Positions 1 through 64,000 of a stretch of 64,000 nucleotides of DNA are shown here, piece by piece. The notes under the pieces are model-generated. The model was not told the origin of the DNA. It was given only the letters and a program-made list of their open reading frames with translations, and ran no database searches. How positions within the stretch are numbered: the stretch's first letter is position 1; the number at the start of each line of letters is the position of its first letter. This stretch comes from Candidatus Multivoradales bacterium (GTDB taxonomy: Bacteria; Acidobacteriota; Thermoanaerobaculia; Multivoradales; Multivoraceae): assembly GCA_965223325.1 (NCBI GenBank), contig CBDCWI010000001.1, forward strand, positions 128,001 to 192,000, in the 5' to 3' direction. Both the position numbers and the translations under genes were made by a program.

Positions 1-308
1 GGGGCAAGAAGAAGCGCGGCCAGACCAGCGTGCCACCCTTCGCGCCCGGGGTCGAGTTTGCCGACGGACGACACCCCGAAACCGATCTGGCTGCGGTGCG
101 GGTGCGCAAGGTCGAACCACAGGGTCCCGCTGATCGCGCCGGCATCAGGCCGGGGGACTTCATCCTGCGCTTCGAAGGTGCCCCCATCAACAGCGCCACC
201 GAGCTCGCACGATTGTTTCGCGCCATCGTTCCTGGTGCGACGGTGTCGATCGATCTCTACCGCGGCAACACCGCAACGCGAGTCGAGATCTCGCGCGCCG
301 CGCGCTAG
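1..308 (+). CDS. C-terminal PDZ-domain fragment (5' end probably outside window)
   Basis: VRKVEPQGPADRAGIRPGDFILRFEGAPI is a PDZ signature; stop TAG at 306-308. Confidence 0.7.
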   Translation, partial: GKKKRGQTSVPPFAPGVEFADGRHPETDLAAVRVRKVEPQGPADRAGIRPGDFILRFEGAPINSATELARLFRAIVPGATVSIDLYRGNTATRVEISRAAR

Positions 309-1594
309 CGCGTCTCGACCCCTCGCTCAGCCAACGCCTCGACATAGGCTCGACGGTAGCGCCCGGCGATGTGGGTCCAGGTGAGCTCGGAGACTGCCCG
401 CGCCCGCCCATTGGCACCTTGTTCCCGACTGCGCTGGCGGTCGTTGAGGAGTGGCACGATGGCTTCGACCAGGGCACGTTGATCGCGCTCTGGAACCAGG
501 CGGCCGTTCACCCCATCCTCAATGGCCAGGGGAATACCACTGATGCCGCTGGCCACGACCGGCAGACCGCTGGCCATCGCCTCGAGAATCACGTTGGGGA
601 GGCCATCGACATTGCCCGCCTGATCGTGCACGGCGGGCAGAACGAAAACGTTACTCCCGCGGTAGAGGTCTGGTAGGACGTCGCGCTCGACCATGCCGGG
701 GAAATGGACACGATCGGCGTCCTTGGCCGTCGCCCGGCGAAGCTCCTCGAGCAGGTCTCCCCCGCCCGCAAGCACCACATGCGCCTGGGGACTCTGCGCG
801 AGAATCTCGGGGAGCGCGCCAGCGAGCACATCGAAGCCCTTCTTGGCCGCCATTCTGCCCACCGTCAGAAGGACCGGCGCCTGGTCGTCGATCCCGAGCT
901 GCCTTCGCCAGTTGCAGTGCGGAGGGGTCCCGGGCGAGGAGGGGCTGAAGGTCTCGATGTCGACCCCGTACGGAATCACCCGGTCGATCCGGTCACCGGT
1001 CTCCTGGGCGAGAGCCGCGACCCGTTCGACCAGTTCTGGCGAGCAACCGGTCATCAGGGCACACCGACCGAGGGTTCGCGCCACGACGCTTCGAACACCC
1101 ACCCGCTCCGCCAGGAACACATCACTACCGTGCAGACCCACTGCCAGGGTCGGGCGCTCGGCAGCGCGTCGACCGAGGAGCGCCGCGACGGCGACCGGGC
1201 CGTTGGGCACCACCCAGTGCGCATGCACCAGGTCGACCGGGCGCTTCTCCTGCTGGCGTTCGGTGAGGAGGGCGCGTAAGGCGCAAGCGCCAGCCAGCCC
1301 GTAGAGCGGCGCCACCATGCCGGCGAGCGGCCGCACCGAAACGTCGGCGGCCAGACTGCGACCGTAGCCGAGGGTCTCGTAGCGTTCGGGGGCATAGCGA
1401 AAGGTACGCACCTCGATGCCGTACTCTTGCCAACGCGGCTCCAGGCCCGTGGTATGCGGTGCCAGCACGGTCACTCGGTCTCCGGCTGCAACCAGCGCGC
1501 GCGCCAGGTCGCGAATGAAGGGACCGGCGGTGTCCTCGGCATAGCGCGGCCAGGTCTGAGTCAAGAAGACCAGCTCGAGCGAGCCCCGAGGCAT
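305..1594 (-). CDS. Glycosyltransferase family 4 (GT-B)
   Basis: HAHW, GRMAAKKG and DGLPNVILEAMASGLPVV motifs; start trimmed to MPRGSLELVF. Confidence 0.9.
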   Translation of the reverse strand: MPRGSLELVFLTQTWPRYAEDTAGPFIRDLARALVAAGDRVTVLAPHTTGLEPRWQEYGIEVRTFRYAPERYETLGYGRSLAADVSVRPLAGMVAPLYGLAGACALRALLTERQQEKRPVDLVHAHWVVPNGPVAVAALLGRRAAERPTLAVGLHGSDVFLAERVGVRSVVARTLGRCALMTGCSPELVERVAALAQETGDRIDRVIPYGVDIETFSPSSPGTPPHCNWRRQLGIDDQAPVLLTVGRMAAKKGFDVLAGALPEILAQSPQAHVVLAGGGDLLEELRRATAKDADRVHFPGMVERDVLPDLYRGSNVFVLPAVHDQAGNVDGLPNVILEAMASGLPVVASGISGIPLAIEDGVNGRLVPERDQRALVEAIVPLLNDRQRSREQGANGRARAVSELTWTHIAGRYRRAYVEALAERGVETR

Positions 1595-1617
1595 CGAAGT
1601 GGAGTCCCGCTCCCGGT

Positions 1618-2730
1618 TCAGTCGAGCCACTCGCGAACAGAGTAGCTGTCGCGACGGCGGAAGCTCTTGAAGGTGATCATCTCGCCGATCAGACCGGTGC
1701 TCAGGAGCTGCAGGCCGAGCAGGATCATCAATACGCCAAGTAGGAGGAGTGGGCGTCGCGACAGGGGTTCGCCATGCATCCAGAGCCAGGTCAACCACAG
1801 GCAGATCAAGGTCCCGCCCGCAATGCTGAGCACCCCGACCGGCCCAAAGAGGTGCAGCGGACGGCGGGTGTAGCGGGTCAAGAAGAGGACCGTGATCAAG
1901 TCGAGCGGCCCTTTGAAGGCGCGGTCCCATCCGTACTTGCTGACCCCATGGCGGCGGGCGTGATGTTTGACCGCCAGCTCACCGACACGAAAGCCCTGCC
2001 GAGAAGCCAGAACCGGTATGTAGCGGTGCAGGTCGCCGTACACTGCGACGTCATCGACGACCGCCCGGCGGTAGGCCTTGAAGCCACAGTTGAAGTCGTG
2101 AAGGTCGACCCGCGCCAGTCGACGAGTCGCCCAGTTGAAGAGCCGTGATGGGAGCTTCTTGCCGAGCAGCGGATCGCGCCGGTGTTGCTTCCAGCCTGAA
2201 ACCAGATCGTACTGGTCTCCTTCGAGCATCTCGAGAAAACGCGGAATCTCCGCCGGGTCGTCCTGGAGGTCACCGTCCATGGTGATGACGATCTCACCGC
2301 TGGTCATCTCGAACCCCGCCGAGAGCGCCGCCGCCTTCCCGAAGTTTCGGCGCAGGCAGAGGAGTTTGACCCGCGGATCGCTCTCATGCGCGGCACGGAT
2401 GCGTGCCGAGGTGGCGTCACGCGAGCCGTCGTCGACAAACACGATCTCGAAGCGCACACCTTCCTCGTCGAGAACTGCCGCGACGGCGCGAGCGAGTTCC
2501 AGGACGGTGTCCTGCTCGTCGAGCACTGGCACGACGACCGAGACGTCGAGCGGCGCCGCTGCGGATCCCTGCCCTACCTCGTGCTCACCAGGAACACGTT
2601 CCGTCTTCAAGGTGGTGGCGGGCGCTGCACGCGAAGAGCCTCTGCCACTGGGGAACGCGGCGCCAGGAGACGGGGACGAAGGCGACGACCGGGTAGCCGG
2701 ATCGCCGTCCTGTGCTTCGGTGACTGGCAT
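1618..2730 (-). CDS. Glycosyltransferase family 2 (ArnC/polyprenol-phosphate type)
   Basis: SVVVPVLDE, FVDDGSRD, RNFGKAAAL, MDGDLQDDP and DFNCGFKAY motifs; two C-terminal TM helices; start uncertain. Confidence 0.9.
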   Translation of the reverse strand: MPVTEAQDGDPATRSSPSSPSPGAAFPSGRGSSRAAPATTLKTERVPGEHEVGQGSAAAPLDVSVVVPVLDEQDTVLELARAVAAVLDEEGVRFEIVFVDDGSRDATSARIRAAHESDPRVKLLCLRRNFGKAAALSAGFEMTSGEIVITMDGDLQDDPAEIPRFLEMLEGDQYDLVSGWKQHRRDPLLGKKLPSRLFNWATRRLARVDLHDFNCGFKAYRRAVVDDVAVYGDLHRYIPVLASRQGFRVGELAVKHHARRHGVSKYGWDRAFKGPLDLITVLFLTRYTRRPLHLFGPVGVLSIAGGTLICLWLTWLWMHGEPLSRRPLLLLGVLMILLGLQLLSTGLIGEMITFKSFRRRDSYSVREWLD

Positions 2731-2826
2731 GGTAAAAAGCTCCACTCGAAGTCTATCTCCATCCACGGTGGCCGGCACGTTGACCTGTTGCCGCCCAACG
2801 GGAGCCCGATCGGGATGCGATCGGGC

Positions 2827-4467
2827 TCACGACATCAGGCGGTGATAAGAGCTCGCCGTCGAGGTCATCGGCTCAACGCCCAGCTCGTGCGCGAGCACAC
2901 CGCGTAGGCGCTCGTACTGTTTGCGCACCAGGTCGCGGCGCCCCCGGTCGGCGTAGATCCGCATGATCGCCAGATGCACGACCTCCTGAATGGGATCGGC
3001 GCTCAACACCGAGCGGAAGGCGTCTTCGGCCTCAGTCAGGCGACCCTCGGCAAAGTACGCCTCCCCCAGGCCGCGCAGGGTGTCGAGGTAGAGGCGCTGT
3101 AAATCGTCGCGGCGTTCCTCGATCCAGCGCCCTTCGAAACCCTGAAGGAAGGGTCCGGAGTAGGAACGCCAGGCGTTCTCCCAGGCTTCGAGGTCGGGCG
3201 TCGAACCGGCGACATCGAGGCCTTCGATCGGCCGCCCGAGCAACGCCGCGCGCTCGAATTCGAGCACGTCGATTCGCCAGTCGACCTCCGGGTTGAGCCG
3301 GTAGACACCCGAGCGCAGGATGACGGTGGGCTCGGTCTTCGAAAGGGTCTTACGCAGCAGGCTGACCGTCGGGTGAAGGTTCTTCTTGATCTCACTGGCC
3401 GACGCTCCCGCCCAGAGAGCCTCGATCAACTCGTCGCGTCCCGCCGCCAGACCGGGACGTGAGGCCAGAAAGGCGAGCATCAAGAACGAGCGCTCGAGCG
3501 GCCACTTCAAATCGATGCGGTCACTCCCCTCGATCCGCCAGAGCGCTGGCGTACCGAGCAGCTTGAGCCGGAAGGCCAGGCGCCCCTGTCGCTCCTCGAG
3601 GCTGGGCGCGGACCGCGTTCTCTGGCGAGGTGCCTCCATAGCCCCCTCGCCGGCGGCTCCGCGACCGCCGACCGACTGTTGGCGTTCCGCCAGGGCCAGG
3701 GCGGAGACCACAGGACGTGGCAGCCGCAGTCCATCGCGATCGTGGATGACCAGCTCACGATCGCTCACGACGGTCGGTAGGCGACCGACCAGGTCACCGC
3801 TGAGCCAGGTGGGCTGGCGCGGTTCCTGTCCGCGCACGGTCGCCTCCGACACCGCCCGCCTCAAGACGTCGACTTCGGCCGGCGGAAACTCCGACAGGAC
3901 CTCGAGCTCAATGAACGCGGCGACTGCCGCACGCCGGAGAACCCGGTCGTTCTGGTATTCGAGCAAGATCTCGAGCACCCGGTACCAGCCGTCACTCGCC
4001 TCACCGAGGGCAACGGCATCGTCAACACTGAGGGGCGGATCGACGAGGTGACGGATCTCGTTCGCCGAGAGCAGAAACTCGAAGGGTGAAACTCCAACGG
4101 CCCCGAGCCCTGTGCGTTGCGCGTCGGCGAAGGCGCGCGCCGAGGCGCTTGCGACGAGGAGCGTTTGATGCGGACTGAGCTCTCGAACCGACGCCTGCCA
4201 GCGCTCCGGCGCCACCCCGTCGGCGACCAGCCAACGCGGCGCCAGATCGCCGGTGTAGGCCCGCAGGCGCTCAGGAGCCTCCTGATCGAAGTCTGCCGGG
4301 CGCAGACCCTGAACGCCCCCGCCGCCCTCCTGGGCCAGCCAGGCGAGAAACCGCCGGGCGCCGCTGCCCGGCCAACCGCGCAGCACGATGAGGGGTGCCG
4401 AGAGGCCCTCGAGACGGGCCCGGAGACGGGAGAAGTACGGGAGTTCCAGAGACGCAGACATCGGCAC
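2827..4467 (-). CDS. SARP/BTAD-domain transcriptional activator with degenerate MalT-like N-terminus
   Basis: LKLLG, LAFLA, RDELIEALW, YRLNP, IDVLEF, YSGPFL, DPIQE and ELGVEP match winged-helix plus BTAD. Confidence 0.8.
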   Translation of the reverse strand: MPMSASLELPYFSRLRARLEGLSAPLIVLRGWPGSGARRFLAWLAQEGGGGVQGLRPADFDQEAPERLRAYTGDLAPRWLVADGVAPERWQASVRELSPHQTLLVASASARAFADAQRTGLGAVGVSPFEFLLSANEIRHLVDPPLSVDDAVALGEASDGWYRVLEILLEYQNDRVLRRAAVAAFIELEVLSEFPPAEVDVLRRAVSEATVRGQEPRQPTWLSGDLVGRLPTVVSDRELVIHDRDGLRLPRPVVSALALAERQQSVGGRGAAGEGAMEAPRQRTRSAPSLEERQGRLAFRLKLLGTPALWRIEGSDRIDLKWPLERSFLMLAFLASRPGLAAGRDELIEALWAGASASEIKKNLHPTVSLLRKTLSKTEPTVILRSGVYRLNPEVDWRIDVLEFERAALLGRPIEGLDVAGSTPDLEAWENAWRSYSGPFLQGFEGRWIEERRDDLQRLYLDTLRGLGEAYFAEGRLTEAEDAFRSVLSADPIQEVVHLAIMRIYADRGRRDLVRKQYERLRGVLAHELGVEPMTSTASSYHRLMS

Positions 4468-4529
4468 AAAGGGAGCGGGTGGAGAGACTCGCGGGAGGGG
4501 GCCTCGGTGGGAACCCGCCCATGGAGCAG

Positions 4530-4578
4530 TTCAAGAATACTTCAGGGATTCTTCAGGAATCCATTCCTCAAGCATAAT
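4530..4578 (+). promoter_or_regulatory. Three 11-bp-phased direct repeats followed by a -10-like CATAAT
   Basis: TTCAAGAATAC/TTCAGGGATTC/TTCAGGAATCC at 4530-4562; CATAAT at 4573-4578, 6 nt before GTG 4585. Confidence 0.45.
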
Positions 4579-4584
4579 CCCCCG

Positions 4585-5379
4585 GTGACCGATCCCGTCC
4601 CCACTGGTTTCCAGATCCCGGCCTACTGGAGCTCCGCCCACTCACCAGACAGGGCGGGGGCCCAGCGACGGCCTCCCGGACGCCGAGAGGCCCTCATTCT
4701 CGCCGTTGGGCTGCTGCTGCCCCCCCTGGGAGCCTTCTTCTATTTCGTGGTTCTCGATGGCAGCTCGTGGTCTGGACTGGCCTATGCCGCCTCGAAGTGC
4801 CTCCAGTTCGCCCTTCCCCTGTTGATTCTCGGCTCACTCCTCGGCGACCGCCCTTCGTCACGACTCGAGCGTCGGCCGTCGATCGGTACGGGCCTGGCAG
4901 TCGGACTCCTCCTCGGCCTGCCGCTCATTCTGTTCTACGAGACCATGCTGCGCGGCGGCACCCTGGCGAGCCGCGTTGGCGACATGGTGCTCCTGAAGAT
5001 GGACGACTTCCGCGTGACCGAGCCGCTCCCCTATCTCCTCATGTCGCTCTTTCTGAGCTTTCTGCACTCGGGCCTCGAGGAGTACTACTGGCGGTTCTTC
5101 GTCTACGGTCGCCTGCGTCGCTTCGTACGCTGTGTGCCGGCCATCATGATCGCCTCGGCCGGCTTCACCTCGCACCACCTGCTGGTGATGGCGGCCTACA
5201 CCAAGGGCGGAGGCAGCGGGTGGTTCGCCCTCCTCGCCGGAACGATCGCCGTCTTCCTGGCGGGTGCGCTCTGGTGTTGGCTCTACGAACGCACCGGCAA
5301 CCTGTGGGCGGCCTGGATCAGCCACGTGATCGCCGACCTCGCCCTGATGACCCTCGGCGCGCGCTTGCTCTGGGGCTAG
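4585..5379 (+). CDS. CPBP family intramembrane metalloprotease (CAAX/Abi)
   Basis: EEYYWR, FTSHH and SHVIAD motifs; multiple TM segments; start uncertain. Confidence 0.85.
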   Translation: MTDPVPTGFQIPAYWSSAHSPDRAGAQRRPPGRREALILAVGLLLPPLGAFFYFVVLDGSSWSGLAYAASKCLQFALPLLILGSLLGDRPSSRLERRPSIGTGLAVGLLLGLPLILFYETMLRGGTLASRVGDMVLLKMDDFRVTEPLPYLLMSLFLSFLHSGLEEYYWRFFVYGRLRRFVRCVPAIMIASAGFTSHHLLVMAAYTKGGGSGWFALLAGTIAVFLAGALWCWLYERTGNLWAAWISHVIADLALMTLGARLLWG

Positions 5380-5524
5380 TCGTCCGGCGGATTCGCTCGG
5401 CTCTCACCGGCGAGAAGCGCCCGTGCCTCGAAAAAGCCGCGCCAGCCGACGACCACCGCCAGGGCCGCAAACGCGCCCACGGTGAGAACCAGAAACGCTG
5501 TCCAGAAAGTCAGCCAGGCGGTGC

Positions 5525-7060
5525 TCATGACGCCTCCTCACACCGGTCTGGAAAGAGCAGCGACCCGAGGACCATCAGGCCGGTCGAGAGTGCCACCGCA
5601 GCCAGACCGGTGAGCTCGCCGCTCAACGGAACGCCCAGGCTGGCCGCAAGCCAGTCGGCGCCTAGTGCGCGGGCAACCGGAGGCAAGCCGAGCACTGCAA
5701 CGCCTCCCGAGGCAAGCGCCAGCCACGCTCCCATCGTGCTGGCGCGCCGCCAATAGAGCCCGAGGGCGAGAAGCGCGAAGGCCCCGGTGAAATAGATCGC
5801 CCCGGTGATCGCCATGTAGTCCCAGAGGTCCTGTTCGAGCGGATACCAGAGACTCCAGAGTAGGAGAAAGACCCCGGTCACCACCACCAGGGTGCGGGTC
5901 GTGCGCATGCGCGCCTCCTGCGTCATCCGATCCCCCAGCACGGGCGCGATGACGTCCTGGGTGAGGACCGAGGACCAACACAGCAAATAGCTGTCATGGG
6001 TCGACATGAAGGCCGCCAGCATGCCCGCCCCGACCAGGCCGAGGATGCCGGTGGGCAAGACGGCTCCAAGGAACCTGGGCATCGCGAGCAAGGTGTTGTC
6101 CGAGGAATCGAGGCCACCGGCGGCGTCGAAGACCGCCAGGACCCCGGGGTTCTGGAAGATCCACGCCAGCGCACAGAGACCGAGGAGATTGGGCAGTAGA
6201 AAACGCACCATGAAACCGAGAGACGAGAAGACGTAGAGCTTTCGCACCACGGCTTCACTCTCGGCCGAGAGTGCCCGTAGCACCGCCGGCTGCCAGACCG
6301 CACACGACACGATGCCGGCGGTGAACACCATCCAAACGATGTACCAGGGCCCGAAGCCGGCGGTGTCGGTCGGGTCGAAGCCGGCGGCTCCGTGCACCGA
6401 TTGCACGGTCTCGACGATGCCGCTCCAGCTGACCTCTCGGATGCCGAACCAACAGGCGACGAGCATGCCAATCGACAGCACGACGAACTGCACGTAGTCG
6501 GTCAGGACCACCGCCATCATGCCGCCCAGCACGACGTAGACCAGAACGAGGACCAGGAGAACCGACATGATGAGCTTGAGCTCAGTATCCGACGTCATGC
6601 CGGTCACCCCGGTCACGAAGAGCGAGCCGGCGCGCAGAAAGAGCCCCATGTTGAGGATTCCCGACAGGGCGAGAACCAGGCCGCCGGCGATCCGCAGGCG
6701 CCGCGAGAAGCGCCGCTCGTAGAACTCCGGAATCGTCATCACGCCGAGCCGCCGAAGCGGCACCACCAGAAACCCGGTCAGACCAATGAAGAGTGCGGTG
6801 AACCCGGCTACCAACGGAATGTGGAATGCCGCGAAACCACCCGTCAGGCCCTTCTGAGCGGAGAACATGACGGTCACCAGCCCGAGCTCGCCACCGACCA
6901 TCGAGGCGATCGAGAGTGCCGAGCCAAGCCGCCTTCCGGCGACGACGAAGTCGGCCATGTCGTGGACGAGGCGCTGCACCCACACCGAAAGCGCCAGGGT
7001 GCAGAGCAGGTAGACGACGACGACCGCCCAGTCGAGGCTGGTCCAGTTCGAGGCGATCAA
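5525..7060 (-). CDS. Sodium:solute symporter family protein
   Basis: DFVVAGRRL, TIPEFYERRF, GGMMAVVLTDYVQF and AAFMST motifs; many TM helices. Confidence 0.9.
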   Translation of the reverse strand: MIASNWTSLDWAVVVVYLLCTLALSVWVQRLVHDMADFVVAGRRLGSALSIASMVGGELGLVTVMFSAQKGLTGGFAAFHIPLVAGFTALFIGLTGFLVVPLRRLGVMTIPEFYERRFSRRLRIAGGLVLALSGILNMGLFLRAGSLFVTGVTGMTSDTELKLIMSVLLVLVLVYVVLGGMMAVVLTDYVQFVVLSIGMLVACWFGIREVSWSGIVETVQSVHGAAGFDPTDTAGFGPWYIVWMVFTAGIVSCAVWQPAVLRALSAESEAVVRKLYVFSSLGFMVRFLLPNLLGLCALAWIFQNPGVLAVFDAAGGLDSSDNTLLAMPRFLGAVLPTGILGLVGAGMLAAFMSTHDSYLLCWSSVLTQDVIAPVLGDRMTQEARMRTTRTLVVVTGVFLLLWSLWYPLEQDLWDYMAITGAIYFTGAFALLALGLYWRRASTMGAWLALASGGVAVLGLPPVARALGADWLAASLGVPLSGELTGLAAVALSTGLMVLGSLLFPDRCEEAS

Positions 7061-7872
7061 CGGGCCGTGAGCTCGTCCGATGGTCGCTCAGAAGGGCGGG
7101 ACGCCTCCTTCAACCGGTCGCGCACCACCTGCATGTCTTCCCAGGTCGGGCGTTTGTAGCCGGCGTTACGCAGCAAAGCGGCGGGGTGGTAGGTCACCCG
7201 GGTATCGACGCCCTGGACGACGAACCACTCGCCGCGCAGCTTGCCGAGCGAGCGGTTCTCCGACAGGAGAGTCTGCGCCGCAACGCGGCCGAGCGCGACA
7301 ATTACCCGTGGCTCGACCAGCGCGATCTGCCTTTCGAGATAGCCCCGGCAAGCGATGACCTCGTCGGTTTCGGGATCGCGGTTGCCGGGCGGGCGGCACT
7401 TGACGATGTTGGCGATGTAGCAGTCCTCGCGTTCGAAACCGATGGCGGCGATGATCTTGCTCAACAACTCGCCGGCAGCCCCGACAAACGGCAGACCCTG
7501 GCGATCTTCGTTGGCGCCCGGCCCTTCGCCGATGAACATCAGGTCGGCGTTGGGGTTGCCCGAGCCGAAGACCACCTTGTTGCGGGTCTCCGAGAGCTTG
7601 CAGCCCACACACTTCGCCGCCTCGTCTGCCAGCAGGGCGAGAGTGGAGGCGCGTTCCCGGGCCGACCCATCGGGCGCCTCCCCAGCTCTGGCATCCCTTG
7701 CGATAGCAGCCTTCGAGGCGGAACCGTTCGCCGCCGGCCGCGCTTCGACGGGTGGCGCCTCACCGGGGGTTTCGGCGGCTGCCACCGATTGGGCGCCGTT
7801 TCGGTACACCTCGTTCCAGCCCAGGCCGTTCAGGTACTCGAGCAGGGCTCGAGTGTCAGAATCGATCGTCAC
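7057..7872 (-). CDS. Uracil-DNA glycosylase family 4
   Basis: CVGC, GEGPGANED, PFVG, NIVKCRPPGNR and TYHPAALLR motifs. Confidence 0.93.
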   Translation of the reverse strand: MTIDSDTRALLEYLNGLGWNEVYRNGAQSVAAAETPGEAPPVEARPAANGSASKAAIARDARAGEAPDGSARERASTLALLADEAAKCVGCKLSETRNKVVFGSGNPNADLMFIGEGPGANEDRQGLPFVGAAGELLSKIIAAIGFEREDCYIANIVKCRPPGNRDPETDEVIACRGYLERQIALVEPRVIVALGRVAAQTLLSENRSLGKLRGEWFVVQGVDTRVTYHPAALLRNAGYKRPTWEDMQVVRDRLKEASRPSERPSDELTAR

Positions 7873-7896
7873 GATGGCGCCAGTGTAGTGGGCGGC

Positions 7897-9165
7897 TCAG
7901 GAAGTCGTCTCGGCGAGGGACAGCCGCGCCTCGAAGAGATCGAAAAGATCTCCTGCTAGAACGTTCTTCGGGCGCCGGTCGAAGGCCGCGACCTCCCCGT
8001 CGCGATCGAACACCCGCACCGCGTTGTGCACCGAACCGAAGCCGATCAGAGGATCAGAAACATCGTTGGCAACGATCAGGTCGACGTTCTTCCTTGCGAC
8101 CTTGGCCTGTGCATACTCCTCCAACTTCTCGGTTTCGGCAGCAAAACCGACACGCAGAGCATGCGGTGCGACCTCGTGGAGGCCGGCGAGAATGTCGGGG
8201 TTTTCAACCAGCTCGAGAGTCAGGCGCTTCTCTCCGGCGGCCCCTTCGAGATCCTGTTTCTTGACCTTCTGACGCGAGCGCTCACCAGGGCGAAAGTCCG
8301 CGACCGCCGCGGTGAGAACCACCAGGTCCGCGTCGCCGACCCGCGCGTAGACCGCGTCGCGCATCTCGACTGCGGTCTCGACATCGATGCAAAGAACGCC
8401 CGGTGGGGCCGAGAGTGCCACCGGGCCGCTCACCAGGACGACCCGCGCCCCACGCCGAGCTGCCTCTCTGGCCAGGGCGTACCCCATGCGACCCGTCGAA
8501 CGGTTGCTGACATAGCGCACTGGATCGACCGGCTCACGCGTCGGCCCGGCGTTGATGACCACCAGGCGACCCGCCCAGGGGAGCGCGCTGTCGGTACCGG
8601 TCTGGTGGGCCACCAGGTCGGCGACGATGTCCTCGGGCTCGACCATGCGCCCCGGGCCACTCTCGCCCGACGCGAGTGCCCCCGAAACCGGCCCAACGAA
8701 GCGGGCGCCGCGACGGGTCAACGTGTCGACGTGCTCCTGCGTCGAAGCGCGGAGCCACATTCGCGGGTGCATCGCTGGCACCAGGACCAGAGGCCCGTCC
8801 CACGCCAGGAGCGTGGTGGTCAAGAAGTCGTCGCCCAGACCAAGAGCCAGACGTGCCAAGGTGTTGGTGGTAAGCGGTGCAATGACCACTACATCGGCCC
8901 AATCACCGAGCGTGATGTGAAGCTCTTCTCCCGAGCCGTTGGCCTCGAGGTACTCCTCTCCGAGGACCGCATTCCCCGACATGACCTCGAGGGTCAGCGG
9001 AGTCACGAAGCTCGTGGCATGGCGCGTCAATGCGGTCCGCACCTCGGCACCCGCCTCGCGCAAGCGACGCACCAGAGCGGGAGTCTTGGTCGCGGCGATG
9101 CCACCGCAGACGCCCAGCAGGACGCGGACGCCGGCCAGGGGTTCTATCGACGGGTCAGTTGACAC
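7897..9165 (-). CDS. coaBC: Bifunctional phosphopantothenoylcysteine decarboxylase/phosphopantothenate-cysteine ligase
   Basis: GGIAA, PAMH, AGPTREPVDPVRYVSNRSTGRMG, AAVADF and GFAAET motifs; GTG start at 9165 inferred. Confidence 0.93.
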   Translation of the reverse strand: MSTDPSIEPLAGVRVLLGVCGGIAATKTPALVRRLREAGAEVRTALTRHATSFVTPLTLEVMSGNAVLGEEYLEANGSGEELHITLGDWADVVVIAPLTTNTLARLALGLGDDFLTTTLLAWDGPLVLVPAMHPRMWLRASTQEHVDTLTRRGARFVGPVSGALASGESGPGRMVEPEDIVADLVAHQTGTDSALPWAGRLVVINAGPTREPVDPVRYVSNRSTGRMGYALAREAARRGARVVLVSGPVALSAPPGVLCIDVETAVEMRDAVYARVGDADLVVLTAAVADFRPGERSRQKVKKQDLEGAAGEKRLTLELVENPDILAGLHEVAPHALRVGFAAETEKLEEYAQAKVARKNVDLIVANDVSDPLIGFGSVHNAVRVFDRDGEVAAFDRRPKNVLAGDLFDLFEARLSLAETTS

Positions 9166-9424
9166 CCTCTTCGCCACTCTCGGCCGTGGTCTCTGCTGCC
9201 GGTGCCGCATCGGGGGCCGCATCATCTGCAGCCTCGATACCCGGTGCAGGACCGAGGTCCCAATCGACACGTTGGTCGAGAATCTCGTTCATCGCCACAC
9301 GGATCACGGTGCCGTTGTCGTTGTCGTCTTTGGGCCGTGCGCCGCGCATCATCTGCTCTGCACGAAGGGCAGAAAGAAGAACGAAGCGAAACTTACTGTC
9401 GACAATGGTTTTGATTCGATCCAT
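9155..9424 (-). CDS. rpoZ: RNA polymerase omega subunit
   Basis: DSKFRFVLLSALRAEQMMRGA; located between gmk and coaBC. Confidence 0.85.
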   Translation of the reverse strand: MDRIKTIVDSKFRFVLLSALRAEQMMRGARPKDDNDNGTVIRVAMNEILDQRVDWDLGPAPGIEAADDAAPDAAPAAETTAESGEEGVN

Positions 9425-9547
9425 GGCTGGGTTCGTGTCCTATCTAAGGGGTCTCTGGGGAAAGCTCGTCTGGGAAAGATTCGTGAACTCGAGTCTCGTC
9501 AACTCGGGGATTGTGCAGGGCGCCGCTAGAGCCGGGGCTCCTGCGCC

Positions 9548-10252
9548 TCAGTCGCCCTCACCAGGTGCCTGGTCGCTCTGAGCCTGCTGCTCGTTCTGAT
9601 GGGCGAGGGCAAAGTCTCGTAGAACGTCGTCGAGCACCGGGCGTATTCTCGCGCGACGGTGCCTCTTCTCGAGGACGATCGCTTGCAGAGCACCAGCCGC
9701 CTTGTCGGCGTCATCGTTGACAATAGCATAGTCATATCTCTCCGCTCGCTTCATCTCCCACTGCGAAATAGCCAACCGACGGGACATTTCTTTGCGGTCG
9801 TCGAGATCGCGGGCGAACAGCCGCTTGCGCAGCTCGCCGTAGCTCGGCGGCATGATGAAAATGCTGTGCCCGCTGGCCTCGAGCGGCGGCTCCCCTTCCC
9901 GTAGCAGCTGCATCACACGCTCCGCGCCCTTGACATCGATATCCATGACGACATCGATCCCGGCGTCGAGACGTGCTTCGATCTCGGCAAACGAGGTGCC
10001 GTAGGAGTTGCCGTGCACCTCGGCCCATTCGAGAAACTGCTCCTCGGCGATCATGCGCTCGAATTGCTCCTCCGAGACGAAGTGATACTCGCGGCCATCG
10101 ACCTCGCCCGCACGCGGCGCGCGCGTCGTATGGCTGACCGAAAACTCGATCGACCCAATCGAGCCCAGCCCACCCTCGAGCAGACTTCGGATCAGCGTCG
10201 TCTTTCCCGCCCCCGAGGGTGCGGAAAGGATAAAGAGTTCGCCGCGGCTCAT
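9548..10252 (-). CDS. gmk: Guanylate kinase
   Basis: SAPSGAGKTT, SVSHTTRAPRAGEVDGREYHF and EWAEVHGNSYGT. Confidence 0.95.
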   Translation of the reverse strand: MSRGELFILSAPSGAGKTTLIRSLLEGGLGSIGSIEFSVSHTTRAPRAGEVDGREYHFVSEEQFERMIAEEQFLEWAEVHGNSYGTSFAEIEARLDAGIDVVMDIDVKGAERVMQLLREGEPPLEASGHSIFIMPPSYGELRKRLFARDLDDRKEMSRRLAISQWEMKRAERYDYAIVNDDADKAAGALQAIVLEKRHRRARIRPVLDDVLRDFALAHQNEQQAQSDQAPGEGD

Positions 10253-10348
10253 CGATCGCATCTTAGACCAGCCAGCGAGGCGCAAGCGGGGTCGCTCGAG
10301 CACGCTTCCCTTGGGGACTTGCTGAGAAACTCTCGTCGGGCTGCGTTT

Positions 10349-11269
10349 CTAGACCACGTTCTGCACTTGCTCCCGCAGTTGCTCGCAGAAGACCTTACCC
10401 TCCACCACCGCGTGGGTGATGCCAGCATCACGCGATTTCGCTCCCATGGTGTTGAGCTCACGGAGAATCTCCTGCGCCAGGAAGTCAAGGCGTTTGCCCA
10501 CCAGCCGATCGCCCGCCATCGACGTTCTGAAGTGTTCGAGATGGACGGTGAGGCGATCGAGCTCCTCTTGGATGTTGGCGCGTTCGCTGTGGTGGGCGAT
10601 CTCCTGCTCGAGCCGGCCCGTATCGAGAGCAAACGACGAGTCTTCGCCCAGGCTCTCGGCGACGAGCGCTCGGATGCGGGCTCTCGTGCTCTCCCGAATC
10701 TCTCTACGCACCGCCTGCCAACGGCGCTCGATCTCTGCTCCAACCGCGCTGAGGTCGCCGAGAATGCGCTCGAGGACCTCTGCCAGGTCCCGACCTTCAC
10801 GCTCGCGGGCTCGTTCGAGGTTTTTCGCTGCCTCCGAGACCGCAGCTTCGAGCGCCGCCTCTTCCGCGTCGCCCCACGCTGGTGCATCGCTGTCGTGGGA
10901 AAGAACCCCCGGAACGGCAAGCAGCTCGGCCAGGGTCAAGGCACGTTTGTCGAGCCAGGCGACTTCGGGAAGCGTGGCGTACAAAGCACCGACTCGGTCG
11001 ACCATTCGCGAATCGAGCCGCGGTCGATCCCGACTCGCGCTTGGCGAAGCAATCTCAATCGACGCCTCGATGCGACCACGATCGAAGCGTTTCTCGAGCA
11101 ACCTCCGAACCGGGTCTTGCAGCTGCTTCCAGGGGTCGCGCAGGCGAACGACCAGATCCTCGAAACGGTGGTTCACCGCCCGCAGAGCAACCTGGATCTC
11201 GTAGTGCGGAGTCGAAGCGGATCCCTCACCGAATCCGGTCATGCTGCGCAGCTGTTGCTCGGAAGTCAT
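10349..11269 (-). CDS. yicC: YicC/YloC family endoribonuclease
   Basis: SMTGFG, VNHRF, EELDRL and GKRLDFLAQEILRELNTMGAKS; upstream of gmk. Confidence 0.93.
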   Translation of the reverse strand: MTSEQQLRSMTGFGEGSASTPHYEIQVALRAVNHRFEDLVVRLRDPWKQLQDPVRRLLEKRFDRGRIEASIEIASPSASRDRPRLDSRMVDRVGALYATLPEVAWLDKRALTLAELLAVPGVLSHDSDAPAWGDAEEAALEAAVSEAAKNLERAREREGRDLAEVLERILGDLSAVGAEIERRWQAVRREIRESTRARIRALVAESLGEDSSFALDTGRLEQEIAHHSERANIQEELDRLTVHLEHFRTSMAGDRLVGKRLDFLAQEILRELNTMGAKSRDAGITHAVVEGKVFCEQLREQVQNVV

Positions 11270-11281
11270 CGCGGTTGCTCC

Positions 11282-12505
11282 TCAGATAGACCCAGGCGCA
11301 CTCGAAACCTGCGCCAGGTCGTCGAGGATGACCTCCGCGGCGCGCCCACTCGCTCCCGACTCGCCGAGGGCGCCCCGCACCTGGCGAAGCGCTGTCGTGA
11401 TCTCAGCGAGGGCGCCTGGCGTCGTTGTCAGGCGGCGAACCTCGCTGGCGATACGCGGGCCGCTCGCCTCGCCCTGTAGCAACTCCGGAACGACTCCGCG
11501 ACCGAGGACCAGGTTCACCAACGAGATGTGCGGTAGATCGACCAGAAGGCGCGCCAACAGATAGGTCGAAGCGGCGACCCGGTAGACGACCACCATCGGG
11601 GTCTCACACATTCCGACCTCGAGGGTTGCCGTACCGGAAGCGCAGATCGCCAGATCCGCTGCCCGAATCGCGCGGAAGCGATCATTCTCCTCGACCCTCC
11701 AGTCGAGGCGTCCGGCGTCTCGCTCCCGGGCGAGCGCCGTGTGCTGCCCGAGCAGTTTCTCGACCAGAGCCTCGCTGACCGACGGTGCGCGCACCAGCAC
11801 GGCAGACACGGCCTGATCCTTCGCCAGCCGGGCCACCGCCTCGAGCATCGGCGGAAACAGTGCCCGCACCTCGCTGTCGCGCGAGCCCGGTAGAAGCACC
11901 AGTCGAAGCTCCTCACTTGCGGAACGCTGTTCGGTTTCGCTGTTGCCCTCTAGCCTTGGCGGCAACACGGGCACCTGGTCGACCAGCGGGTGGCCGACGT
12001 GGGTCACCCGCACGTCGTGCCGCTCGTAGAACTCTGCCTCGAACGGAAACAGAACCAGCATGTGGTGCACATCCCGGGCGATCGCGTGCACCCGGCGCTT
12101 TCGCCAGGCCCAGACCTGCGGCGAGATGTAGTAGAAGACCGGCACGCCCATGCGTGTGAGCTTGCGCGCCAGCCGCAGGTTGAAGTCAGGCGCATCAATG
12201 AGGATCGCAGCATCGGGGCGCTTCGCCTCGGCGCGCTCGAGAAGCGCATCGAAGATTCTCTTCGCGCTGCGCAGAATCCGCGCTACTTCGGCGATGCCGA
12301 CAACCGCGATCTCGCGACTGTCGGCGAGAGCATCAAAGCCTTCGCTCGACATCTGGTCGCTTCCGAGTCCCCACGCTTCGATCTCGTGACCGTGCTGCCC
12401 CGCACGACCGCGAAGCTCTCTGAGCAGGTGTGCGCCATGCAGGTCGCCCGATGCCTCGCCGGCGACCATCAAGAGCGACAGCCGACGCGCCGCAGGTGCG
12501 CTCAC
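11282..12505 (-). CDS. lpxB: Lipid-A-disaccharide synthase
   Basis: AGEASGDLHG, IDAPDFNL, YISPQVWAWR, LLPGSR and SGTATLE; start approximate. Confidence 0.93.
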   Translation of the reverse strand: MSAPAARRLSLLMVAGEASGDLHGAHLLRELRGRAGQHGHEIEAWGLGSDQMSSEGFDALADSREIAVVGIAEVARILRSAKRIFDALLERAEAKRPDAAILIDAPDFNLRLARKLTRMGVPVFYYISPQVWAWRKRRVHAIARDVHHMLVLFPFEAEFYERHDVRVTHVGHPLVDQVPVLPPRLEGNSETEQRSASEELRLVLLPGSRDSEVRALFPPMLEAVARLAKDQAVSAVLVRAPSVSEALVEKLLGQHTALARERDAGRLDWRVEENDRFRAIRAADLAICASGTATLEVGMCETPMVVVYRVAASTYLLARLLVDLPHISLVNLVLGRGVVPELLQGEASGPRIASEVRRLTTTPGALAEITTALRQVRGALGESGASGRAAEVILDDLAQVSSAPGSI

Positions 12506-12507
12506 GT

Positions 12508-12693
12508 TCAGGAGCCGGGCGGACCTGCAGGAAACGGATACATCAACCAACCGAGGGCCAGCGCTCCAATCATCATGGCGCCGAAGAGCTGCATGAAGAT
12601 GCGCACCTGCGCCGGCCGCGTTCGTCGCCAGAGAAGCGAGAAGAACAGGCTCACCTGAAACGCATACAAGGTCATGAGCAGAAAGTGACTCAT
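12508..12693 (-). CDS. Small two-TM hypothetical protein
   Basis: Hydrophobic 61-aa ORF MSHFLLMTLYAF...WLMYPFP that fills the operon gap. Confidence 0.6.
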   Translation of the reverse strand: MSHFLLMTLYAFQVSLFFSLLWRRTRPAQVRIFMQLFGAMMIGALALGWLMYPFPAGPPGS

Positions 12694-12697
12694 CGCT

Positions 12698-13111
12698 TCA
12701 GTCCTTGACTCCACGCGCAATGTCCCAGGCGTCGAGAATGAGGAGCAGATTCATCAGGCCAGCGGTCGTGATGAAGGCCGCGCCATACTCCCAGCCAGGC
12801 CCCAGCATGTCGCCCTGATAGGCGAAACCAAAGCGCAAAACGAAGTACGGTAGGCCCATTCCCATGCAGGCCAGGGTGGCCAAAGTGCTGATGGGGTTGC
12901 CTTCAGCCATCACCCACAGTCGCCCTTCGAGGGCGACGCCGACGATGAGCGAAACCAGAACCAGGCAGAAAAAGGAGATCGCCCGCCGGCGCCGGCCGAG
13001 GTACAGATGGCCGGCTCCGGGAACGATCCAGGCGAACAGTACGGCGACCAGCGGTATGGTGCCGCGGCGCACTTCCACCTCGCTCGTTTCGGACATCTCG
13101 GTTGCACTCAT
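12698..13111 (-). CDS. DUF6677-like membrane protein
   Basis: AWIVPGAGHLYLGR and AGLMNLLLILDAWD. Confidence 0.7.
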   Translation of the reverse strand: MSATEMSETSEVEVRRGTIPLVAVLFAWIVPGAGHLYLGRRRRAISFFCLVLVSLIVGVALEGRLWVMAEGNPISTLATLACMGMGLPYFVLRFGFAYQGDMLGPGWEYGAAFITTAGLMNLLLILDAWDIARGVKD

Positions 13112-13167
13112 CGTCTCACTCGCGGCGACTCGACTTCACCGGTTTCAGGAACCGACGAGGTGCACTC

Positions 13168-13503
13168 TCAGTCTTCGTCGGTGTTGAGGAGTTCGCGAAG
13201 CTGCTTGCCCGGCTTGAAGTAGGGAATGCGTTTCGACGGCACCTGAACTTGGGCTCCCGTCTTGGGATTGCGACCGACGCGCGAGCCACGTCTGCGAACC
13301 CGGAAACTTCCAAAGCCACGCAGCTCGATCTTGTCTCCGTCTTTGAGCGAGTCCACCATGCTCTCGAACACAGTGTTGACGATCTGCTCAGCGTGCTTCT
13401 TGGTCAGGTCTGTCGTGCGAGCTACTTCTTCGATCAACTCCGCCTTGGTCATGCCGCTTTTGCTCAACGCCCGGATGGCCGCGACTCCACTCTCGTTGCT
13501 CAC
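13168..13503 (-). CDS. ihfB: Integration host factor beta / HU family DNA-binding protein
   Basis: MTKAELI, IELRGFGSF, GRNPKTG and PYFKPGK; follows rpsA; GGAGG precedes the GTG. Confidence 0.85.
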   Translation of the reverse strand: MSNESGVAAIRALSKSGMTKAELIEEVARTTDLTKKHAEQIVNTVFESMVDSLKDGDKIELRGFGSFRVRRRGSRVGRNPKTGAQVQVPSKRIPYFKPGKQLRELLNTDED

Positions 13504-13554
13504 ACTGTCCTCCTATGAATGAAGCACCACAGTTCGAACGGACAGTATGAACCG

Positions 13555-13580
13555 AAACCCCCTCTCTCGAAAAGGGGGAA
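13555..13580 (-). terminator. Putative intrinsic terminator after rpsA
   Basis: Minus-strand hairpin CCCCCTTT-TCGA-GAGAGGGGG followed by TTT, just past the rpsA stop. Confidence 0.45.
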
Positions 13581-13587
13581 TGGAGAC

Positions 13588-15552
13588 TTATTCCTCTTCT
13601 TCGTCCTTCGACGCGGAAGATGCGGCATCTTCGGAGTCCTCAGGAGGCGTTTCCGCGGCCGCTTCCGGCTCTTCTTCGGAGGCAGCCGCTTCCTCGGCAG
13701 GCGGGGCGTCGTCTTCGCTGGATTCTGGAGGAGTGGCATCAGAAGCCCCGGCGGCTGGAAGAGCAGCTTCTTCGGTGGCGTCCGAAGCGGCCTCCTCGGC
13801 TTCAGAAGCAGACTCCTCCGAAGTCGCCTCAGCGTCAACTGCTTCGCCGTCTTCGGTGACGGTGGCCTCTTCTGGCACTTCTTCTGGCACACCGCGCTCG
13901 GCGATCAAAGCCGCAATCTCTTCCTCGGTGGGCTGTGAGACACCACGCATGGTGAGACCGACTTTCTTTTCGTCGTCTTCGATGCGAAGGATGCGGGCGC
14001 GCAACCAGTCACCAACGGAATAGTGATCCTCGAGGCGGCCGGGCGGCACATCGATCTCAGAGACGTGCGCAAGACCTTCGAGGCCGTCGTAGATGTCGAC
14101 GAAGAGTCCGAAGTCGGTGACGTTGACGACCCGACCTTCGACGTCGTCGCCGACGTTGTGCGAGTCCATGAAGTCCTGCCACTCGTTGGGAAGGAACTCC
14201 TTGATCGACAGCGAAACCCGCTGGTTGCCAACGTCGATATTGGTGATCCGCGCCTTGACGACATCGCCCTTGTTGAGGATTTCGCTGGGGTGCTTGACCC
14301 GCTTGGTCCAGCTCATGTCCGAGACGTGGATGAGGCCATCGATATCCTCGGTAATCTCGACAAAAGCCCCGAATTCAGTGAGGTTGCGGACTGCGCCCTC
14401 GATGATCGTGCCGACCGGGAAGCGCGTCGCCAGGTCTTCCCAGGGGTTGGTTTCGGTGCGCCGCAGCGACAGCGAGATACGCCGCTGCTGCATGTCGAGC
14501 TCCGAGACGATGGCCTGGACTTCGTCGCCGACACTGAGGATCTTCGACGGCGAAACGACCTTCTTGGTCCACGACATTTCGCTGACATGAATCAGACCCT
14601 CGACGCCCTCCTCGATCTCGACGAACGCACCGTAGTCGACCAGGCTGACGACCTTGCCGTTGACCCGTGAGCCGAGCGGGTACTTCTTGTCGACCAGGTT
14701 CCAGGGGTCGTCGCCCTTCTGCTTGTAACCCAGCGAAACGCGTTCGGTCTCGGGATCGAACTTCAGGATCACCACTTCCAGGTCGTCACCGATCTGGAAG
14801 TGCTCGGACGGATGGTTGACGCGTCCCCACGAGATGTCGGTGATGTGCAGGAGACCGTCGATGCCTCCGAGGTCGACGAAAGCACCGTAGTCGGTGATGT
14901 TCTTGACCACACCCGGGAGGCGAACACCTTCCTTGAGCTTGGTGAGGGTTTCGGCCTTCTTCTTCTCGTACTCCTTCTCGAGCACCGCCTTGCGCGAGAG
15001 GACGATGTTGTTGCGCCGGCGATCGAGGCTGATGACTTTGAACTCGAGCTCCTCGCCTTTGAGCGACTCGAGATGCTTGATCGGCTTGATGTCGACGAGC
15101 GAACCGGGCAAGAAAGCGCGCAAACCGACGTCGACGGTGAGACCGCCCTTGATGCGATCGACGACGCGGCCCATGATGATCGAGTTCTCTTTGAAGGCCT
15201 CTTCGATCTTCGACCAGGTCTTCATTTTGTCGGCACGTGTCTTGGAGATGACGATCGTGCCGTCGGCGCCCTCGACCTGCTCGAGGAGCACCTCGACTTC
15301 GTCGCCGACATCGACTGACAGCCCGCCCTCGCGCGAGCTGAACTCGTGGTTCTGCACCAGGCCTTCGGACTTGTAGCCGATGTCGATGACGACTTCATTG
15401 TTGGTAAAGCCGATGACGGTGCCGCGCACGATCTCACCCTCGGTGAGGTGGCGCATGCTGTCGTCGTACATCTCGACGAGCTGTTCGTAGCTCATGCCTT
15501 CGGTGCTGGTGGCCCCGGGAGTCTGTTCAGGTGTCTGGTCGGTTGTTTCCAT
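13588..15552 (-). CDS. rpsA: 30S ribosomal protein S1 with acidic C-terminal tail
   Basis: Six S1 repeats (DIGYKSEG, AFLPGS, YGAFVDLGGIDGLLH, EGVEGLIHVSEMSW); start trimmed to METTDQ. Confidence 0.95.
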   Translation of the reverse strand: METTDQTPEQTPGATSTEGMSYEQLVEMYDDSMRHLTEGEIVRGTVIGFTNNEVVIDIGYKSEGLVQNHEFSSREGGLSVDVGDEVEVLLEQVEGADGTIVISKTRADKMKTWSKIEEAFKENSIIMGRVVDRIKGGLTVDVGLRAFLPGSLVDIKPIKHLESLKGEELEFKVISLDRRRNNIVLSRKAVLEKEYEKKKAETLTKLKEGVRLPGVVKNITDYGAFVDLGGIDGLLHITDISWGRVNHPSEHFQIGDDLEVVILKFDPETERVSLGYKQKGDDPWNLVDKKYPLGSRVNGKVVSLVDYGAFVEIEEGVEGLIHVSEMSWTKKVVSPSKILSVGDEVQAIVSELDMQQRRISLSLRRTETNPWEDLATRFPVGTIIEGAVRNLTEFGAFVEITEDIDGLIHVSDMSWTKRVKHPSEILNKGDVVKARITNIDVGNQRVSLSIKEFLPNEWQDFMDSHNVGDDVEGRVVNVTDFGLFVDIYDGLEGLAHVSEIDVPPGRLEDHYSVGDWLRARILRIEDDEKKVGLTMRGVSQPTEEEIAALIAERGVPEEVPEEATVTEDGEAVDAEATSEESASEAEEAASDATEEAALPAAGASDATPPESSEDDAPPAEEAAASEEEPEAAAETPPEDSEDAASSASKDEEEE

Positions 15553-16147
15553 GTCTTTTGCCTTCATTCGAAGCCGGTTCTGCCGGTGCTTCGAGACTTC
15601 TGTTTTGCCGGGGTCTCCAGTGGAGCCGCGGCGGTCGTGAATGGTTGAATGCGTACGCTCGACTGCGACTTGCGGAGTCCTGTGTGCCAAGCCGGCGGGA
15701 TAGGCGTGCCAGGGCCTACCGAGTCGATGGACGGCGAGAAAACGGCCGTTGATTTGTGCGACGAAAACCCCTCGATTCGGAGGTCTTGGAGGGCCACGCA
15801 CCCAGCTCACGCAAGCATTGCGCCAAGTGGTACGGGCTAACCCGGCAAGGTCGACACGCTTTGCCGTTCTACTGATCGCCGGCCTGTCCCGAACGCCCCT
15901 TCAACAGCGCCCGCGGCTCAGGTCTCGTCTGCGTTTCAGTGGCGGCCTCTCTGGAGAGCCACCGCGCGAACGACTCGGGCTGCTTCGTCGCGAAGCATCC
16001 GGAGCGGGCCTCGATCAGCAGCCAGCGAGTCCAACGAGTGGAAACCCCTGACAGCTCATCGATGTCCCTGTGGGGCGAGTATAGAGAGGGCTTCGACCGA
16101 CTGTCAACGCGGCCCCGGTCTCCTCAGAATGCCCTCGAGAGGCCCCT

Positions 16148-16180
16148 CTGTGCTGTGTGCTGTGTGCTGTGTGCTGTGTC
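16148..16180. repeat. 7-bp tandem repeat (CTGTGTG) x about 4 abutting the queG stop
   Basis: ctgtg ctgtgtg ctgtgtg ctgtgtg ctgtgtc. Confidence 0.8.
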
Positions 16181-17360
16181 AGACGCCGTCGTCTCCCCCA
16201 GCCTTTTCTCTCAGGCACTCGAGCGCCCAGGCGGCGTGGCTTCTCACCGTCTCGTCCTCGTCGTCGGTGGCCGCCGCCGCCAGCGCCTCGCGATAGCCGC
16301 TGCGGTCGCCGTAGTGTGCCATGGCGAGGGCCGCGTTGCGCTTGAGCCCTTCGAGGCGCGCCCGCTTCATCGGACTACGGCGGAAGCGTTCGGTGTACTC
16401 CTCGCGCGTCATCGCCAGAAGCTGCACTAGATCGAGCTCACGGCGGTGCCCGGGAAGGGCAAGGGCAGCGGTCATCGAGTCACTCGTTGAATCGGGTGCG
16501 GCAGGCTGGCTGGCCGAACTCGCCTTGCGCGGTTCGTTCCAGGGGCACACCTCCTGGCAGATGTCGCACCCGAAAACCCAGCCCTGCAGCTGGTCGCGCA
16601 TTGCGAGCGGAATCGCACCGCGATGCTCGATCGTCCAATACGAAATGCACCGGCGCGCGTCGAGGCGAAACGGTTCGGGCAGAGCACCGGTTGGACAGGC
16701 GTCGAGGCAACGGGTGCAGGCGCCGCACATGTCGAGCGGCGGCAGTTTGTCGCCGGCGGGAGGGAGAACCGTGTCGAGCTCGAGACTGGTCACGATCGCT
16801 CCCAGTAGAAACCACGAACCACGCCGCGATAGAAGCATCGTGTTCTTGCCGGGGCGCCCGAGACCGGCAGCTTCGGCCACCTCGCGCTCGAGAAGCGGCC
16901 CCGTATCGACATAGCGGCGGGTCAGGACCGTTGGGAACACCTCCTGGATCTTCTCTTCGATGCGTTCGAGCCGCTTCTCCATCAGTGTGTGGTAGTCGTC
17001 ACCGCGGGCGTAGCGCGCCACTCCCTGCCACAGGTCGGACTCGCGCTCGCGGCGTTCGCCGTTGGCGCCTTCGCCATGCGCGAGGGGCCAGTAGTCGAGA
17101 GCCACGACGACGGCGGAGCGGGCGGCCCCATGGAGCAGCTGGCGCGGGTCACTTCGCAGAGCAACCCGACGCTCGAGCCATGCCATCGCCGCGTGATCGC
17201 CACGCTCGAGCCAACGCACCAGGTGGCCCCGGTGACGGCTGGGGGCAAGCGTTGCGACTCCGACGTCGCTATACCCCTCCGCTCGGGCACACCGCGAGAC
17301 CAGCGCCACAAACTGGTCCTCGGCAGGGTCGGCCGAAGCGCTCTGCCCCGCGTCGGTCAC
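16179..17360 (-). CDS. queG: Epoxyqueuosine reductase
   Basis: RYARGDDYH, VDTGPLLER, CGACTRCLDACPT, RCISYWTIE and FGCDICQEVCPWN. Confidence 0.95.
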   Translation of the reverse strand: MTDAGQSASADPAEDQFVALVSRCARAEGYSDVGVATLAPSRHRGHLVRWLERGDHAAMAWLERRVALRSDPRQLLHGAARSAVVVALDYWPLAHGEGANGERRERESDLWQGVARYARGDDYHTLMEKRLERIEEKIQEVFPTVLTRRYVDTGPLLEREVAEAAGLGRPGKNTMLLSRRGSWFLLGAIVTSLELDTVLPPAGDKLPPLDMCGACTRCLDACPTGALPEPFRLDARRCISYWTIEHRGAIPLAMRDQLQGWVFGCDICQEVCPWNEPRKASSASQPAAPDSTSDSMTAALALPGHRRELDLVQLLAMTREEYTERFRRSPMKRARLEGLKRNAALAMAHYGDRSGYREALAAAATDDEDETVRSHAAWALECLREKAGGDDGV

Positions 17361-17926
17361 CAGGATTCCGCTTCGACCCGCGCACGACCTGGCGCCCCGC
17401 GTACCAGATGCCAGTAGGTCGATGGGTGTTCGTCGTCGTCACCGGCCGGGCAGAAACGCGCCTCGACAACCCTCCAGCCCGTCAGATCGAGCTCGAGGAC
17501 CGCGTCACCCACCATCTCTGCTTGAACGCGCGTCAAGTGAAGCACTTCGACGGCAGGCAGACACTCCTCGTAGAGCGAAACCCCGCCGGCAACGAAGACG
17601 GTCGCACCGGCCGGCCCGAAGCCTGCCTCGATGCGCGCCAAGGCCCCGCTTACGTCACGTTCGGTCACCACCCGCTCTGCCAATCGGGTACCCGCCGGCT
17701 CACGCCGCGTCAAGACGACGATGTGACGCCCGGGCAGCGGCCGACCGATCGACTCCCAGGTGCGGCGCCCCATCAACAGCACATGCCCGGTGGTCAGGGC
17801 ACGGAACCTCTTCAGATCAGATGACAAGTGCCACGGAAGATCACCGTCGCGCCCGATGACGCCGTTATGAGCCATCGCCACGATCGCGGCGAGAGGCGGA
17901 GAGTCGGTGGCGTCGTCGTTCTTCAA
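17357..17926 (-). CDS. folA: Dihydrofolate reductase
   Basis: [21 protein letters not shown] and [16 protein letters not shown]; TTG start overlapping the thyA stop inferred. Confidence 0.9.
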
Positions 17927-18717
17927 ACGGCGACCGGTGCCTTGATGTGCGGGTGAGGCTCGTAGTCCGACAACGAGAAGTGAGGCCAGTCGAAGTCTTG
18001 GAGCCGGATTACCCCGGGATCGAGCGTCATCGTCGGCAGCGCCCGCGGTGTGCGCTCGAGCTGTTTTCGTGCCTGGTCGAGGTGGTTGCTGTAGAGATGG
18101 GCGTCGCCGAGGGTGTGCACGAAATCCCCCAGCTCGAGACCGGTGACCTGGGCAATCATCATCGTGAGCAACGCGTACGAGGCGATATTGAACGGTACTC
18201 CGAGGAAGATGTCGGCACTGCGCTGATAGAGCTGGCACGACAACCGCCCGTTCACGACCCAGAACTGAAACAGCGCGTGACACGGCGGCAGCGCCATGTT
18301 CTCGACATCGGCCGGGTTCCAAGCGGTGACCATCAGACGACGTGAGTTCGGATTCGTTCGGATCTGCTCGACGACCTCTGCGATCTGATCGATCGTGCTG
18401 CCGTCGCGCGCCGGCCACGAGCGCCACTGGTAGCCATAGACCGGCCCTAGATCGCCGTTCTCATCGGCCCACTCATCCCAGATCGAAACCCCATTCTCTT
18501 TGAGGTACTCGATGTTGGTTTCGCCGCGAAGAAACCACAGCAACTCGTAGACGATCGAGCGCAGGTGGAGCTTCTTGGTGGTGAGGAGAGGAAACCCCTC
18601 CGCCAGGTCGAAGCGCATCTGGTGACCGAAGAGCGACAGGGTACCGGTACCCGTACGGTCGCCCTTGGGACTTCCTTCGTCGAGAACGCGAGTCAGGAGA
18701 TCGAGGTATTGCTGCAC
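17923..18717 (-). CDS. thyA: Thymidylate synthase
   Basis: [21 protein letters not shown] and [18 protein letters not shown]; GTG start at 18717. Confidence 0.97.
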
Positions 18718-18904
18718 GCCCCCGATGATAGGGCCTCGGGCCGGCCGGGTGGAAGGTCGTCGATCTGTGGACAAGAGCCCGCTGCGCGAAAACGACCCCC
18801 GAACTCATCGGCTCTTGGGATGAGAACATCGAACACAACTTGGAGGCTCCTGCTTTCTGCGAGTACGTTGGGCCGGCTGGCGGGCCTGGCTGTAGGCTCG
18901 CACC

Positions 18905-20416
18905 ATGCACGAACCGTTCAACCGTCGGCGCTTCCTGACCTCGCTGGCTGCGACCGGCGCTCTGCTCCTGAACGCACGAGGCAGTCGAGAGCTGTTCGCA
19001 GAGGCCAGCGATACGCCCTCGAACCTCGACTGGTTCCTGAACGCACGCTACGGCCTGTTCATCCACTGGGGCCCCTACGCAGTGGCTGGTGTCGAGGCGT
19101 CGTGGCCGCTGATGGTGCCCGGGCTCACCGCGGCGATCGGACCGGACCAGTTGATCGCCCAGGCGGACTACGAGGCACTGGCAGAACGCTTCGATCCGCA
19201 GGAGTTCGATGCGCGAGAGTGGGTCCGTTTCGCGGAGCGCGCCGGCATGCGCTACATGGTCATCACCGCCAAGCATCACGACGGTTACTGCCTGTTCGAC
19301 TCCCCGAGCACGAACTACAAGATCACCAGGAAGGCCAGCGGTCGCGACCTGTTGCTCGAGCTGGCCGAGGCATGCGCCGAAGCATCGTTTCCGCTCGGCT
19401 TCTACTACTCGCCGCCCGACATGCACCACCCCGGCTACCGCGACACGACCCGACCGGTGATCGAGAACTGGATGGGAGAACCCGATCGACCCGAGTGGTC
19501 TCTGTATCTCGATGCCATGGAGGCGGATCTCGAAAAGCTCCTCACCGACTACGGCGACGTCGCGATCGTCTGGTTCGATGGCCTCTTCGACCATGCGCGC
19601 TACGACCCGCCGCGCTTACACCGCTTGATTCGGAGGCTCCAGCCGCAGACGCTCATCAACGACCGGCTGGGTAGAGAGCTCGGCGACTACATCACCCCCG
19701 AGCAGAACGTTCCCGAGGGAGTCCCTGTCCGCCCCGAGAGCCCGCCGCCCGCGGTCACGGCAGAGCAGTTCGAGTTCTTCATTCGCTTACTCGCGTCGGG
19801 AACCGACCCCGAAGCATTGGCGCGCAGCCTCGCCGAGGTCCAACGCGAGCGGATGCCAACCGCGGTCCATCCCGACCCCACGCGCTTCCAGCCCTGGGAA
19901 ACCTGCATGACGCTGGGTGTCACCTGGGCCCATGATCCGAAGGAGCGCCTCATGAAGTCCGCCGAAACGGTCGCACGCACTCTGGTTGAGGTCACCAGCC
20001 GTGGCGGCAACCTGCTGCTCAACGTCGGGCCCATGGCCGACGGCCGCTTTCCGTCCGCAGCCCAAGAACGGCTCCACACGGTCGGGCGCTGGCTCAGAGA
20101 GATCGGTTCGGCCATCTACGGCACAACCTACGGTCCGCTGCAGGGTCATGGCGCGGTGCGCACGACCATCAGCCGCGATGACCAACGCCTCTTCGTGCAC
20201 GTCCTCGAGCAACCCCGGGCTGGCAGCGTTCGCCTAGCAGGCGCCGGTTCGCTCATTGAGACACGCGGCGCGACCCGGGCACGGAGGGTTGGCGCGTCTC
20301 CCGGCGCACCAGCAGTCGAGCTGGCCTTTGACGGCGAAGACGTGGTCTTCGACATCGAGAAGATCTCTCCGGGCCCTGAGTTGCCGATCAACCTGCCGAG
20401 TTTCGAGCTCCTCTGA
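18905..20416 (+). CDS. Tat-exported alpha-L-fucosidase (GH29)
   Basis: NRRRFL Tat motif; GLFIHWG, TAKHHDG, WFDG, INDR, WETCMT and GGNLLLNVGP. Confidence 0.9.
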   Translation: MHEPFNRRRFLTSLAATGALLLNARGSRELFAEASDTPSNLDWFLNARYGLFIHWGPYAVAGVEASWPLMVPGLTAAIGPDQLIAQADYEALAERFDPQEFDAREWVRFAERAGMRYMVITAKHHDGYCLFDSPSTNYKITRKASGRDLLLELAEACAEASFPLGFYYSPPDMHHPGYRDTTRPVIENWMGEPDRPEWSLYLDAMEADLEKLLTDYGDVAIVWFDGLFDHARYDPPRLHRLIRRLQPQTLINDRLGRELGDYITPEQNVPEGVPVRPESPPPAVTAEQFEFFIRLLASGTDPEALARSLAEVQRERMPTAVHPDPTRFQPWETCMTLGVTWAHDPKERLMKSAETVARTLVEVTSRGGNLLLNVGPMADGRFPSAAQERLHTVGRWLREIGSAIYGTTYGPLQGHGAVRTTISRDDQRLFVHVLEQPRAGSVRLAGAGSLIETRGATRARRVGASPGAPAVELAFDGEDVVFDIEKISPGPELPINLPSFELL

Positions 20417-20461
20417 GGACTGGCTGTAAGGCATTTCGGCCACCCCCCGTCTTAAAGGGGT

Positions 20462-21964
20462 ATGAATGCCACAAGTCTCTCTGCAACTCCCTGGGGCGCC
20501 GAAGCGCGCCTGGTCGAGGTCGAGGTCGATGTCCGCAACGGCATCCCCGCGACCCACCTCGTCGGTCTCGGCGACACTGCGGTACGTGAAAGTCGCGATC
20601 GGGTGATCGCGGCCATCGGTAACTCGGGCTTCGAGCTCGAACAACGACGGAATGTGATCAACCTGGCCCCGGCCGACCTGCGCAAGGAGGGCAATCACCT
20701 CGATCTGGCGATTGCCGTCACCATGCTGGCGGCGCACGACATGATTCCTGCTTCGGTCCTCGAGGGGCGGCTCCTGGCCGGTGAGCTCGGCCTCGACGGC
20801 TCTGTGCGACCGGTCCGTGGGTCACTGGCGATCGCCGAGGTGGCCCGCCAGCATGGCGTTGCCGAAGTGCTCTTGCCGCGTGAGTCTGCCTTTCAGGCGG
20901 CACACCTCGACGACGTACGCGTCCTCGCGGTGCGCGATCTGGCCGAGGCGATCGCCCATTTGCTCGGCAAGCAAGAACTCGCTCCGGTCACTCCCTCGCC
21001 GCCCCGCGCCACCGCGGAGCCGGTTCCTGATCTGGCCGATGTCCGCGGGCAGGAGACGGCCCGGCGGGCACTCGAGATCGCCGCCGCCGGCGGGCACAAT
21101 CTGCTCCTCGTCGGGCCTCCGGGAACCGGCAAGACGATGCTCGCCAGTCGCCTGCCCGGCATCATGCCACCGCTCAACACCGCCGAGGCGATCGAGATCA
21201 CGCGCATTCACTCGCTGGTGGAATCGGTTCCGCGACGCGACCTGCACCAACACCGGCCGTTCAGGGCTCCACACACGAGTGTCAGCACCGCCGCGCTGGT
21301 GGGTGGCGGCTCGGTGCCGCGTCCTGGCGAGGTGAGCCTGGCACACGGCGGGGTGCTGTTTCTCGATGAGTTTCCCGAGTTTCGCCGCGATGCTCTCGAG
21401 GCACTACGCCAGCCCGTCGAAGACGGCACCGTGACCGTTGTGCGCATGCGCGCCCGGGCGTCCTACCCCGCCCGCTTCATCCTGGCAGCTGCGATGAACC
21501 CATGCCCGTGCGGGCACTTCGGGAGCGACGACGGCTCGTGCCGCTGCCCCACCGAAGTTGTAGCGCGCTATCGAGGTCGCATTTCAGGGCCGCTCCTCGA
21601 CCGCATCGATCTGCACGTCGAGCTGCCGGCGGTGAGCTGGCGGGCGCTGCGCGGCGCGGGTGGGGAGCCATCTGTGGCGGTCGCCGAACGCGTTTCCAAG
21701 GCGCGCACCCACCAGCGGAAACGCTTTCCCAGGAGGCACGCAACGCCCTGGAACGCCGCCCTCGACCGCGACGGCCTCGAACAGCACGCACAGCTCGGCG
21801 AGCAGGCCGAACGGCTCCTCCAACGCGCCTTCCTCACCCTGCCCCTATCGGCGCGCGGCGTCGACCGCGTGCTGCGGGTCGCGAGAACCCTCGCCGATCT
21901 GGAGGGTGAGGGTGCGATTGCGACCCGTCACGTTGCTGAAGCGCTGCACTATCGACCGTCGTAG
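20462..21964 (+). CDS. comM: YifB/ComM Mg-chelatase-like AAA+ ATPase
   Basis: NLAPADLRKEG, GELGLDG, GPPGTGKTM, PGEVSLAHGGVLFLDE, AMNPCPCG and SGPLLDRID. Confidence 0.9.
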   Translation: MNATSLSATPWGAEARLVEVEVDVRNGIPATHLVGLGDTAVRESRDRVIAAIGNSGFELEQRRNVINLAPADLRKEGNHLDLAIAVTMLAAHDMIPASVLEGRLLAGELGLDGSVRPVRGSLAIAEVARQHGVAEVLLPRESAFQAAHLDDVRVLAVRDLAEAIAHLLGKQELAPVTPSPPRATAEPVPDLADVRGQETARRALEIAAAGGHNLLLVGPPGTGKTMLASRLPGIMPPLNTAEAIEITRIHSLVESVPRRDLHQHRPFRAPHTSVSTAALVGGGSVPRPGEVSLAHGGVLFLDEFPEFRRDALEALRQPVEDGTVTVVRMRARASYPARFILAAAMNPCPCGHFGSDDGSCRCPTEVVARYRGRISGPLLDRIDLHVELPAVSWRALRGAGGEPSVAVAERVSKARTHQRKRFPRRHATPWNAALDRDGLEQHAQLGEQAERLLQRAFLTLPLSARGVDRVLRVARTLADLEGEGAIATRHVAEALHYRPS

Positions 21965-22049
21965 CCTCGACGTACCAGCGCCCTATGCTGAATCAGCATA
22001 AGTCGATTCACTTCAACACCTACGTGACTCTGCGGTATGGTGACCGTTC

Positions 22050-22078
22050 TTGACACAAGTCGCTCGGAGCGACAGGAT
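22050..22078 (+). promoter_or_regulatory. Putative sigma70 promoter
   Basis: Perfect TTGACA at 22050-22055, 17-nt spacer, weak -10 CAGGAT. Confidence 0.4.
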
Positions 22079-22129
22079 TGCAGCCTCGCCTCCGGAGGGA
22101 GGGGAGGTCTGCTTTACAGTCTTGTCGTC

Positions 22130-22285
22130 TCATCTCGTGGCCCGCTCCGTTTGGGTGTGGACGCCCCCGCAGCGAGGTTCCTGGAACTGGCTTTCGCCAC
22201 CTCTGAAAGTCGTTTGTCGGAGCCCACTTGCCAAGGCGTTGTCCGGCAGAGCATCCCGGTGACCAACCGGTGGCCATGAGGAGTT
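22130..22285 (+). ncRNA. Putative long rod-shaped structured RNA (6S-like or 5' leader)
   Basis: Nested pairings CTCGTGGCC/GGCCATGAG, GGACGCC/GGCGTTGTCC, GTTCC/GGAGC and GGCTTTC/GAAAGTC in a 350-bp intergenic gap. Confidence 0.35.
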
Positions 22286-22315
22286 CTGTCCGGTCCGCCT
22301 ACCGAAGGTACGTCA

Positions 22316-23215
22316 ATGGGTCTCAAGTACCACACCATCATCGTCGTTCCCCATTCGCGCGCGCGTTTCCGCAAGTGGCGAGTCAGCAACCGCCAGCTCA
22401 AGCTCGCCGTCGCCACCGTCGCCGTGCTCACGCTCGCCGCCGGCTTCTTGACCTGGTCCTGGTTCGACACCTCGGTGAACCACGGCGAACTGGCGCGCCT
22501 GCGCACCGAGAACGAGCAGCTGCGCACGATCAACGATTCTTTCGAAGGTAGCGTGCGTGACCTGCAGCAGCAGCTCAGCAGCTACGAAGACCGCACCGCC
22601 GAACTCGCCATCGTCGCTGGACTCGAAGAGGTCCCCTCGACCGCCGGTCGCGTTGCCGGCTCGAACTCCGGTGCCGGCGGTACCGAAGACGTAAGCGCCA
22701 CCCGCTTCGACCTCGACCTCTTCGCTGAGCGCGCCGACCAACTCGACGAACAGCTCGACCTGGTCAGTTCAAAGCTCGAGGAGCGCTCGCTCTACATTTC
22801 GCGAACCCCGGCCATCATGCCGGTACGCGGCGTCTTCACCAGCCGCTATGGCTACCGCCGCGACCCGATCACCTCGAAGCGCGCCTACCACCAGGGCGTC
22901 GACATCTCAGCCCAGAAGGGTCGCCCGGTCTTCGCCACCGCCGACGGAGTCGTGACCAAGGCCGGACGCAACGGCAGCCTCGGGCGCGCCGTCTACCTTT
23001 CACACGGCTTCGGCCTGTCGACCCGCTACGGTCACCTCGACAAGCTCAACGTCGCTCCCGGCCAGAAGGTCCAACGCGGTGACGTGATCGGCTTTGTTGG
23101 CAACTCCGGGCGCTCGACCGGCTACCACCTGCACTACGAAGTGCGAGCGGACAACAAGGCCCTCGACCCGATGGGCTACATCCTCGATCTCCCGCGCGCC
23201 AAGCGCCGCGGCTGA
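22316..23215 (+). CDS. M23 family metallopeptidase with N-terminal TM and coiled coil
   Basis: YGYRRDP, HQGVD, TRYGHL and GRSTGYHLHYEV. Confidence 0.92.
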   Translation: MGLKYHTIIVVPHSRARFRKWRVSNRQLKLAVATVAVLTLAAGFLTWSWFDTSVNHGELARLRTENEQLRTINDSFEGSVRDLQQQLSSYEDRTAELAIVAGLEEVPSTAGRVAGSNSGAGGTEDVSATRFDLDLFAERADQLDEQLDLVSSKLEERSLYISRTPAIMPVRGVFTSRYGYRRDPITSKRAYHQGVDISAQKGRPVFATADGVVTKAGRNGSLGRAVYLSHGFGLSTRYGHLDKLNVAPGQKVQRGDVIGFVGNSGRSTGYHLHYEVRADNKALDPMGYILDLPRAKRRG

Positions 23216-23651
23216 GTTCATGCCGAGCGCCACCCCCATCGCCCTCTCGATCGTGCGGGCGCGGGCGGCGGCAGAAGGCTCAGAACCCCCACCGAGGCCG
23301 CCAGCGCAGGCGGCCTCGCCTGCGTTAGGATTCTGCCAGTGCACCGGCGCATCCTGGGATAGTTGCCTGACGGCACACCCTCCCCCTGGCGCGCAACCAC
23401 GACGAACCGGGCCCAGCCACTCCGGCAAGGGGACATTCCTCCGCCATAGGGGCAAGAGCCTGATGCGTTGCTGGGATCATCTCGGGGCCTCGTCGCTCTT
23501 CTTGCGATACCAAGGCGGTCACCGCCAGCCAACCGTCGCCCTGCGGCTTCGGAGGCGTGGCGGCGAAGCGCTACCCGAACGCCGCCGGAACCCCTGGCCC
23601 ATCGCTTCCCCCCGAGAATCCTTCCCCCGAACCCCGAACGAGAACTGAAAC

Positions 23652-26411
23652 ATGGGCGTTTTGACCAAGGTCTTTGGAACCAAACACGAACGCGAAGTCA
23701 AGCGGCTACAACCGAAGGTCGACGCGATCAACGCGCTCGAGGCTCGTTTCGAGGCCCTCTCCGACGAACAGCTGCGCGAGAAGACGGTCGAGTTCCGCGC
23801 CCAGCTCGAGACCGGCACCGCGCTCGATGACCTCCTGGTTCCCGCCTTCGCGGTGACCCGCGAGGCGGCCAAGCGGGTTCTCGGCATGCGCCACTACGAC
23901 GTCCAGCTGGTCGGCGGCATCGTTCTCCATCAGGGCAAGATCGCCGAGATGAAGACCGGTGAGGGTAAGACCCTGGTCGCAACCCTGCCGGTCTACCTGA
24001 ACGCCCTCACCGGCCGCGGCGTGCACGTCGTCACGGTGAACGACTACCTCGCCCAGCGCGACGCTCAGTGGATGGGCCAGGTCTACCGCTTCCTCGGGCT
24101 CGAAGTCGGCTGCATCGTGCACGGCCTCGATCCCGACGATCGCCGCCGCGCCTACGCCGCGGATGTCACTTACGGCACCAACAACGAGATCGGCTTCGAC
24201 TACCTGCGCGACAACATGGCGATCTCGCGCGACCGCATGGTGCAGCGCGAACACCACTATGCGATCGTCGACGAGGTCGACTCGATCCTGGTCGATGAGG
24301 CACGCACTCCGCTGATCATCTCGGGTCCCTCCGAGGAGTCGGTCGACAAGTACTACTCGATCGACCGCATCATCCCCAAGCTCGAACGCGGCGAGGAGAT
24401 CGAAGAGGGTGATCACAAGTACACCACCGGCGACTTCATCATCGACGAAAAGAATCACACCGCCACGCTCACCGAAGAAGGCGCCGAGAAGGTCGAGAAG
24501 ATCCTCGGCATCGGCAACCTCTTCGACATGGAGAACGTCGAGATCCTGCACGGCGTCAACCAGGGGCTGCGCGCACATCATCTGTACAAGCGTGACGTCA
24601 ACTATCTGGTCATGGACGGCCAGGTGGTCATCGTCGACGAATTCACCGGGCGCATGATGCCGGGCCGCCGCTGGTCTGATGGCCTCCACCAGGCAGTCGA
24701 GGCCAAAGAGGGGGTCAAGATCGAGCAAGAGAACCAGACTCTCGCCACGATCACCTACCAGAACCTCTTCCGCGGCTACGAGAAGCTCGCTGGCATGACC
24801 GGCACCGCCGATACGGAGGCGACCGAGTTCGGCGAGATCTACAAACTCGAGGTGGTCGTCATCCCGACCAACCTGCCCATCGCTCGCGACGACCGCGAAG
24901 ACTTCATCTTCGGAACGACTCCCGAGAAGTGGAACGCGGTGGCCGACGAGATCGAAGAATGCCAGGCCAAGGGGCAGCCCGTCCTCGTTGGCACGGTCTC
25001 GATCGAGAAGAGCGAGATGATCTCGAAGCTGCTCAAGAAGCGGCGCGTGCCGCACGTGGTTCTCAACGCCAAGCACCACCAGAAGGAAGCCAGCATCGTC
25101 GCCCAGGCGGGCCGCTTGGGCTCGGTCACCATCGCCACCAACATGGCCGGCCGCGGAACCGACATCGTCCTTGGTGGCAACGCCGAACAGCTCGCCGCTA
25201 TGGAGGCCGACCCGCAGGAAGATCCCGAGGGTCACGCCGCCGCACTCGCGAAGTTGGAGGTGTCGACCAAGGAGGAGCGCGAAAAGGTTCTCGAGGCCGG
25301 CGGTCTCCACATTCTCGGTACTGAACGCCACGAGTCCCGACGCATCGACAACCAGCTGCGCGGCCGCTCAGGTCGTCAGGGTGACCCCGGCTCGTCACGC
25401 TTCTTCCTGTCGCTCGAAGACGACCTGATGCGGATCTTCGCCAACGAGCGCATGCAGGCGCTGATGCAGCGCTGGGGGCTCGAGGACGGCGTGCCCATCG
25501 AGTCGCGCATGGTGAGTCGGGCGATTGAAAGCGCGCAAACCAAGGTCGAAGCGCGCAACTTCGAGATTCGCAAGAACCTGCTCGAGTACGACGACGTCAT
25601 GAACATGCAGCGCGAAGCCATCTACGGCCTGCGCCGCGACGTACTCGACGGCAAAGAGGGTCGCGACTACATCTTGCGCACCGCCCGTGACGTCGTCGAC
25701 TACATCATCGAGAGCAACTGCCCCGAGAAGGACGACCCCGCCGACTGGGACCTTGCCAGCGTACACAACGAGGTCACGGCCTACTTCGACGTCGATGTTT
25801 CGGAGATTGCCAACGAGCCCGGTCAGTACGGCACCGAAGACCTGCAGGAGCTGATCTGGGAACGCTCCCTGGCCCGTTACGAAGAGAAGGAGAACGAGTA
25901 CGACGAGGAGGACTGGCGCTGGGCCGAGAAGCGCGTTCTGCTCACCACGATCGATCGCTCCTGGAAGGATCACCTGCTCGCACTCGATCACCTCCGCGAA
26001 GGCATCGGCCTGCGCGGCTATGCCCAGCGGGATCCCAAGAACGAGTACAAGCGCGAGAGCTACGACCTCTTCCAGTCGATGAAGGAACGCATTGAGGACA
26101 CGGCGCTCAAGACCATCTGGCGCCTACAGCCCATCACCAGCGAACAGCGTGAGGAACTCGCCCGTCGCATGCGTCAGCGCCCGCGCGGCCTGACCCTCAA
26201 CAAGCCAGCCGTGGCCGGCATGGCCGGGGTTTCGACCGACACCGCCCCGTCTTCAGGTCAACCACCGCAGATACGCAACCAGGCCGCGGCCGGAGGCGGA
26301 ACTCCAGGACCGCCCGTCACCATCGTGCGCAACGAACCCAAGGTCGGCCGCAACGAGCCTTGCCCCTGCGGTTCCGGCAAGAAGTACAAGAAGTGCCACG
26401 GCAGAGCCTGA
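23652..26411 (+). CDS. secA: Preprotein translocase SecA
   Basis: [36 protein letters not shown] and C-terminal [13 protein letters not shown]. Confidence 0.98.
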
Positions 26412-26456
26412 ACCTCTAGCAGACCACCAGACCCCCAAAGACCCCCGGACGTATCG

Positions 26457-27938
26457 ATGAGCCGCAGCCAAGACCCCCTTCTCCCCCCGCTCGCCCTGAC
26501 CTTCGACGACGTCCTCTTGCGTCCCGGCATGTCCGAGATTCATCCGAACGACATCTCGCTCAAAACCCGCATCTGCCGCGGGATCGACCTCAACGTGCCT
26601 ATCGTCTCGGCAGCGATGGACACGGTGACGGAGTCGAGCCTGGCCATTGCCATCGCCCAGGAAGGCGGCATTGGCGTGGTCCACAAGAACCTCTCGGTCG
26701 CCGAACAGGCCGCGCAAGTAGACAAGGTCAAGCGCTCCGAGGCGGGCATGATCGTCGACCCGATCACCATGCGGCCCGACCAGAAGATCCAGGAAGCCCT
26801 CGATCTGATGGCGAACTACAAGATCTCGGGCCTACCTGTAACCGACGACGAGGGGCGCCTCGTCGGCATCCTTACCAACCGCGACCTACGCTTCGAAACC
26901 GAGGTCGACCGCCACGTGCGTGACCTGATGACCTCCGAGAACCTGGTCACGGTTCCAGAGGGCACCACCCTCGAAGAGGCCAAGGCCACCCTCCATCGCC
27001 ATCGCATCGAAAAACTGCTGGTGGTCGACGACGACGGCAACCTCCAGGGACTGATCACGGTCAAAGACATTCAGAAGATGCAGAAGTATCCGAGCGCTTG
27101 CAAAGACGCCCTCGGTCGCTTGCGGGTCGCAGCCGCGGTGGGCGCTTCCGGAGACTTCCTCGAACGCGCAGCGGCGCTGGTCGAGTCGAAGGTCGACATG
27201 TTGGTCCTCGATTCTTCGCACGCCCACAGCCGCGGTGTTCTCGACGCACTCGAAACCCTGCGCGAGGAGTTCCCCGCCGCCAAGCTGATGGTCGGCAACG
27301 TCTCGACCGGTGAGGGCGCCAGGGCGCTCGCGGAGCGTGGCGCAGACGCGGTCAAGGTAGGAATCGGCCCCGGCTCGATTTGCACGACCCGCATCGTGAC
27401 CGGAGCGGGCATGCCACAGATCACCGCCATCAACAGCGTGGCGCGTGAGCTCGAAGATGACAACATCCCCATCTGTGCCGACGGCGGCCTACGCTTTTCA
27501 GGCGATCTCACCAAGGCCCTGGCGGCCGGCGGTCACTCTGTGATGATCGGTTCTCTGCTCGCCGGTACCGAGGAGAGCCCGGGCGAGACCATTCTCTACC
27601 AGGGTCGCACCTACAAGGCCTACCGCGGCATGGGTTCGCTCTCGGCGATGAGCCGCGGCAGCGCCGACCGCTACTTCCAGGAGTCTGAGAACGGGCTCAG
27701 CAAGTTGGTTCCAGAAGGAATCGAAGGCATGGTGCCCTACAAGGGCAGCATGCACCAGATGATTCTCCAGCTCACCGGGGGCCTACGAGCCGGCATGGGA
27801 CTCTCCGGCTGCGCCAGCATCGACGACCTGCGCACCGCCTCCACCCTGGTCCGCGTGACCTCCGCAGGCCACAAAGAGGGCCACGCCCACGACGTCACGA
27901 TCACCAAAGAAGCTCCAAACTACTGGGTCGAGAGCTAG
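26457..27938 (+). CDS. guaB: IMP dehydrogenase
   Basis: [19 protein letters not shown] pair, [17 protein letters not shown] and VPEGIEG. Confidence 0.97.
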
Positions 27939-29337
27939 CGCGCCCCGTGGTGTCCGGCCCCTGGGTAGGCGGGCCTCGTTAGGTTGATCCGGGCTGCGGA
28001 GTCACGACCTTGCGGTGTCGACAAGTCGTTTACCACGGGGCGCGCTAGCCATCACATTGGCCGCTCAAGCGGTCCGCCGCGCGGGCCGCCCTCGAAAGCG
28101 CTCGCCCTGCACCCGCGATCCCAGACTGCGTTGATCCGTCGCGAGCGGCGGATTCGTGGCGTCAGCGCAACCCATTCCCGGAGACCGTGGTGTCCGGCCC
28201 CTGGGTAGGCGGGCCTCGTTAGGTTGATCCGGGCTGCGGAGTCACGACCTTGCGGTGTCGACAAGTCGTTTACCACGGGGCGCGCTAGCCATCACATTGG
28301 CCGCTCAAGCGGTCCGCCGCGCGGGCCGCCCTCGAAAGTGCTCGCCCTGCACCCGCGATCCCAGACTGCGTTGATCCGTCGCGAGCGGCGGATTCGTGGC
28401 GTCAGCGCAACCCATTCCCGGAGACCGTGGTGTCCGGCCCCTGTGTACGCGGGCCTCGTTAGGTTGATCCGGGCTGCGGAGTCACGACCTTGCGGTGTCG
28501 ACAAGTCGTTTACCACGGGGCGCGCTAGCCATCACATTGGCCGCTCAAGCGGTCCGCCGCGCGGGCCGCCCTCGAAAGCGCTCGCTCTGCACCCGCGATC
28601 CCAGACTGCGTTGATCCGTCGCGAGCGGCGGATTCGTGGCGTCAGCGCAACCCATTCCCGGAGACCGTGGTTTTCCGGCCCCTGGGTAGGCGGGCCTCGT
28701 TAGGTTGATCCGGGCTGCGGAGTCACGACCTTGCGGTGTCGACAAGTCGTTTACCACGGGGCGCGCTAGCCATCACATTGGCCGCTCAAGCGGTCCGCCG
28801 CGCGGGCCGCCCTCGAAACGGGGCGCGCTAGCCATCACATTGGCCGCTCAAGCGGTCCGCCGCGCGGGCCGCCCTCGAAAGCGCTCGCTCTGCACCCGCG
28901 ATCCCAGACTGCGTTGATCCGTCGCGAGCGGCGGATTCGTGGCGTCAGCGCAACCCATTCCCGGAGACAAGTCGTTTACCACGGGGCGCGCTAGCCATCA
29001 CATTGGCCGCTCCGCCGCGCGGGCCGCCCTCGAAAGCGCTCGTCTGCACCCGCGATCCCAGACTGCGTTGATCCGTCGCGAGCGGCGGATTCGTGGCGTC
29101 AGCGCAACCCATTCCCGGAGACCGTGGTGTCCGGCCCCTGTGTACGCGGGCCTCGTTAGGTTGATCCGGGCTGCGGAGTCACGACCTTGCGGTGTCGACA
29201 AGTCGTTTACCACGGGGCGCGCTAGCCATCACATTGGCCGCTCAAGCGGTCCGCCGCGCGGGCCGCCCTCGAAAGTGCTCGCCCTGCACCCGCGATCCCA
29301 GACTGCGTTGATCCGTCGCGAGCGGCGGATTCGTGGC
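27934..29337 (+). repeat. Tandem array of about six 240-bp GC-rich palindrome-rich units
   Basis: Unit starts CCGTGGT at 27945, 28185, 28425, 28665 and 29122, plus a 5'-truncated unit near 28966; copies near-identical; no variable spacers. Confidence 0.95.
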
Positions 29338-29455
29338 ACCCCGCCAAGACCCCGCCGACCTCCCCGGCCCCCCGCCCTCAACGAGAACCCCTGTCCGGCA
29401 GAAAGCCGCGTCCGTCGCCCAACGCGGATGGGCCGCTTCAATTGAGTAGCGCGGA

Positions 29456-29623
29456 GTGCACGAGGGCGCCTGGGCAACGGTCCAGGGCTCTCTCGACGGC
29501 CGCTCTGGTAGAGCTCTCGCAGTCGAGAACGACATGCGGCCATCGAGCGAAGGCGGCGCTACCCATGGCAGTCCGAACAAGCGCCGCCGTGCCCAGGACC
29601 GTCGCCCAAGCGTCCTCGTGCAC
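29456..29623. repeat. 168-bp element with 33-bp terminal inverted repeat and internal hairpins (MITE/REP-like or ncRNA)
   Basis: 29456-29488 vs 29591-29623 match as inverted repeats at 29/33 positions; several nested inner inverted repeats. Confidence 0.6.
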
Positions 29624-29762
29624 GTCAATCCCGCCCCAAACCAACCATCATCCACCAGGAGAACAAGAACCTGTACAACCGAGAAAGCGGCAAGGGTAGA
29701 GATCGAGTCCCCCCATCGCGGGCCGACCGATCCGCCGGATCCACACCATCGATCAGCGGCGG

Positions 29763-30386
29763 CTAAGAGTCGCCGTTCTGATGAACACCCCGCACCGCGG
29801 CCACAGTCTGGTCGGCGATCTTGGCGATCGGTGTGTCGAGCTCGAAGGCCTCGAGCCAGAGGTGGGCGCCGTCGGAGGCGCGCACAACCTCGACCAGCAG
29901 CTGCCAACGCTCCTCGCGCTCGAAGACCCGCCCGCTGACGACCGAGTCGGCGCCGAGCTCGCGATGTAGTCGCCGGAGTTCGCGGCTGCGGTCGCCTCCT
30001 GCGGTCACGCGGAACGAACGCGTGGCGGCCGGCCCGAGAACCAGAAGCCGCTGCTGTCCGGCCCGACCCGGCGCACCGAGGCGCGCCACCAGGGCACCGG
30101 CGAAGGAACTCACCTCGCTCTCCTCGAGTGCCTCCCGGAGGGCGAGCAGGTTCTCCTCTCCTCGACCTCCCTGCAAAGCGAACCCATCGAATGGCAGCAC
30201 CGCCACAGTCGGTGTCCGCCGCGGCTCAGGCAGCGGTGCCGCCTCCTCACGCGGGAGCTCCGGCTGCCCTCCTAGCCACAGCACAGTCCCGATCGTGAGG
30301 ACAGCCAGTGCCAGCGACGCCACCGACCAGGTCGCCAGCTGATAGCTACCGGCCGCGCGCCGGCGCCGTCGACTCGTCGTTGTCAC
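29763..30386 (-). CDS. Membrane-anchored protein with TolB-N-like domain
   Basis: TM helix, then VAVLPF, LGADSVVSGRV and VEVVRASDGAHLW; overlaps the peptidase stop by 4 nt. Confidence 0.6.
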   Translation of the reverse strand: MTTTSRRRRRAAGSYQLATWSVASLALAVLTIGTVLWLGGQPELPREEAAPLPEPRRTPTVAVLPFDGFALQGGRGEENLLALREALEESEVSSFAGALVARLGAPGRAGQQRLLVLGPAATRSFRVTAGGDRSRELRRLHRELGADSVVSGRVFEREERWQLLVEVVRASDGAHLWLEAFELDTPIAKIADQTVAAVRGVHQNGDS

Positions 30387-31675
30387 GACGACCGCTTGTA
30401 GGCCCGCGGATCCAGATCGTACGGCAGCGGCGTCAGGTTGCGCACGCCGTCTGCTTCAACCACCAGCAGATCCTCGAGTCGCACCCCGAAGCCGGCCTCG
30501 ACATCGTAGAGCCCAGGTTCGATTGTCACCACGTCACCTTGCTCGAGCGTGTGGTCCGGCGCATCGCCGCCGCGCGACGACCCCCGCAGAGCCGGAAGCT
30601 CATGAAGTTCGAAACCGACACCGTGGCCCAGCGTGTGCACATAGCCGGTTTCGGATCCGGGATCGGAACGCAGTGTCGGCCAACCGCGCTCCTCATAGAG
30701 GTCACAGGTTGCATCCTGCAGTTTCGCACCCGTTACCCCGGGGCGGGCAGCCCCGGTCGCACCTTCGAGAGCCGCCAGCGTGTCGCTCCAGGCACGCGCC
30801 AGTTCTCCTCCTGGCTCCCCGACACAGAAGGTGCGGGTACAGTCTGCGAACAGTCGGCCACGGGGAAAGAGATCGACCACCAGCCCCTCGCCCGTCACCA
30901 GCACACGCTCGTTGGTCCCGGCGTTGTGAGGCACTCCACCCTCCTCGCCCGGAGCCAGGATACTGCCCTCCGATTGGTCGAGCCCGGCGCTACCGAAACA
31001 CTCTGCGACGAGCCCGCGCAGATCGCCGACGCGTAACCGCTCGCCGCCGAGCCAGAGTTCAGCACCCCGACCCCGACTGGCCGGCTCGGCATCGGCCAGC
31101 GCACCGGCTATCGCACGAAAGGCCCGGCACACGACTCCTGCCACCCGCTCGATCTCGGCGATCTCGTGCGCCGACTTCACCTTGCGTACCCGCCGCATGA
31201 GGTCGTGTCCCGAAACCAGTCGATAGCCAGCGCTTTCCAGCTCGCGCGCCGCTTCGACCATGTTGCCCAGCGCCTCGTGCCCGGCGAGAGCGACCACACC
31301 GGGCTCGATCTCGCCATTGAGGAGCGCCTTGCCGAGCACCCACGCCAGAGCAGCGCCCGGGCCATCGCTCTCACGCTGCGCCTTGGCGACTTCGAGGCGC
31401 GCCGGGTCGATCACTTCGAGGCCGGTCGCTTCGGCCTCGCCCCGGTCGAGTGACGAGAAGAAGGCCAGGCGCGGGGCATCCCCGGGTCGCGCGACGACTG
31501 CTAACTGACCAATACGGACCTCGCCCAGAAACGGCGCGGCATCTGGATCACGCGCGTTGTGTCCCACCACCAGAAGCCCCGAGGCGCCAAGCGCCTCGAG
31601 CTCATGAGCCAGGCGATCTTGCCTCGCCTCTTCTCGCGGCGAGCTTCCGGCTCCCCGACCGCTCACCTCGCGCAA
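30383..31675 (-). CDS. M24 family (Xaa-Pro) peptidase
   Basis: RKVKSAHEI, VPH, VDLFP, ADCTRTF, HTLGHGVGFELHE, TIEPGLY and GVRLED. Confidence 0.92.
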   Translation of the reverse strand: MREVSGRGAGSSPREEARQDRLAHELEALGASGLLVVGHNARDPDAAPFLGEVRIGQLAVVARPGDAPRLAFFSSLDRGEAEATGLEVIDPARLEVAKAQRESDGPGAALAWVLGKALLNGEIEPGVVALAGHEALGNMVEAARELESAGYRLVSGHDLMRRVRKVKSAHEIAEIERVAGVVCRAFRAIAGALADAEPASRGRGAELWLGGERLRVGDLRGLVAECFGSAGLDQSEGSILAPGEEGGVPHNAGTNERVLVTGEGLVVDLFPRGRLFADCTRTFCVGEPGGELARAWSDTLAALEGATGAARPGVTGAKLQDATCDLYEERGWPTLRSDPGSETGYVHTLGHGVGFELHELPALRGSSRGGDAPDHTLEQGDVVTIEPGLYDVEAGFGVRLEDLLVVEADGVRNLTPLPYDLDPRAYKRSS

Positions 31676-31683
31676 CCGGTCAT

Positions 31684-32037
31684 TCAGGTCACAGCATTCT
31701 GGGCAGACTGCAGACCCTCGGCGACAAAGTTCTCGATCTGCGGACGTGGCAGGGCGCCCATGGTGCGTGCGGCGACCTCACCGTTCTTGAACAGGATCAG
31801 GGTGGGAATGCTCTGTACGCCGTACTGGGCTGCGGTTTCACGTGCGGCATCGACATCGACCTTGACGATCTTGAGGTTTCCGGCATGATCACCCGCCATC
31901 TCCTCGAGAACCGGCGCGATCTGGCGACAGGGGCCGCACCACGTCGCCCAGAAGTCGACCAGGACAGGTTGCTCGGACTGGACGACTTCGCTCTCGAAGT
32001 TGTCGTTGTTGACATCGATGATGTTTTCGCTGGCCAT
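31684..32037 (-). CDS. trxA: Thioredoxin
   Basis: VDFWATWCGPC and SIPTL. Confidence 0.95.
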   Translation of the reverse strand: MASENIIDVNNDNFESEVVQSEQPVLVDFWATWCGPCRQIAPVLEEMAGDHAGNLKIVKVDVDAARETAAQYGVQSIPTLILFKNGEVAARTMGALPRPQIENFVAEGLQSAQNAVT

Positions 32038-32126
32038 CGAGTGGGCCTCCGTAGTCTCCGCCGTGGCGGGTTGGGTTGAACTGTTGAAAGGTCAGGTTTG
32101 CCGCGCAGCTCGTCGGGTGACTCTAT

Positions 32127-32186
32127 CGTCGGGATCTGGCGTCGGGATCTGGCGTCGGGATCTGGCGCCGGGATCTGGCGCCGGGA
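32127..32186. repeat. 13-bp tandem repeat (GGGATCTGGCGYC) x4 just after the ribF stop
   Basis: Units at 32131, 32144, 32157 and 32170, partial unit at 32183. Confidence 0.85.
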
Positions 32187-32189
32187 GGT

Positions 32190-33152
32190 TCAGTGACTGG
32201 GCAGTTCTTCCAAACGCGGTATCCCGCGCAGAAATTCCCGAGCGATTTCGACGTCCTTCCCGATCTGAGCCGACAGATCCATGGTGGAGCTGAACATCTT
32301 CTCGTCGCGCAGCCGCTTCCAGAAACGGACCTCGACTGCCTCTCCGTATACGTCGCTCTGGAAATCGAGGATGTGACTTTCGCAAACGCGCTGAAAATTC
32401 TCGTAGACCGTGGGCCTGGTTCCGATATTGGTCACCGCATCGAAGACCGCGGGGAACGACGGAAAGAAAACCCTGGTGGCATACACCCCGTCGAGCGGCA
32501 GGAAGTCGCTATCAGGCGCCAGGTTGATGGTTGGCCAACCGAGTTTCTGGCCCATGCGATCACCACGGGCAACCAACCCGGTGACTGAATAGGGTCGGCC
32601 CAGGAGCTCGTGCGCTTCGTAGACCTTCCCCTCCGCCAGCAGCCGGCGAATGCGAGTGCTCGAGACCCGTTCGACGCCGCGGCGCACCTCGTCGACGGTG
32701 AACGCCTCGAAGCCGAAGCTCTTGCCCATCTGCTGGAGCAGGGAAACGTCGCCCTCACGCCGATGGCCGAAGCTGAAGTCGGAACCGACATAGACCTCTT
32801 TGACCTCGAGTCGTTCGTGCAAGAAGTCGCGCACGAACGAGCGCGCGGGGGTCTGGGCGAACTCGGGCGTGAACTGCACGACCAGAACGGCGTCAATACC
32901 GGTTGCGTCGAGCAATGCATCGCGCTGCGAAGGCGTAGCAAGGCGCGCCGGCGCGGCCTCGGGCCGCAGGACCGAAAGGGGGTGCGGGTCGAAAGTAATC
33001 ACCGCAGAAGGACAGTCGAGATCGCGAGCGCGCGCCACGACCAGCTCGAGGACCGCGCGCTGGCCGAGATGAATGCCGTCATAGTTCCCGATCGTGACCA
33101 CCGCACCTTGCGGAAGGTCGGTGGCTGAGAGTGCATCTTGAATGACTTGCAT
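32190..33152 (-). CDS. ribF: Bifunctional riboflavin kinase/FAD synthetase
   Basis: GNYDGIHLGQ, TFDPHP, VSSTRIR, LGWPTIN, NIGTRPT and ESHILDF. Confidence 0.95.
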   Translation of the reverse strand: MQVIQDALSATDLPQGAVVTIGNYDGIHLGQRAVLELVVARARDLDCPSAVITFDPHPLSVLRPEAAPARLATPSQRDALLDATGIDAVLVVQFTPEFAQTPARSFVRDFLHERLEVKEVYVGSDFSFGHRREGDVSLLQQMGKSFGFEAFTVDEVRRGVERVSSTRIRRLLAEGKVYEAHELLGRPYSVTGLVARGDRMGQKLGWPTINLAPDSDFLPLDGVYATRVFFPSFPAVFDAVTNIGTRPTVYENFQRVCESHILDFQSDVYGEAVEVRFWKRLRDEKMFSSTMDLSAQIGKDVEIAREFLRGIPRLEELPSH

Positions 33153-33157
33153 GGCGA

Positions 33158-34681
33158 TTAGACGGTCAGCTCCCGAGAAGCGGGACTCGGATCGTGCCCG
33201 GCAGCCATCTCGCTCGCCGTCACGACGTCCGGCCGACCGCGCGGCCCAACGATACGCCCGACCAGGTCATCGGCATGGGCCTCGGTCACCTCGACCTCGA
33301 CCAGGCTCGGCGCCGCCGCACAGCCGTCGACGATCAGCACCCGACCATCGATGCCGGGCGCCATCCCTTGATGCCGGGCTTCGAGAAGCAGATCACTCTC
33401 GGAACTCTGACCCTCGAGTAGCATCTCGAGAGTCTTACCGACCAGGCGCTGGCGGCGTTCGAGCGAAATCGGCCGTTGCACTTCGAGCAGATGCTGGAGA
33501 CGGCGTTCCGCCTCTTCGCCATCCACCGCAGCCTCGAACGTGGCCGCAGGGGTGTCCTCTTCGGGACTGAAGGCAAACGCTCCCAGGTGATCGAAGCGCG
33601 CTCTACAGATGAACTCTTCGAGATGTCTGAGGTGTTCGAGGGTCTCCCCCGGGAAACCGACGATGAACGTCGTGCGCAAGAAGACATCTGGCACAAGCTG
33701 CCGCGTGCGTTCGAGAAGGCGCAGGTAGCGCGCCGCGCTCCCTCCGCGCCGCATGCTGGTGAGCATCTCGGGATGGCTGTGTTGGAGGGGCATATCGAGG
33801 TACGAGACGAAGCGCTCTTCGCCACCCATGAGAGCAAGAAGCTCCTCGTCCAAGGTCGTTGGGTAGGCGTACATGAAACGGATCCAGGGGATCGTAGTCT
33901 CCGCCAACAGCGCCTCGACGAGACGCACCAGGCCGTAGCGACCGAGGCCGAGATCCTCTCCGTAGCGCGTCGTATCCTGCGCCAGCAACACGATCTCGCT
34001 AAAACCCTCGGCCTCGAGCCGCTTCGCCTCGGCAACAAGGCTCTTGATCGTGCGACTGCGAAAGCGGCCTCGCCAGACAGGGATGGCGCAGAACGTACAC
34101 GGGTTGTTGCACCCCTCTGCGACCTTCAGGTAGGCGAAACCGCGGGTGGTGACCAGGCGCGGCGCGGTGTGATCGAAGACGCGCTCCGCCCGGTGCGGGG
34201 CAAGCGGCAGGCTACTGCCAAGGCGCACCAGCCCAGAGACATCCTGCAGCTGGTCAAGGCCGATGAAACCATCGATCTCCGGAATCTCGGCGGCGAGCTC
34301 CTCGGCGTAGCGACTCGCCATGCAGCCCGACACCAAAAGGCGCTTCGGACCTCCGGCCTCGGTCTTTTGCTCGGCCACCTCGAGAATCGCCTCGATGGAC
34401 TCCTCGCGGGCCTCCCCGATGAAACCGCATGTGTTAACGATCACCACCTCGGCCTCGTGCACGTCGATCACGACATCGTGGCCCTGCCCTTCAAGTTCTC
34501 CGAGCATGATCTCGGCGTCTACGAGGTTCTTGGGACAACCCAGGCTGATCATTCCGACCCGCGGGGGCTTGCCCGTGTGATCAGGCGACAGCGCCGCCAC
34601 ACCGGGCTTTGGAAGCACAGAGGAACCCTGCGGCCGGGGCGCGAAGGCTCGCCGCTCTTGCCCTGAAACACCCTTGGACAT
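33158..34681 (-). CDS. rimO: Ribosomal protein S12 methylthiotransferase
   Basis: SLGCPKNLVD, NTCGFI, AEGCNNPCTFCAIP and APGIDG TRAM region. Confidence 0.93.
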   Translation of the reverse strand: MSKGVSGQERRAFAPRPQGSSVLPKPGVAALSPDHTGKPPRVGMISLGCPKNLVDAEIMLGELEGQGHDVVIDVHEAEVVIVNTCGFIGEAREESIEAILEVAEQKTEAGGPKRLLVSGCMASRYAEELAAEIPEIDGFIGLDQLQDVSGLVRLGSSLPLAPHRAERVFDHTAPRLVTTRGFAYLKVAEGCNNPCTFCAIPVWRGRFRSRTIKSLVAEAKRLEAEGFSEIVLLAQDTTRYGEDLGLGRYGLVRLVEALLAETTIPWIRFMYAYPTTLDEELLALMGGEERFVSYLDMPLQHSHPEMLTSMRRGGSAARYLRLLERTRQLVPDVFLRTTFIVGFPGETLEHLRHLEEFICRARFDHLGAFAFSPEEDTPAATFEAAVDGEEAERRLQHLLEVQRPISLERRQRLVGKTLEMLLEGQSSESDLLLEARHQGMAPGIDGRVLIVDGCAAAPSLVEVEVTEAHADDLVGRIVGPRGRPDVVTASEMAAGHDPSPASRELTV

Positions 34682-34755
34682 TGGGCGAATCGTAGCAGCA
34701 GAGGCCCTCGGCACACCGACTCCACCCCTGAACCGGCAATGAATTCCGAGAAAAC

Positions 34756-34784
34756 TTGAATTTATCGCCATTCATCGATATACT
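34756..34784 (+). promoter_or_regulatory. Putative sigma70 promoter for the PilZ-like gene
   Basis: TTGAAT-N17-TATACT in an AT-rich patch. Confidence 0.5.
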
Positions 34785-34850
34785 GGTTTCGCACTGTTGC
34801 CAGGGTACATCGCAACCCCAACAGCAGCCTCCCGATCACGGATCCTGGTC

Positions 34851-35561
34851 ATGCCGAAACCACCACCATTCTCGACAGAAATCCCCATCGACCGCTCACC
34901 AACCGTCGAGGACCCCGGCCTCTCCGGAGACCTGGCCTTCGTCACTCTGGCGGCGGTTGTCGATGTCGGACTCGGCGGTCTCGGACTGCAAACTGAAGAG
35001 GCCCTCCGCGTCGGCCACTCCTACACCGTCGACCTCGAGTCGTCCAACCTCGAGCTGACCGGCAAAACGGTATGGAACCGTCAGGTCGGTACCTTCCGCC
35101 AGAACAACGGTCGCATCGTGCCCCGCTACCGGGCCGGTCTGGCGTTCGAGAGCGAAACCATCACGGCCCACCAGGAAGCGTTGCAGGAGTACCTGATTCT
35201 CAACGCCGTCTCCGAAACCGCCTCGCGACGCCCCTCACCGCGCTACCACCTGCGCTCGGACACTCCGCGGGTACTCCACACCCGCTACCCGTTCACGGTC
35301 GACTCGATCAGTGTGTCCGGAATGATCGTCAAGGTCGACCAGCTCCCCACCCCCGATGCAGTCCTTCACCTGCGTCTCGGCCTCTCCGACAGCGAACAGC
35401 TCGACCTCACCGCCCGCCTCAGCGACGTCTACCAGACCTACGACAACGACAGGATCGACACCCGTGTCGCCCTCGAGTTCGTCAACCTCTACGCCGGCAC
35501 CCGCGAAACCCTGGGTAACTGGGTCCGCGAACGACGTTCACTCACCCCCCTCATCCAGTAG
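34851..35561 (+). CDS. Tandem PilZ-like domain protein
   Basis: DVGLGGL...AGLAF first domain; RRPSPRY...SISVSGM...ALEF second domain; start uncertain. Confidence 0.7.
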   Translation: MPKPPPFSTEIPIDRSPTVEDPGLSGDLAFVTLAAVVDVGLGGLGLQTEEALRVGHSYTVDLESSNLELTGKTVWNRQVGTFRQNNGRIVPRYRAGLAFESETITAHQEALQEYLILNAVSETASRRPSPRYHLRSDTPRVLHTRYPFTVDSISVSGMIVKVDQLPTPDAVLHLRLGLSDSEQLDLTARLSDVYQTYDNDRIDTRVALEFVNLYAGTRETLGNWVRERRSLTPLIQ

Positions 35562-35890
35562 CTCCAGCAACCGAACCACACCCACCCTCCCGGCCAAAGG
35601 CCCCGCTGCCGCGTTTCCTCTTTCCCGACAGCAACCCGACCGAACAGCTCACCCGCACCACCGCGCGGCCAAGATGATCTGAGATCTGAGATCTGAGGCG
35701 TGGAACACCACCCCACGAAAGTTCAACGGCGCGACTCCCAGTACCGCTCTACAGAAAAAGGAAGCGCGTGCCTGCGGCCACCACGCCTCAGATCAACACT
35801 CCGGAGGCGCACGACAAGCGAACCGAAGTCCTCCGCCGCACCTGCAGGGCCACCCACCAACCGCCAACGGCAACCGCAACGGACCGCTTG

Positions 35891-37800
35891 GATACGCCGG
35901 GATAAACCGGCATGGAGAAAGGAATGAGAGAGTCCCACCCTCGAAGGGGTAGCGACCCAGAGGGTCCCCGAGTCATGCGCCGGCTCCCGCGAGGGTGCGG
36001 TGAAGCGTTGACAGGGGCACACACAGGCCGGGTATTGAGCCGCGAAATAAGAATTTGGGAGTGCCGACGCTGTCAAGCGAAGCGGAAGGCGAGACTCCGT
36101 AGCGCGCTATCGCGAGCTCTGCGGCGACTCCCCGCGGTCGTAGACCCTGTGCATGTGTGGAATCTCCATGCGCGAGAACCGGGAGATCCGCGATCTGGCC
36201 AGTTGGGTATCTGGTCCGCATCGGGAAGGCTAGAGGCCGTAAGCCGATGACGCACGGATGGCGGAAGTCAGACAGGCCCGTAGTACCTGCGAAGTCGTCG
36301 AACAACGGTGGGAGACCAGCGGCGGAGGCGGTGGAGGGAAGGGGCCTGGCCAAGGGGAACACGGGCAAGCAAAACGCACCCCGGACACAGAGCCGGATGG
36401 AGAGTGCGAGCAATGCGCTGGGCCGTGTACGAGAAGCCGCCCGCAGGGGCAAGGAAGTGAAGTTCACAGCGCTTCTTCACCACATCACGGTCGAGCGACT
36501 CCGGAGCGCATTTGACGTGTTGCACCGAGACGCAGCGGCAGGAGTGGACGGAGTGTCATGGAGCGAGTACGCAGAATCTTTGCTGAGCAATCTCGAGGAC
36601 CTGCACTCTCGTGTCCACCGTGGGAGCTACCGGGCGAGTGCGACTCGTCGCGTCTACATCGAGAAATCGGATGGGCGGTTCCGACCGCTTGGCATCGCCA
36701 CGTTGGAGGACAAGATCCTTCAGCGCGCCGTCGTCTCGGTGTTGGATGCGATCTACGAGGAAGACTTTCTCGGGTACTCATACGGATTCAGGCGAGGCCG
36801 CAGCCAGCACGATGCTTTGGATGCGCTATTCGTTGGAATCACAAAGCGGAAGGTGAACTGGGTGCTCGACGCAGACATTCGTGGGTTCTTCGATGCCCTG
36901 GACCACGAGTGGCTGGTGAAGTTTCTCGAGCACCGTATCGGAGACCGTAGGATCCTTCGCCTCATCCAGAAATGGCTGAGGTCCGGAGTGATGGAAGACG
37001 GTAAGTGGCACGCGAGCACGCGGGGGACTCCTCAGGGGGCGACGATTTCGCCTCTCCTCGGGAACGTGTACCTGCACTACGTGCTCGATCTCTGGGTCCA
37101 GCAGTGGAGGAAACGCAACGCGCTTGGGGACATGATCTTCGTGCGCTACGCGGATGACTTCATCGTTGGATTTGAGAGGCAGGAGGAGGCAGAACGATTC
37201 CTCGAGGAACTGAACCTGCGACTCCGTGACTTCTCGTTGGAGATCCAACCCGAGAAGACGCGCCTGCTGGAGTTTGGCCGCTTTGCGGCCTACAACCGAC
37301 GCGCGCGAGGTCTCGGGCGGCCGGAGACCTTCGAGTTTCTAGGCTTTACGCACTGCTGTGCGCAGTCTAGTCGAGGGAGGTTCTTGCTGAAGCGCATCAC
37401 GAGCCGCCACCGAATCCGCAGGACACTGAAGGCTGTCGGTACGGCCCTTCTGGGACACCGACACTCGCCGCTACCAGAGCAAGGTCTCTGGCTGGGATCC
37501 GTGGTGCGAGGCTTCAATGCCTACTACGGCGTACCCGGCAACTCAGCGGCGTTGAACGCCTTTCGACAGGAGGTCATTCGGCACTGGATGCGCGCTCTGC
37601 GCCGACGCAGTGACAAAGACCGCACGTCCTGGAAACGGATGTGGGCCCTGGTGGCCCACTACCTACCCAAAGCCCGAGTCCAACATCCCTGGCCTGATGA
37701 GCGACTTGTCGTCAATACCTGAGGCAGGAGCCCAGTGCATTAGCAGTGCACGCTGGGATCTGTGCGGGGGGCGCCGGGCAACCGGCGCTCCTACCGCGAT
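35891..37800 (+). mobile_element. Group II intron (probably bacterial class E), 1910 nt
   Basis: Removal restores the repeat GGACCGCTTG|CGCCGGACC exactly with no target duplication; D5 GGAGCCCAGTGC...GCACGCTGGGATCT and D6 ending CTACCGCGAT; EBS1-like loop CAAGCG at 36074-36079; class assignment from recalled motifs. Confidence 0.92.
36247..37722 (+). CDS. ltrA: Group II intron reverse transcriptase/maturase without endonuclease domain
   Basis: FTALLHH, RRVYIEK, RPLGI, SYGFR, DADIRGFFD, GTPQG, RYADD and FEFLGF; ends after domain X; start uncertain. Confidence 0.93.
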   Translation: MTHGWRKSDRPVVPAKSSNNGGRPAAEAVEGRGLAKGNTGKQNAPRTQSRMESASNALGRVREAARRGKEVKFTALLHHITVERLRSAFDVLHRDAAAGVDGVSWSEYAESLLSNLEDLHSRVHRGSYRASATRRVYIEKSDGRFRPLGIATLEDKILQRAVVSVLDAIYEEDFLGYSYGFRRGRSQHDALDALFVGITKRKVNWVLDADIRGFFDALDHEWLVKFLEHRIGDRRILRLIQKWLRSGVMEDGKWHASTRGTPQGATISPLLGNVYLHYVLDLWVQQWRKRNALGDMIFVRYADDFIVGFERQEEAERFLEELNLRLRDFSLEIQPEKTRLLEFGRFAAYNRRARGLGRPETFEFLGFTHCCAQSSRGRFLLKRITSRHRIRRTLKAVGTALLGHRHSPLPEQGLWLGSVVRGFNAYYGVPGNSAALNAFRQEVIRHWMRALRRRSDKDRTSWKRMWALVAHYLPKARVQHPWPDERLVVNT

Positions 37801-38364
37801 CGCCGGACCAGGATGATCGTGATCTGAGGCGTGGTACACGACCCAGCGAAAGCTCAACGGCGCCACTCCCAGTACCGCTCTACAAGAAAAGGAAGCGCGT
37901 GCCTGCGGCCACCACGCTTCAGATCAACACTCCGGAGGCGCGCGACAAGCGAACCGAAGTCCTCCGCCGCACCTGCAGGGCCACCCACCAACCGCCAACG
38001 GCAACCGCAACGGACCGCTTGCGCCGGACCAGGATGATCGTGATCTGAGGCGTGGTACACGACCCAGCGAAAGCTCAACGGCGCGACTCCCAGTACCGCT
38101 CTACAAGAAAAGGAAGCGCGTGCCTGCGGCCACCACGCTTCAGATCAACACTCCGGAGGCGCGCGACAAGCGAACCGAAGTCCTCCGCCGCACCTGCAGG
38201 GCCACCCACCAACCGCCAACGGCAACCGCAACGGACCGCTTGCGCCGGACCAGGATGATCGTGATCTGAGGCGTGGTACACGACCCCACGAAAGTCAACG
38301 GCGCCACTCCCAGTACCGCTCTACAAGAAAAGGAAGCGCGTGCCTGCGGCCACCACGCCTCAGA

Positions 38365-39675
38365 TCACGGATAGATCTTGTAGAGCATCCGGGGGTAGGG
38401 AATCGTTTCGCGGAGATGGGGAACACCACTCATCCAGGCGACGAACCGTTCGAGGCCCATGCCGAAGCCACTGTGCGGAAAGCTTCCGTACTTGCGCACA
38501 TCGAGGTACCACTGGAAGGCCTCGATCGGGAGTTCGTGTTCGTGAATTCGTTCGAGCAACAGGTCGTGGTCGTGGATGCGCTGGCTGCCGCCGATGATCT
38601 CACCGTAGCCCTCGGGGGCAAGAACATCGAGCGCCAGCGCGGTCTCGGGGCGTTCGCCGTCGGGCTGCATATAGAAGGCTTTGGTTTTCGCCGGGTAGTG
38701 AGTGATCATCACCGGCCGATCGAAACGTGAGGCGAGCAGCGTTTCGTCTTCGGCCCCGAAGTCGTCGCCCCACTCGAGCGACTTGCCCGCTTCAGCAAGC
38801 ACCGCGACCGCCTCGTCGTAGGTCATGCGCGGAAACGGCCCGGCCACTGCCTCGAGCTTGGCAATGTCCCGATCGAGAACGTCGAGCGGGCCTCGGCAGC
38901 GCTCTAGAACCCTACCGACGACCGAGACCAGGAAGTCCTCGGCAAGCTCACAGAGGCCATCGAACTCGAGAAAGGCGACCTCAGGCTCCACCATCCAGAA
39001 TTCAGTGAGATGGCGGCGCGTCTTCGATTTCTCGGCGCGAAAGGTCGGGCCGAAGCAGTAGACCTTGCCGAGTGCAGCGGCTGCAGGCTCCAGGTACAGC
39101 TGGCCCGACTGGCTCAAAAACGCAGGATCGCCAAAGTAGTCGGTCTCGAACAACGTCGAGGTACCTTCGCAGGCAGCCGGCGTCAGAATCGGCGAGTCGA
39201 TGAGGCTGAAGCCACGATCGTAGAAGAAGTCACGGATGGCGTGCACCGCTTCACTCCGAATCTGGAGGACCGCACGCTGTTTACTCGATCGCAACCAGAG
39301 GTGGCGATTGGCCATCAAGAACGCCGTGCCGTGTTCCTTCGGCGTGATCGGGTACTCGTCGGCCAGCGACACGACCCCGATCGAGTGCGCCTTCAGCTCG
39401 ACGCCCGTTGGCGAGCGCTTGTCGGCCGCAACCTCGCCGATGCAACGGATCGTCGACTCCTGGGTGGCCTCTTCCAGAGCGTTCCATGTCTCTTCACTGA
39501 CGTCGCCGCGACTCACCACGACCTGGACGACTTCACTCCCGTCGCGGAGCTGGATGAAACCGATCTTGCCGCTCGAACGTTTGTTGGCGATCCAGCCGGA
39601 AAGTTCGACTGTCTCGCCCACCAACTCGGGCAGGTCACGGACCCATACGCGTTCTGTCTTTTCCTCTCCACTCAT
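38365..39675 (-). CDS. asnS: Asparagine--tRNA ligase
   Basis: LRDGS OB fold, [32 protein letters not shown] and [10 protein letters not shown]. Confidence 0.95.
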
Positions 39676-39723
39676 CTCGAGGAGACTACCGGATCCCCCA
39701 TGTGCCCGTTGGCGAAAGGCGAA

Positions 39724-40443
39724 TCAGTCTTCGTTGCGCGACATCTCGAGAGTCGCGAGGGCAGCACGCGCCGCGGCGCGCTCGGCACGACGCTTCGAGG
39801 TGCCGCTGGCGGTTGCGACCACTTGCCCATCGATCTGGCACTCGACGTAAAAGGTGAGCGCGTGATCGGGGCCCTCGCTCCTCACCTCGTGGTACTCCGG
39901 CAAGGCCCGTCCAGCGGCCTGCAGGCGTTCCTGCAGGACGGTTTTGGGGTCTTGTTCGACCACCGTCGGGTCGCGGGCGATGGCGCGATCCAGCAGTGGT
40001 CGGATGACCCGCCGGGTCGCCTCGAAGCCGCCGTCCAACATCACTGCGCCAAGAATCGCCTCGAGTGAATTCGCCAGCAACGAGCGCTTCGTGCGCCCAC
40101 CGCTCTTCTCTTCGCCGACCGTCATCGCAATGAGAGGTCCGATTTCGAGGTAGCGCGCCGCATCGGCCAGGGTCTTGGCTTTCACCAACTGGCTCTTCAT
40201 GGTGGCGAGTTCGCCTTCGGGCGCGTTGGCGAAGCGCTCGAATGCCCACTCGGCAGTCACCAGTCCGAGCACCGAGTCGCCCAGAAATTCCAAGCGCTCG
40301 TTGTGATCGGTCGCGCGTTGGTTGGCGGCGAGCGAGCGATGGGTCAGAGCTTCCTCGAGCAGGACGCGATCGCCAAAGGCGTAGCCCAACCGGTTCTCCA
40401 GACCGGCGAGTTCGAGGTCACGGTTGGGTTCAGATTCAGACAC
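39724..40443 (-). CDS. rnc: Ribonuclease III
   Basis: ALTHRS, NERLEFLGDSVL and C-terminal dsRBD (DPKTVLQE); GTG start inferred. Confidence 0.95.
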   Translation of the reverse strand: MSESEPNRDLELAGLENRLGYAFGDRVLLEEALTHRSLAANQRATDHNERLEFLGDSVLGLVTAEWAFERFANAPEGELATMKSQLVKAKTLADAARYLEIGPLIAMTVGEEKSGGRTKRSLLANSLEAILGAVMLDGGFEATRRVIRPLLDRAIARDPTVVEQDPKTVLQERLQAAGRALPEYHEVRSEGPDHALTFYVECQIDGQVVATASGTSKRRAERAAARAALATLEMSRNED

Positions 40444-40454
40444 GCACCGCTCGC

Positions 40455-42307
40455 TTAGAAGTGGGCCGGCTCGCCGCCCTGGCTCCAGCCCTGGCGGCCG
40501 AATCGCCGCTCCAGCTGACTGTCGTCGAGCTTGAGAATCGTTGGTCGGCCGTGGGGACATGCATACGGCTGCTCGGCTTCGAAGAGCTCTCCGACCAGTT
40601 GTTCCATCTTCTCGAGCGACAGCGGATGGTGAATCTTGATCGCGCCCTGGCACGCGCGGTCCGCCGCCAGACCGTCGAGTAGACGCGCTCGTACGTCGAC
40701 TGAGCCAGCGCCGTCGAGAGGACTTTCGCCGGCCACCGCGACCAGCAACCGTTCGGCCGCACGCGCGCTCCAACCTACCGGTAGGGCGCGAACCGCCCAG
40801 GCGTCCCCCGAGTAGCGCTCGAGCTCGAAACCGGCGCGCGCGAGACTTGGCTCGACTTCCCCGAGAGCCTCGGACTCGACCGGACCGAACTCGAGCACCA
40901 ACGGCTCGAGAAGCCGCTGGACTTCCGGTTCGTCGCCCTCGAGCGCTCTGCGAAGGCGCTCATAGAGGACCCGTTCATGAGCCGCGTGTTGATCGACCAG
41001 GTAGAGCCCATCAGGGCCTTCCACGAGAACAAGCGAACCTTTGTACTGCCCAAGGACCCTCAGGGGCCGCTCATCGCCGGGTCGCGCCGCGCCTGAGAAG
41101 CCACGCCCGGGACTGGTCCACGGTTGGTACGAGACGCCGCCGATGCGCTCCTGGCTGGGATGCGGATAGGTCGGGCTGTCCTCGGCAACGACACCGCCAC
41201 CGGGCTCGAGCATGCGCCCCAGACCCTGCCACGCGAAACTCGACGGACGAGTCTGTGGGTCGACTTCTTCGAGCACCGTCGGCTCCTCATCGCGCGCCTG
41301 GGCGAGAGCCTGCCGAAGAACCGAGGCCAGTTGGCCAAACACCGCCCGATCACGAAAGCGCACCTCGGCCTTTTGTGGATGAACGTTGACGTCCACCTCG
41401 TGCGGTGGCACATCGAGGAACAGAAACAGCGCCGGGAAGCGATCGCCATGCCAGAGGCTGCGAACGCAACCGTAGAACACCCCAAGGATCGAGCGATCGC
41501 GGAGCAGACGGCCGTTGACGTAGCTGAAGATGCGTCGTCCACCGAGCGTGCGCCGGGTCCCGAGGAGACCCCGCACGATCGCATCAGGAGGCAAAGGTAC
41601 GAGTTCATCCGCGAGCTCGGAGCCGAAGAGCTGCCTCACCCGCTCACGCAGCGCCTCGACGAACGGCGGCGCATCGGGACCCCCCGCCGTCGTCGCCGGC
41701 GCACTGAGGCGTTCGCGTCCGTCGTGGTGCACGGTCCAGTGAACCTCGGGATGGGCGAGCGCATAACCCTGGACGACCTCGATCGCCCGCCGATACTCGG
41801 TGACCGGTTTCTTGAGGAACGACTTGCGGGCCGGAACCGCATCGAACAGACCGTCGACTTCGATGCGCGTTCCCCGCCCGCGCGGCGCCGGGCTCTGCTT
41901 CTCGAGGCGTCCGGCGACGAAACGTACACGGCTGGCGTCAAACCCCTCGGCGGCGCTGGTTGCGTCGACCGTAGCCACGGCGGCGATCGCCGCCAAGGCC
42001 TCGCCGCGGAAGCCGAGCGTCTGCACTCGTTCGAGGTCCTCGAAACGACTGATCTTGCTGGTGGCGTGGCGTTCGAAGGCCGCTCTCAGTTCTTCGGGCG
42101 CCATGCCGTGCCCGTCATCGTCGACAACAATGCGACGACGGCCACCCTCTTCGAGTTCGATGACTACGCGTCCGGCACCGGAGTCGAGGGCATTCTCCAC
42201 CAGCTCCTTGACCACCGATGCCGGGCGCTCGACCACTTCGCCGGCAGCGATCTGACTGATCAGTCGATCGTCGAGACGCCTGATGCGGCGCTCCTTCTGG
42301 CTGGCGC

Positions 42308-42311
<4 letters not shown>
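40455..42311 (-). CDS. mutL: DNA mismatch repair protein MutL
   Basis: IAAGEVVERPASVVKELVENALD, GFRGEAL, DVNVHP, DQHAAHER and CPHGRP. Confidence 0.96.
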
Positions 42312-45094
<2,783 letters not shown>

Positions 45095-45107
45095 GAAAGT
45101 GCCTTCG

Positions 45108-47132
45108 TCAAATGCTCGAGGAGCCCGCGTTCGAAGTCTGCGGCGCCGTTTCAGGGGTGGTCCCGGTGTCGTTCTTGCCGTCGTCCTGTTCGAGCTCCGC
45201 GAGCCGGATACTGCGTGAGTAAACGCGGTGGACGGCTTGCACGAGGCCGAGGCGGTTCTGGCGCTGCTCGTCATCATCCGTGCGCACGAGAACCTCGGTC
45301 ATGAACCGTTCGACAACCTCGCCGAGCTCGAGCATCCCGGCGAGCCAACGTTCATGCTCGGGACGAGCACCGGCTGCCGGCGCAGTCACCACCGAGCGAA
45401 TCACCGGGCGCACCCGCTCGAGCGTCTCCCACAGTGCACGCTCGGCCGGCTCCCGCAAGCGAGTAGGGTCGACCTCCCGCTCGGGGGCCTCCCGCAGAAT
45501 CGACACCATCCGTCGCGCGGTCCTCACGACCCGGGCCAATCCTTCGCGGCCGCGCAGGTGGGTCAACAGACCGAGGCGGGCCTCGACGTCGCCAATCAGG
45601 CTGCTACCACCGGCACCGAGCACCGCTTCGACCTCGCCTAGTTGGTAGCCGCGCTCGGCGAGGACCGTTCGCAGAATCCGCGTGCGCAAAGGGCGCAGAT
45701 CCATCAGTACGGCCTCGTCGCTCCTCCTTGCCCCTCGCTGTTGCAGACGAACCGCCCGCGCGGTCGCCAGGTCGAGATCGAGCGGCAGGCGAGTCCGAGA
45801 GAGCGTCTTGATCACTTTGTAGAGCGCCCGCCCGACCTCAGCGTCGTCGGCGCCCTCGAGTTCACGGGTGCTCATCGTGACGGCCCGGGAGGCCACCAGG
45901 TCCAGGGCATTGGCGATCTCGACCACCTGGCGCACGCCGAAGCGTTCAGCATCAACGGCGGCATCAGCGGCCGTCTCGTCGTCGGGCGATTCCGTGGCTC
46001 CTCCCAGGCAGCGCCCGCCGGCGATCGCCCGCCACACCGACTCGGGGTAGCCCTCGTCTCGGGCCATCAAAGCACCAACGACTCCCGCCAACCCGGGGTA
46101 CTCCAGAACGGTCTCGGTCGCCCGATCGGCCGGCGCCATCTGCGCCGCCTCGCGCGCGCGGTCGGCGCGCTCCTGCCATCCAAGATCGCCGCACAGGCTT
46201 TCGGCGAGCGTTGCCACCCGATCGATTCGTTCTCCCCAGGTACCACTACCCACACCGTAGCGACGTGTTCGTAGCTCACGCGCAAAACGCGCCAGAGGCT
46301 CCGAACGATCGCGCGCCCAGAGGACAGCCAGATCCTCGAGGCGTTCGGTGAGCCGCCAGGAGTGACCGAGGCCAATCGCCCCATCGGGATCGTCCGGCCG
46401 GTCGAGAACCACCAGCACGCGATCCAAGAGCTCACCGCCCGCGGACGCGCGCAGTGGAAAGACCTCCAGCCGCTCTTTCAAACAGTGTTCGACCAACACC
46501 TCTGGCAGCCCCCGAAAGACCGGCGGCAGATCGACGGTGATGACCCCTGGGCTTTCGAGACTCCAGACCAGTTCATCAATCAGTGACTCCACGCCGCTCA
46601 GTTCGGCGCCAGCTTCTTTCGCACGCTCCTCGAGAGCGGCAAAGAGCGTCGACCGACGCTCGGCTGGTTGAACCAGAACACCCCGTTCCTCGAGCGCCGA
46701 GAAGTAGTCCTCGGAGGTCGACGGTGAAAAGGGGTCAGGCGACAAGACGGGGTGCCCAATCGAAGTCGCGCCGGTCTCGACTCCCAGAACCCTCGCCTGG
46801 CAGGCCTTTCCATTGACCAGCAGCAACGCCCCGACGGGCTCGAGAACATCCCAATCACCGTGCCGTTTGTTGCCGGCCGACGAGAACGGGGCAAAGGTCG
46901 CGAGAACGGCATCGACGGCGGCCCCAACGACGCGCTCGCCGTCCCTGCCTTCGTCGCTGAGCCGTAGGGCAACCACCAAACGGCGGCAGGTCGCGCCGCT
47001 TCTCCCGCGGTCGCACTGGACACCGGCGGCAAGCAGTTCACGCACCACATGGCCACGCAGGGCCGGGCCGAGCTCCCGGGCACGAGCCCGAGGGAGGCCG
47101 TCGAAGCGAAGCTCGAGCAGAAAGTCGCTCAC
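45108..47132 (-). CDS. glyS: Highly divergent glycine--tRNA ligase beta-subunit homolog
   Basis: DFLLELRFDGLP, TCRRLVV, SLESP, ADRATETVLEYPGLAGVVG and RQNRLGL echo GlyS motifs; 674 aa; GTG overlaps the glyQ stop; recO-glyQ-glyS-ppdK synteny. Confidence 0.7.
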   Translation of the reverse strand: MSDFLLELRFDGLPRARARELGPALRGHVVRELLAAGVQCDRGRSGATCRRLVVALRLSDEGRDGERVVGAAVDAVLATFAPFSSAGNKRHGDWDVLEPVGALLLVNGKACQARVLGVETGATSIGHPVLSPDPFSPSTSEDYFSALEERGVLVQPAERRSTLFAALEERAKEAGAELSGVESLIDELVWSLESPGVITVDLPPVFRGLPEVLVEHCLKERLEVFPLRASAGGELLDRVLVVLDRPDDPDGAIGLGHSWRLTERLEDLAVLWARDRSEPLARFARELRTRRYGVGSGTWGERIDRVATLAESLCGDLGWQERADRAREAAQMAPADRATETVLEYPGLAGVVGALMARDEGYPESVWRAIAGGRCLGGATESPDDETAADAAVDAERFGVRQVVEIANALDLVASRAVTMSTRELEGADDAEVGRALYKVIKTLSRTRLPLDLDLATARAVRLQQRGARRSDEAVLMDLRPLRTRILRTVLAERGYQLGEVEAVLGAGGSSLIGDVEARLGLLTHLRGREGLARVVRTARRMVSILREAPEREVDPTRLREPAERALWETLERVRPVIRSVVTAPAAGARPEHERWLAGMLELGEVVERFMTEVLVRTDDDEQRQNRLGLVQAVHRVYSRSIRLAELEQDDGKNDTGTTPETAPQTSNAGSSSI

Positions 47133-48004
47133 CGGGAGCCCGCCTTTTCTCTGCGGCGACGCGCCTCGGCCACAATTCGCAGCAGCAGCTCGCGCACCGC
47201 GTCGGCCGGGGCCTCGGGAACCGGACTCGAGCCCAGACCTGGGGCTTCGAGCAGGCTGAGGTCTCGGTAGGCCTCGAGCAGGCGACGGTAGGCGAGATGG
47301 ACCGCTCCCGCGTCGAGCGCCAGTTCTGCGTCTTCGAGCGTCGCCCGCGCCAATTCCATGAAGCGTGCCTCGCCAACTACCGCGGCGTGGTAACCACGCA
47401 GGTCGGCATCGGCGTCCCCTCGAACCGCCTGCCAGGAAGTATCGGGTGCCCATTGCAACTCGGCCAGGGTTGCGGCCCCCTGACAGAGACGCGCCAGCGA
47501 TTCGAGCCGCAAAACGACTTCGGCGAGGACCGCACCCGAGCCGAGGCCGGCGAGCCGATCGACAATCGCCAGCCGGCCGAGGTTGAGGCCATTGACGCGC
47601 AGTCTGTGCCCGCGGGCACGAATGTCATGGCTGGGAAGCTCGAGAGCCAGGTCTTCGAGGCGAACGTCCATGCCCGATTGGCACAAGCCGGTCTTCTCGA
47701 GCACCTCGATCACCTCCACCAGGAGGCCGCGCTCGGGAACCGGGCGGAGGATGGCCTGGCAAACCAGCTCCGAGGCCGGTCGACCCCCGAGCAGGCGAGT
47801 ACGCCCAGGCAAGCGCGCGATCGTCTGCACCTGAACGCTTGCGGAATGGTCGCTGCCGAGCAGGAGGTCGGGCGACATCAGACTGTCGGGCAGTGCCAGC
47901 TCGGGCGACGGCAGCACAACGGCTCCCGCTCCGCGCCAGTGCTCGAGCAGAACCAGCAGCAGGTCTTCGGCAACCCGCGATGGAGCACTGGCATCGACCC
48001 TCAT
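47129..48004 (-). CDS. glyQ: Degenerate glycine--tRNA ligase alpha-subunit homolog (catalytic motifs lost)
   Basis: 291 aa, colinear with GlyQ by eye (CQAILRPVP, DVRL, NGL, EVVLRLESLA..QG, AYRRLL...LLEA); position directly after recO. Confidence 0.7.
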   Translation of the reverse strand: MRVDASAPSRVAEDLLLVLLEHWRGAGAVVLPSPELALPDSLMSPDLLLGSDHSASVQVQTIARLPGRTRLLGGRPASELVCQAILRPVPERGLLVEVIEVLEKTGLCQSGMDVRLEDLALELPSHDIRARGHRLRVNGLNLGRLAIVDRLAGLGSGAVLAEVVLRLESLARLCQGAATLAELQWAPDTSWQAVRGDADADLRGYHAAVVGEARFMELARATLEDAELALDAGAVHLAYRRLLEAYRDLSLLEAPGLGSSPVPEAPADAVRELLLRIVAEARRRREKAGSR

Positions 48005-48762
48005 CGCCCCACCTCGGCCAGGGTCCGCTGCATCACGCGATAGCTGCGCAGCTCATGTTGCAGGAAGTAGCGCCTCACGGAAGCCGAAAGAGACTCGAGA
48101 GCCCGCAGAGTGCACGCATCAGGTGGTGTCGTCGAAATCTCGGAGAGCGACTGGCGAGACACCTGCAAGAGTGCGTGCAACACGCTCACGTCGATGCGCT
48201 CGCCCCCTTGACCGCGGGCACAGTCTGGACACACCAGACTGTCACCTCCCTCTGGTAGGACCGCACCGCGACCATCGAAATCTCCAAGACAGACCGGACA
48301 CTGACGAGGCGGGGGGAAGATCCCCCCCAGCCTGAGAACCCAGACCTCGACATAGCGCGCCACGAGACCAGGGTCGATCCCCGCTTCGAGCGCAACCACC
48401 GCACTCTCGAGGAGTCGCAACATATGGGGTGCCGGTTGGTTCTCCTGCGCGAAGGCTGCGATGTGCTCGGCCAGGTAGGTGCCCACCAGGATGCGTTCGA
48501 GATCGTGATGAAGGGCCGCCGGGGCGCGCTCCATCGCCACGTCTTCGATGCGCACTAGATCTCGACCGGGTTTCTCGAACCACGTCAAGCCAACTCGAGC
48601 GAGCGGTTGCAGCTGGCCGGCATAGCGGCTGTACTTGCGCCGCGCGCCTCGCGCGACCCCGCGCTTCAAACCGTGTTCGGCGGTGAGAAAGGCAACGATG
48701 CGGTCACCGTCATGCAGGTCTTGAACGTCGAGCAGGAGAGCCGTGGCATGCAGCCGCTTCAC
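48001..48762 (-). CDS. recO: DNA repair protein RecO
   Basis: DRIVAFLTAEHG, VARGARR, LQPL and zinc-finger CPVC...CPDC; GTGA overlap with mgtE. Confidence 0.9.
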   Translation of the reverse strand: MKRLHATALLLDVQDLHDGDRIVAFLTAEHGLKRGVARGARRKYSRYAGQLQPLARVGLTWFEKPGRDLVRIEDVAMERAPAALHHDLERILVGTYLAEHIAAFAQENQPAPHMLRLLESAVVALEAGIDPGLVARYVEVWVLRLGGIFPPPRQCPVCLGDFDGRGAVLPEGGDSLVCPDCARGQGGERIDVSVLHALLQVSRQSLSEISTTPPDACTLRALESLSASVRRYFLQHELRSYRVMQRTLAEVGR

Positions 48763-50189
48763 AGCACCATCCATTGAATCAAGAACGCCGCGGTCATGAA
48801 GTAGACCAGGAGCCCGATGATGTCGCACGAGGTGGTGACCATGGGCCCTGAAGCAACCGCCGGGTCGATTCCCAGGCGCTCGAAGAGGAGCGGCACCATT
48901 GCGCCATTGAGCGACGCCAGAAAGACCGCCGAGAAGAGCGCCACCGCCACGACGACTCCGTAGGTAACGTGCGCTCGTTCTGGAACCAGAACCGGCATGA
49001 GGACGACCGCCAGGGTGCCGGCGAGAAGCGCGAAGATGCTCCCCAGCATGGCTCCAACCTGGGCCTGTTGCATCAGGAACTGGCGCGCTCGTCCCTGCGG
49101 GCCGACCAAGCGACCGGTGGCGAGACCGCGGACTGCAATCGTCGACGTCTGACTTCCCGCGTTGCCTCCCATGCCCATGATGATGGGTACAAACATCAAC
49201 AGGAAGAAAGCCTCGCGGGTCGAGATGCCGAGGTGGTCGACCAGGAGGCCTTCGGAGCGCTCGATCAACAAGCCGCCCAGAAACAAGCCGACGAAGTTGA
49301 CCAGCAACCAGGGCAGACGAATGCGCGCAACCCGCAGCGAGCGACCCTCATAGATGAGCTCGTCGTTCGACGACCCGACCATCTTGAAGAGGTCCTCTTC
49401 CATCTCGTAGTTGACGACCGTAATCACGTCATCGATCGTGATGACGCCCATCAGGTGGTTCTCGATGTCGGTGACCGGAACCGCCAGCAGGTCGTAGCGC
49501 GAGGCCAGGCGGGCAACCTCCTCCTGGTCGGTGTCGGTGGTGACCTTGATCACCGAGCGGTTCATCAGCTCCTCGAGCTTCCTGCCCTGCTTGGCCAGGA
49601 GGAGCTCGCGCAACGAGATCACGCCGGTGAGCTGACCGCCTTCACCGACGACGTAGAGATAGAAGATCATCTCGAACTCTTCGCCGATGCTCTGAATGGT
49701 CTCGATCGCCTGCTGCACGGTCGCATCTTCGTGCAGGCTGAAGACCTCGGTCGACATCAGGCGTCCCGCCGTGTCCTCGGCATAGGTCAGCTGCTCGACC
49801 AGCTCCGGGTTCTCACGCACCTGCTGAATGGAGAGCACCTGCTCGGCGAGCTCGCCGGGCAGCGACTCGACGACCGCCACCCGGTCGTCGACCGGCATCG
49901 AGTCGAGGATCTTGCCAATCTTCTTCGGCTCGAGGCGTTCGAGAATCTCGACCCGGAGGCCCTGCGACATCTCGACGAACACCTCGCCGATCGCCTCAGG
50001 GTAGTCGCCAAGCCCGGTGTCGACGACGAAGTCCTGCTCGTGAGGCGTGAGGCCTTCGAGCAGCACGGCGACGTCCTCCGGGCGCACTTTGCCCAGGATT
50101 CGCGACAGATTGCGGCGGGCTGAGCGACGGATCAGGCGCCGAATCGTCGGCTGGAGACGCGCCGCATGCTGGTTGCTCTCAGGCGGCAT
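48759..50189 (-). CDS. mgtE: Magnesium transporter MgtE
   Basis: TAGRLM, CBS pair, RLPWL, GGNAGSQ and DPAVASGPMVTTSCD. Confidence 0.95.
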   Translation of the reverse strand: MPPESNQHAARLQPTIRRLIRRSARRNLSRILGKVRPEDVAVLLEGLTPHEQDFVVDTGLGDYPEAIGEVFVEMSQGLRVEILERLEPKKIGKILDSMPVDDRVAVVESLPGELAEQVLSIQQVRENPELVEQLTYAEDTAGRLMSTEVFSLHEDATVQQAIETIQSIGEEFEMIFYLYVVGEGGQLTGVISLRELLLAKQGRKLEELMNRSVIKVTTDTDQEEVARLASRYDLLAVPVTDIENHLMGVITIDDVITVVNYEMEEDLFKMVGSSNDELIYEGRSLRVARIRLPWLLVNFVGLFLGGLLIERSEGLLVDHLGISTREAFFLLMFVPIIMGMGGNAGSQTSTIAVRGLATGRLVGPQGRARQFLMQQAQVGAMLGSIFALLAGTLAVVLMPVLVPERAHVTYGVVVAVALFSAVFLASLNGAMVPLLFERLGIDPAVASGPMVTTSCDIIGLLVYFMTAAFLIQWMVL

Positions 50190-50212
50190 GGGAGCGTCGA
50201 TCGTAACACCGC

Positions 50213-51145
50213 TCAGAAGGCTGAAAGCCCCCGATCGAGCTCGTTGAGCACCGTACTCTTCTCGCGCCAGCCGGGCTCATGACGCACGTGCAGGTCGAGA
50301 TGGACCTTGCGCTCGAGAAACTCCTCCAGATCCTTCCGCGCAGCGATTCCGATCTCTTTGATGCCGCGACCGCCGGCGCCGATGACGATCTTCTTGTGGC
50401 TGGGCTTCTCGACCAGAATGCTCGCTGCGATCAGGAGTCGACCGGGTCGATCGCCATCGCCCTCCTGCGCCTGCCAGCCCTCCACTGCAACCGCAGTCGT
50501 ATACGGCAGCTCGGCGTGGGTGCGCTCGAGGACCTTCTCTCGGATGCGCTCGGCGACCAGGAAGCGCTCGGTATGCACCGTCAGAAGCGCAGGATCGTAA
50601 AGCGGCTCACCGACGGGCAGGTGCTTCCAGAGCGTCTGAAGGACGATCTCGGTGCCGTCCTTCTCGAGGGCGCTCGTCGGAATGATGTCCTCGAAGAAGC
50701 CGCTGGAGTCGTAGCGCTCGATCTCCGGCAGAATCTTCGACTTCTTCATCCGGTCGATCTTGTTCAAGACGACGATGCGGGGCGCCTCGATCTTTTCGAG
50801 ACTCGCCAGCGCGTAGCGGTCACCGTTACCGAACGGCTGACTGGCGTCACGTACCAGGCACACCACATCGGCGCCACGGAGGGCATCGGTCGCCGCCTGC
50901 ATCATGCGTCGGTTCATGCGGAACAACGGCTTGTGAATGCCGGGGGTGTCCCAGAACACCATCTGCCCATGGTCCTCCGAGAGAATGCCAACGATGCGGT
51001 GGCGCGTCGTCTGCGGTTTGTTCGAGACGATCGCCAGCTTCTCGCGCAACATGGCGTTCATCAACGTCGACTTGCCGGCGTTGGGACGCCCCACGAGCGC
51101 TACGGTCCCCGACTTCTTCTGGTGACTGTCGTTGTCGTCGTTCAC
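50213..51145 (-). CDS. era: GTPase Era
   Basis: GRPNAGKST, KPQTTR, DTPG, NKID and KH domain. Confidence 0.96.
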   Translation of the reverse strand: MNDDNDSHQKKSGTVALVGRPNAGKSTLMNAMLREKLAIVSNKPQTTRHRIVGILSEDHGQMVFWDTPGIHKPLFRMNRRMMQAATDALRGADVVCLVRDASQPFGNGDRYALASLEKIEAPRIVVLNKIDRMKKSKILPEIERYDSSGFFEDIIPTSALEKDGTEIVLQTLWKHLPVGEPLYDPALLTVHTERFLVAERIREKVLERTHAELPYTTAVAVEGWQAQEGDGDRPGRLLIAASILVEKPSHKKIVIGAGGRGIKEIGIAARKDLEEFLERKVHLDLHVRHEPGWREKSTVLNELDRGLSAF

Positions 51146-51639
51146 GTTCGTTCTCGAACCTTCTCCACCGGCAGTCCGAACTCCCGCCGCAAGATCGCTT
51201 CCTGATGGTCCATTTCGCCGTTGTCGGTCTCGTGATCGTAGCCGAGGCAGTGCAAGACTCCGTGGAGAAGCAAGGTCTCGAGCTCGCGAGCCGCCCGGTG
51301 ACCGCGCTCCTCGGCCTGGCGGCGCGCGTAGGGGACTGCGATGACCACGTCGCCCCAGTGCGCGAGCTCGGCATCATGAGCTGCGCTCCCTTGATCAGCG
51401 GTCAGATCTCCCGGGAATGAAAGCACGTCGGTTGGCCGATCGATCTGGCGGTAGCTCTTGCTGAGCCGCTGCATCTCTCGGTCGCTCACAAACCGTACGC
51501 CGAGCGACATACCCACCGACGAAGGTGGAGCGATCCCTCGCTCCCTGAGCACCTCCACCAAGCGCTCGAGAAACGGGCGCACCGAGCTCGCCCTTGCTTC
51601 CGGGTAGCGGTTCGGGTTCTGGAGGACGATCTCGATCAC
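51142..51639 (-). CDS. ybeY: rRNA maturation endoribonuclease YbeY
   Basis: PTDVLSF and HGVLHCLGYDH. Confidence 0.95.
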   Translation of the reverse strand: MIEIVLQNPNRYPEARASSVRPFLERLVEVLRERGIAPPSSVGMSLGVRFVSDREMQRLSKSYRQIDRPTDVLSFPGDLTADQGSAAHDAELAHWGDVVIAVPYARRQAEERGHRAARELETLLLHGVLHCLGYDHETDNGEMDHQEAILRREFGLPVEKVRERT

Positions 51640-54038
51640 ACGGCGCGGAAACGGTCGCGTTGTTTGTTGAAATCGAAGCCCGGGTACTCCACCCGCTTGT
51701 GGTAGATCGACTCGAGCACCCGGCAGAACCCGGCCTTGACGCGCGCCAGGTCATGCAGGGTGAGATCGCAGTCATCGAACTGGTGGTCGGCCAGACAGTC
51801 CTCGAGAATCTCGTCGATCAGGGCCTTGATTCGGGCCGGATTCGGGTCGCGCAGCACGCGGCTCGCCGCTTCGACACCGTCGGCAAACATCAACACCCCC
51901 ATCTCGCGCGACTGAGGTTTTGGGCCCGGATAACGAAAGTCTGATTCGACGACTCCGCCACCGTCGTCGCCCTGCTGTTCGAGTGCGCGCTTGTAGAAGA
52001 AGTTCAGCTTGCGAGTGCCGTGGTGTTCTCGCACCGCGTCGATGATCGGTTCGGGAAGACGGTACTCCTGAGCCAGGTCGGCACCTTCTTTGACGTGATT
52101 GATGACGATTAGCGAACTCATCGACGGCGTGAGCTTGTCGTGCGGGTTCTCGCGTCCCTGGTTCTCGACGAAGTACTGGGCGCGCAGCATCTTGCCGATG
52201 TCGTGGTAGAGGCCCGCCGTATAGGCGAGCGCCGAGTTGGCCGAGATCTCGTCACACCCGACCTTGGCGAGGTTGGCGACCATCAGAGAATGCTGGAAGG
52301 TACCGGGGGCTTCGAAGGCCAACCGCCGGAGGAGAGGCAGGTTGGTGTCGGAGAGCTCGACCAGCCGAATGTCGGTTGTCACCGCCAGAACGTTCTCGAG
52401 GATCGGTAGCAGGAAGCTGGCCACCGCGGCCACCAGAATGCCGCCGATGAAGCCGCATAGAGCAGCAAACGCAACCCCGGCCACGGTCACTTCTTCGGGC
52501 GGGTCGAGAGCCTGCAGCATGCCGATCGCGCCGATGTTCGCCAGGCCGACCATCAAGCCTGCCCGGGTCACAGCCGAACGTTCCTTCAGGCGATCAAGCG
52601 AGAAGATGGCAGCCAGCGACCCGATGAGCATGAAGCAAGTCGGCCACCACGCATCGGCACCGACCATGCGCCCGGCCACCAGCGAGAAGCCGATCGCCGT
52701 CACCAGCGCCAGGCCGCGCCCGTAGAACAACGACACCATCAAGGCCAACGCAGCGAAGGGAATCCCAAAGAGATAGCTCAGCTGGTCGTCAAACGGCGCA
52801 GTCTCGAAGGCTGCACCGAGGGCTTGCGCAATGACGGTCGCAATGGTCACCGAAACCATCGCGCCGATCAGCAACAAGACGAGCCCGCCAAACGTCGAAG
52901 CACCGACCCGCCGACGTGAGCGCTCGAACGAGATCCCGAGATGCAGGAGACCGACCAACCCCAACAGCAGGAGCAGATTGCCAACCAGCGACGCGACCCA
53001 GGCAAAACGCGGCCGGTTCCCGCCGAGCTCTTCGATCGCCGCCACCGTCGCGACGTCGACTTCGTCACCCTTGCGCACCAGAACCTGACCTTCGCGAATC
53101 TGCTTGAAGACTTGCTCCGCCGACTCGGCGGCCTGATCGCGGCGCGCGGCTGTTTCGGTGCGGTTCAAGTAGACATTTGGCTGCAGGTTGGCGAGCAGGA
53201 GCCGTTCGAGCACCGCTCGTTCGGCCGCTGGAAAGCCGCTCCAACGCCGCATCTCGCCCTTGAGCCAGTTGCTCGCCTCTTCGCCGGCACCGACATAGCC
53301 GTAGAGGTCGAGCCGTACCCGTTCGCCCTCTGATTGCCGGTCCCTGAGGGTGATGCCGTGCAGGCGGTTCTCGAGCAGCGAGCGCTTGTCGTCGACCACG
53401 CCGATGCGCAGCAGCGAACCGTAAAGTCCCCGCACGCGGTCTTCCAGTTCGAGAACGAACCGTCGATTGATCAAGAGGTCGAGCGCCTCGTCACTCAGCT
53501 CGAGCGAAGTCGAGCCGGCCAGCCGATCGCGCCCACTCGGTTCGACCGTTCCGTCCTCGTCGCCGAGGTTGAGCGAGTCGGCATCGGCTTCTTCAATGTC
53601 GTCAGGAATTGCATCGCGTTCTTCGACGTAGCGCCGGCCCGCCGCGAACAAACGTGCCCATTGTTCATCGAGCTGGCCGGAGAGAGTCGAATCGAAGTCA
53701 TAGATCGGCAGGACGTTCTGGCGGGCGGTCTCGCGCGCCCTGTCGGTCGCCTCGACGTCGAGCACGAGAACGTCACGCGACGCCAGCCAGTCGCGGGCCG
53801 CGATGTCACCCACTTCGAGAGGCGGTGCCATCAACCCCTGCTCGCGCGGCATGAGCAGGAGTGAGCCGATGACGACGAGAATCGCCGCCCATACCCATTG
53901 ACGGGAGAGAAACCGCTGCCAGACGGCCCGTGCGCCGGTCATCTCACCGCGCCGGCGGCCACGCTTCAGGTCAATCCGGGCCGAGGTGCGCAGCTCGGGC
54001 GAGGACCCGGTTGAACTCCCTGGTCTCTCGCGACTCAT
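51636..54038 (-). CDS. 7TM-HD family phosphohydrolase (PgpH-like)
   Basis: Extracellular domain, 7 TM, EAPGTFQHS, YHDIGK, EHHGT, YPGPKP and ADGVEAA. Confidence 0.9.
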   Translation of the reverse strand: MSRERPGSSTGSSPELRTSARIDLKRGRRRGEMTGARAVWQRFLSRQWVWAAILVVIGSLLLMPREQGLMAPPLEVGDIAARDWLASRDVLVLDVEATDRARETARQNVLPIYDFDSTLSGQLDEQWARLFAAGRRYVEERDAIPDDIEEADADSLNLGDEDGTVEPSGRDRLAGSTSLELSDEALDLLINRRFVLELEDRVRGLYGSLLRIGVVDDKRSLLENRLHGITLRDRQSEGERVRLDLYGYVGAGEEASNWLKGEMRRWSGFPAAERAVLERLLLANLQPNVYLNRTETAARRDQAAESAEQVFKQIREGQVLVRKGDEVDVATVAAIEELGGNRPRFAWVASLVGNLLLLLGLVGLLHLGISFERSRRRVGASTFGGLVLLLIGAMVSVTIATVIAQALGAAFETAPFDDQLSYLFGIPFAALALMVSLFYGRGLALVTAIGFSLVAGRMVGADAWWPTCFMLIGSLAAIFSLDRLKERSAVTRAGLMVGLANIGAIGMLQALDPPEEVTVAGVAFAALCGFIGGILVAAVASFLLPILENVLAVTTDIRLVELSDTNLPLLRRLAFEAPGTFQHSLMVANLAKVGCDEISANSALAYTAGLYHDIGKMLRAQYFVENQGRENPHDKLTPSMSSLIVINHVKEGADLAQEYRLPEPIIDAVREHHGTRKLNFFYKRALEQQGDDGGGVVESDFRYPGPKPQSREMGVLMFADGVEAASRVLRDPNPARIKALIDEILEDCLADHQFDDCDLTLHDLARVKAGFCRVLESIYHKRVEYPGFDFNKQRDRFRAV

Positions 54039-55096
54039 CGGGTTTCCTCCCCGCTACTCGTGGCTTCGCCTGAACGCTCTTCGTCGGCGCGCTGGTCTTC
54101 TTCCCAGAGGGCGTAGGCTGAAACGATGCGCTGCACGAGCTCGTGACGGACGACGTCACGGCCACCGAAGTGCACGAAAGCGATGCCGTCTGTGCGCGCC
54201 AGGATCGTTTGCGCCTGACGCAGTCCCGATTTGCGGCCGCTCGGCAGATCGACCTGGGTGATATCGCCGTTGACCACCGCGCGCGAGCGGAAGCCGATGC
54301 GCGTCAGGAACATCTTCATCTGCTCGGGAGTGGTGTTCTGCGCCTCGTCGAGGATGATGAAGGCGTCGTTCAGGGTACGCCCGCGCATGAACGCCAGAGG
54401 TGCCACCTCGATCACTTCGCGCTCCATCATGCGGGTTACCCGATCGAAACCGAGAATGTCGTACAAAGCGTCATAGAGCGGGCGCAGGTAGGGGTTGACC
54501 TTGTCTGCTAGATCGCCCGGTAGAAAGCCCAACTTCTCACCCGCCTCGACTGCCGGTCGGGCGAGCACGATCCGACGGACCTTCTTCTCCTGCAGCGCCG
54601 CAGCGGCCATCGCCACCGCGAGATACGTCTTGCCCGTGCCCGCGGGTCCGACCGAAATCACCAGGTCATGGTCGAGCATGGCGCGGATGTAGCGCTTCTG
54701 GTTCAGACTGCGGGGTTGCACCAGGCGCGTGGCCGCCGCCATCAGCCCGTCGTCGACAAAGAAATCGACCAGCGAGGCCTTGGGATCCTCCCGCAACACC
54801 CGGATTGCGGTCATCACCTCACTGCCCCGCACACGCTGCCCGCGTGAGATGACTTCACCCAGACCGTTGAACAGACGCCTCGCAACCGCCACATCTTCGG
54901 GATCACCCTCGAGATGAACCGCGTCACCACGCACCCCGATGCCGACCCCAAACGACTGCTCGATGCGCCGCAGGTTTTCGTCGTGAGTGCCGCATATCGT
55001 TCGCACCACGCTCTCAGGAAGCGCGACCGGTCCGCTTGCGTTCGACTCCTCGGAAGTCGCGCCGGCCGTCACCTCGATGGTTTCCGATTCCGTCAT
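54035..55096 (-). CDS. phoH: PhoH family protein
   Basis: GPAGTGKTYLA, RPAVEAGEKLGFLPG, LAFMRGRT and DEAQN. Confidence 0.93.
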   Translation of the reverse strand: MTESETIEVTAGATSEESNASGPVALPESVVRTICGTHDENLRRIEQSFGVGIGVRGDAVHLEGDPEDVAVARRLFNGLGEVISRGQRVRGSEVMTAIRVLREDPKASLVDFFVDDGLMAAATRLVQPRSLNQKRYIRAMLDHDLVISVGPAGTGKTYLAVAMAAAALQEKKVRRIVLARPAVEAGEKLGFLPGDLADKVNPYLRPLYDALYDILGFDRVTRMMEREVIEVAPLAFMRGRTLNDAFIILDEAQNTTPEQMKMFLTRIGFRSRAVVNGDITQVDLPSGRKSGLRQAQTILARTDGIAFVHFGGRDVVRHELVQRIVSAYALWEEDQRADEERSGEATSSGEETR

Positions 55097-55959
55097 TCGT
55101 AGGAGTAGAACCCGCGACCGGACTTGCGGCCGAAGCGTCCGGCCTGAACCATCTGCTTGAGCATCGGGGGCGGCGCCATGCGGCGTTCGCGAAACTCGTC
55201 GAACATGATGTTGGCGATCGAGTAGATCGTGTCGAGGCCGATGAAGTCCATCAGCTGGAACGGGCCCATCGGGTGACCACAACCCAGCTTCATCCCGGCA
55301 TCGATGTCCTCGATCGTAGCGACGCCGTTCTCGTGCGCGCGAATGGCGTCGAGCAGGTAAGGCACCAGGAGCCGGTTGACGATGAACCCGGAACGGTCGC
55401 TGGCGCGCACGGGGCGCTTGCCGAGCTTGTCGACGAAAGCCGTCACTTCGGCGACCGGCGCGTCGTGGGTGAGCATGGTGGTCACCACTTCGACGAGCTT
55501 CATCACCGGAACCGGGTTGAAGAAGTGAAGCCCCAGAAAGCGCCCCGGCCGATCGCTCGCCGCGGCCATCTGGGTCAGAGTCAGAGACGACGTGTTGCTG
55601 GCGAAGATCGCGTTCTCCAGGGCTACATCAGCGAGATCACGAAACAGGTTCTGCTTGGCGTCGAGGTTCTCGACGATCGCCTCGATCACCAGATCGCACT
55701 CTGCCAGGCACTCTAGGTCGACGCCACCGGAGAGCCGATCGAGGGCAGCGTCGCGCTCGCCCGCTTCCAGCTTGCCGCGCTCAACCCCGCGATCGAGGGA
55801 ACCAGTCAGTGCCGTCATGCCGCGATCGAGAAGCTCCTGGCTCACCTCGCGCACGACGGTCGGAATGCCGGCACGGATCGCCACCTCGGCAATGCCTCGC
55901 CCCATCTGCCCACAGCCCACGACACCCAGTCGTTCGATCGCCAAATCGTCTACCCCCAA
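55093..55959 (-). CDS. hbd: 3-hydroxybutyryl-CoA dehydrogenase
   Basis: GCGQMG, EAIVE, SNTSS, GLHFFNP and HPMGPF; start approximate. Confidence 0.88.
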   Translation of the reverse strand: MGVDDLAIERLGVVGCGQMGRGIAEVAIRAGIPTVVREVSQELLDRGMTALTGSLDRGVERGKLEAGERDAALDRLSGGVDLECLAECDLVIEAIVENLDAKQNLFRDLADVALENAIFASNTSSLTLTQMAAASDRPGRFLGLHFFNPVPVMKLVEVVTTMLTHDAPVAEVTAFVDKLGKRPVRASDRSGFIVNRLLVPYLLDAIRAHENGVATIEDIDAGMKLGCGHPMGPFQLMDFIGLDTIYSIANIMFDEFRERRMAPPPMLKQMVQAGRFGRKSGRGFYSYE

Positions 55960-56050
55960 GATTCCCCAGAAAAGTTCCCACCGGAGCCGACCTCGCCCGG
56001 ACCCGGCGCGGGACCTCCGAGGTGCGGGCAACTCTATCGCCTCCTTGTGC

Positions 56051-56590
56051 TCAGCAGGAGCCAGGGAAAGCCGCCAGAGGGTCAGAGGTCCATTCGAGGC
56101 GCCGTGCGGTGGCCGAAAGCGCAAGAACCCGCACCAGCAACCAGGGCCTCTCTTCGTCCCGCGTCACGCTGGCCCGCAGCCAGTCGGGCAGTCGCTCGGC
56201 CCACTCGATGGCCTTGATCCCGGGCCCCTGGAGAACTTCGTCGAGCCCGATCTCACCGGCCTCCGAGGCGTCGAGGCGGTAGAGATCGATATGCACCAGG
56301 GTGGGCTCGCCGTTCGTCGCACCACCCGGGTTGCCATGCTCGTGGACGAGAGTGAAGGTGGGTGACACAACCGTGGTGGGGTCGATTCCAAGTGCTGCCG
56401 CAAGACCCTGCACCAGGACGGTCTTGCCGGCTCCCATTTCGCCCTCGAGCAGCAGAACGCCATCGGGCGCCAGTGGCAGGGCGAGGCCCCTGCCGGTTGC
56501 GAAGGTCTCCTCAGCGCTGTCCAGCTCGAGGAAGGCGGCGCGCTCGCCCAGCCACTCGGCGACCCGGGCCGAGCCGGCACCGTCACTCAA
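56051..56590 (-). CDS. tsaE: tRNA t6A biosynthesis ATPase TsaE
   Basis: GEMGAGKT, SPTFTL, HIDLYRL and IEW. Confidence 0.93.
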   Translation of the reverse strand: MSDGAGSARVAEWLGERAAFLELDSAEETFATGRGLALPLAPDGVLLLEGEMGAGKTVLVQGLAAALGIDPTTVVSPTFTLVHEHGNPGGATNGEPTLVHIDLYRLDASEAGEIGLDEVLQGPGIKAIEWAERLPDWLRASVTRDEERPWLLVRVLALSATARRLEWTSDPLAAFPGSC

Positions 56591-58220
56591 GGCCGAGTGC
56601 CTCGAGCTCCAGAAACGCCGCGGGCAGCGATTCGATCAAGTCTCCCGGCAGCAAGCTGGCCTCGCCTTGCACCACCGCTGCGAGGTCGCCAGCCAGGCCA
56701 TGCACAAAGGCTCCGCAACACGCCGCCTCGAAGGGACGCTGCCCCTGGGCGAGGAGCGCCCCCACGATCCCGGCCAGAGCGTCTCCCGATCCGCCGGTCG
56801 CCATGCCCGGGTTACCGGTAGGGTTGATCGCGACCCGGCCATCCGGGCGGGCGATCAGAGTGCGATGGCCTTTGAGCACCACGACCTGCCCGGTCTCGCG
56901 TGCCGCCCACACCGCAAAGCGCAGTCGATCGGCCTGAACCTCATGGTTGCTTGCACCCAGGAGTCGCCCGAGCTCACCGGGATGCGGAAGTAGCACCATC
57001 GACTCCGGTGTGCGCTCTGCCAAGAGAGCCGCCTCACCCTCGAAGGCGTTCAGGCCATCGGCATCGAGCACCAGCGGCGCGCGCGAACGCAGCACGAACT
57101 CGCGGGCCAGGCTGCGCACGCAGGCGCGACTGCCCAACCCCGGGCCGAGCACCACGGCCGCTCGCCGCGTTGCGGCGTCGAGAAGCGAATCGAGCGCCGC
57201 CCCGCATAGAAACCCCTGCTCTTCGGAGCAGGCGAGAGTCATCGATTCCGGCGAAGCGAGTTCGAGGACAAGCGACGCCGATTCGGGAACCGCCGCGGTG
57301 ACCAGGCCGGCGCCGGAGCGTAGCGCCCCGCGCACCGCCAGCACTGCTGCGCCGCTGGTGCCGGCTCCGCCAGCGATCACAAGGAGGTGGCCACGAGTTC
57401 CCTTGTGGTCCTGGGAAGCGCGCCGCGGCAACCAGTCGGCGATTTGATGCGCGCCGAGAAGCACGAGCTCCTCGCCCGCCGTTTCGGCGACCCGCAGGGG
57501 CAACCCGAGACCGACCAGGTCCACCTCCCCGCAGGCGCTCTCTGCTGGCGGCAGAACGTGGGCATGGCGGAGGGCGGCGAACGCAACCGTCACGTCGGCC
57601 TGTACCACCGGGCCGTCCGGCGCCTGCGCGCTGCCCGCGAGCCCGCTCGGCAGATCGACGGACAGGCGCACGACAGACGCCTCATTCATCGCTTCGACGA
57701 GCGCCGCCCACGGGCCCTGGAGCGGCCGATCGAGTCCGTTGCCGAACAGGGCGTCGACCAAGACCTCCGGTGCAGCGCCAGCTCGGTTGCCGTCGACCAG
57801 CCACTGGCTGAAGCCTGCCGCGATCTCTGCCGGCTCATCTTCTTCGGCGACGTCCCACTCCTCGGTTTCGATGCCCAGCGCGAGGACGACCGCGAGCTGG
57901 CGCGCCACTTCGCCTGCCAGCCGGCCTCCCGGTCGAGCAAGAAGCACGCGGACCGGACCCTCATCTGAGGCCAAGAGCCTGGCGGTCGCCAACCCATCGG
58001 CACCGTTGTTCCCCGGGCCGGCCACCACCGACACCCGCGCCGTCGGCCAACGCCGCCTGAGACTCTGTACGACGCCCCGGGCAGCGTTCTCCATCAGCAC
58101 TGCAGCGGGCATTCCGAGCTCTTCGATCATTTGGCGATCGAGCTCGGCCATCGCCTCGGCAGTCAGCACTGGCCCGGCGGGTAGCCGGGCTTTCCTCCGC
58201 GTCATGGGATCCTCCCCCAT
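56583..58220 (-). CDS. nnr: Bifunctional NAD(P)HX epimerase/dehydratase
   Basis: LMENAA, GPGNNGADG, VDLPSG, HKG, GPGLG, DADGLN, PHPGE and GGSGD. Confidence 0.92.
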   Translation of the reverse strand: MGEDPMTRRKARLPAGPVLTAEAMAELDRQMIEELGMPAAVLMENAARGVVQSLRRRWPTARVSVVAGPGNNGADGLATARLLASDEGPVRVLLARPGGRLAGEVARQLAVVLALGIETEEWDVAEEDEPAEIAAGFSQWLVDGNRAGAAPEVLVDALFGNGLDRPLQGPWAALVEAMNEASVVRLSVDLPSGLAGSAQAPDGPVVQADVTVAFAALRHAHVLPPAESACGEVDLVGLGLPLRVAETAGEELVLLGAHQIADWLPRRASQDHKGTRGHLLVIAGGAGTSGAAVLAVRGALRSGAGLVTAAVPESASLVLELASPESMTLACSEEQGFLCGAALDSLLDAATRRAAVVLGPGLGSRACVRSLAREFVLRSRAPLVLDADGLNAFEGEAALLAERTPESMVLLPHPGELGRLLGASNHEVQADRLRFAVWAARETGQVVVLKGHRTLIARPDGRVAINPTGNPGMATGGSGDALAGIVGALLAQGQRPFEAACCGAFVHGLAGDLAAVVQGEASLLPGDLIESLPAAFLELEALGLE

Positions 58221-58921
58221 CGCTTCAGGACCTTTCGGGTCGCCTCACAAACGAGGCCAGGGTCGTGCGTCAACGTCTCACACAAGCGCTCGAGATCGGC
58301 CGGCTCGTCGACGTCGCCGAGCGGTGCCAACAGGCGTGAGCAAAGACCCGCGCCCTCGAAGACCGTTCTGAGAGAGGCCAGGGTTCTTGCGCTCGACCAG
58401 GGAATGCCCCGAAAGAGTTCCGGCGCCAGGTCCTCTGCAGCCAGCGCCACGAGATAGAAGCCACCGTCGTCGGCCGGGCCGAAGACCGCATCGACACCTC
58501 GAGCGCCAAGCATCTCGAAAGCCTCGTCGATTCTCTCGCTTGCGAGGGTCGGGTGATCACTGCCGACGGCGGCCACCAACGGGTGCTTCTGGCCCACCGA
58601 AGAGAGAGCATGAAACAAGCGCTCGCCCAGACCTCTACCGGTCTGCTCGAGGGTTGGCGCATCAAAGAGCGGCCTGGGCAGCAGTTCGACGGGCGGCGGC
58701 TGGCGCACTCCGTCATTGGCATCGAGTGCCCAGGCGACCCAGACAGCGGCCGCCGACCGATCGAGCGCCACTCCGGTGTCGAAGACAAACGCCGCGTGTA
58801 GCTCGGCAGCCTGCTGCGCTGTCAGTGAGCCCACAGCCGGACGGGTCAACCGGGTCTTGACCCTTCCGGGGATGGCCGGCTTGGTCATCAGCACCACGGC
58901 CGGGGGCGTCATGGCGCCCAT
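58202..58921 (-). CDS. DUF2064 family glycosyltransferase-like protein
   Basis: KPAIPGRVKTRL, LGERL, GSDHP, GPADDGGFYL and DVDEPADL. Confidence 0.85.
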   Translation of the reverse strand: MGAMTPPAVVLMTKPAIPGRVKTRLTRPAVGSLTAQQAAELHAAFVFDTGVALDRSAAAVWVAWALDANDGVRQPPPVELLPRPLFDAPTLEQTGRGLGERLFHALSSVGQKHPLVAAVGSDHPTLASERIDEAFEMLGARGVDAVFGPADDGGFYLVALAAEDLAPELFRGIPWSSARTLASLRTVFEGAGLCSRLLAPLGDVDEPADLERLCETLTHDPGLVCEATRKVLKRWGRIP

Positions 58922-59158
58922 CTCGTCCTACCGGTCGGTCGAACGCCGGATCGCAAAAAGGACGTACCATGGTCGGGCTCTATCGAATCCAATCCAGGAG
59001 AGACGCCCCTCGCGGGCCTCTCGATCGACGGCGACGGTTGGGTGGGCGGGCCGGGGATCAGGTCGCTGCCACCATCGGAGGTCCAACGTGGCGCAAACGC
59101 TCCAGGCGCTCGAACTGCGAGCGCCACATTCGGCACCAGTCCACGAAAAGAGGCCTCC

Positions 59159-59365
59159 ATGACCCGCTGGGAATACAAGATCATCAACATCCGCAGCGAG
59201 AACTACCGGCTGGACCCCGCGGCCGCGCGCGCATTGAACGAACTCGGCAAGGAAGGTTGGGAACTCGTTTCGATCACCTCGGTCAATTTCAAGACCGGTG
59301 CGACCGATAACATCGCCATGGTCTTCAAGCGGCCGGCCTCAGAGGACGTAGTGGCGGCGACATAG
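59159..59365 (+). CDS. DUF4177-like small protein
   Basis: MTRWEYK...LNELGKEGWELV...FKRP. Confidence 0.8.
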   Translation: MTRWEYKIINIRSENYRLDPAAARALNELGKEGWELVSITSVNFKTGATDNIAMVFKRPASEDVVAAT

Positions 59366-59374
59366 GCGCTGACC

Positions 59375-59611
59375 TCAGGCAGCGGGCGGGTTGGAATCGT
59401 CATCGACGGGCCGGACCTCTTGTGCTCGACGAGCCGCCCACGAGAGCCCCACCGCAAGGCCGATGGCCAGGCCGACCAGCGGCAACATGACGCCGACACC
59501 CGGGGTCCAGCCGAGCTGACCCCCGACAGTCTGACGAACGGCTTCGAGCTGGTTCGAGACGCCACGACGAGCTTCCTCCAACTCGGCTCCAGATGCGGGT
59601 AGGTCACTCAC
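59375..59611 (-). CDS. Small membrane hypothetical protein
   Basis: Helical N-terminus plus one TM; GTGA overlap with the upstream gene. Confidence 0.5.
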   Translation of the reverse strand: MSDLPASGAELEEARRGVSNQLEAVRQTVGGQLGWTPGVGVMLPLVGLAIGLAVGLSWAARRAQEVRPVDDDSNPPAA

Positions 59612-60183
59612 CAGCTCTGATCCGGAATGTCGTCGAAGTCTCGTCGACCCGAGTCGCCGCCTTCGGAGTCTCCTCGTCCAGGGGGCTGCCGACCGGACCT
59701 CCACGCAATGCGTTCGGGTTCACCCTCTGTGCCGTCTTCGTCCGCCGCTCCACGTTCGGGCTGCGCCCTGCGCCGCTCGCGCGCGCGGCCATCTCCGAGC
59801 GCGGCGCCTTCGAACTCACCGCGCCAGAACGACAAGTGCTCGTCAACCCGCCGTTTGACGGTCGTCCCAGGGGGCTCGATCTTCGCCATGCGTTGCCGGG
59901 CGGCCCACCAGGCGATGCCACCGGCGGCCAGAAGAACGGCACCGACAGCCAAGCCCGCTGCCCAGTCCGGGATGACCCGCGAAAGGCCGGCGATGGCGCT
60001 GAAGACCAGCGCGCCGGCGCCGAGGAACAAGAGCCCTCCAGCCACTCCAAAGCGGACGCTGGCCCGCTTCGCTTCGCTTTGACTGTTGCGCAGCTCATGC
60101 TGCAGCTCTTGCCACTCGGCGTCCAGCAGGCGAACCACCGCGGCGCCGACCGAAGCAGCGTGATGTTTGACGAAACCCAACAT
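59608..60183 (-). CDS. Phage-holin-like (YqjE-type) two-TM membrane protein
   Basis: AE...EL N-terminus, two TM helices, P..T motif and charged tail. Confidence 0.6.
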   Translation of the reverse strand: MLGFVKHHAASVGAAVVRLLDAEWQELQHELRNSQSEAKRASVRFGVAGGLLFLGAGALVFSAIAGLSRVIPDWAAGLAVGAVLLAAGGIAWWAARQRMAKIEPPGTTVKRRVDEHLSFWRGEFEGAALGDGRARERRRAQPERGAADEDGTEGEPERIAWRSGRQPPGRGDSEGGDSGRRDFDDIPDQSW

Positions 60184-60231
60184 CCTCTGAGTCTACCGAT
60201 CCCTCAGATGTGTCGCCGGAGAGGGACGCCG

Positions 60232-62082
60232 CTAGCCGCCGCCGCGCGCGACGCCGGAGCCGATTCGCAAGGTCCGCGACACGAACGATGTCACTCCGGC
60301 AAGCTCGTCGCGCACCCCCACTGAGAGCTTCTGATCACCCGGCGCCATCCGCAGCGGCAAGGTCCAGGTGTAGAAGAGCTTCTGGGCACGCTCGAGATCG
60401 TCGGCCGGGATCGGAAACTCAATGCGCTCCTGAGAGACCGGCGAGAGATCTCCATTGCTGTCTTGAGCCTGCACCCAGGCGCGCAGTCTGGCCTCGTGCA
60501 CTTCGCCCAGGGGATACAGGGTGACCTTCCCGATCGGGATACGCACGTCGACGTGCACGACGTAGGTGCCATTGGCGCTGGGAATCGATTCCTTGGGCAC
60601 CAGCTGGATGCCCAGGTCGTTCTTCTGGAAGCCAAAGCGCAGACCAGCGAGGGTGCTGTCTGCCATTTCGACCTCGATCGGCTTGTCGCGATAGTTGTCC
60701 TTACAGCGCACCCGCACCCGTTTCATCTTGACCTTGCACTGGATGTTGTAGGTGCGGCCACTCCCTGCGTGCGAGGGCTGGAAACCGAGCGAGTAGTAGT
60801 TGCCGAAGTCGTTGGCGATCTTCTCGAAGCCACCACTGAAGTTGTTGGTGTTGGTGATCGCCTGACCACCGGTCTCGTCGGCCATGTAGTGCAGGGTGCT
60901 CTGCATGTTGCTGGTGGCGATCGAGTCGATATTGGTCGAAAACTCGGTGTACCCGGTTTCGGCGCCACGCAGGCTCGAGCTCCGCAGGCCAGCAGCGTCG
61001 ATGGTGTAGAAGGCCACGTTGTTGGCGTTGGCTGCGCGGGTCAGCTCCCGGAACCGGCGGCTCAGGTCGTACTGCAGTGAATCGAGAACGTTGACGCCCT
61101 GGCCGCCCGTGATGCTGGTGTCACCGCGCAGCTTCTCATCGGCGGCGTGGAACATCTCCTCGGCGGCGCGCATCGGCAACCCGTCGCTCACGTAGAGCAT
61201 CGCCTTGCGACCTGGAATGCCACCCAGGTCGTTGACCATGCTGCGCATGCCGTCGAGGGTGAACTGCATGTCGTTGTAGACGTTCTCTGCAAACATGCGC
61301 ACCCGCCCCATGACCAGGCCCTCTGAGCGCGCTTCCTCGAGATCGCGCAAGAGATCACGGCGCTCGGAGTCGTACTGCGAACGCCCCCCGGTGTGGGTCT
61401 CGATCTCATGCAGAGCGCGGGTGATCACGGCGTGGTCGCTGGTGAAGGTGCGCACGATCTTGGGGTCGCCGCGGTTGTAGGTCACCAGCATCACACGATC
61501 GGAGCGTTGCACGTTGCTGCGCAGAAACTCGCGTAGGAAGCGGAATACACGGTTGCGGTTGAAAGGCCGGATGTTGAAGTGGTCGACGTAGATCACCAGG
61601 TGCAACCGCTGATCTGCCGGCACATCGTCGAACCCGCCCCGCCGGGCGATGTCTGGGTGCGAGGAGAGGACGTCGCCACTCGACGCGCCCGGTTCGACCT
61701 TCTCACCATCCTCGTTGAAGCGATCACCGTCGCGCACCTCGTAGAAGTTGGTGATCGTTACCGGTCGGCGGTCTTCGATGAGCTCGAAGTCGTCGATTGA
61801 CAGCCCAGTGATCGGCTCACCTGTCTTCTTGTCGGTGACATAAACCGGAATGTTGACCACCTTGACGCGGATCTCCTCACCAAAGGTCGCACGCGGCACA
61901 TCGGAGGAGGCTGGTGCGGTGGTGGTCTGAGAACCGGCCGCCTCTTCCGTCGTCGTCGACTCGGAGCTTGATTCCTGAGCGATCAGTGTTCCGGCGTTAG
62001 CGAGGAGCGCCAGGAGGAGGACGGAGGCTCGGGCCGCGAGCGACGATGAGGTCTTCGTGGTTCCTACGGACAGTCTTTTCAC
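60232..62082 (-). CDS. Secreted VWA-domain protein (Acidobacterial VWFA-related type)
   Basis: Signal peptide; VVNIPVYVTDK, GLSIDDFEL, GRKAMLYVSDG, ADETGG and YYSLGF. Confidence 0.85.
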   Translation of the reverse strand: MKRLSVGTTKTSSSLAARASVLLLALLANAGTLIAQESSSESTTTEEAAGSQTTTAPASSDVPRATFGEEIRVKVVNIPVYVTDKKTGEPITGLSIDDFELIEDRRPVTITNFYEVRDGDRFNEDGEKVEPGASSGDVLSSHPDIARRGGFDDVPADQRLHLVIYVDHFNIRPFNRNRVFRFLREFLRSNVQRSDRVMLVTYNRGDPKIVRTFTSDHAVITRALHEIETHTGGRSQYDSERRDLLRDLEEARSEGLVMGRVRMFAENVYNDMQFTLDGMRSMVNDLGGIPGRKAMLYVSDGLPMRAAEEMFHAADEKLRGDTSITGGQGVNVLDSLQYDLSRRFRELTRAANANNVAFYTIDAAGLRSSSLRGAETGYTEFSTNIDSIATSNMQSTLHYMADETGGQAITNTNNFSGGFEKIANDFGNYYSLGFQPSHAGSGRTYNIQCKVKMKRVRVRCKDNYRDKPIEVEMADSTLAGLRFGFQKNDLGIQLVPKESIPSANGTYVVHVDVRIPIGKVTLYPLGEVHEARLRAWVQAQDSNGDLSPVSQERIEFPIPADDLERAQKLFYTWTLPLRMAPGDQKLSVGVRDELAGVTSFVSRTLRIGSGVARGGG

Positions 62083-63770
62083 TCTGGAGTCACCTCGAGG
62101 GCGGTGGACAGGAGTGCGCCTCCCGCCAGGTCATAAACGGCCACCACGACATCGTGCGGCTTCCTTCTCATCAAGAGCCGCGTCGCCCAGCGGTAGTAGC
62201 TGCCCCCCGCGGGACGGTCAGGCATCTCGAACGACAACGGGATCACAGGTATTTCCTCGCCCGTTGCACCATCCGCGTCGAGCACTGCCACGCGCAGCTC
62301 GAGGTTGGCAGTCCAGCTGGGCTTCGCGGGGTTTGTGCCACTCGGGAGCAACACCAGAGCGTCGAGCGGAATCGCCATGGCCAGCGGCACGATCATTTTG
62401 CGGCGACCCTTGGTTTCCGGCCGCCCGACCTGCACCAGGAGGGGGACTTCCGATGGTGGCGTCCCGAAATGGAGAGCACTCTCGACCGCCGTGGTGACCT
62501 GGGTCTGGCGCGAGAAGTCGGCATAGTTCTCGCGCGCTCTCGCCCGGTAGCCCTTGGTCTTCATGACCACTTTGACGTCATGGCGACTGTCGTCGCCCTG
62601 CCAGGTGGGAGTGAAGCCGAGCCAGTAGAAGGAACGGGTGTCGGCGACCACCGCTTCGAAAGCCGTGCGGCCACGACCGTCGAGCAGGGCGCGACCGCCG
62701 GTCTCGTCGGAGATGAACTGCAGGCTCTGGTGAACGCCGGTCTCGCGCAGGAAACCGTCCGTTGCGGCACCGGTGCGCTCGAAGTCGGCTCCGATCAGAC
62801 CGGTGAACTGAACACCAGCAACGTCGACCGCGTAGACCGTGTAGCCGAGCAGGTTGGCGGTATCGACAATCGCTCCGTAGAGCTCTTCGCCGCGATCGAT
62901 CTCGGCTTCGACGACCGGCCGCGAAATGTCGTTGACGATGAACTCGACCGGATCCCACGGCCAACCGCCGGCGAGCAGGACAAAAACCTTGCGTCCCGGT
63001 GGGTTGGCGAACCCGCGCAGGGTTGCCGCGGCAGCAGCCGAGACCCGCTCGAGCTGGTCTTCGAGACGTTCGACGTAGGCGCGTTCTTCGAGACTCAGGT
63101 TGGTCTGGATGTCGCTCCCCAGAGGGCCATCGGTGTCCGGCAGGATGCTGCGCGCCTGGCGCAACTCTGCGGCGCGCTGAAGGCCCGACGAACGCCGGTC
63201 GCGGGCCTCGCGCAGCGCCTTTTCGAGGTCGCGCTCCGACTGGGTCCAGCTGGTGAGCATGGTGAGCTCGGACCCGTCGTAGGCCACGATTGCCATGCGG
63301 TCTTCGGGACCGAGCTGTGCCGTCTGCAGGGCGAGCTGATCGAGCACCCGCCGGCGGTCAACGTTCTCGGAGAACAACTCATCGATGAACACCAGGTAGC
63401 TGGTGCCAACCCGGCCGCCGGGGCCGACCGCCGGGACCTCGGCGATGGCACTCCCGGTGCTCTCTTCGGCGACGTTCTGCGCGCGACCCCCGTTGATCTC
63501 GCTGAAATACTGAATGTCGACTGGCTCGCCGTCGATCTGGAGCTCGAAGTCTTCGGGCCCGAGGCCGGTGATGATTTCGCCGCGCCGGTCGGTGACCACC
63601 ACCTCGACATTGACCACCCGCACATCGACGGTCTCGCCGAAATGCGCGACCGGGGCGCTCTCCTCGGAAGTCCTGTTTTCGGAAGACTGTCCGAGCGAGG
63701 GGCCAACCGCCGCCAGCAAGAAGACGAGCGCCGCAGCGGCTTGCTGTCGCGCGCCCGATGAATGAAGCAT
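62079..63770 (-). CDS. Secreted VWA-domain protein, paralog of the neighbouring gene
   Basis: Signal peptide; VVNVEVVVTDR, GLGPEDFEL, GRK, DETGG and YWLGF. Confidence 0.85.
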   Translation of the reverse strand: MLHSSGARQQAAAALVFLLAAVGPSLGQSSENRTSEESAPVAHFGETVDVRVVNVEVVVTDRRGEIITGLGPEDFELQIDGEPVDIQYFSEINGGRAQNVAEESTGSAIAEVPAVGPGGRVGTSYLVFIDELFSENVDRRRVLDQLALQTAQLGPEDRMAIVAYDGSELTMLTSWTQSERDLEKALREARDRRSSGLQRAAELRQARSILPDTDGPLGSDIQTNLSLEERAYVERLEDQLERVSAAAAATLRGFANPPGRKVFVLLAGGWPWDPVEFIVNDISRPVVEAEIDRGEELYGAIVDTANLLGYTVYAVDVAGVQFTGLIGADFERTGAATDGFLRETGVHQSLQFISDETGGRALLDGRGRTAFEAVVADTRSFYWLGFTPTWQGDDSRHDVKVVMKTKGYRARARENYADFSRQTQVTTAVESALHFGTPPSEVPLLVQVGRPETKGRRKMIVPLAMAIPLDALVLLPSGTNPAKPSWTANLELRVAVLDADGATGEEIPVIPLSFEMPDRPAGGSYYRWATRLLMRRKPHDVVVAVYDLAGGALLSTALEVTPE

Positions 63771-63861
63771 CCGCGGATTCTACCTTTCGGGGAAAGGTCG
63801 TGCGCGGCTTCGTACTGGCGAGCGCGCGCGAAGTGTTCTAGCGCCGTCGCAGGCGCACGAG

Positions 63862-64000
63862 ATGGTTGACCGGACCGTGCCCCGAGCCGAGTGGGAAGGC
63901 GCGCGACATCGCCTCGTGGAGGAAGGAGCCGGCCCTTTCTACGGCGACCTCGAGCTCGAGGCCGGTCCCGAGTCCAGCGGCGATCGCCGCCGAGAGAGTA
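63862..64000 (+). CDS. Possible 5' end of a hypothetical gene running off the window
   Basis: Open frame MVDRTVPRAEWEG... from ATG 63862 to the window end. Confidence 0.3.
   Translation, partial: MVDRTVPRAEWEGARHRLVEEGAGPFYGDLELEAGPESSGDRRRES

Follow-up and report, generated by a model that had tools for sequence, protein, structure and literature searches.

The 64-kb window analyzed here (the whole stretch of DNA described above) holds two arrays of tandem repeats. One follows guaB and the other asnS, each beginning at the stop codon of its host gene and filling a gap between convergent genes; on these points the ORF coordinates agree with the original prediction. The product of asnS matches the AsnRS structures 5zg8 and 1x54 in the PDB. 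Its C-terminus, ...MLYKIYP, is native (1x54 ends in ...ARLYP at the aligned position), and the array lies directly after it. GuaB ends in ...NYWVES. TRF placed a 240-bp array of 5.9 copies at 27945–29337 and a 221-bp array of 2.6 copies at 37801–38367. The coordinates of all features are listed in Table 1.

Table 1 Features of the two repeat arrays, their host genes and the inserted intron. H, hairpin module; c1–c6, repeat copies numbered from the host gene.
Feature	Position	Strand	Evidence or remark
guaB (IMP dehydrogenase)	26457–27938	+	Pfam IMPDH 501 bits plus CBS; ORF list
Array 1, 240-bp unit, six copies	27934–29337	+	TRF, blastn, per-copy table
Array-1 first H module	27934–28049	+	Perfect inverted repeat, 100% complementary
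Array-1 c1	27946–28185	+	Per-copy table
Array-1 c2	28186–28425	+	Per-copy table
Array-1 c3	28426–28665	+	Per-copy table
Array-1 c4	28666–28968	+	62-nt internal duplication
Array-1 c5	28969–29122	+	First 77 nt missing
Array-1 c6	29123–29337	+	Last 25 nt missing
Array 2, distal part, 1.7 copies	35627–35890	-	blastn 98.9% and 92.5%, nhmmer
Array-2 c4, degenerate partial	35785 to about 35627	-	blastn, nhmmer, per-copy table
Array-2 c3, last 105 nt	35890–35786	-	Per-copy table
Group II intron, 1910 nt	35891–37800	+	Rfam RF02005, TIGR04416, Pfam RVT_1; ends align with plasmid relatives
Intron RT/maturase ORF	36157–37722	+	TIGR04416 342 bits (cut-off 300); Pfam RVT_1
Array 2, gene-proximal part, 221-bp unit	37801–38369	-	TRF, blastn, per-copy table
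Array-2 c3, first 116 nt	37916–37801	-	Per-copy table
Array-2 c2	38137–37917	-	Per-copy table
Array-2 c1	38357–38138	-	Per-copy table
Array-2 first H module	38260–38369	-	Perfect inverted repeat, 100% complementary
asnS (asparagine-tRNA ligase)	38365–39675	-	Pfam tRNA-synt_2

The copies lie head-to-tail with high within-array identity, as in tandem repeats or minisatellites (TRF; full copies within an array are 0–4 substitutions apart). SNPs are common to copies in mosaic patterns. Together with the internal duplication and deletion in array 1 and the degenerate distal copy of array 2, these mosaics point to local amplification and homogenization, as had been proposed from the near-identity of the copies. 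Array 2 extends further than first described: another 1.7 copies lie beyond a group II intron. In this distal part the heptamer TCAGATC occurs three times, at about 35676–35700.

The intron splits the third copy of array 2 exactly, into halves of 116 and 105 nt that sum to the 221-nt unit. Its ribozyme domains D1–D4 match RF02005 with 180.6 bits at 35929–36147, covering the full model. RF00029 (D5/D6) gave no match at E up to 1, but by eye the intron's 3′ end can be aligned to D5/D6 of relatives, and RF00029 does match one of these. At the 3′ boundary, ...CGCGAT agrees with AY; the 5′ end reads GATACG (expected GUGYG), compared with GTGCG in the Burkholderia cenocepacia relative and GAGCG in the Pseudomonas putida relative. 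The EBS1 loop CAAGCG (36074–36079) pairs over 6 bp with IBS1, the CGCTTG that ends the 5′ exon (35885–35890); the P. putida counterpart, TAAGCG/CGCTTA, shows covariation of the pair. This match, the intron's own, accounts for its location in array 2, and the intron looks like a secondary arrival. No transposase, cas gene or integrase was found among the 47 window ORFs scanned, but the earlier statement to that effect had missed the intron with its reverse transcriptase, and a mobile element is therefore present nearby.

We compared the two unit types with each other. A global alignment gave 146 identities in 255 columns (57%; z 4.6–5.9), a score reached by 0, 1, 0 and 0 of 1000 dinucleotide shuffles under four scoring schemes; the comparison with shuffled sequence that the original prediction had proposed is thus significant. 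Of the 221 rotations, rotation 0 aligned best; the reverse complement scored lower. With a profile built from array 1 only, array 2 was the top non-self match in the window (E 0.006), and an array-2-only profile recovered 5 of 5 full array-1 copies (E 0.008–0.009), making the arrays reciprocal best matches; profile-level significant similarity was limited to unit positions of about 58–149. Collinear chains of common 6-mers and 7-mers reached 18 and 11 (shuffle means 9.3 and 4.2), values attained by 1 and 2 of 500 shuffles, respectively. All eight predicted motifs were located in both units in unchanged order, at positions 1/1, 49/45, 80/75, 106/100, 121/117, 159/157, 193/192 and 233/203 (array 1/array 2). 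RGTCRYG occurs twice per unit, 27 nt apart, in both types, and CGTGGT-N60–90-ACCACG has 9 occurrences in the window against 0.07 expected. These sequence comparisons support the view that the 240-bp and 221-bp types are homologous, divergent members of one family. The further claim that conserved motif blocks are separated by differing sequence was not confirmed, since identities were not significantly clustered into blocks (P 0.08–0.19).

The units are non-coding: ORFs inside array 1 have flat GC1/2/3, motif offsets between the unit types differ by non-multiples of 3, and a Pfam scan matched nothing in the repeat units. A third copy was not found in the 64-kb window by nhmmer profiles or pattern scan, so the word dispersed, as used in the original prediction, describes two loci 6–8 kb apart. 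Searches of Rfam, plasmids, phages and 185,579 species genomes (exact pattern only) gave no further copies, the closest GuaB relative of the source organism being only 83% identical; protein-space searches with the array ORFs gave none either. The family had not been recognized from the sequence, and it is absent from Rfam too. The arrays are best read as non-coding repeats of a lineage-specific family, carried by a Thermoanaerobaculia-like acidobacterium.

Each unit consists of a hairpin module (H, ~110 nt) followed by a linker module (L, about 110–125 nt). The core stem of H is CGTGGT...ACCACG, which array-specific outer arms extend in the first copy of each array. In array 1, the 18-nt arms (27934–27951 and 28032–28049) enclose 80 nt, and the 5′ arm takes in the last guaB codon, by its last two bases, and the stop TAG (27936–27938). 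In array 2, the 18-nt arms (38369–38352 and 38277–38260) enclose 74 nt, and the asnS stop TGA lies at 38367–38365. The geometry is identical at both loci, in agreement with the predicted anchoring at gene 3′ ends: the arm starts 2 nt before the stop, the stop occupies arm positions 3–5, and 7 nt follow before CGTGGT. Among 42 inverted-repeat pairs reported, no others are both 18 nt long and perfect. Only 2 of 66 ORF stops examined in the window, those of guaB and asnS, lie under a perfect inverted repeat of at least 8 nt. Later array-2 copies have imperfect or shorter outer arms (14 nt and perfect in the last, at 35794–35781 and 35703–35690), and the 5′ outer arm is absent from internal array-1 copies. 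Directly after the arms come CATCAC and GATCAT.

The predicted RNA fold of the first H module reached -68.1 kcal/mol in array 1 (z -4.5) and z -4.7 in array 2, with 0 of 200 shuffles as good in either case; the last copy of array 2 gave z -4.0. Folding was no better than that of shuffles in an internal array-1 copy (z -0.1) or in the linkers (z +0.4 and +1.1), and only marginally better for whole units (z -1.5 to -2.7). In the interior of H and in the L modules, no structure was conserved or above background. The suggestion of a structured-RNA family applies to the closing stem of H in the gene-proximal copies and the last copy of array 2, and is not supported for internal array-1 copies and linkers. 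Because those copies alone outfold shuffles, the stem seems to be tied to the gene end. The arrays are 57% identical and their outer 12 arm nucleotides agree at 2 of 12 positions, yet neither stem has a mismatch in its 18 pairs, which suggests that the stems are maintained or renewed. As identity is not clustered into blocks, nothing except the stem shows constraint. The sole stem substitution in internal array-2 copies makes an A-C mismatch on the asnS-sense strand and a G-U pair on the opposite strand. Inside the units we found neither a sigma-70-like promoter nor an intrinsic terminator, whose marks are a GC-rich stem, a short loop and a U-tract; of the five terminator-like sites in 27500–39000, four lie in the intron (two at 35926–35942) and one in miaB. 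A unit with neither signal of its own fits read-through from the upstream gene.

Our leading but tentative reading, which we hold at somewhat less than even confidence, is a 3′-end hairpin element that has been locally amplified and homogenized and is probably co-transcribed as an mRNA 3′-end structure. On the assumption that the arrays are transcribed, the element would form part of the guaB and asnS mRNAs. The 18-bp stem would close after the final ribosome has left the stop codon, giving a stable 3′-end structure. This could block 3′-to-5′ exonucleases or offer a double-strand-specific RNase a defined cleavage site, and by either route the stem would determine the position of the mRNA 3′ end and how stable the message is. 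Downstream copies would be by-products of unequal recombination or replication slippage, tolerated in long convergent gaps and kept alike by concerted evolution. The group II intron would have entered one copy later, at the unit's 6-nt match to its EBS1. Against this reading, the 74–80-nt hairpin interior is unlike simple protective hairpins. The lack of conserved or above-background structure in that interior and in L, the marginal folding of whole units, the unclustered identity and the A-C mismatch on the asnS-sense strand count against it too. Moreover, the stems may be perfect because templated palindrome correction made them recently, and not because selection keeps them so. With two loci, the common geometry could also be a coincidence, which we estimate to be unlikely, though not extremely so. 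A bolder proposal, which we consider improbable, is a new class of stop-codon-anchored element, in which a conserved core lands or is recruited 7 nt past a stop, acquires a locus-specific, perfect 18-bp clamp that covers the stop from 2 nt inside the last codon, and seeds arrays; the clamp would have been copied in inverted form from the end of the host gene as template, or have arisen by compensatory evolution.

The main rival is a non-autonomous mobile DNA element, foldback or MITE-like, that inserts at or beside stop codons and has no host function, its arrays arising by slippage. We regard it as unlikely, if a serious competitor. Such an element would either bring an in-frame stop in its terminal arm or copy the target in inverted orientation, which would suit the identical geometry at two unrelated genes and the perfect 18-nt terminal inverted repeats; the short distance between the loci would fit local hopping. 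The final S of GuaB stands at a position that is R or K in 118 of 119 relatives, which makes it look as though the arm had supplied the codon's last two bases, but one relative, P0056, shares the final S and has no known element. The divergent outer arms are unlike transposase-recognized ends, and homology runs past the inverted repeat into L (58–149), so that the inverted repeats do not bound the element. By inspection, no target-site duplication is visible at the hairpin or array flanks. Transposase, integrase and RAYT are all absent among the 47 window ORFs scanned, and a third copy is missing from the 64 kb.

The other alternatives appear weaker still. If the unit were the gene for an independent structured non-coding RNA, the arrays would be tandem RNA genes yielding unit-length RNAs. 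The nearly constant motif spacing between unit types up to 193/192 and the strongly stable first-copy hairpins would suit this, but the units lack promoter- and terminator-like sites and Rfam gave no match at gathering score. Internal array-1 copies and L modules fold like shuffles, interior structure is not conserved between the types and identities are not clustered; we consider this reading very unlikely. A shade less credible again is a DNA-level role as a binding-site or cruciform array for a DNA-binding protein (in nucleoid organization, recombination or a replication barrier). The short motifs at fixed spacing, among them the RGTCRYG pair, and the perfect inverted repeats speak for it. 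However, the motif blocks are statistically indistinct from a uniform 57% identity, no candidate binding-protein gene is adjacent, and the restriction of the stem over the stop to the gene-proximal copy is left unexplained. Least probable of all, in our judgment, is that there is no family and two unrelated tandem repeats in GC-rich spacers are alike by chance. The nhmmer E-values are only 0.006–0.009, k-mer chain scores were reached by 1–10 of 500 shuffles, and a third member was found nowhere searched. Four independent measures nevertheless agree (alignment, reciprocal matches, motif chain and the stop geometry with CGTGGT/ACCACG), and the excess of CGTGGT-N60–90-ACCACG over expectation argues the same way.

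Several known repeat classes share features with the arrays. REPs, 20–40 bp long and hundreds in number, are associated with RAYT transposases; a REP lying no more than about 15 nt from a stop codon influences termination of translation, and in BIME clusters the palindromic units alternate with linker motifs in tandem. Like the arrays, REP/BIME elements of enterobacteria and pseudomonads are extragenic palindromes at the 3′ ends of transcription units. They differ in size (H is 110–116 nt with a 74–80-nt interior, in a unit of 221–240 bp), and no RAYT or Y1-transposase domain was found among the 47 ORFs. PMC3733652 describes a proposed REP role in termination and mRNA stabilization, a precedent for the reading favored here, and palindromes tagged at one end with GTAG or CGTC; the arms here start GCTAGC... 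and CGTGAT..., with GTAG/CGTC at no arm end. Mycobacterial MIRUs, of about 40–100 bp, lie inside operons and overlap stop and start codons, and MIRU/VNTR copy number shifts by slippage or unequal recombination. These too are head-to-tail, intergenic and beside stops, whereas our arrays have 221–240-bp units with a large hairpin and lie between convergent genes.

Correia elements are about 100–155 bp long, with conserved terminal repeats and many dispersed single copies. The Neisseria elements (CREE/NEMIS) resemble the arrays in being non-coding, intergenic and gene-adjacent, with inverted-repeat ends around a core; they are co-transcribed with their genes, as we assume the arrays to be. The units described here are longer (221–240 bp), tandem and known from two loci, their outer arms agree at 2 of 12 positions and homology extends outside the inverted repeat. 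MITE bounds of the Correia or ERIC kind do not apply, as the 18-nt inverted repeats enclose H alone while homology continues into L, and of the ends only the inner CGTGGT/ACCACG is common. According to PMC2649163, the Correia hairpin is bound by RNase III and then cleaved or protected, which is a second precedent for the favored reading. The arrays share their modular build with pneumococcal BOX elements, whose modules measure 45–59 bp and which have more than 100 dispersed copies; there is no sequence similarity, and BOX is not known to be stop-anchored. PMC3049150 describes BOX as a modular, transcribed intergenic repeat in which one module can be tandemly repeated. Within the arrays, Rfam yields no family at gathering score; a threshold relaxed to E 10 adds only weak matches of snoRNA, miRNA and similar types, far below that score. 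The units abut without spacers and no cas domain occurs in the window ORFs scanned, unlike in CRISPR. The arrays also differ from integron attC sites, which span 57–141 nt, have R''/L''-L'/R' boxes ending in GTTRRRY and stand beside a cassette ORF: neither 3′ arm ends in GTTRRRY, guaB and asnS are the host genes, and the scanned ORFs include no integrase.

The arrays probably add one new case to a familiar class of intergenic repeats, with a putative function. If the geometry is a rule, a bacterial 3′-end element would be placed to single-nucleotide precision relative to the stop codon; in a phylum that has received very little study, this would offer a way into the links between translation termination, mRNA 3′-end structure and the spread of repeats. 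Should the positional rule hold genome-wide, it would point either to a mobile element measuring its distance from stops or to a new 3′-end structure coupled to translation termination; if the geometry is a coincidence, the arrays are one further lineage-specific intergenic repeat. Even so, recognizing them is useful in annotation: it avoids false ORF calls in the 1.4–2.7-kb gaps, flags a hotspot of assembly error and marks a group II intron target.

The two arrays, one of 240-bp units following the guaB stop codon (array 1) and one of 221-bp units following the asnS stop codon (array 2), form a real two-locus, non-coding repeat family. When each unit is read in the direction of its adjacent gene, all eight motifs named in the original prediction are present in both, in the same order (array-1/array-2 unit positions 1/1, 49/45, 80/75, 106/100, 121/117, 159/157, 193/192, and 233/203). 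A global alignment of the two units gave 146 identities in 255 columns (z 4.6–5.9), and under four scoring schemes 0, 1, 0, and 0 of 1000 dinucleotide shuffles reached its score. The score peaked at rotation 0 of 221 and was lower with the reverse complement. Collinear chains of shared k-mers were matched by 1, 2, and 10 of 500 shuffles at k = 6, 7, and 8, respectively. When only array 1 entered the profile, array 2 was the best non-self match in the window (E 0.006), and a profile limited to array 2 recovered all five full array-1 copies (E 0.008–0.009); the stretch matched between the unit types covers unit positions ~58–149. These three tests support homology of the two unit types, and a stem that both share is a fourth line of support. 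Block-like clustering of the identities was not significant (P 0.19 for the longest run, P 0.12 for the number of runs of at least six identities, and P 0.08 for the bases they contain), so the conserved motifs are compatible with a uniform 57% identity and are not by themselves evidence of selection.

Each unit consists of a hairpin module, H (~110 nt), followed by a linker, L (~110–125 nt). A CGTGGT...ACCACG stem is common to both unit types. The window holds nine occurrences of the pattern CGTGGT-N60-90-ACCACG (0.07 expected), eight of them inside the arrays. The coordinates of these and neighboring features are listed in the table.

Coordinates of the arrays, the intron and neighboring features in the window
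Feature	Position	Strand	Description
Perfect 18-nt inverted repeat, gene-proximal H, array 1	27934-27951 with 28032-28049	+	
Array 1 (TRF)	27945-29337	+	240-bp unit, 5.9 copies
C-rich, G-poor tract	29338-29448	+	Just after array 1; C 46%, G 24%
Palindromic element	29449-29634		33-nt arms, 88% complementary, 102 nt between
Hypothetical gene	29763-30386	-	
13-nt tandem repeat	32127-32186	-	CGTCGGGATCTGG, 4.6 copies, 97% matches
C-rich, G-poor tract	35562-35675	+	Just after PilZ gene stop; C 49%, G 18%
TCAGATC, three in tandem	35676-35700	-	Array-2 distal end; 7-nt string that is part of the 3' hairpin arm
Array 2, degenerate fourth copy	35785 to ~35627	-	
Array 2, rest of copy 3	35890-35786	-	98.9% identical
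Group II intron	35891-37800	+	1910 nt, between array-2 parts, within copy 3
EBS1 loop of intron	36074-36079		CAAGCG
Intron RT/maturase ORF	36157-37722		
Array 2, gene-proximal part (TRF)	37801-38367	-	221-bp unit, 2.6 copies
Perfect 18-nt inverted repeat, gene-proximal H, array 2	38369-38352 with 38277-38260	-	
Ninth CGTGGT...ACCACG match	62056-62148	-	Starts CGTGGTGGCCG, like array 2; at junction of two minus-strand genes

At both loci the family is tied to a stop codon, and the geometry is identical. The gene-proximal H of each array carries a perfect 18-nt inverted repeat; no other of the window's 42 reported pairs is a perfect 18-nt repeat. Judged with the ORF ends, the register is alike at guaB and asnS: the arm begins 2 nt before the stop codon, which occupies arm positions 3–5 (TAG in guaB, TGA in asnS), and seven bases then lead to the common CGTGGT. 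The two arrays agree at only 2 of the outer 12 arm bases, yet neither stem contains a mismatch. We called 67 crude ORFs and examined 66 stops, one being too near the window end; only those of guaB and asnS lie within a perfect inverted repeat of at least 8 nt, and the next best was 7 nt. As RNA, the first H modules fold strongly (z −4.5 in array 1 and −4.7 in array 2, 0 of 200 shuffles as good in each case). The last H of array 2 reached z −4.0, an internal H of array 2 −2.0, an internal H of array 1 (which lacks the outer 5' arm) −0.1, the L modules +0.4 and +1.1, and whole units −1.5 to −2.7. Conserved linker structure was rejected, as the folding of the L modules does not surpass that of shuffles, and so was a conserved interior structure: MAFFT with RNAalifold misaligned the 5' arms, and no interior fold common to the unit types emerged.

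Copies within array 1 (c1–c6, numbered outward from guaB) are 0–4 substitutions apart, in shared mosaic patterns: two are common to c3 and c6, one to c1, c3, c4, and c5, and another to c3, c4, and c5. Copy c4 has 62 nt duplicated internally, c5 is missing 77 nt at its start, and c6 is 25 nt short at its end. Such mosaic substitutions, duplication, and deletions are the usual outcome of unequal recombination and gene conversion; the arrays have been locally amplified and homogenised, as originally proposed. Coding potential was rejected, since GC1/2/3 is flat (~0.65/0.65/0.68 in the arrays versus ~0.67/0.44/0.78 in real genes), Pfam has no match, and motif-to-motif offsets differ by non-multiples of three. 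No sigma-70-like promoters or intrinsic-terminator-like sites were found within the repeat units.

The original prediction described a 221-bp array at the asnS stop, and no transposase, cas gene, or integrase nearby. Its anchoring and unit length stand, but the array is longer than described. An end exactly at the intron-site position was rejected, as the profile alignment extends to ~35627. A Pfam scan of 47 window ORFs found no transposase, integrase, or cas domain. A group II intron does lie inside array 2, and its reverse transcriptase is the sole mobile-element gene among those ORFs. The intron matches Rfam RF02005 at 180.6 bits over the full model, and its RT/maturase scores 342 bits against TIGR04416 (cut-off 300). 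The RTs of its plasmid-borne relatives are 55–58% identical. Its 5' end reads GATACG (versus GUGYG) where the B. cenocepacia copy begins GTGCG, and it ends in ...CCTACCGCGAT where both plasmid relatives end in ...CCTACCGCGAC. RF00029 (D5/D6) did not match the window intron, though its 3' end aligns with those of the relatives; the alignments with two plasmid relatives show that the intron is full-length, and a 5' truncation was rejected.

Array 2 was later hit by the intron. The two halves of copy 3 (116 and 105 nt) sum to exactly 221 nt, so the insertion was clean. The EBS1 loop CAAGCG pairs over 6 bp with CGCTTG, the hexamer at the end of the 5' exon, and in a P. putida relative the corresponding EBS1/IBS1 pair is TAAGCG/CGCTTA; the position is thus explained by the intron's own targeting rule. 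The CAAGCG motif common to the units has CGCTTG as its complement, and the five full array-1 copies carry this target on the minus strand without an intron. The intron looks like a later arrival and not the source of the repeats. In a related intron on the B. cenocepacia plasmid pBCJ2315, insertion is directly after a perfect ACTGTA-N6-TACAGT palindrome (603–621 of sequence L002), which we take to resemble an SOS box; the site lies between imuA and an SOS-response peptidase gene. IIC introns choose stem-loops as insertion sites, according to PMC1702495. Such a choice was rejected for the window intron, as the upstream DNA folds no better than shuffles.

A joint profile of both arrays found its next match beyond them in the window only at E 4.9. 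Rfam, searched with both arrays, gave no match, in line with the original failure to recognise the family. Plasmids and phages, searched by blastn with each unit type, returned nothing meaningful; two 36-nt Martelella matches (E 9e-3) were taken as chance. An exact two-motif pattern, the hairpin 3' arm joined to the CAAGCGGTCC motif, has seven matches in the window. Scanned over 185,579 species, each represented by a single genome, it hit just one locus, inside a 159-bp protein-coding repeat of an Actinosynnema contig, which was rejected as a chance match; the scan is narrow, since a single base change in the motifs escapes detection. Protein-space searches yielded no match for the array-1 plus-strand ORF and no candidate for its minus-strand ORF. 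The array-2 ORF had eight matches among 1.84 billion representatives, all long tandem-repeat proteins scored over 3–16 repeated stretches, and these were rejected as chance (best single alignment 30.8 bits, to a protein with a tick (Rhipicephalus) name). The titles and abstracts covered describe no such element, which is no proof of its being unpublished.

While the rest of the unit diverged to 57% identity, the perfect locus-specific stems were probably maintained or renewed, and their upkeep probably matters only in the gene-adjacent copy. The most economical mechanism would be a hairpin at the 3' end of guaB or asnS that is co-transcribed with the gene. It would close over the stop codon once the ribosomes had gone and protect or define the mRNA 3' end, and the downstream copies would be tolerated by-products. 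The main rival, less probable but plausible with two loci, is a mobile foldback element targeting stop codons. However, the arms are not conserved between the loci, the homology runs beyond the inverted repeat, no target-site duplication was seen on inspection, and no partner enzyme is among the 47 window ORFs scanned. Templated palindrome correction is a known mutational process, and the perfect stems could be its young products. For a co-transcribed 3'-end hairpin, two papers offer precedents: Correia elements, likened through RNase III handling of the hairpin (PMC2649163), and REPs, likened for a role at mRNA 3' ends (PMC3733652). We regard the arrays as a family that is new but of a general kind already known, with one unusual feature, the stop-codon register.

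The setting is housekeeping DNA of 65% G+C. The order is secA and guaB (+), array 1, a strongly folding hairpin, the hypothetical gene, genes for an M24 peptidase and a thioredoxin-like protein, ribF and miaB (all −), a PilZ-domain gene (+), array 2, and asnS, rnc, and mutL (all −). Both host genes are intact. AsnS ends in ...MLYKIYP, and the P. horikoshii enzyme ends in ...ARLYP at the aligned position. GuaB ends in ...NYWVES, with Ser last (window 27933-27938), where 118 of its 119 best relatives have R or K; Ser occurs in the remaining one, the distant relative P0056. The first two hairpin-arm bases overlap this deviating codon, a faint hint that the arm may have overwritten the gene end. 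The best non-self GuaB relatives are only 75–83% identical, the named ones being Thermoanaerobaculia or Acidobacteriota, so the organism has no close relative among ~15 billion proteins and every comparative test is limited. A tRNA scan found no tRNA genes in the window. Of the 32 2-kb bins (1-64000), 28 have a negative GC skew and there is no switch, placing the entire window on one replichore with the plus strand as the C-rich strand.

Other elements were seen in the window. The ninth CGTGGT...ACCACG match was rejected as a family member, as it lies in coding sequence without extended arms; at 0.07 expected per window, we take it as chance. The palindromic element between array 1 and the convergent hypothetical gene is very stable (RNA fold z −8.3 on the plus and −9.1 on the minus strand, equalled by 0 of 200 shuffles); Rfam gave no match to it with E values of up to 10, and it does not resemble the array units. 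The 13-nt repeat, between ribF and the thioredoxin-like gene (WCGPC motif), starts 4 nt after the ribF stop and is a second, unrelated tandem repeat beginning at a stop codon. The composition of the two C-rich, G-poor tracts is as expected of Rho-loading sites, which they may putatively be.

Follow-up and report, generated by a model that had tools for sequence, protein, structure and literature searches.

A group II intron with one position of a lineage-restricted structured repeat as its probable retrohoming target

The window, the whole 64,000-nt stretch of DNA that was analysed, contains two arrays of a repeat family, and the first unit of one of them is split by a group II intron. The genes and features concerned, by their positions in the window, are:

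26457-27938, plus strand: IMP dehydrogenase gene, with its TAG stop within the array 1 terminal hairpin
27939-29337, minus strand: array 1, with seven core hits, a period of ~240 nt and six empty 11-mer targets
34797-35561, plus strand: PilZ-domain gene, upstream of array 2 and on the intron's strand
35670-35890, plus strand: 5′ exon, the first, split unit of array 2 (a hairpin module, then the core up to the insertion site)
35891-37800, plus strand: group II intron, 1910 nt, with limits set by comparison with empty sites
35929-36147, plus strand: domain I core of the intron, from the RF02005 match
36045-36056, plus strand: internal loop AAAUAAGAAUUU, at the position of EBS2 in the related intron L120
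36063-36090, plus strand: EBS1 hairpin from the RF02005 alignment, with a 9-nt loop (36072-36080) carrying EBS1 CAAGCG (36074-36079)
36247-37722, plus strand: RT/maturase (IEP) gene, 491 aa, with YADD encoded at 37147-37158
37728-37760, plus strand: domain V, with an AGC triad, a 2-nt bulge and a non-GNRA terminal loop, from an alignment with seven relatives and a fold
37762-37797, plus strand: domain VI, with a bulged A at 37793, 7 nt upstream of the 3′ splice site, from a fold
37801-38367, plus strand: 3′ exon and the remaining 2.6 units of array 2, with empty sites at 38021↓38022 and 38242↓38243
38365-39675, minus strand: class II aminoacyl-tRNA synthetase gene, whose TGA stop (38365-38367) supplies the final bases of the array 2 terminal hairpin

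The intron's limits follow from sites of the same array that lack it. The filled site reads ...CGGACCGCTTG (35880-35890)↓GATACG...CCGCGAT (37800)↓CGCCGG (37801-), with arrows at the junctions, and array 2 has empty sites of the form CGGACCGCTTG↓CGCCGG at 38011-38021↓38022 and 38232-38242↓38243. A shift of the boundary by a single base is impossible, so the intron spans 35891-37800. An earlier sequence-only reading had an intron splitting a repeat unit at CGGACCGCTTG↓C, which the comparison bears out; its end at 37810, however, lies 10 nt past the junction, within the 3′ exon. Over the 200 nt that precede the intron, the split unit agrees with the next one at 190 of 200 positions, the last 80 nt being all identical, and TRF finds a period of 221 nt in 2.6 copies (98%) across 37801-38367. 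As RNA, the intron begins with GAUACG, where GUGYG is usual, and ends with CCGCGAU.

The best Rfam match to the intron, once overlapping matches from related families of one clan were reduced to the best one, is RF02005 (group-II-D1D4-6), with 180.6 bits (E 9e-53) against a gathering score of 49; RF00029, which describes domains V-VI, has no match to the intron even at E<=1. The ribozyme without its ORF measures 434 nt. The encoded protein scores 342.6 bits against the TIGR04416 group_II_RT_mat profile (cut-off 300) and 133.9 bits against RVT_1 (E 8e-39), its YADD motif occupies residues 301-304, and no endonuclease domain was found in it. Overall, the segment 35891-37800 reads as a complete, compact, IIB-type, endonuclease-less group II intron that is apparently active. 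One promoter-like site (34756-34784) lies ahead of the PilZ-domain gene, from which, as suggested earlier, a sense transcript of the intron may start; sigma-70-like promoters number zero inside the units of array 1, with none inside array 2. The one RNA run compared, a polyA set (X24), yielded 0 reads.

In the RF02005 alignment, the EBS1 hairpin is GCC-GA-CGCU[GUCAAGCGA]AGCG-GAA-GGC, and CAAGCG (36074-36079) forms six Watson-Crick pairs with IBS1 CGCUUG (35885-35890). The single-sequence MFE fold differs by pairing CGCU with the first AGCG; the Rfam pairing is preferred as the likelier structure, and the relatives support it. In particular, the EBS1 loop and the 5′ exon change together, and five EBS1/IBS1 combinations keep the pairing across the intron and its relatives:

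This intron: EBS1 CAAGCG with IBS1 CGCUUG
Gammaproteobacterial MAGs and P. putida: UAAGCG with CGCUUA
Relative L025: UAACCG with CGGUUA
Relative L028: UAAGCU with GGCUUA
Solirubrobacterales: CCAGGU with ACUUGG or AUCUGG

The alignment and this joint change uphold the earlier proposal that CAAGCG is exposed in the EBS1 loop as the complement of the last six exon bases. Further, the first 3′ exon base is always C, and C37801 is the presumed IBS3. The internal loop at 36045-36056 is not complementary to the intron's own exon, so that no EBS2-IBS2 pairing was found at this position. Other candidates for EBS2 were rejected: GUCC (35933-35936) is conserved across the Rfam family and is therefore no variable guide; GGUCCG (36213-36218) lies beyond domain I and shows no co-change with the relatives' exons; and AAUUUG, at the 3′ edge of the internal loop, offers only 4 pairs, two of them wobble.

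The interrupted unit belongs to a family with 174 core hits at 60 loci in the genome. Its units, ~240 nt long, mostly form tandem arrays that meet the stop codon of an adjacent gene tail-to-tail, and in most loci the terminal hairpin covers the convergent neighbour's stop codon. The repeat period varies by locus from 130 to 360 nt and includes locus-specific linkers. Single-sequence MFE folds of whole units disagree between loci, and covariation was therefore used instead. Two helices covary, namely helix P1 (alignment columns 40-49 with 123-140) and a long hairpin (columns 156-167 with 268-279), and 14 of their 22 predicted pairs have changes on both sides. The intron enters between columns 128 and 129, at a point within the 3′ strand of helix P1 and 14-17 nt upstream of the unit's long hairpin.

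Within the window, the exact 11-mer CGGACCGCTTG occurs nine times, three on the plus strand and six on the minus strand (28066, 28306, 28546, 28787, 28849 and 29243); the positions of these six in array 1 and of the two empty sites in array 2, as first listed from the letters, were reproduced. Allowing up to one mismatch, there are 14 matches, compared to a shuffle mean of 3.44, and none of 100 shuffles reached 14. The target had been called the family's most conserved motif. It does lie in the conserved core, but as one of the three most conserved blocks: by information content the 11-mer is 12th of 116 core windows, and GTGGTAACGAC and TCCGCGGCGCG rank above it.

Several known kinds of element were sought in the family. 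Inspection by eye of 50 left ends for the terminal inverted repeats and target-site duplications of a MITE or IS-derived element found a conserved leader and no copy of the right end, and the outer stem bases of the hairpin are locus-specific. There are no terminator-like sites on either strand of 27800-29600 and no T run after the hairpins, and Rfam 15 at E<=1 returned nothing besides the intron in 27500-38600. BLAST found nothing of the family in 40 relatives, and it was not found in a genome of the same genus (G001). A covariance model of the family (R1) matched 2 of 60 other genomes, with 13 short versions in a member of another genus (G005) and 2 partial hairpins in G009. An exact-pattern scan of genome contigs gave 3 single hits, on which R1 scored 9.8 bits over the site, 6.2 bits away from the pattern and nothing, respectively; these hits were rejected as family members and taken as chance. 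Judged by its covariation and distribution, the repeat family is a lineage-restricted structured non-coding element. The literature on group II introns in extragenic or host repeats, in a search that was not aimed at the family itself, did not describe it. With ~170 copies, two covarying helices and a hairpin that in most loci lies over the neighbour's stop codon, the target repeat may deserve more attention than the intron itself.

The genome holds 14 full-length copies of the intron by BLAST, 12 of them identical (top score) and two slightly lower, and the RT frame is open in all 14. Thirteen lie at one position of the repeat family, between model positions 89 and 90, with junctions exact to the base; the remaining copy is not in a family unit but in a GNAT gene, in sense orientation, and shares only IBS1 with the others. 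In addition, there is a 5′-truncated relic, 97% identical to the intron and followed by the family's 3′ exon. This search of all copies excludes a one-off insertion and confirms the expectation that other copies would sit in family units. DNA sequencing contigs join the same intron only to flanks of this genome's other copies; a 2135-nt joint in sequencing set X1 was rejected as an empty allele, as one side spans 30 nt and it looks like a repeat collapse. From the 14 near-identical copies and the truncated one, we infer that the intron is mobile.

Copies are concentrated far beyond what the six paired bases would dictate. The genome has 1797 empty CGCTTG↓C sites, 116 in the family and 1681 outside it, and the enrichment of occupied sites in the family has an odds ratio of 188 (Fisher p 9e-15). 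Since the loop where EBS2 would be expected lacks complementarity to the exon, the known pairings do not explain this 188-fold enrichment, and specificity beyond EBS1 and IBS3 is real. Upstream bases such as GGAC, the protein, the structure of the DNA or RNA, and selection are all possible sources of it. A 188-fold restriction with no visible EBS2 pairing poses a testable question about how endonuclease-less introns choose their sites.

The reading that best accounts for these observations is, with high probability, that the intron spreads by retrohoming into one fixed position of this lineage-restricted structured non-coding repeat. Excised intron RNA with its bound RT would reverse-splice into DNA at CGGACCGCTTG↓C, and the inserted RNA would then be copied into DNA, with priming probably from the replication fork, since the endonuclease domain is absent. 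An insertion into helix P1 of a repeat unit would break no protein gene. With its many near-identical sites, the family serves as a multi-copy harbour in which roughly one site in ten is filled. As a description, the multi-copy safe harbour proposed earlier is thus supported; targeting and the survival of harmless insertions both fit it.

The second of these leads to the strongest competing explanation, in which any CGCTTG↓C can take up the intron, selection removes most insertions that fall in or close to genes, and those in repeats or in spliceable sense orientation remain. It would accommodate the missing EBS2-IBS2 pairing, the sole non-family copy in the sense strand of the GNAT gene, where splicing would rescue function, and the fact that within the family GGAC is no commoner upstream of occupied sites (11 of 13) than of empty ones (81 of 116, p 0.35). 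However, the copies are identical or nearly so, which implies a recent burst with little time for purging, and only one site outside the family is used, although a large share of the 1681 empty ones there would be expected to be intergenic or on a sense strand. Moreover, among sites of the longer form CCGCTTG↓C, 12 of 12 occupied ones lie in the family, which holds 19.5% of such sites (P 3e-9), and the intron's relatives also keep to a single sequence, that of the IS66 terminal repeat. Survivorship as the whole explanation is therefore unlikely, but selection against gene insertions could be behind part of the family-restricted pattern.

Somewhat less likely still is that the repeat constitutes an expressed structured-RNA gene family on the intron's strand, with a terminal hairpin that would pair with the convergent neighbour's stop region; in that case it would be genuine non-coding RNA genes that the intron interrupts, splicing would rebuild P1, and the RT would have helped to spread or amplify the units. 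A stronger role for the RT, in which it reverse-transcribes unit RNA and has built and spread the arrays, making intron and repeat one system, is very improbable. It draws on the fact that RVT_1 matches nothing in the genome besides the 14 IEP genes and on the co-occurrence here of the long-form family and the intron burst, the family not being found in G001. Against it, 47 of the 60 loci carry no intron, the periods with their locus-specific linkers are as local tandem duplication predicts, and another genus (G005) has the family in a short version. Further, positions of the core outside the conserved blocks are close to random between loci; such saturation of unconstrained positions, set against identical intron copies, makes the family much older than the burst. 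The earlier and more speculative suggestion that the RT drives array amplification thus finds no support in the linkers and the intron-free loci. Finally, a single entry followed by gene conversion or unequal crossing-over between units can be practically dismissed: although the units are repeats able to recombine and are near-identical to their neighbours within an array, the flanks of the 13 family copies differ strongly between loci while the junctions are base-exact in 13 of 13, one copy lies outside the family, the 5′-truncated copy fits abortive reverse transcription, and the identical conversion tracts that would extend beyond the intron were not seen among the compared copies.

Retrohoming into a repeated target has clear precedents. 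RmInt1, RmInt2 and Sr.md.I1 of Sinorhizobium are endonuclease-less IIB introns that home into multi-copy insertion sequences (PMC4615759, PMC4075523). The present intron resembles them in its endonuclease-less IEP, its recognition by base pairing, its many copies per genome and its multi-copy target, and RmInt2 occupies IS terminal inverted repeats, as the present intron's nearest relatives do on IS66. It differs from them in that its target is a host structured non-coding repeat, not an IS, and in that an EBS2-IBS2 pairing is not seen. The published description of class D includes the C-terminal motif LX3AX3PXLF[V/A]HW and an insertion bias to the lagging-strand template (PMC4615759). A regular expression for the motif has no match in the 491-aa IEP, which ends in ...HYLPKARVQHPWPDERLVVNT, and the strand bias is not seen in the 14 copies, 8 of which are co-directional with replication and 6 opposed (p 0.79), with the origin (~C2:3.5 Mb) and terminus (~C2:0.34 Mb) inferred from GC skew only. 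A multi-copy intron of S. meliloti (L120) matches RF02005 but is without the class D motif, so it can be equated with RmInt1 only tentatively.

Class C (IIC) introns, as described in PMC4424553 and PMC7923331, insert after terminator hairpins or in attC sites, and share with the present intron a preference for non-coding, structured, multi-copy DNA near gene ends, often antisense to the neighbour. In contrast, EBS1 of IIC introns is 3-4 bp long and their insertion requires an upstream hairpin, whereas in the present intron EBS1 pairs over 6 bp, domain I is of the IIB type, the long hairpin is downstream of the insertion site, and the site itself lies inside another helix. The 6-bp EBS1, RF02005 as best family and the downstream hairpin do not fit class C. 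Groups IIE and IIF (Nagy et al. 2013, PMC3753933) are compact IIB-like ribozymes of 450-700 nt with a domain V loop beyond a tetraloop, alpha′ in the DId3 terminal loop and an EBS2-IBS2 pairing that is dispensable for self-splicing. Like them, the present intron has a short ribozyme (434 nt), a domain V loop of more than 4 bases and a hairpin after the EBS1 hairpin; its domain VI has a bulged A, whereas IIE introns are reported there as hydrolytic in vitro. As for other group II introns in host repeats, the literature searched yielded only a REP-associated table entry for P. putida KT2440, 'Group II intron 2/9' (PMC1525189). Homing into repeats is a known habit of such introns, of which this is a clear case with an unusual target.

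The relatives indicate where that target may have come from. By IEP identity they include an intron on a P. putida plasmid (L122, 59%), introns of gammaproteobacterial MAGs (~61-62%) and one on a Klebsiella plasmid (56%); they too match RF02005 (183-189 bits), share domain V/VI sequence features and have a homologous EBS1 hairpin. Their target, ...GGACGCTTA↓C, is almost identical in sequence to that of the present intron, from which they differ in EBS1 (UAAGCG) and in their 5′ ends (GUACG, GAGCG or GUGCG). Model R1 finds nothing in the relatives' flanks, and none of them lies in the repeat family. Instead, several sit at the outer end of IS66 terminal repeats, beside IS66 genes: the P. putida plasmid locus (L122/L123) adjoins IS66 tnpA, tnpB and a transposase gene, and L022, L025 and L026 have HTH_Tnp_1 and TnpB_IS66 directly upstream. 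The published IS66 terminal repeat (PMC12888890) is GTAAGCGTCCGGCGAACTCACCTT, the reverse complement of the IS66-borne relatives' 5′ exon. The genome studied here has 0 matches to the IS66 transposase (PF03050), which, together with the nearest relatives' position on IS66 ends, suggests a switch of target. The lineage probably derives from IS66-terminal-repeat introns and moved to a look-alike host sequence, which would make it a traceable example of target switching, with a near-identical target word and a difference of one EBS1 base.

The genome (6.69 Mb in two contigs) contains 14 full-length copies of the group II intron, 12 at the top BLAST score and two slightly lower. Comparison of their flanks finds units of one repeat family as the 5′ exons, split at the identical position, in 13 of the 14 copies, which supports the homing proposed by the sequence-only reading and refutes a one-off insertion. 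All 14 reverse transcriptase (RT) frames are open, and RVT_1 has no other matches in the genome. The fourteenth copy, at C2:2349730-2351639 (-), is a sense insertion in a GNAT (Acetyltransf_3) gene, placed exactly between two codons, and has in common with the other sites only ...GAGCGCTTG|C, where | marks the insertion point; this gene would be broken if the intron there failed to splice. Further pieces are a 36-nt scrap and a 240-nt 3′ fragment (97% identity; C2:4242250-4242489). Downstream of this 5′-truncated remnant comes a family 3′ exon; upstream lies unrelated sequence, so that the unit, too, lacks its 5′ half, consistent with an older insertion that was abortive or partly deleted. The occupied unit is the first of its array in five cases, the last in four and internal in two; of the remaining family copies, one occupies a unit that stands alone and the other has a 5′ half that has diverged. 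With respect to replication, the copies are oriented 8:6, with no bias seen. The cumulative GC skew drops along the whole of contig C1 and has turning points at about C2:0.34 Mb and C2:3.5 Mb, which suggests that C1 and C2 belong to a single chromosome, not to two replicons, and that C1 is in inverted orientation.

For the copy in the window, both intron junctions are set to single-base precision by the two empty sites that follow it, 38021|38022 and 38242|38243: the exon ends in ...CGGACCGCTTG, the intron runs from GATACG to CCGCGAT, and the exon resumes with CGCCGG. Of the 200 nt located 5′ of the intron, 190 are identical to the next repeat unit, and 37801-38367 has a 221-nt period (TRF).

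Features of the intron in the window
35891-37800, + strand: complete group II intron, 1910 nt, from the filled site compared with two empty sites downstream
35929-36147: RF02005 (group-II-D1D4-6), 180.6 bits, Rfam
36063-36090: EBS1 hairpin with 9-nt loop GUCAAGCGA, Rfam alignment
36247-37722: RT/maturase ORF, 491 aa, TIGR04416, RVT_1, YADD
37728-37760: domain V, from alignment with seven relatives and fold
37762-37797: domain VI with bulged A at 37793, from alignment with seven relatives and fold

The 491-aa intron-encoded protein (IEP) scores 342.6 bits against TIGR04416 (cut-off 300), also matches RVT_1 and carries YADD; a Pfam search found no endonuclease domain in it, and it lacks the class D C-terminal motif given in PMC4615759. 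The intron has no match to the generic RF00029 model even at E<=1. Domain V has a loop other than a GNRA tetraloop and a triad in which G pairs with A; these oddities are common to close relatives and are thus features of the lineage. Without its ORF, the ribozyme is 434 nt long, and this size and the long domain V loop fit the compact IIE/IIF type as described by Nagy et al. (PMC3753933), a candidate letter class for it. The intron begins with GAUACG (35891-35896) in place of the usual GUGYG; its relatives begin with GUACG, GAGCG, GUAGCG or GUGCG, at junctions deduced from EBS1 pairing.

The sequence-only reading had also held that CAAGCG is the complement of exon CGCTTG and lies in an exon-binding loop. 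This hexamer (36074-36079) does lie in the EBS1 loop and complements exactly the six final exon bases. The loop placement is upheld by the Rfam alignment and by covariation among relatives, whereas the single-sequence minimum free energy (MFE) fold gives another stem pairing for the hairpin. The Rfam pairing is preferred because five differing loop/exon combinations in relatives retain it: UAAGCG with CGCUUA, UAACCG with CGGUUA, UAAGCU with GGCUUA, CCAGGU with ACUUGG or AUCUGG, and, in the Klebsiella plasmid intron, ACUGU with ACAGU. The related intron L120 of S. meliloti has, directly 5′ of its EBS1 hairpin, a 13-nt internal loop with CGAAC, which is complementary to exon GUUCG at -12 to -8. 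The equivalent loop here, AAAUAAGAAUUU (36045-36056), is unable to pair with the GC-rich exon, and a search for an alternative EBS2 in this intron found none that was convincing.

The target word is concentrated in the repeat family. The 11-mer CGGACCGCTTG has nine exact matches in the window; as had been read from the sequence, these include six on the minus strand of array 1 (27939-29337) and the two empty sites of array 2 (35670-38367). Allowing one mismatch raises the number to 14, which 0 of 100 shuffles reached (3.4 expected). Across the genome, 1797 CGCTTG|C sites are empty, 116 in the family and 1681 outside it, while occupied sites divide 13:1 (odds ratio 188, Fisher p 9e-15). For CCGCTTG|C, 19.5% of sites are in the family as against 12/12 occupied ones (P 3e-9); the corresponding values are 72% and 11/11 for GACCGCTTG|C (P 0.03) and 91% and 11/11 for GGACCGCTTG|C (not significant). 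Because longer words shrink the gap between family and outside, about ten upstream bases and C+1 would suffice for the restriction. Occupied and empty family sites show no difference in GGAC (p 0.35), so that the data do not separate restriction via sequence recognition, structure, transcription or selection. Overall, 13 of 129 family sites are occupied; this one-in-ten occupancy falls within the 2-100% range tabulated for enterobacterial introns (PMC3522654).

An iterated nhmmer search with the 129-nt core as query defined the family as 174 hits in 60 loci, mostly tandem arrays that have 2-7 units and a period differing by locus (130-360 nt). Each unit comprises a leader of about 25 nt (GTTCCATCGAAGCCAGGAA), a core with three highly conserved blocks, the target among them, and a long hairpin whose end lies about 80 nt past the core. 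The covariation alignment holds 38 representatives of 49 fetched, the 11 with core insertions or short hairpins being omitted; it supports two helices, with both-side changes in 14 of 22 predicted pairs. In helix P1, GCGGCGCGCG (columns 40-49) pairs with CGC-UU-GCGCCG..C (columns 123-140), and in the long hairpin columns 156-167 pair with 268-279. The insertion point, between columns 128 and 129, is within the 3′ strand of P1, and IBS1 therefore belongs to that helix. On the unit strand, G-U pairs outnumber A-C mismatches 27 to 7 (53 distinct hairpins, p 0.0008), which suggests that the folding strand is the one holding the intron in sense; in P1 the count is 4 to 4. The units match no Rfam family, and neither sigma-70-like promoters nor U-tract terminators were found in them.

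At most loci the hairpin lies on the stop codon of a neighbouring gene. Counting convergent ORFs of at least 80 codons with GC3 above 0.72, a stop is found within -14 to +15 nt of the hairpin 3′ end at 41 of the 49 loci where the terminal hairpin was located, and at 31 of those 41 it is exactly the final three stem bases. These stops are TAG in 33 cases, TGA in 6 and TAA in 2, an enrichment of TAG over its 39% share among 2190 long ORFs genome-wide (p 1e-7); the stem's opposite strand starts with the identical triplet. In the window, the stop codons concerned are the TAG of an IMP dehydrogenase gene (array 1) and the TGA of a class II aminoacyl-tRNA synthetase gene (array 2). We know of no mechanism that positions a repeat on its neighbours' stop codons.

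BLAST detected no copy of the family in 40 relatives, a same-genus genome (G001) included. The covariance model R1 matched two of 60 other genomes. One, G009, has two partial matches. The other, G005, from another genus of the same taxonomic family, has 13 matches to a shorter repeat of about 155 nt (e.g. L109, L112, L115, L117 and L119); there P1 takes the form of a simple hairpin and the CTAG...CGTGGTA hairpin is retained, its stem sequence near-identical in four alignments. Scanning 185,579 species genomes for the pattern returned three isolated matches, none convincing with R1. Between loci, unconstrained core positions are near-random whereas the intron copies are identical, which makes the family far older than the intron burst.

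Relatives of the intron point to IS66 elements. MAGs of Gammaproteobacteria and Solirubrobacterales encode IEPs with 59-62% identity, and plasmid IEPs are 59% (P. putida), 56% (Klebsiella, at least 3705 records) and 42-50% (S. meliloti) identical; RF02005 matched all five relatives' loci tested (L017, L021, L120, L121 and L122). The P. putida copy (L122/L123) and three in gammaproteobacterial MAGs (L022, L025 and L026), the closest relatives of the intron, border IS66 genes directly on the outside and run antisense to them. Reverse-complementing the IS66 terminal repeat GTAAGCGTCCGGCGAACTCACCTT, as printed in PMC12888890, gives their 5′ exon ...AAGGTGAGTTCGCCGGACGCTTA|C. In these four, the insertion splits the terminal GTAAGCG of the IS66 inverted repeats between G and T. 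Two relatives, L020 and L022, have a common 5′ flank and different 3′ flanks, the pattern expected if the intron entered an IS at its outer end. Three Solirubrobacterales MAG copies (L021, L024 and L027) sit inside reading frames that are diverged paralogues and break off at ...WLP(E/A)DHL|; by eye these look like the N-terminus of a transposase. GGACCGCTTG|C has, relative to GGACGCTTA|C, one extra C and a final G for A, and the intron's own EBS1 has C where that of its relatives has U. The simplest reading is a target switch from IS66 ends to the host repeat, in which a lineage once living on IS66 ends would have met a repeat with GGACCGCTTG|C; we infer the switch step from these words. PF03050 has no match in the intron's own genome, and in G001 and other relatives the pieces of degenerate related introns have flanks that are not family-like.

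Homing of endonuclease-less introns to multi-copy elements is well documented (PMC4615759), and the present case is thus a variation on known behaviour. That source lists RmInt1 (target ISRm2011-2), RmInt2 (ISRm17 inverted repeats) and Sr.md.I1 (an IS66 transposase ORF); class C introns are described as targeting terminators and attC sites (PMC4424553), and a table entry for P. putida KT2440 gives 2/9 intron copies as REP-associated (PMC1525189). Three points set it apart: the kind of target, a strong restriction to the family even though an EBS2 pairing is missing, and the traceable link to IS66 ends.

The suggestion that the RT amplifies the arrays finds no support, as the intron is absent from 47 of the 60 loci and the repeated period contains locus-specific linkers. 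A PilZ-domain gene on the same strand as the intron, with one promoter-like site (34756-34784), may possibly supply a sense transcript. Array 1 is irregular, with an exact 62-nt internal duplication carrying an extra intron target and a shortened 154-nt period (28756-28880, 28818-29122). Between arrays 1 and 2, a 13-nt tandem repeat, CGTCGGGATCTGG, occupies 32127-32186 with 4.6 copies at 97%.

Follow-up and report, generated by a model that had tools for sequence, protein, structure and literature searches.

The window (the whole stretch of DNA that was analysed, 64,000 nucleotides) belongs to the genome under study (G000, 98.2% complete) and holds, between recO and ppdK, an intact gene for a GlyQ-like protein followed by a gene for a GlyS-like protein (Table 1). 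The gene order ybeY-era-mgtE-recO-glyQ-glyS-ppdK is common to the relatives, whose ppdK is 62-68% identical to the one found here, and both junctions of the GlyQ-like gene are overlaps, ATGA between the recO stop and the GlyQ-like start, and GTGA between the GlyQ-like gene and the GTG start of the GlyS-like gene. The earlier note on this DNA had described a 291-aa ORF without stops or frameshifts, lying in the recO-glyQ-glyS-ppdK slot and coupled by these overlaps on both sides; the reading of the ORF, the gene order of the relatives and the two junctions agree with that description. Scanning between the genes gave no promoter-like sites and four terminator-like sites, which is no more than in shuffled sequences, and an Rfam scan gave no match near the locus. 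In a public run that is possibly the source sample, a 9.6-kb contig matches the locus sequence with 0 differences and 0 gaps and rules out an assembly artefact. Three further runs (X5-X7) yielded a few 151-base pieces, all identical to the window where placed, and no RNA run is listed as containing the locus. Comparisons were made in two genome sets, a 41-genome sample and an order-wide sample of 121 genomes (each at least 90% complete); f1 denotes the family of G000, f7 a second family of the same order, and g10 and g11 genera of f1, and the canonical GlyQ and GlyS comparators come from families of the same order other than f1 and f7.

Table 1. Features of the GlyQ-like/GlyS-like locus (positions within the window)
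Feature	Position	Strand	Basis and remarks
recO, upstream gene	48001..48828	-	RecO_N and RecO_C domains, TIGR00613
GlyQ-like CDS, 291 aa, intact, predicted to be catalytically degenerate	47129..48004	-	ORF, PF02091, NCBIfam, residue alignment, AF2, Foldseek
Motif-2 region of GlyQ-like, residues 58-70 (QVQTIARLPGRTR)	47795..47833	-	R64 equivalent kept, D67 equivalent replaced by P; alignments
Motif-3 region of GlyQ-like, residues 162-170 (EVVLRLESL)	47495..47521	-	E162 kept, T164 replaced by V, R169 by S; alignment
GlyS-like CDS, 674 aa from GTG at 47132	45108..47132	-	TIGR00211, DALR_1, domain table, AF2, Foldseek
In-frame scar of the missing B2 domain, between residues 57 and 58	46959..46964	-	alignments
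Insertion/replacement in the HD domain, residues about 372-396, G000-specific	45945..46019	-	alignment A3; pLDDT <50 at 378-393
Counterpart of the E. coli beta arginine R585, C36 contact of tRNA-Gly	45510..45512	-	alignment
ABD anticodon-loop contact segment, residues 609-620 (RFMTEVLVRTDD)	45273..45308	-	conserved in f1; family-specific M658 to R/H
ppdK, downstream gene; start at 45094 inferred	42308..45094	-	PPDK domains

The GlyQ-like protein was compared with three models of the GlyQ family (PF02091, TIGR00388 and NF006827). It scores 41.8-42.2 bits against PF02091 (cut-off 27 bits) and 44.2 and 40.5 bits against the two NCBIfam equivalog models, vs cut-offs of 369 and 361 bits respectively; canonical GlyQ of sister families reaches 428-453 bits in complete matches. 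Judged by these profiles, the 291-aa product is a GlyQ homologue and no equivalog, and it is the single GlyQ match in the whole G000 genome. Homology to GlyQ that runs in frame over the full length (phmmer, MAFFT) rules out a chance ORF. A word-based homologue search returned only the query itself, and in an exhaustive search of 1.84 billion representatives the non-self full-length matches were all at most 34% identical; two multi-stretch matches (P0011 and P0016, 38-39% identical over short stretches) were excluded from later alignments. The AF2 model has a pLDDT of 89.3 and a pTM of 0.88, and its best PDB matches in Foldseek were all GlyQ chains (TM 0.84-0.88, 16-21% identity), so that the fold predicted for the protein is the GlyQ fold the earlier note had supposed.

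Fourteen residues (E. coli numbering) that contact glycine, ATP or Mg according to structures or mutagenesis (PMC8464048, PMC4938167) were located in an alignment of the GlyQ-like protein with E. coli GlyQ and five canonical relatives. They comprise the glycine pocket (T39, Q82, Q84, W121 and E162), the ATP/Mg ligands (R64, D67, R76, E134, E141 and R169) and the discriminating residues T146, F148 and T164; conservation throughout the (alpha-beta)2 GlyRS has been reported for W121, T39 and Q82 (PMC8464048, PMC4938167). The G000 protein retains only 4 of the 14, the equivalents of R64, R76, Q84 and E162, and its Mg/ATP ligands D67, E134, E141 and R169 are all replaced. Canonical relatives keep 13, copies from f7 6-8 and copies from f1 3-7, and the residues that have been lost differ between lineages. 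The same alignment shows all the motif replacements that had been read from the DNA, among them GAGT to PDSL, QPSRRPTDGRY to QTIARLPGRT, HYYQFQV to SELVCQA and EITYGLERL to EVVLRLESL. The accompanying claim that both motif arginines are lost is right for motif 3, where R169 has become serine (the R169A exchange in E. coli GlyQ lowers glycine activation about 123-fold; PMC8464048), and wrong for motif 2, where the arginine of 'IAR-LP' aligns with E. coli R64 (phmmer, MAFFT). From this loss of functional residues, the GlyQ-like protein is predicted to be catalytically dead.

The earlier note took the neighbouring genes to be normally conserved, which is not the case for the GlyS-like gene. Its product matches DALR_1 and scores 212 bits against TIGR00211 (cut-off 300) and 147.4 bits against the Pfam model (PF02092), vs 532-613 bits for canonical copies. 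Domains B1, B3, HD and ABD are present and B2 is absent (5 of 59 residues aligned), the missing part being about 56 aa that correspond to E. coli beta residues 66-124. Seven of ten f1 copies carry this deletion and an eighth has 16 residues left, and B2 is retained in genus g10, in f7 and in the canonical copies. The segment specific to G000 in the HD domain replaces 'YD..LPRGR', which the other 16 aligned sequences keep, and two residues of the HD cavity, K394 and Y434, have been lost; G000 retains beta R326, a contact of the ATP gamma-phosphate. Acceptor contacts are lost in f1 (R482 is kept in 1/10 copies and R531 in 0/10), as is the 'DPFGLRR' loop, and loop H18-19 is not conserved. In E. 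coli the anticodon is contacted by beta residues F652, V655, V657 and M658 (PMC9908026). V655 is present in 10/10 and V657 in 9/10 of the f1 copies, and R585 in 10/10 copies of f1 and 2/2 of f7, although structural reasons alone could account for the conserved ABD loop. The AF2 model of the GlyS-like protein (pLDDT 85.0) resembles GlyRS beta chains in Foldseek (TMq 0.74-0.78).

A complex of the two proteins is predicted with a score of 0.85 (median of three runs) vs 0.01 for the best control, a score which may show likeness only, since a like complex has already been solved. Of 80 solved complexes 58 reach the mark set for this score, and of 110 mismatched pairs 2 do; at least 81% of contacts are shared between the runs, and the partner pLDDT does not fall below 77. 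Both the AF2 and the complex models lean on alignments containing canonical homologues. Conservation at the predicted alpha-beta interface did not differ significantly from the rest of the protein in the f1 copies of GlyQ-like (0.292 vs 0.247, p=0.12) or GlyS-like (0.383 vs 0.364, p=0.23); the same comparison in canonical GlyS gave 0.86 vs 0.57.

Glycylation had been assigned by the earlier note to another enzyme, for example an alpha2 GlyRS, and a search of the genome found exactly such a second GlyRS at G000:C2:3002818-3004284, scoring 587 bits against NF003211 (equivalog cut-off 312) and 72-79% identical within f1. With an alpha2 GlyRS scoring above the equivalog cut-off encoded elsewhere in G000, the pair is, on profile evidence, not the genome's glycylating enzyme. 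Across the 121 genomes, alpha2 GlyRS is present in all 18 f1 genomes as well as G000, in 17/17 of f7 and in 0/85 from the ten other families, and canonical GlyQ and GlyS occur only in those ten families (83/85 genomes). The two f7 proteins are found in the same 16 of 17 genomes (GlyQ 165-281 bits, GlyS 295-492 bits), and in the 41-genome sample f1 GlyQ (42-157 bits) is found in G000 and 9 of 24 genomes, always with GlyS. In the phylogenetic distribution, which the earlier note had named as a check, GlyQS is degenerate or missing over the 121 genomes only in the alpha2-bearing families f1 and f7. No pair was found in five of the 13 f1 genera, g11 among them (17/17 genomes in the order-wide sample and 10/10 in the 41-genome sample), and tblastn detected no remnants of GlyQ or GlyS downstream of recO in five pair-less genomes; in one genome (G011) mutL follows recO. 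The two-protein tree indicates at least two losses of the pair within f1.

Where the pair is kept, its reading frames have stayed open. No internal stop was found in any match from the pair-keeping genomes (G000, nine of f1 and 16 of f7, among them G013, whose pair is assembled as fragments only). When neutral substitution was simulated without indels, the 674-codon GlyS-like frame remained open in 0-3 of 1000 runs and the GlyQ-like frame in about 7% (134-156 of 2000). Among columns conserved in the other nine f1 copies, G000 keeps 84/105 (80%) in GlyS-like and 23/42 in GlyQ-like, and the GlyS-like alignment A2 contains 46 invariant columns at 30-39% identity. GC2 is 0.49 vs a GC3 of 0.75 and a simulated neutral equilibrium GC of about 0.78, and the GlyQ-like proteins of G000 and G001 are 30% identical where about 13% would be expected at K=1.5. 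Open frames everywhere, together with family-specific conserved columns, argue against free decay. The exhaustive search gave no full-length match above 34% identity and so no close orthologue for an unsaturated dN/dS, and because dS is saturated in every pair (2.9-43 by pairwise ML, apart from an erratic 0.49), the NG86 ratios of GlyQ-like (0.45-0.58) are rough upper bounds only. Neither frame disruption nor, by these measures, neutral evolution, the marks of a unitary pseudogene, was found for the pair. We infer that purifying selection on the pair has continued in relaxed form, being weak for GlyQ-like and moderate for GlyS-like.

Our data suggest that the locus probably holds what is left of a displaced synthetase, a non-catalytic GlyQ-like/GlyS-like pair that relaxed purifying selection has preserved. 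In this Acidobacteriota lineage the ancestral glyQ would still occupy the ancestral recO-glyQ-glyS-ppdK slot, and an alpha2 GlyRS encoded elsewhere would have taken over the charging of tRNA-Gly. Freed of catalytic constraint, GlyQ could then have shed most of its glycine-, ATP- and Mg-binding residues, and GlyS its tRNA-elbow domain (B2) and its acceptor-stem/discriminator loop. Both genes would still be translated into full-length folded proteins, with GlyQ-like as a scaffold or dimerisation subunit of a non-catalytic complex and the ABD of GlyS-like able to recognise tRNA-Gly; perhaps the pair does form such a complex and bind this tRNA. Its role would be a dispensable one, since some sister lineages have deleted the pair. 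The earlier note had proposed a non-catalytic role similar to that of HisZ. Open frames, conserved columns and a GC2 removed from neutral composition speak for a role of this kind; an interface that is not specially conserved and the two or more losses of the pair in f1 speak against it, as does the degeneration in G000, which goes further than in any other copy of either protein and includes an HD motif that all other aligned GlyS sequences keep. The HisZ analogy fits only loosely. A non-catalytic role is plausible but unproven. The more specific proposition that f1 and f7 keep a selected non-catalytic complex, which has shed the elbow and acceptor contacts and still reads the anticodon of tRNA-Gly, is possible and at present doubtful. 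If true, the complex would be a bacterial pseudo-synthetase of a new kind, which might for example sense, sequester or chaperone tRNA-Gly, with its origin in an orthologue displaced by the other GlyRS type, unlike the known cases, which derive from duplicates.

An unlikely alternative is that the pair is a functionless relic in slow decay, its frames open as stops are rare in 68% GC DNA and the time has been short, with deletion to follow. The G000 copies have the lowest scores of all (41.8 and 147.4 bits), the FYMINK content of 0.06 falls under the 1st percentile for long ORFs of the genome, GC1 is 0.80 and the GlyQ-like branch length is 3.6 vs 0.14-0.21 for canonical copies (about 20 times faster), all of which would suit such a relic, as would the clean loss of the pair in other genera, the unremarkable conservation of the interface and the share of neutral simulations in which the GlyQ-like frame alone stays open. 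This explanation has more difficulty with the GlyS-like frame, which hardly ever survived simulation even without indels, and with a complete lack of internal stops in all pair-keeping genomes (G013 being fragmentary), the persistence of the pair through the whole radiation of two families, the retention in G000 of four-fifths of the family-conserved GlyS-like columns and a GC2 that is still 0.49.

The open frames could also act as a translated spacer, serving the ribosome run from recO to ppdK (by coupling and avoidance of Rho-dependent polarity) with products that are irrelevant, which we regard as very improbable. The 4-nt overlaps at both junctions, the lack of promoter-like sites and of terminator-like sites above the shuffle level between the genes, and a GlyQ-like sequence that evolves very fast with its frame kept are consistent with this, and ppdK follows GlyS-like in six of the f1 loci examined (L021, L022, L024, L026, L027 and L029). 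The same overlaps are, however, ancestral in canonical operons, a spacer has no need of 46 invariant GlyS-like columns and an anticodon-loop motif, and in the two f7 loci examined no ppdK turned up beside the pair (one contig ends shortly after glyS), yet 16/17 f7 genomes have the pair.

A neofunctionalised enzyme, whose remodelled pocket activates a different substrate or loads something onto tRNA or some other acceptor, is a highly improbable reading. In its favour, G000 retains the equivalents of R64, R76, Q84 and E162 as well as beta R326, the alanine-excluding threonines are replaced in every degenerate copy except for T164 in G005, the pocket-closing W121 is replaced in 8/11 degenerate copies, and one f7 copy (G030) keeps 5/6 ATP/Mg ligands, lacking only E134, as the canonical relatives do. 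Against this, four ATP/Mg ligands are replaced in G000, and the replacements are lineage-specific with no shared new pocket signature, the f1-specific conserved GlyQ columns being only 10, all of them L, A, R, C or the start M. That the pair is a working, highly divergent (alpha-beta)2 GlyRS, such as a condition-specific second synthetase, is extremely improbable, since in spite of its full length, operon context and predicted fold and complex, 10/14 functional residues are replaced (including W121, T39 and Q82), B2 and the U73-reading loop are lost, and GlyQ-like changes at about 20 times the pace of canonical GlyQ beside a well-conserved alpha2 enzyme.

GlyRS is the standard example of a single task carried out by two enzymes that look unrelated. 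Its two types are treated in the literature as all but mutually exclusive, and GlyRS has been described as one of the evolutionarily most stable synthetases (PMC5388404). The order shows a natural series from canonical GlyQS only, through alpha2 GlyRS with a mildly degenerate GlyQS (f7) and alpha2 GlyRS with a strongly degenerate GlyQS in which B2 is kept (g10) or lost (most f1), to alpha2 GlyRS only, making synthetase displacement directly observable in the order. The sequence of losses appears to begin with the catalytic pocket, followed by the acceptor and elbow contacts, with the fold and the anticodon pocket persisting. If this persistence reflects function, a displaced synthetase would be a new route to the origin of pseudo-synthetases, and the pair a tractable putative tRNA-Gly-binding protein; if it does not, the pair calibrates how long a 3-kb dead operon may stay open in a high-GC genome.

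The pair resembles the canonical (alpha-beta)2 GlyRS in full-length homology, predicted fold, operon order, overlapping junctions and ABD anticodon contacts. It differs in that G000 GlyQ-like has 4/14 substrate and catalytic residues, compared with 13-14 in canonical GlyQ copies, and in that, unlike canonical GlyS, the G000 partner has B2 deleted, the acceptor/U73 loop destroyed and K394 and Y434 lost. Literature searches gave no description of a degenerate GlyQS, though the distribution tables of bioRxiv 10.1101/2023.05.29.542759 or the alignments of PMC8464048 and PMC9908026 might already list Acidobacteriota with both types, and no GlyQS-derived case was found among the pseudo-synthetases in Table 1 of PMC9437257. 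As in HisZ, a class II synthetase catalytic fold has lost its aminoacylation residues and the gene is intact (PMC9437257). HisZ is reported to be a paralogue that arose by duplication, next to a functional HisRS of the same type, and serves ATP phosphoribosyltransferase with HisG as its partner (PMC9437257), whereas GlyQ-like is the ancestral orthologue, still in its own locus and accompanied by its own beta partner, and the GlyRS that displaced it is of a structurally different type. The single GlyQ match, the ancestral slot and a working enzyme of alpha2 type thus speak against an origin by same-type duplication. Both GlyRS types occur in Haloactinopolyspora alba, a coexistence called 'extremely rare' (1/542 proteomes; bioRxiv 10.1101/2023.05.29.542759). 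Here, by contrast, coexistence is family-wide (16/17 f7 genomes, and G000 with 9/24 of f1), and the (alpha-beta)2 copies of f1 and f7, all of those aligned, are catalytically degenerate, a degeneration not described for Haloactinopolyspora alba in the accessible part of that report. Yeast GRS2 is likewise a second GlyRS gene that matters little or not at all for housekeeping beside the main enzyme (PMC3306390, PMC9437257), but it is described as a same-type duplicate, poorly active and stress-inducible, whereas the pair found here belongs to the other structural type and catalytic residues have been lost from it.

The GlyQ-like gene and its GlyS-like partner are best explained by functional displacement, after which both were long kept under relaxed selection. 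The 6.69-Mb genome (G000; 2 contigs, 98.2% complete) has a single GlyQ match and, on its other contig, the alpha2-type (single-subunit) glycyl-tRNA synthetase (GlyRS) that the earlier note had supposed to lie elsewhere. This enzyme scores 454 bits with TIGR00389 and 587 bits with NF003211 (cut-off 312), and among solved structures its closest relatives are alpha2 GlyRS chains of bacteria. Nothing is unusual about the three tRNA-Gly genes (CCC, GCC and UCC), which have G1-C72 and U73. ARAGORN places 48 tRNAs on contig C2 (4.55 Mb) and only 3 on C1 (2.14 Mb), of which tRNA-Arg(cct) has an identical copy close to the beginning of C2 and the other two look doubtful; era, recO, ybeY and ppdK are nevertheless on C1.

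The alpha2 enzyme is confined to two families of the order among the genomes searched. A first sample of 41 genomes comprised G000, 24 others of its family (f1), two of a second family (f7) and 14 of other families; the enzyme was found in 22 of the 24 (the two without a match being 73% and 79% complete), in both f7 genomes and in none of the 14. In a second sample, 121 genomes from the order with a completeness of 90% or more, it was present in 18/18 from f1, 17/17 from f7 and 0/85 from elsewhere, and 83 of these 85 carry canonical GlyQS. Two genomes, G035 (family f12, 97% complete) and G036 (f2, 94% complete), gave neither GlyQ/GlyS nor alpha2 GlyRS with the family models, a double absence that could reflect assembly gaps or a third solution to glycylation. 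GlyQ matches came in pieces in two genomes of the canonical families f10 and f11 (three in G059, one with an internal TAG; two in different open frames in G068), and either frameshifts in the assembly or genuine breaks may be the cause. GlyQ and GlyS co-occurred perfectly in the first sample, where the degenerate pair (GlyQ 42-157 bits, GlyS 147-273 bits) is kept by G000 and nine of the 24 other f1 genomes, in 8 of 13 genera, and the remaining 15 gave no match to either subunit. In f7 a moderately degenerate pair (GlyQ 165-281 bits, GlyS 295-492 bits) is present, both genes in the same 16 of 17 genomes. Alpha2 enzymes of f1 share 72-79% identity with one another and those of f7 76.5%, but a comparison across the two families gives only 49-52%. 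The f7 form (loci L068 and L069) also aligns with NF003211 as two segments, broken near model positions 157-160. The sequences thus hint that the two families may have acquired the enzyme separately. Counter to this hint, f1 and f7 fall together on one side of a branch in the RecO+MgtE tree (SH-aLRT 86).

The GlyQ-like frame is intact, as first described, with 291 codons, an ATG start and no internal stops. The overlaps earlier reported on both sides are likewise present, as ATGA (its ATG with the recO stop) and GTGA (its TGA with the next GTG), and a GAGG lies ~10 nt 5' of the ATG. A 9.6-kb contig from a public run matches the region with 0 differences and 0 gaps, which supports the assembly, although the run may be the source sample and is hence not independent evidence. 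Many further long overlapping ORFs occur in the window besides the one antisense to GlyQ-like, the usual effect of high GC, and ORF length alone proves little here. A mobile intron lies ~11 kb away from the locus. PF02091, the Pfam GlyQ model, matches GlyQ-like with 42.2 bits (model positions 3-251 of 278), as against 428-453 bits for canonical GlyQ of sister families, and the NCBIfam GlyQ equivalogs give 44.2 and 40.5 bits against cut-offs of 369 and 361. The presumed GlyQ fold was recovered by AF2 (41-row alignment; pLDDT 89.3, pTM 0.88), the Foldseek matches of the model being GlyQ chains (TM 0.84-0.88, identity 16-21%).

Features of the GlyQ-like locus and its surroundings (positions in the window)
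Feature	Position	Strand	Description
GlyQ-like gene	47129-48004	-	291-aa ORF
GlyS-like gene	45108-47132	-	GlyS homologue, 674 aa counted from GTG
Private G000 insertion	45945-46019	-	GlyS-like residues ~372-396, in place of HD motif 'YD..LPRGR'
Antisense ORF	47297-48043	+	248 aa, across most of GlyQ-like
Match to public-run contig	45100-50200		
Group II intron domains D1-D4	35929-36147	+	Rfam RF02005, 180.6 bits (gathering score 49)

Both subunits have evolved fast. Canonical GlyQ copies from different families are 83-85% identical. The G000 GlyQ-like protein shares 23-26% identity with these copies and only 30% with that of the one other species of its genus; this pair of genomes shows 56-68% identity in RecO, MgtE, Era and PpdK and 41% in GlyS-like. 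Maximum-likelihood distances from the canonical node are 0.14-0.21 for canonical GlyQ, 1.6 for f7, 2.0-2.7 for f1 and 3.6 for G000 and its congener, and 0.23-0.61, 1.2-1.3 (f7) and 1.5-2.15 (f1) for GlyS, and therefore indicate an acceleration of ~10- to 20-fold in the alpha subunit and ~3- to 4-fold in the beta subunit. Since dS was saturated in all pairs compared, dN/dS gives no estimate.

Pure decay of the pair would fit the repeated losses, at least two given that the pair-less f1 genomes fall into two separate clades of the RecO+MgtE tree, and the fact that the G000 copies are the most degenerate of all. In five pair-less f1 genomes tblastn found no remnants of GlyQ or GlyS, and mutL follows recO in one of the five. 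Several observations argue against free decay: internal stops are absent from every match in every pair-keeping genome; in simulations of neutral, indel-free substitution ~7% of runs left the GlyQ-like frame open, against 0-3 of 1000 for GlyS-like; homology runs in a single frame across the full length of both genes; and GC2 is 0.49 against a GC3 of 0.75 and a neutral equilibrium of ~0.78 (calculated from the base frequencies of the simulation). Columns conserved in the family, as set by the other nine f1 copies, are also kept, 84 of 105 in the G000 GlyS-like protein (80%; family range 78-92%) and 23 of 42 in GlyQ-like (55%; range 55-81%), and across the ten GlyS-like sequences, at 30-39% identity, 46 columns are invariant and 52 nearly so. 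Relaxation shows itself as clearly: the FYMINK content of 6% lies under the 1st percentile for long ORFs, GC1 is 0.80, and of the 153 GlyQ columns that are invariant in canonical copies just 21 persist in seven or more of the nine f1 copies. Pure decay appears unlikely. That the pair is a translated spacer for the expression of ppdK is very improbable.

Aligning GlyQ-like with five canonical relatives and E. coli GlyQ shows all the motif replacements that the earlier note lists. Its further claim, that the motif-2 and motif-3 arginines are lost, holds for motif 3 (R169 to serine); for motif 2 it was not borne out, as phmmer and MAFFT alike place an arginine opposite R64. Fourteen functional residues were taken from the structural and mutational literature, as described in PMC8464048 and PMC4938167: the glycine pocket (T39, Q82, Q84, W121, E162), the ATP/Mg ligands (R64, D67, R76, E134, E141, R169) and the discriminating residues (T146, F148, T164). 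GlyQ-like keeps 4/14 (R64, R76, Q84, E162) and the canonical relatives 13/14. We consider a new catalytic activity very improbable; that the pair is still a working GlyRS is scarcely credible. The GlyQ-like protein of f7 genome G030 (locus L030) retains Q82, Q84 and E162 and, of the six ATP/Mg ligands, the five other than E134, a residue also absent from the canonical relatives. Its W121, T39 and alanine-excluding threonines are gone, so its pocket may be enlarged, and this copy might have kept the ability to bind ATP along with a different substrate. A search of 1.84 billion representatives listed 27 non-self matches (P0002-P0028), of which 25 were aligned, the multi-stretch P0011 and P0016 being omitted; 21 of the 25 have at least four of the 14 residues replaced, counted where covered, and degenerate GlyQ-like proteins are thus numerous and varied rather than one isolated curiosity.

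The GlyS-like protein scores 212 bits with TIGR00211 (cut-off 300) and 147 (genome search) or 160 bits (ORF) with PF02092, against 532-613 bits for canonical copies. With the E. coli domain limits described in PMC8464048, the B2 domain (E. coli residues 66-124), a proposed binding site for the tRNA elbow, is gone in frame, only 5 residues aligning. Loop H18-19 ('DPFGLRR'), the element that recognises acceptor stem and U73, is not conserved; K394 and Y434 of the HD cavity are lost; and the private insertion replaces a motif present in all 16 other aligned GlyS sequences. Of the anticodon contacts described for the beta subunit in PMC9908026, R585 and V655 are kept in 10/10 f1 copies and V657 in 9/10, the F652 position is hydrophobic in 10/10, and M658 is R or H in 10/10, a family-specific signature.

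The AF2 model of GlyS-like (17 rows; pLDDT 85.0) has low confidence at 84-95, at 378-393 in the private insertion (<50) and in the C-terminal tail, and best matches GlyRS beta chains (TMq 0.74-0.78). Three complex predictions of GlyS-like residues 1-285 with GlyQ-like gave a median score of 0.85 (best control 0.01), with contact agreement of at least 81% and partner pLDDT of at least 77; the mark used is reached by 58/80 solved complexes and 2/110 mismatched pairs. Because a homologous complex is already solved, the prediction shows likeness, not proof of binding. In f1 the predicted interface columns showed no excess conservation over the remaining columns (p=0.12 and p=0.23), unlike those of canonical GlyS (0.86 vs 0.57), and this counts against a specially maintained interface. 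On the displacement reading, the alpha2 GlyRS would have taken over glycylation, and the old glyQS operon would have lost its catalytic pocket first and then the acceptor-stem loop, plus B2 in most f1 copies, with the fold, open frames and anticodon pocket persisting. The pair probably still forms a non-catalytic complex with some dispensable role, for which binding of the tRNA-Gly anticodon is the most concrete candidate, though a tentative and rather doubtful one.

The find should be of solid interest to those working on synthetase evolution. Both GlyRS types occur together in 1 of 542 proteomes according to bioRxiv 10.1101/2023.05.29.542759, and searches of the full texts of papers turned up no description of degenerate GlyQS. 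HisZ is likewise a non-catalytic relative of a synthetase; HisZ and such relatives, however, are duplicated paralogues with a new partner, whereas GlyQ-like is a displaced orthologue at its own locus and with its own beta partner.
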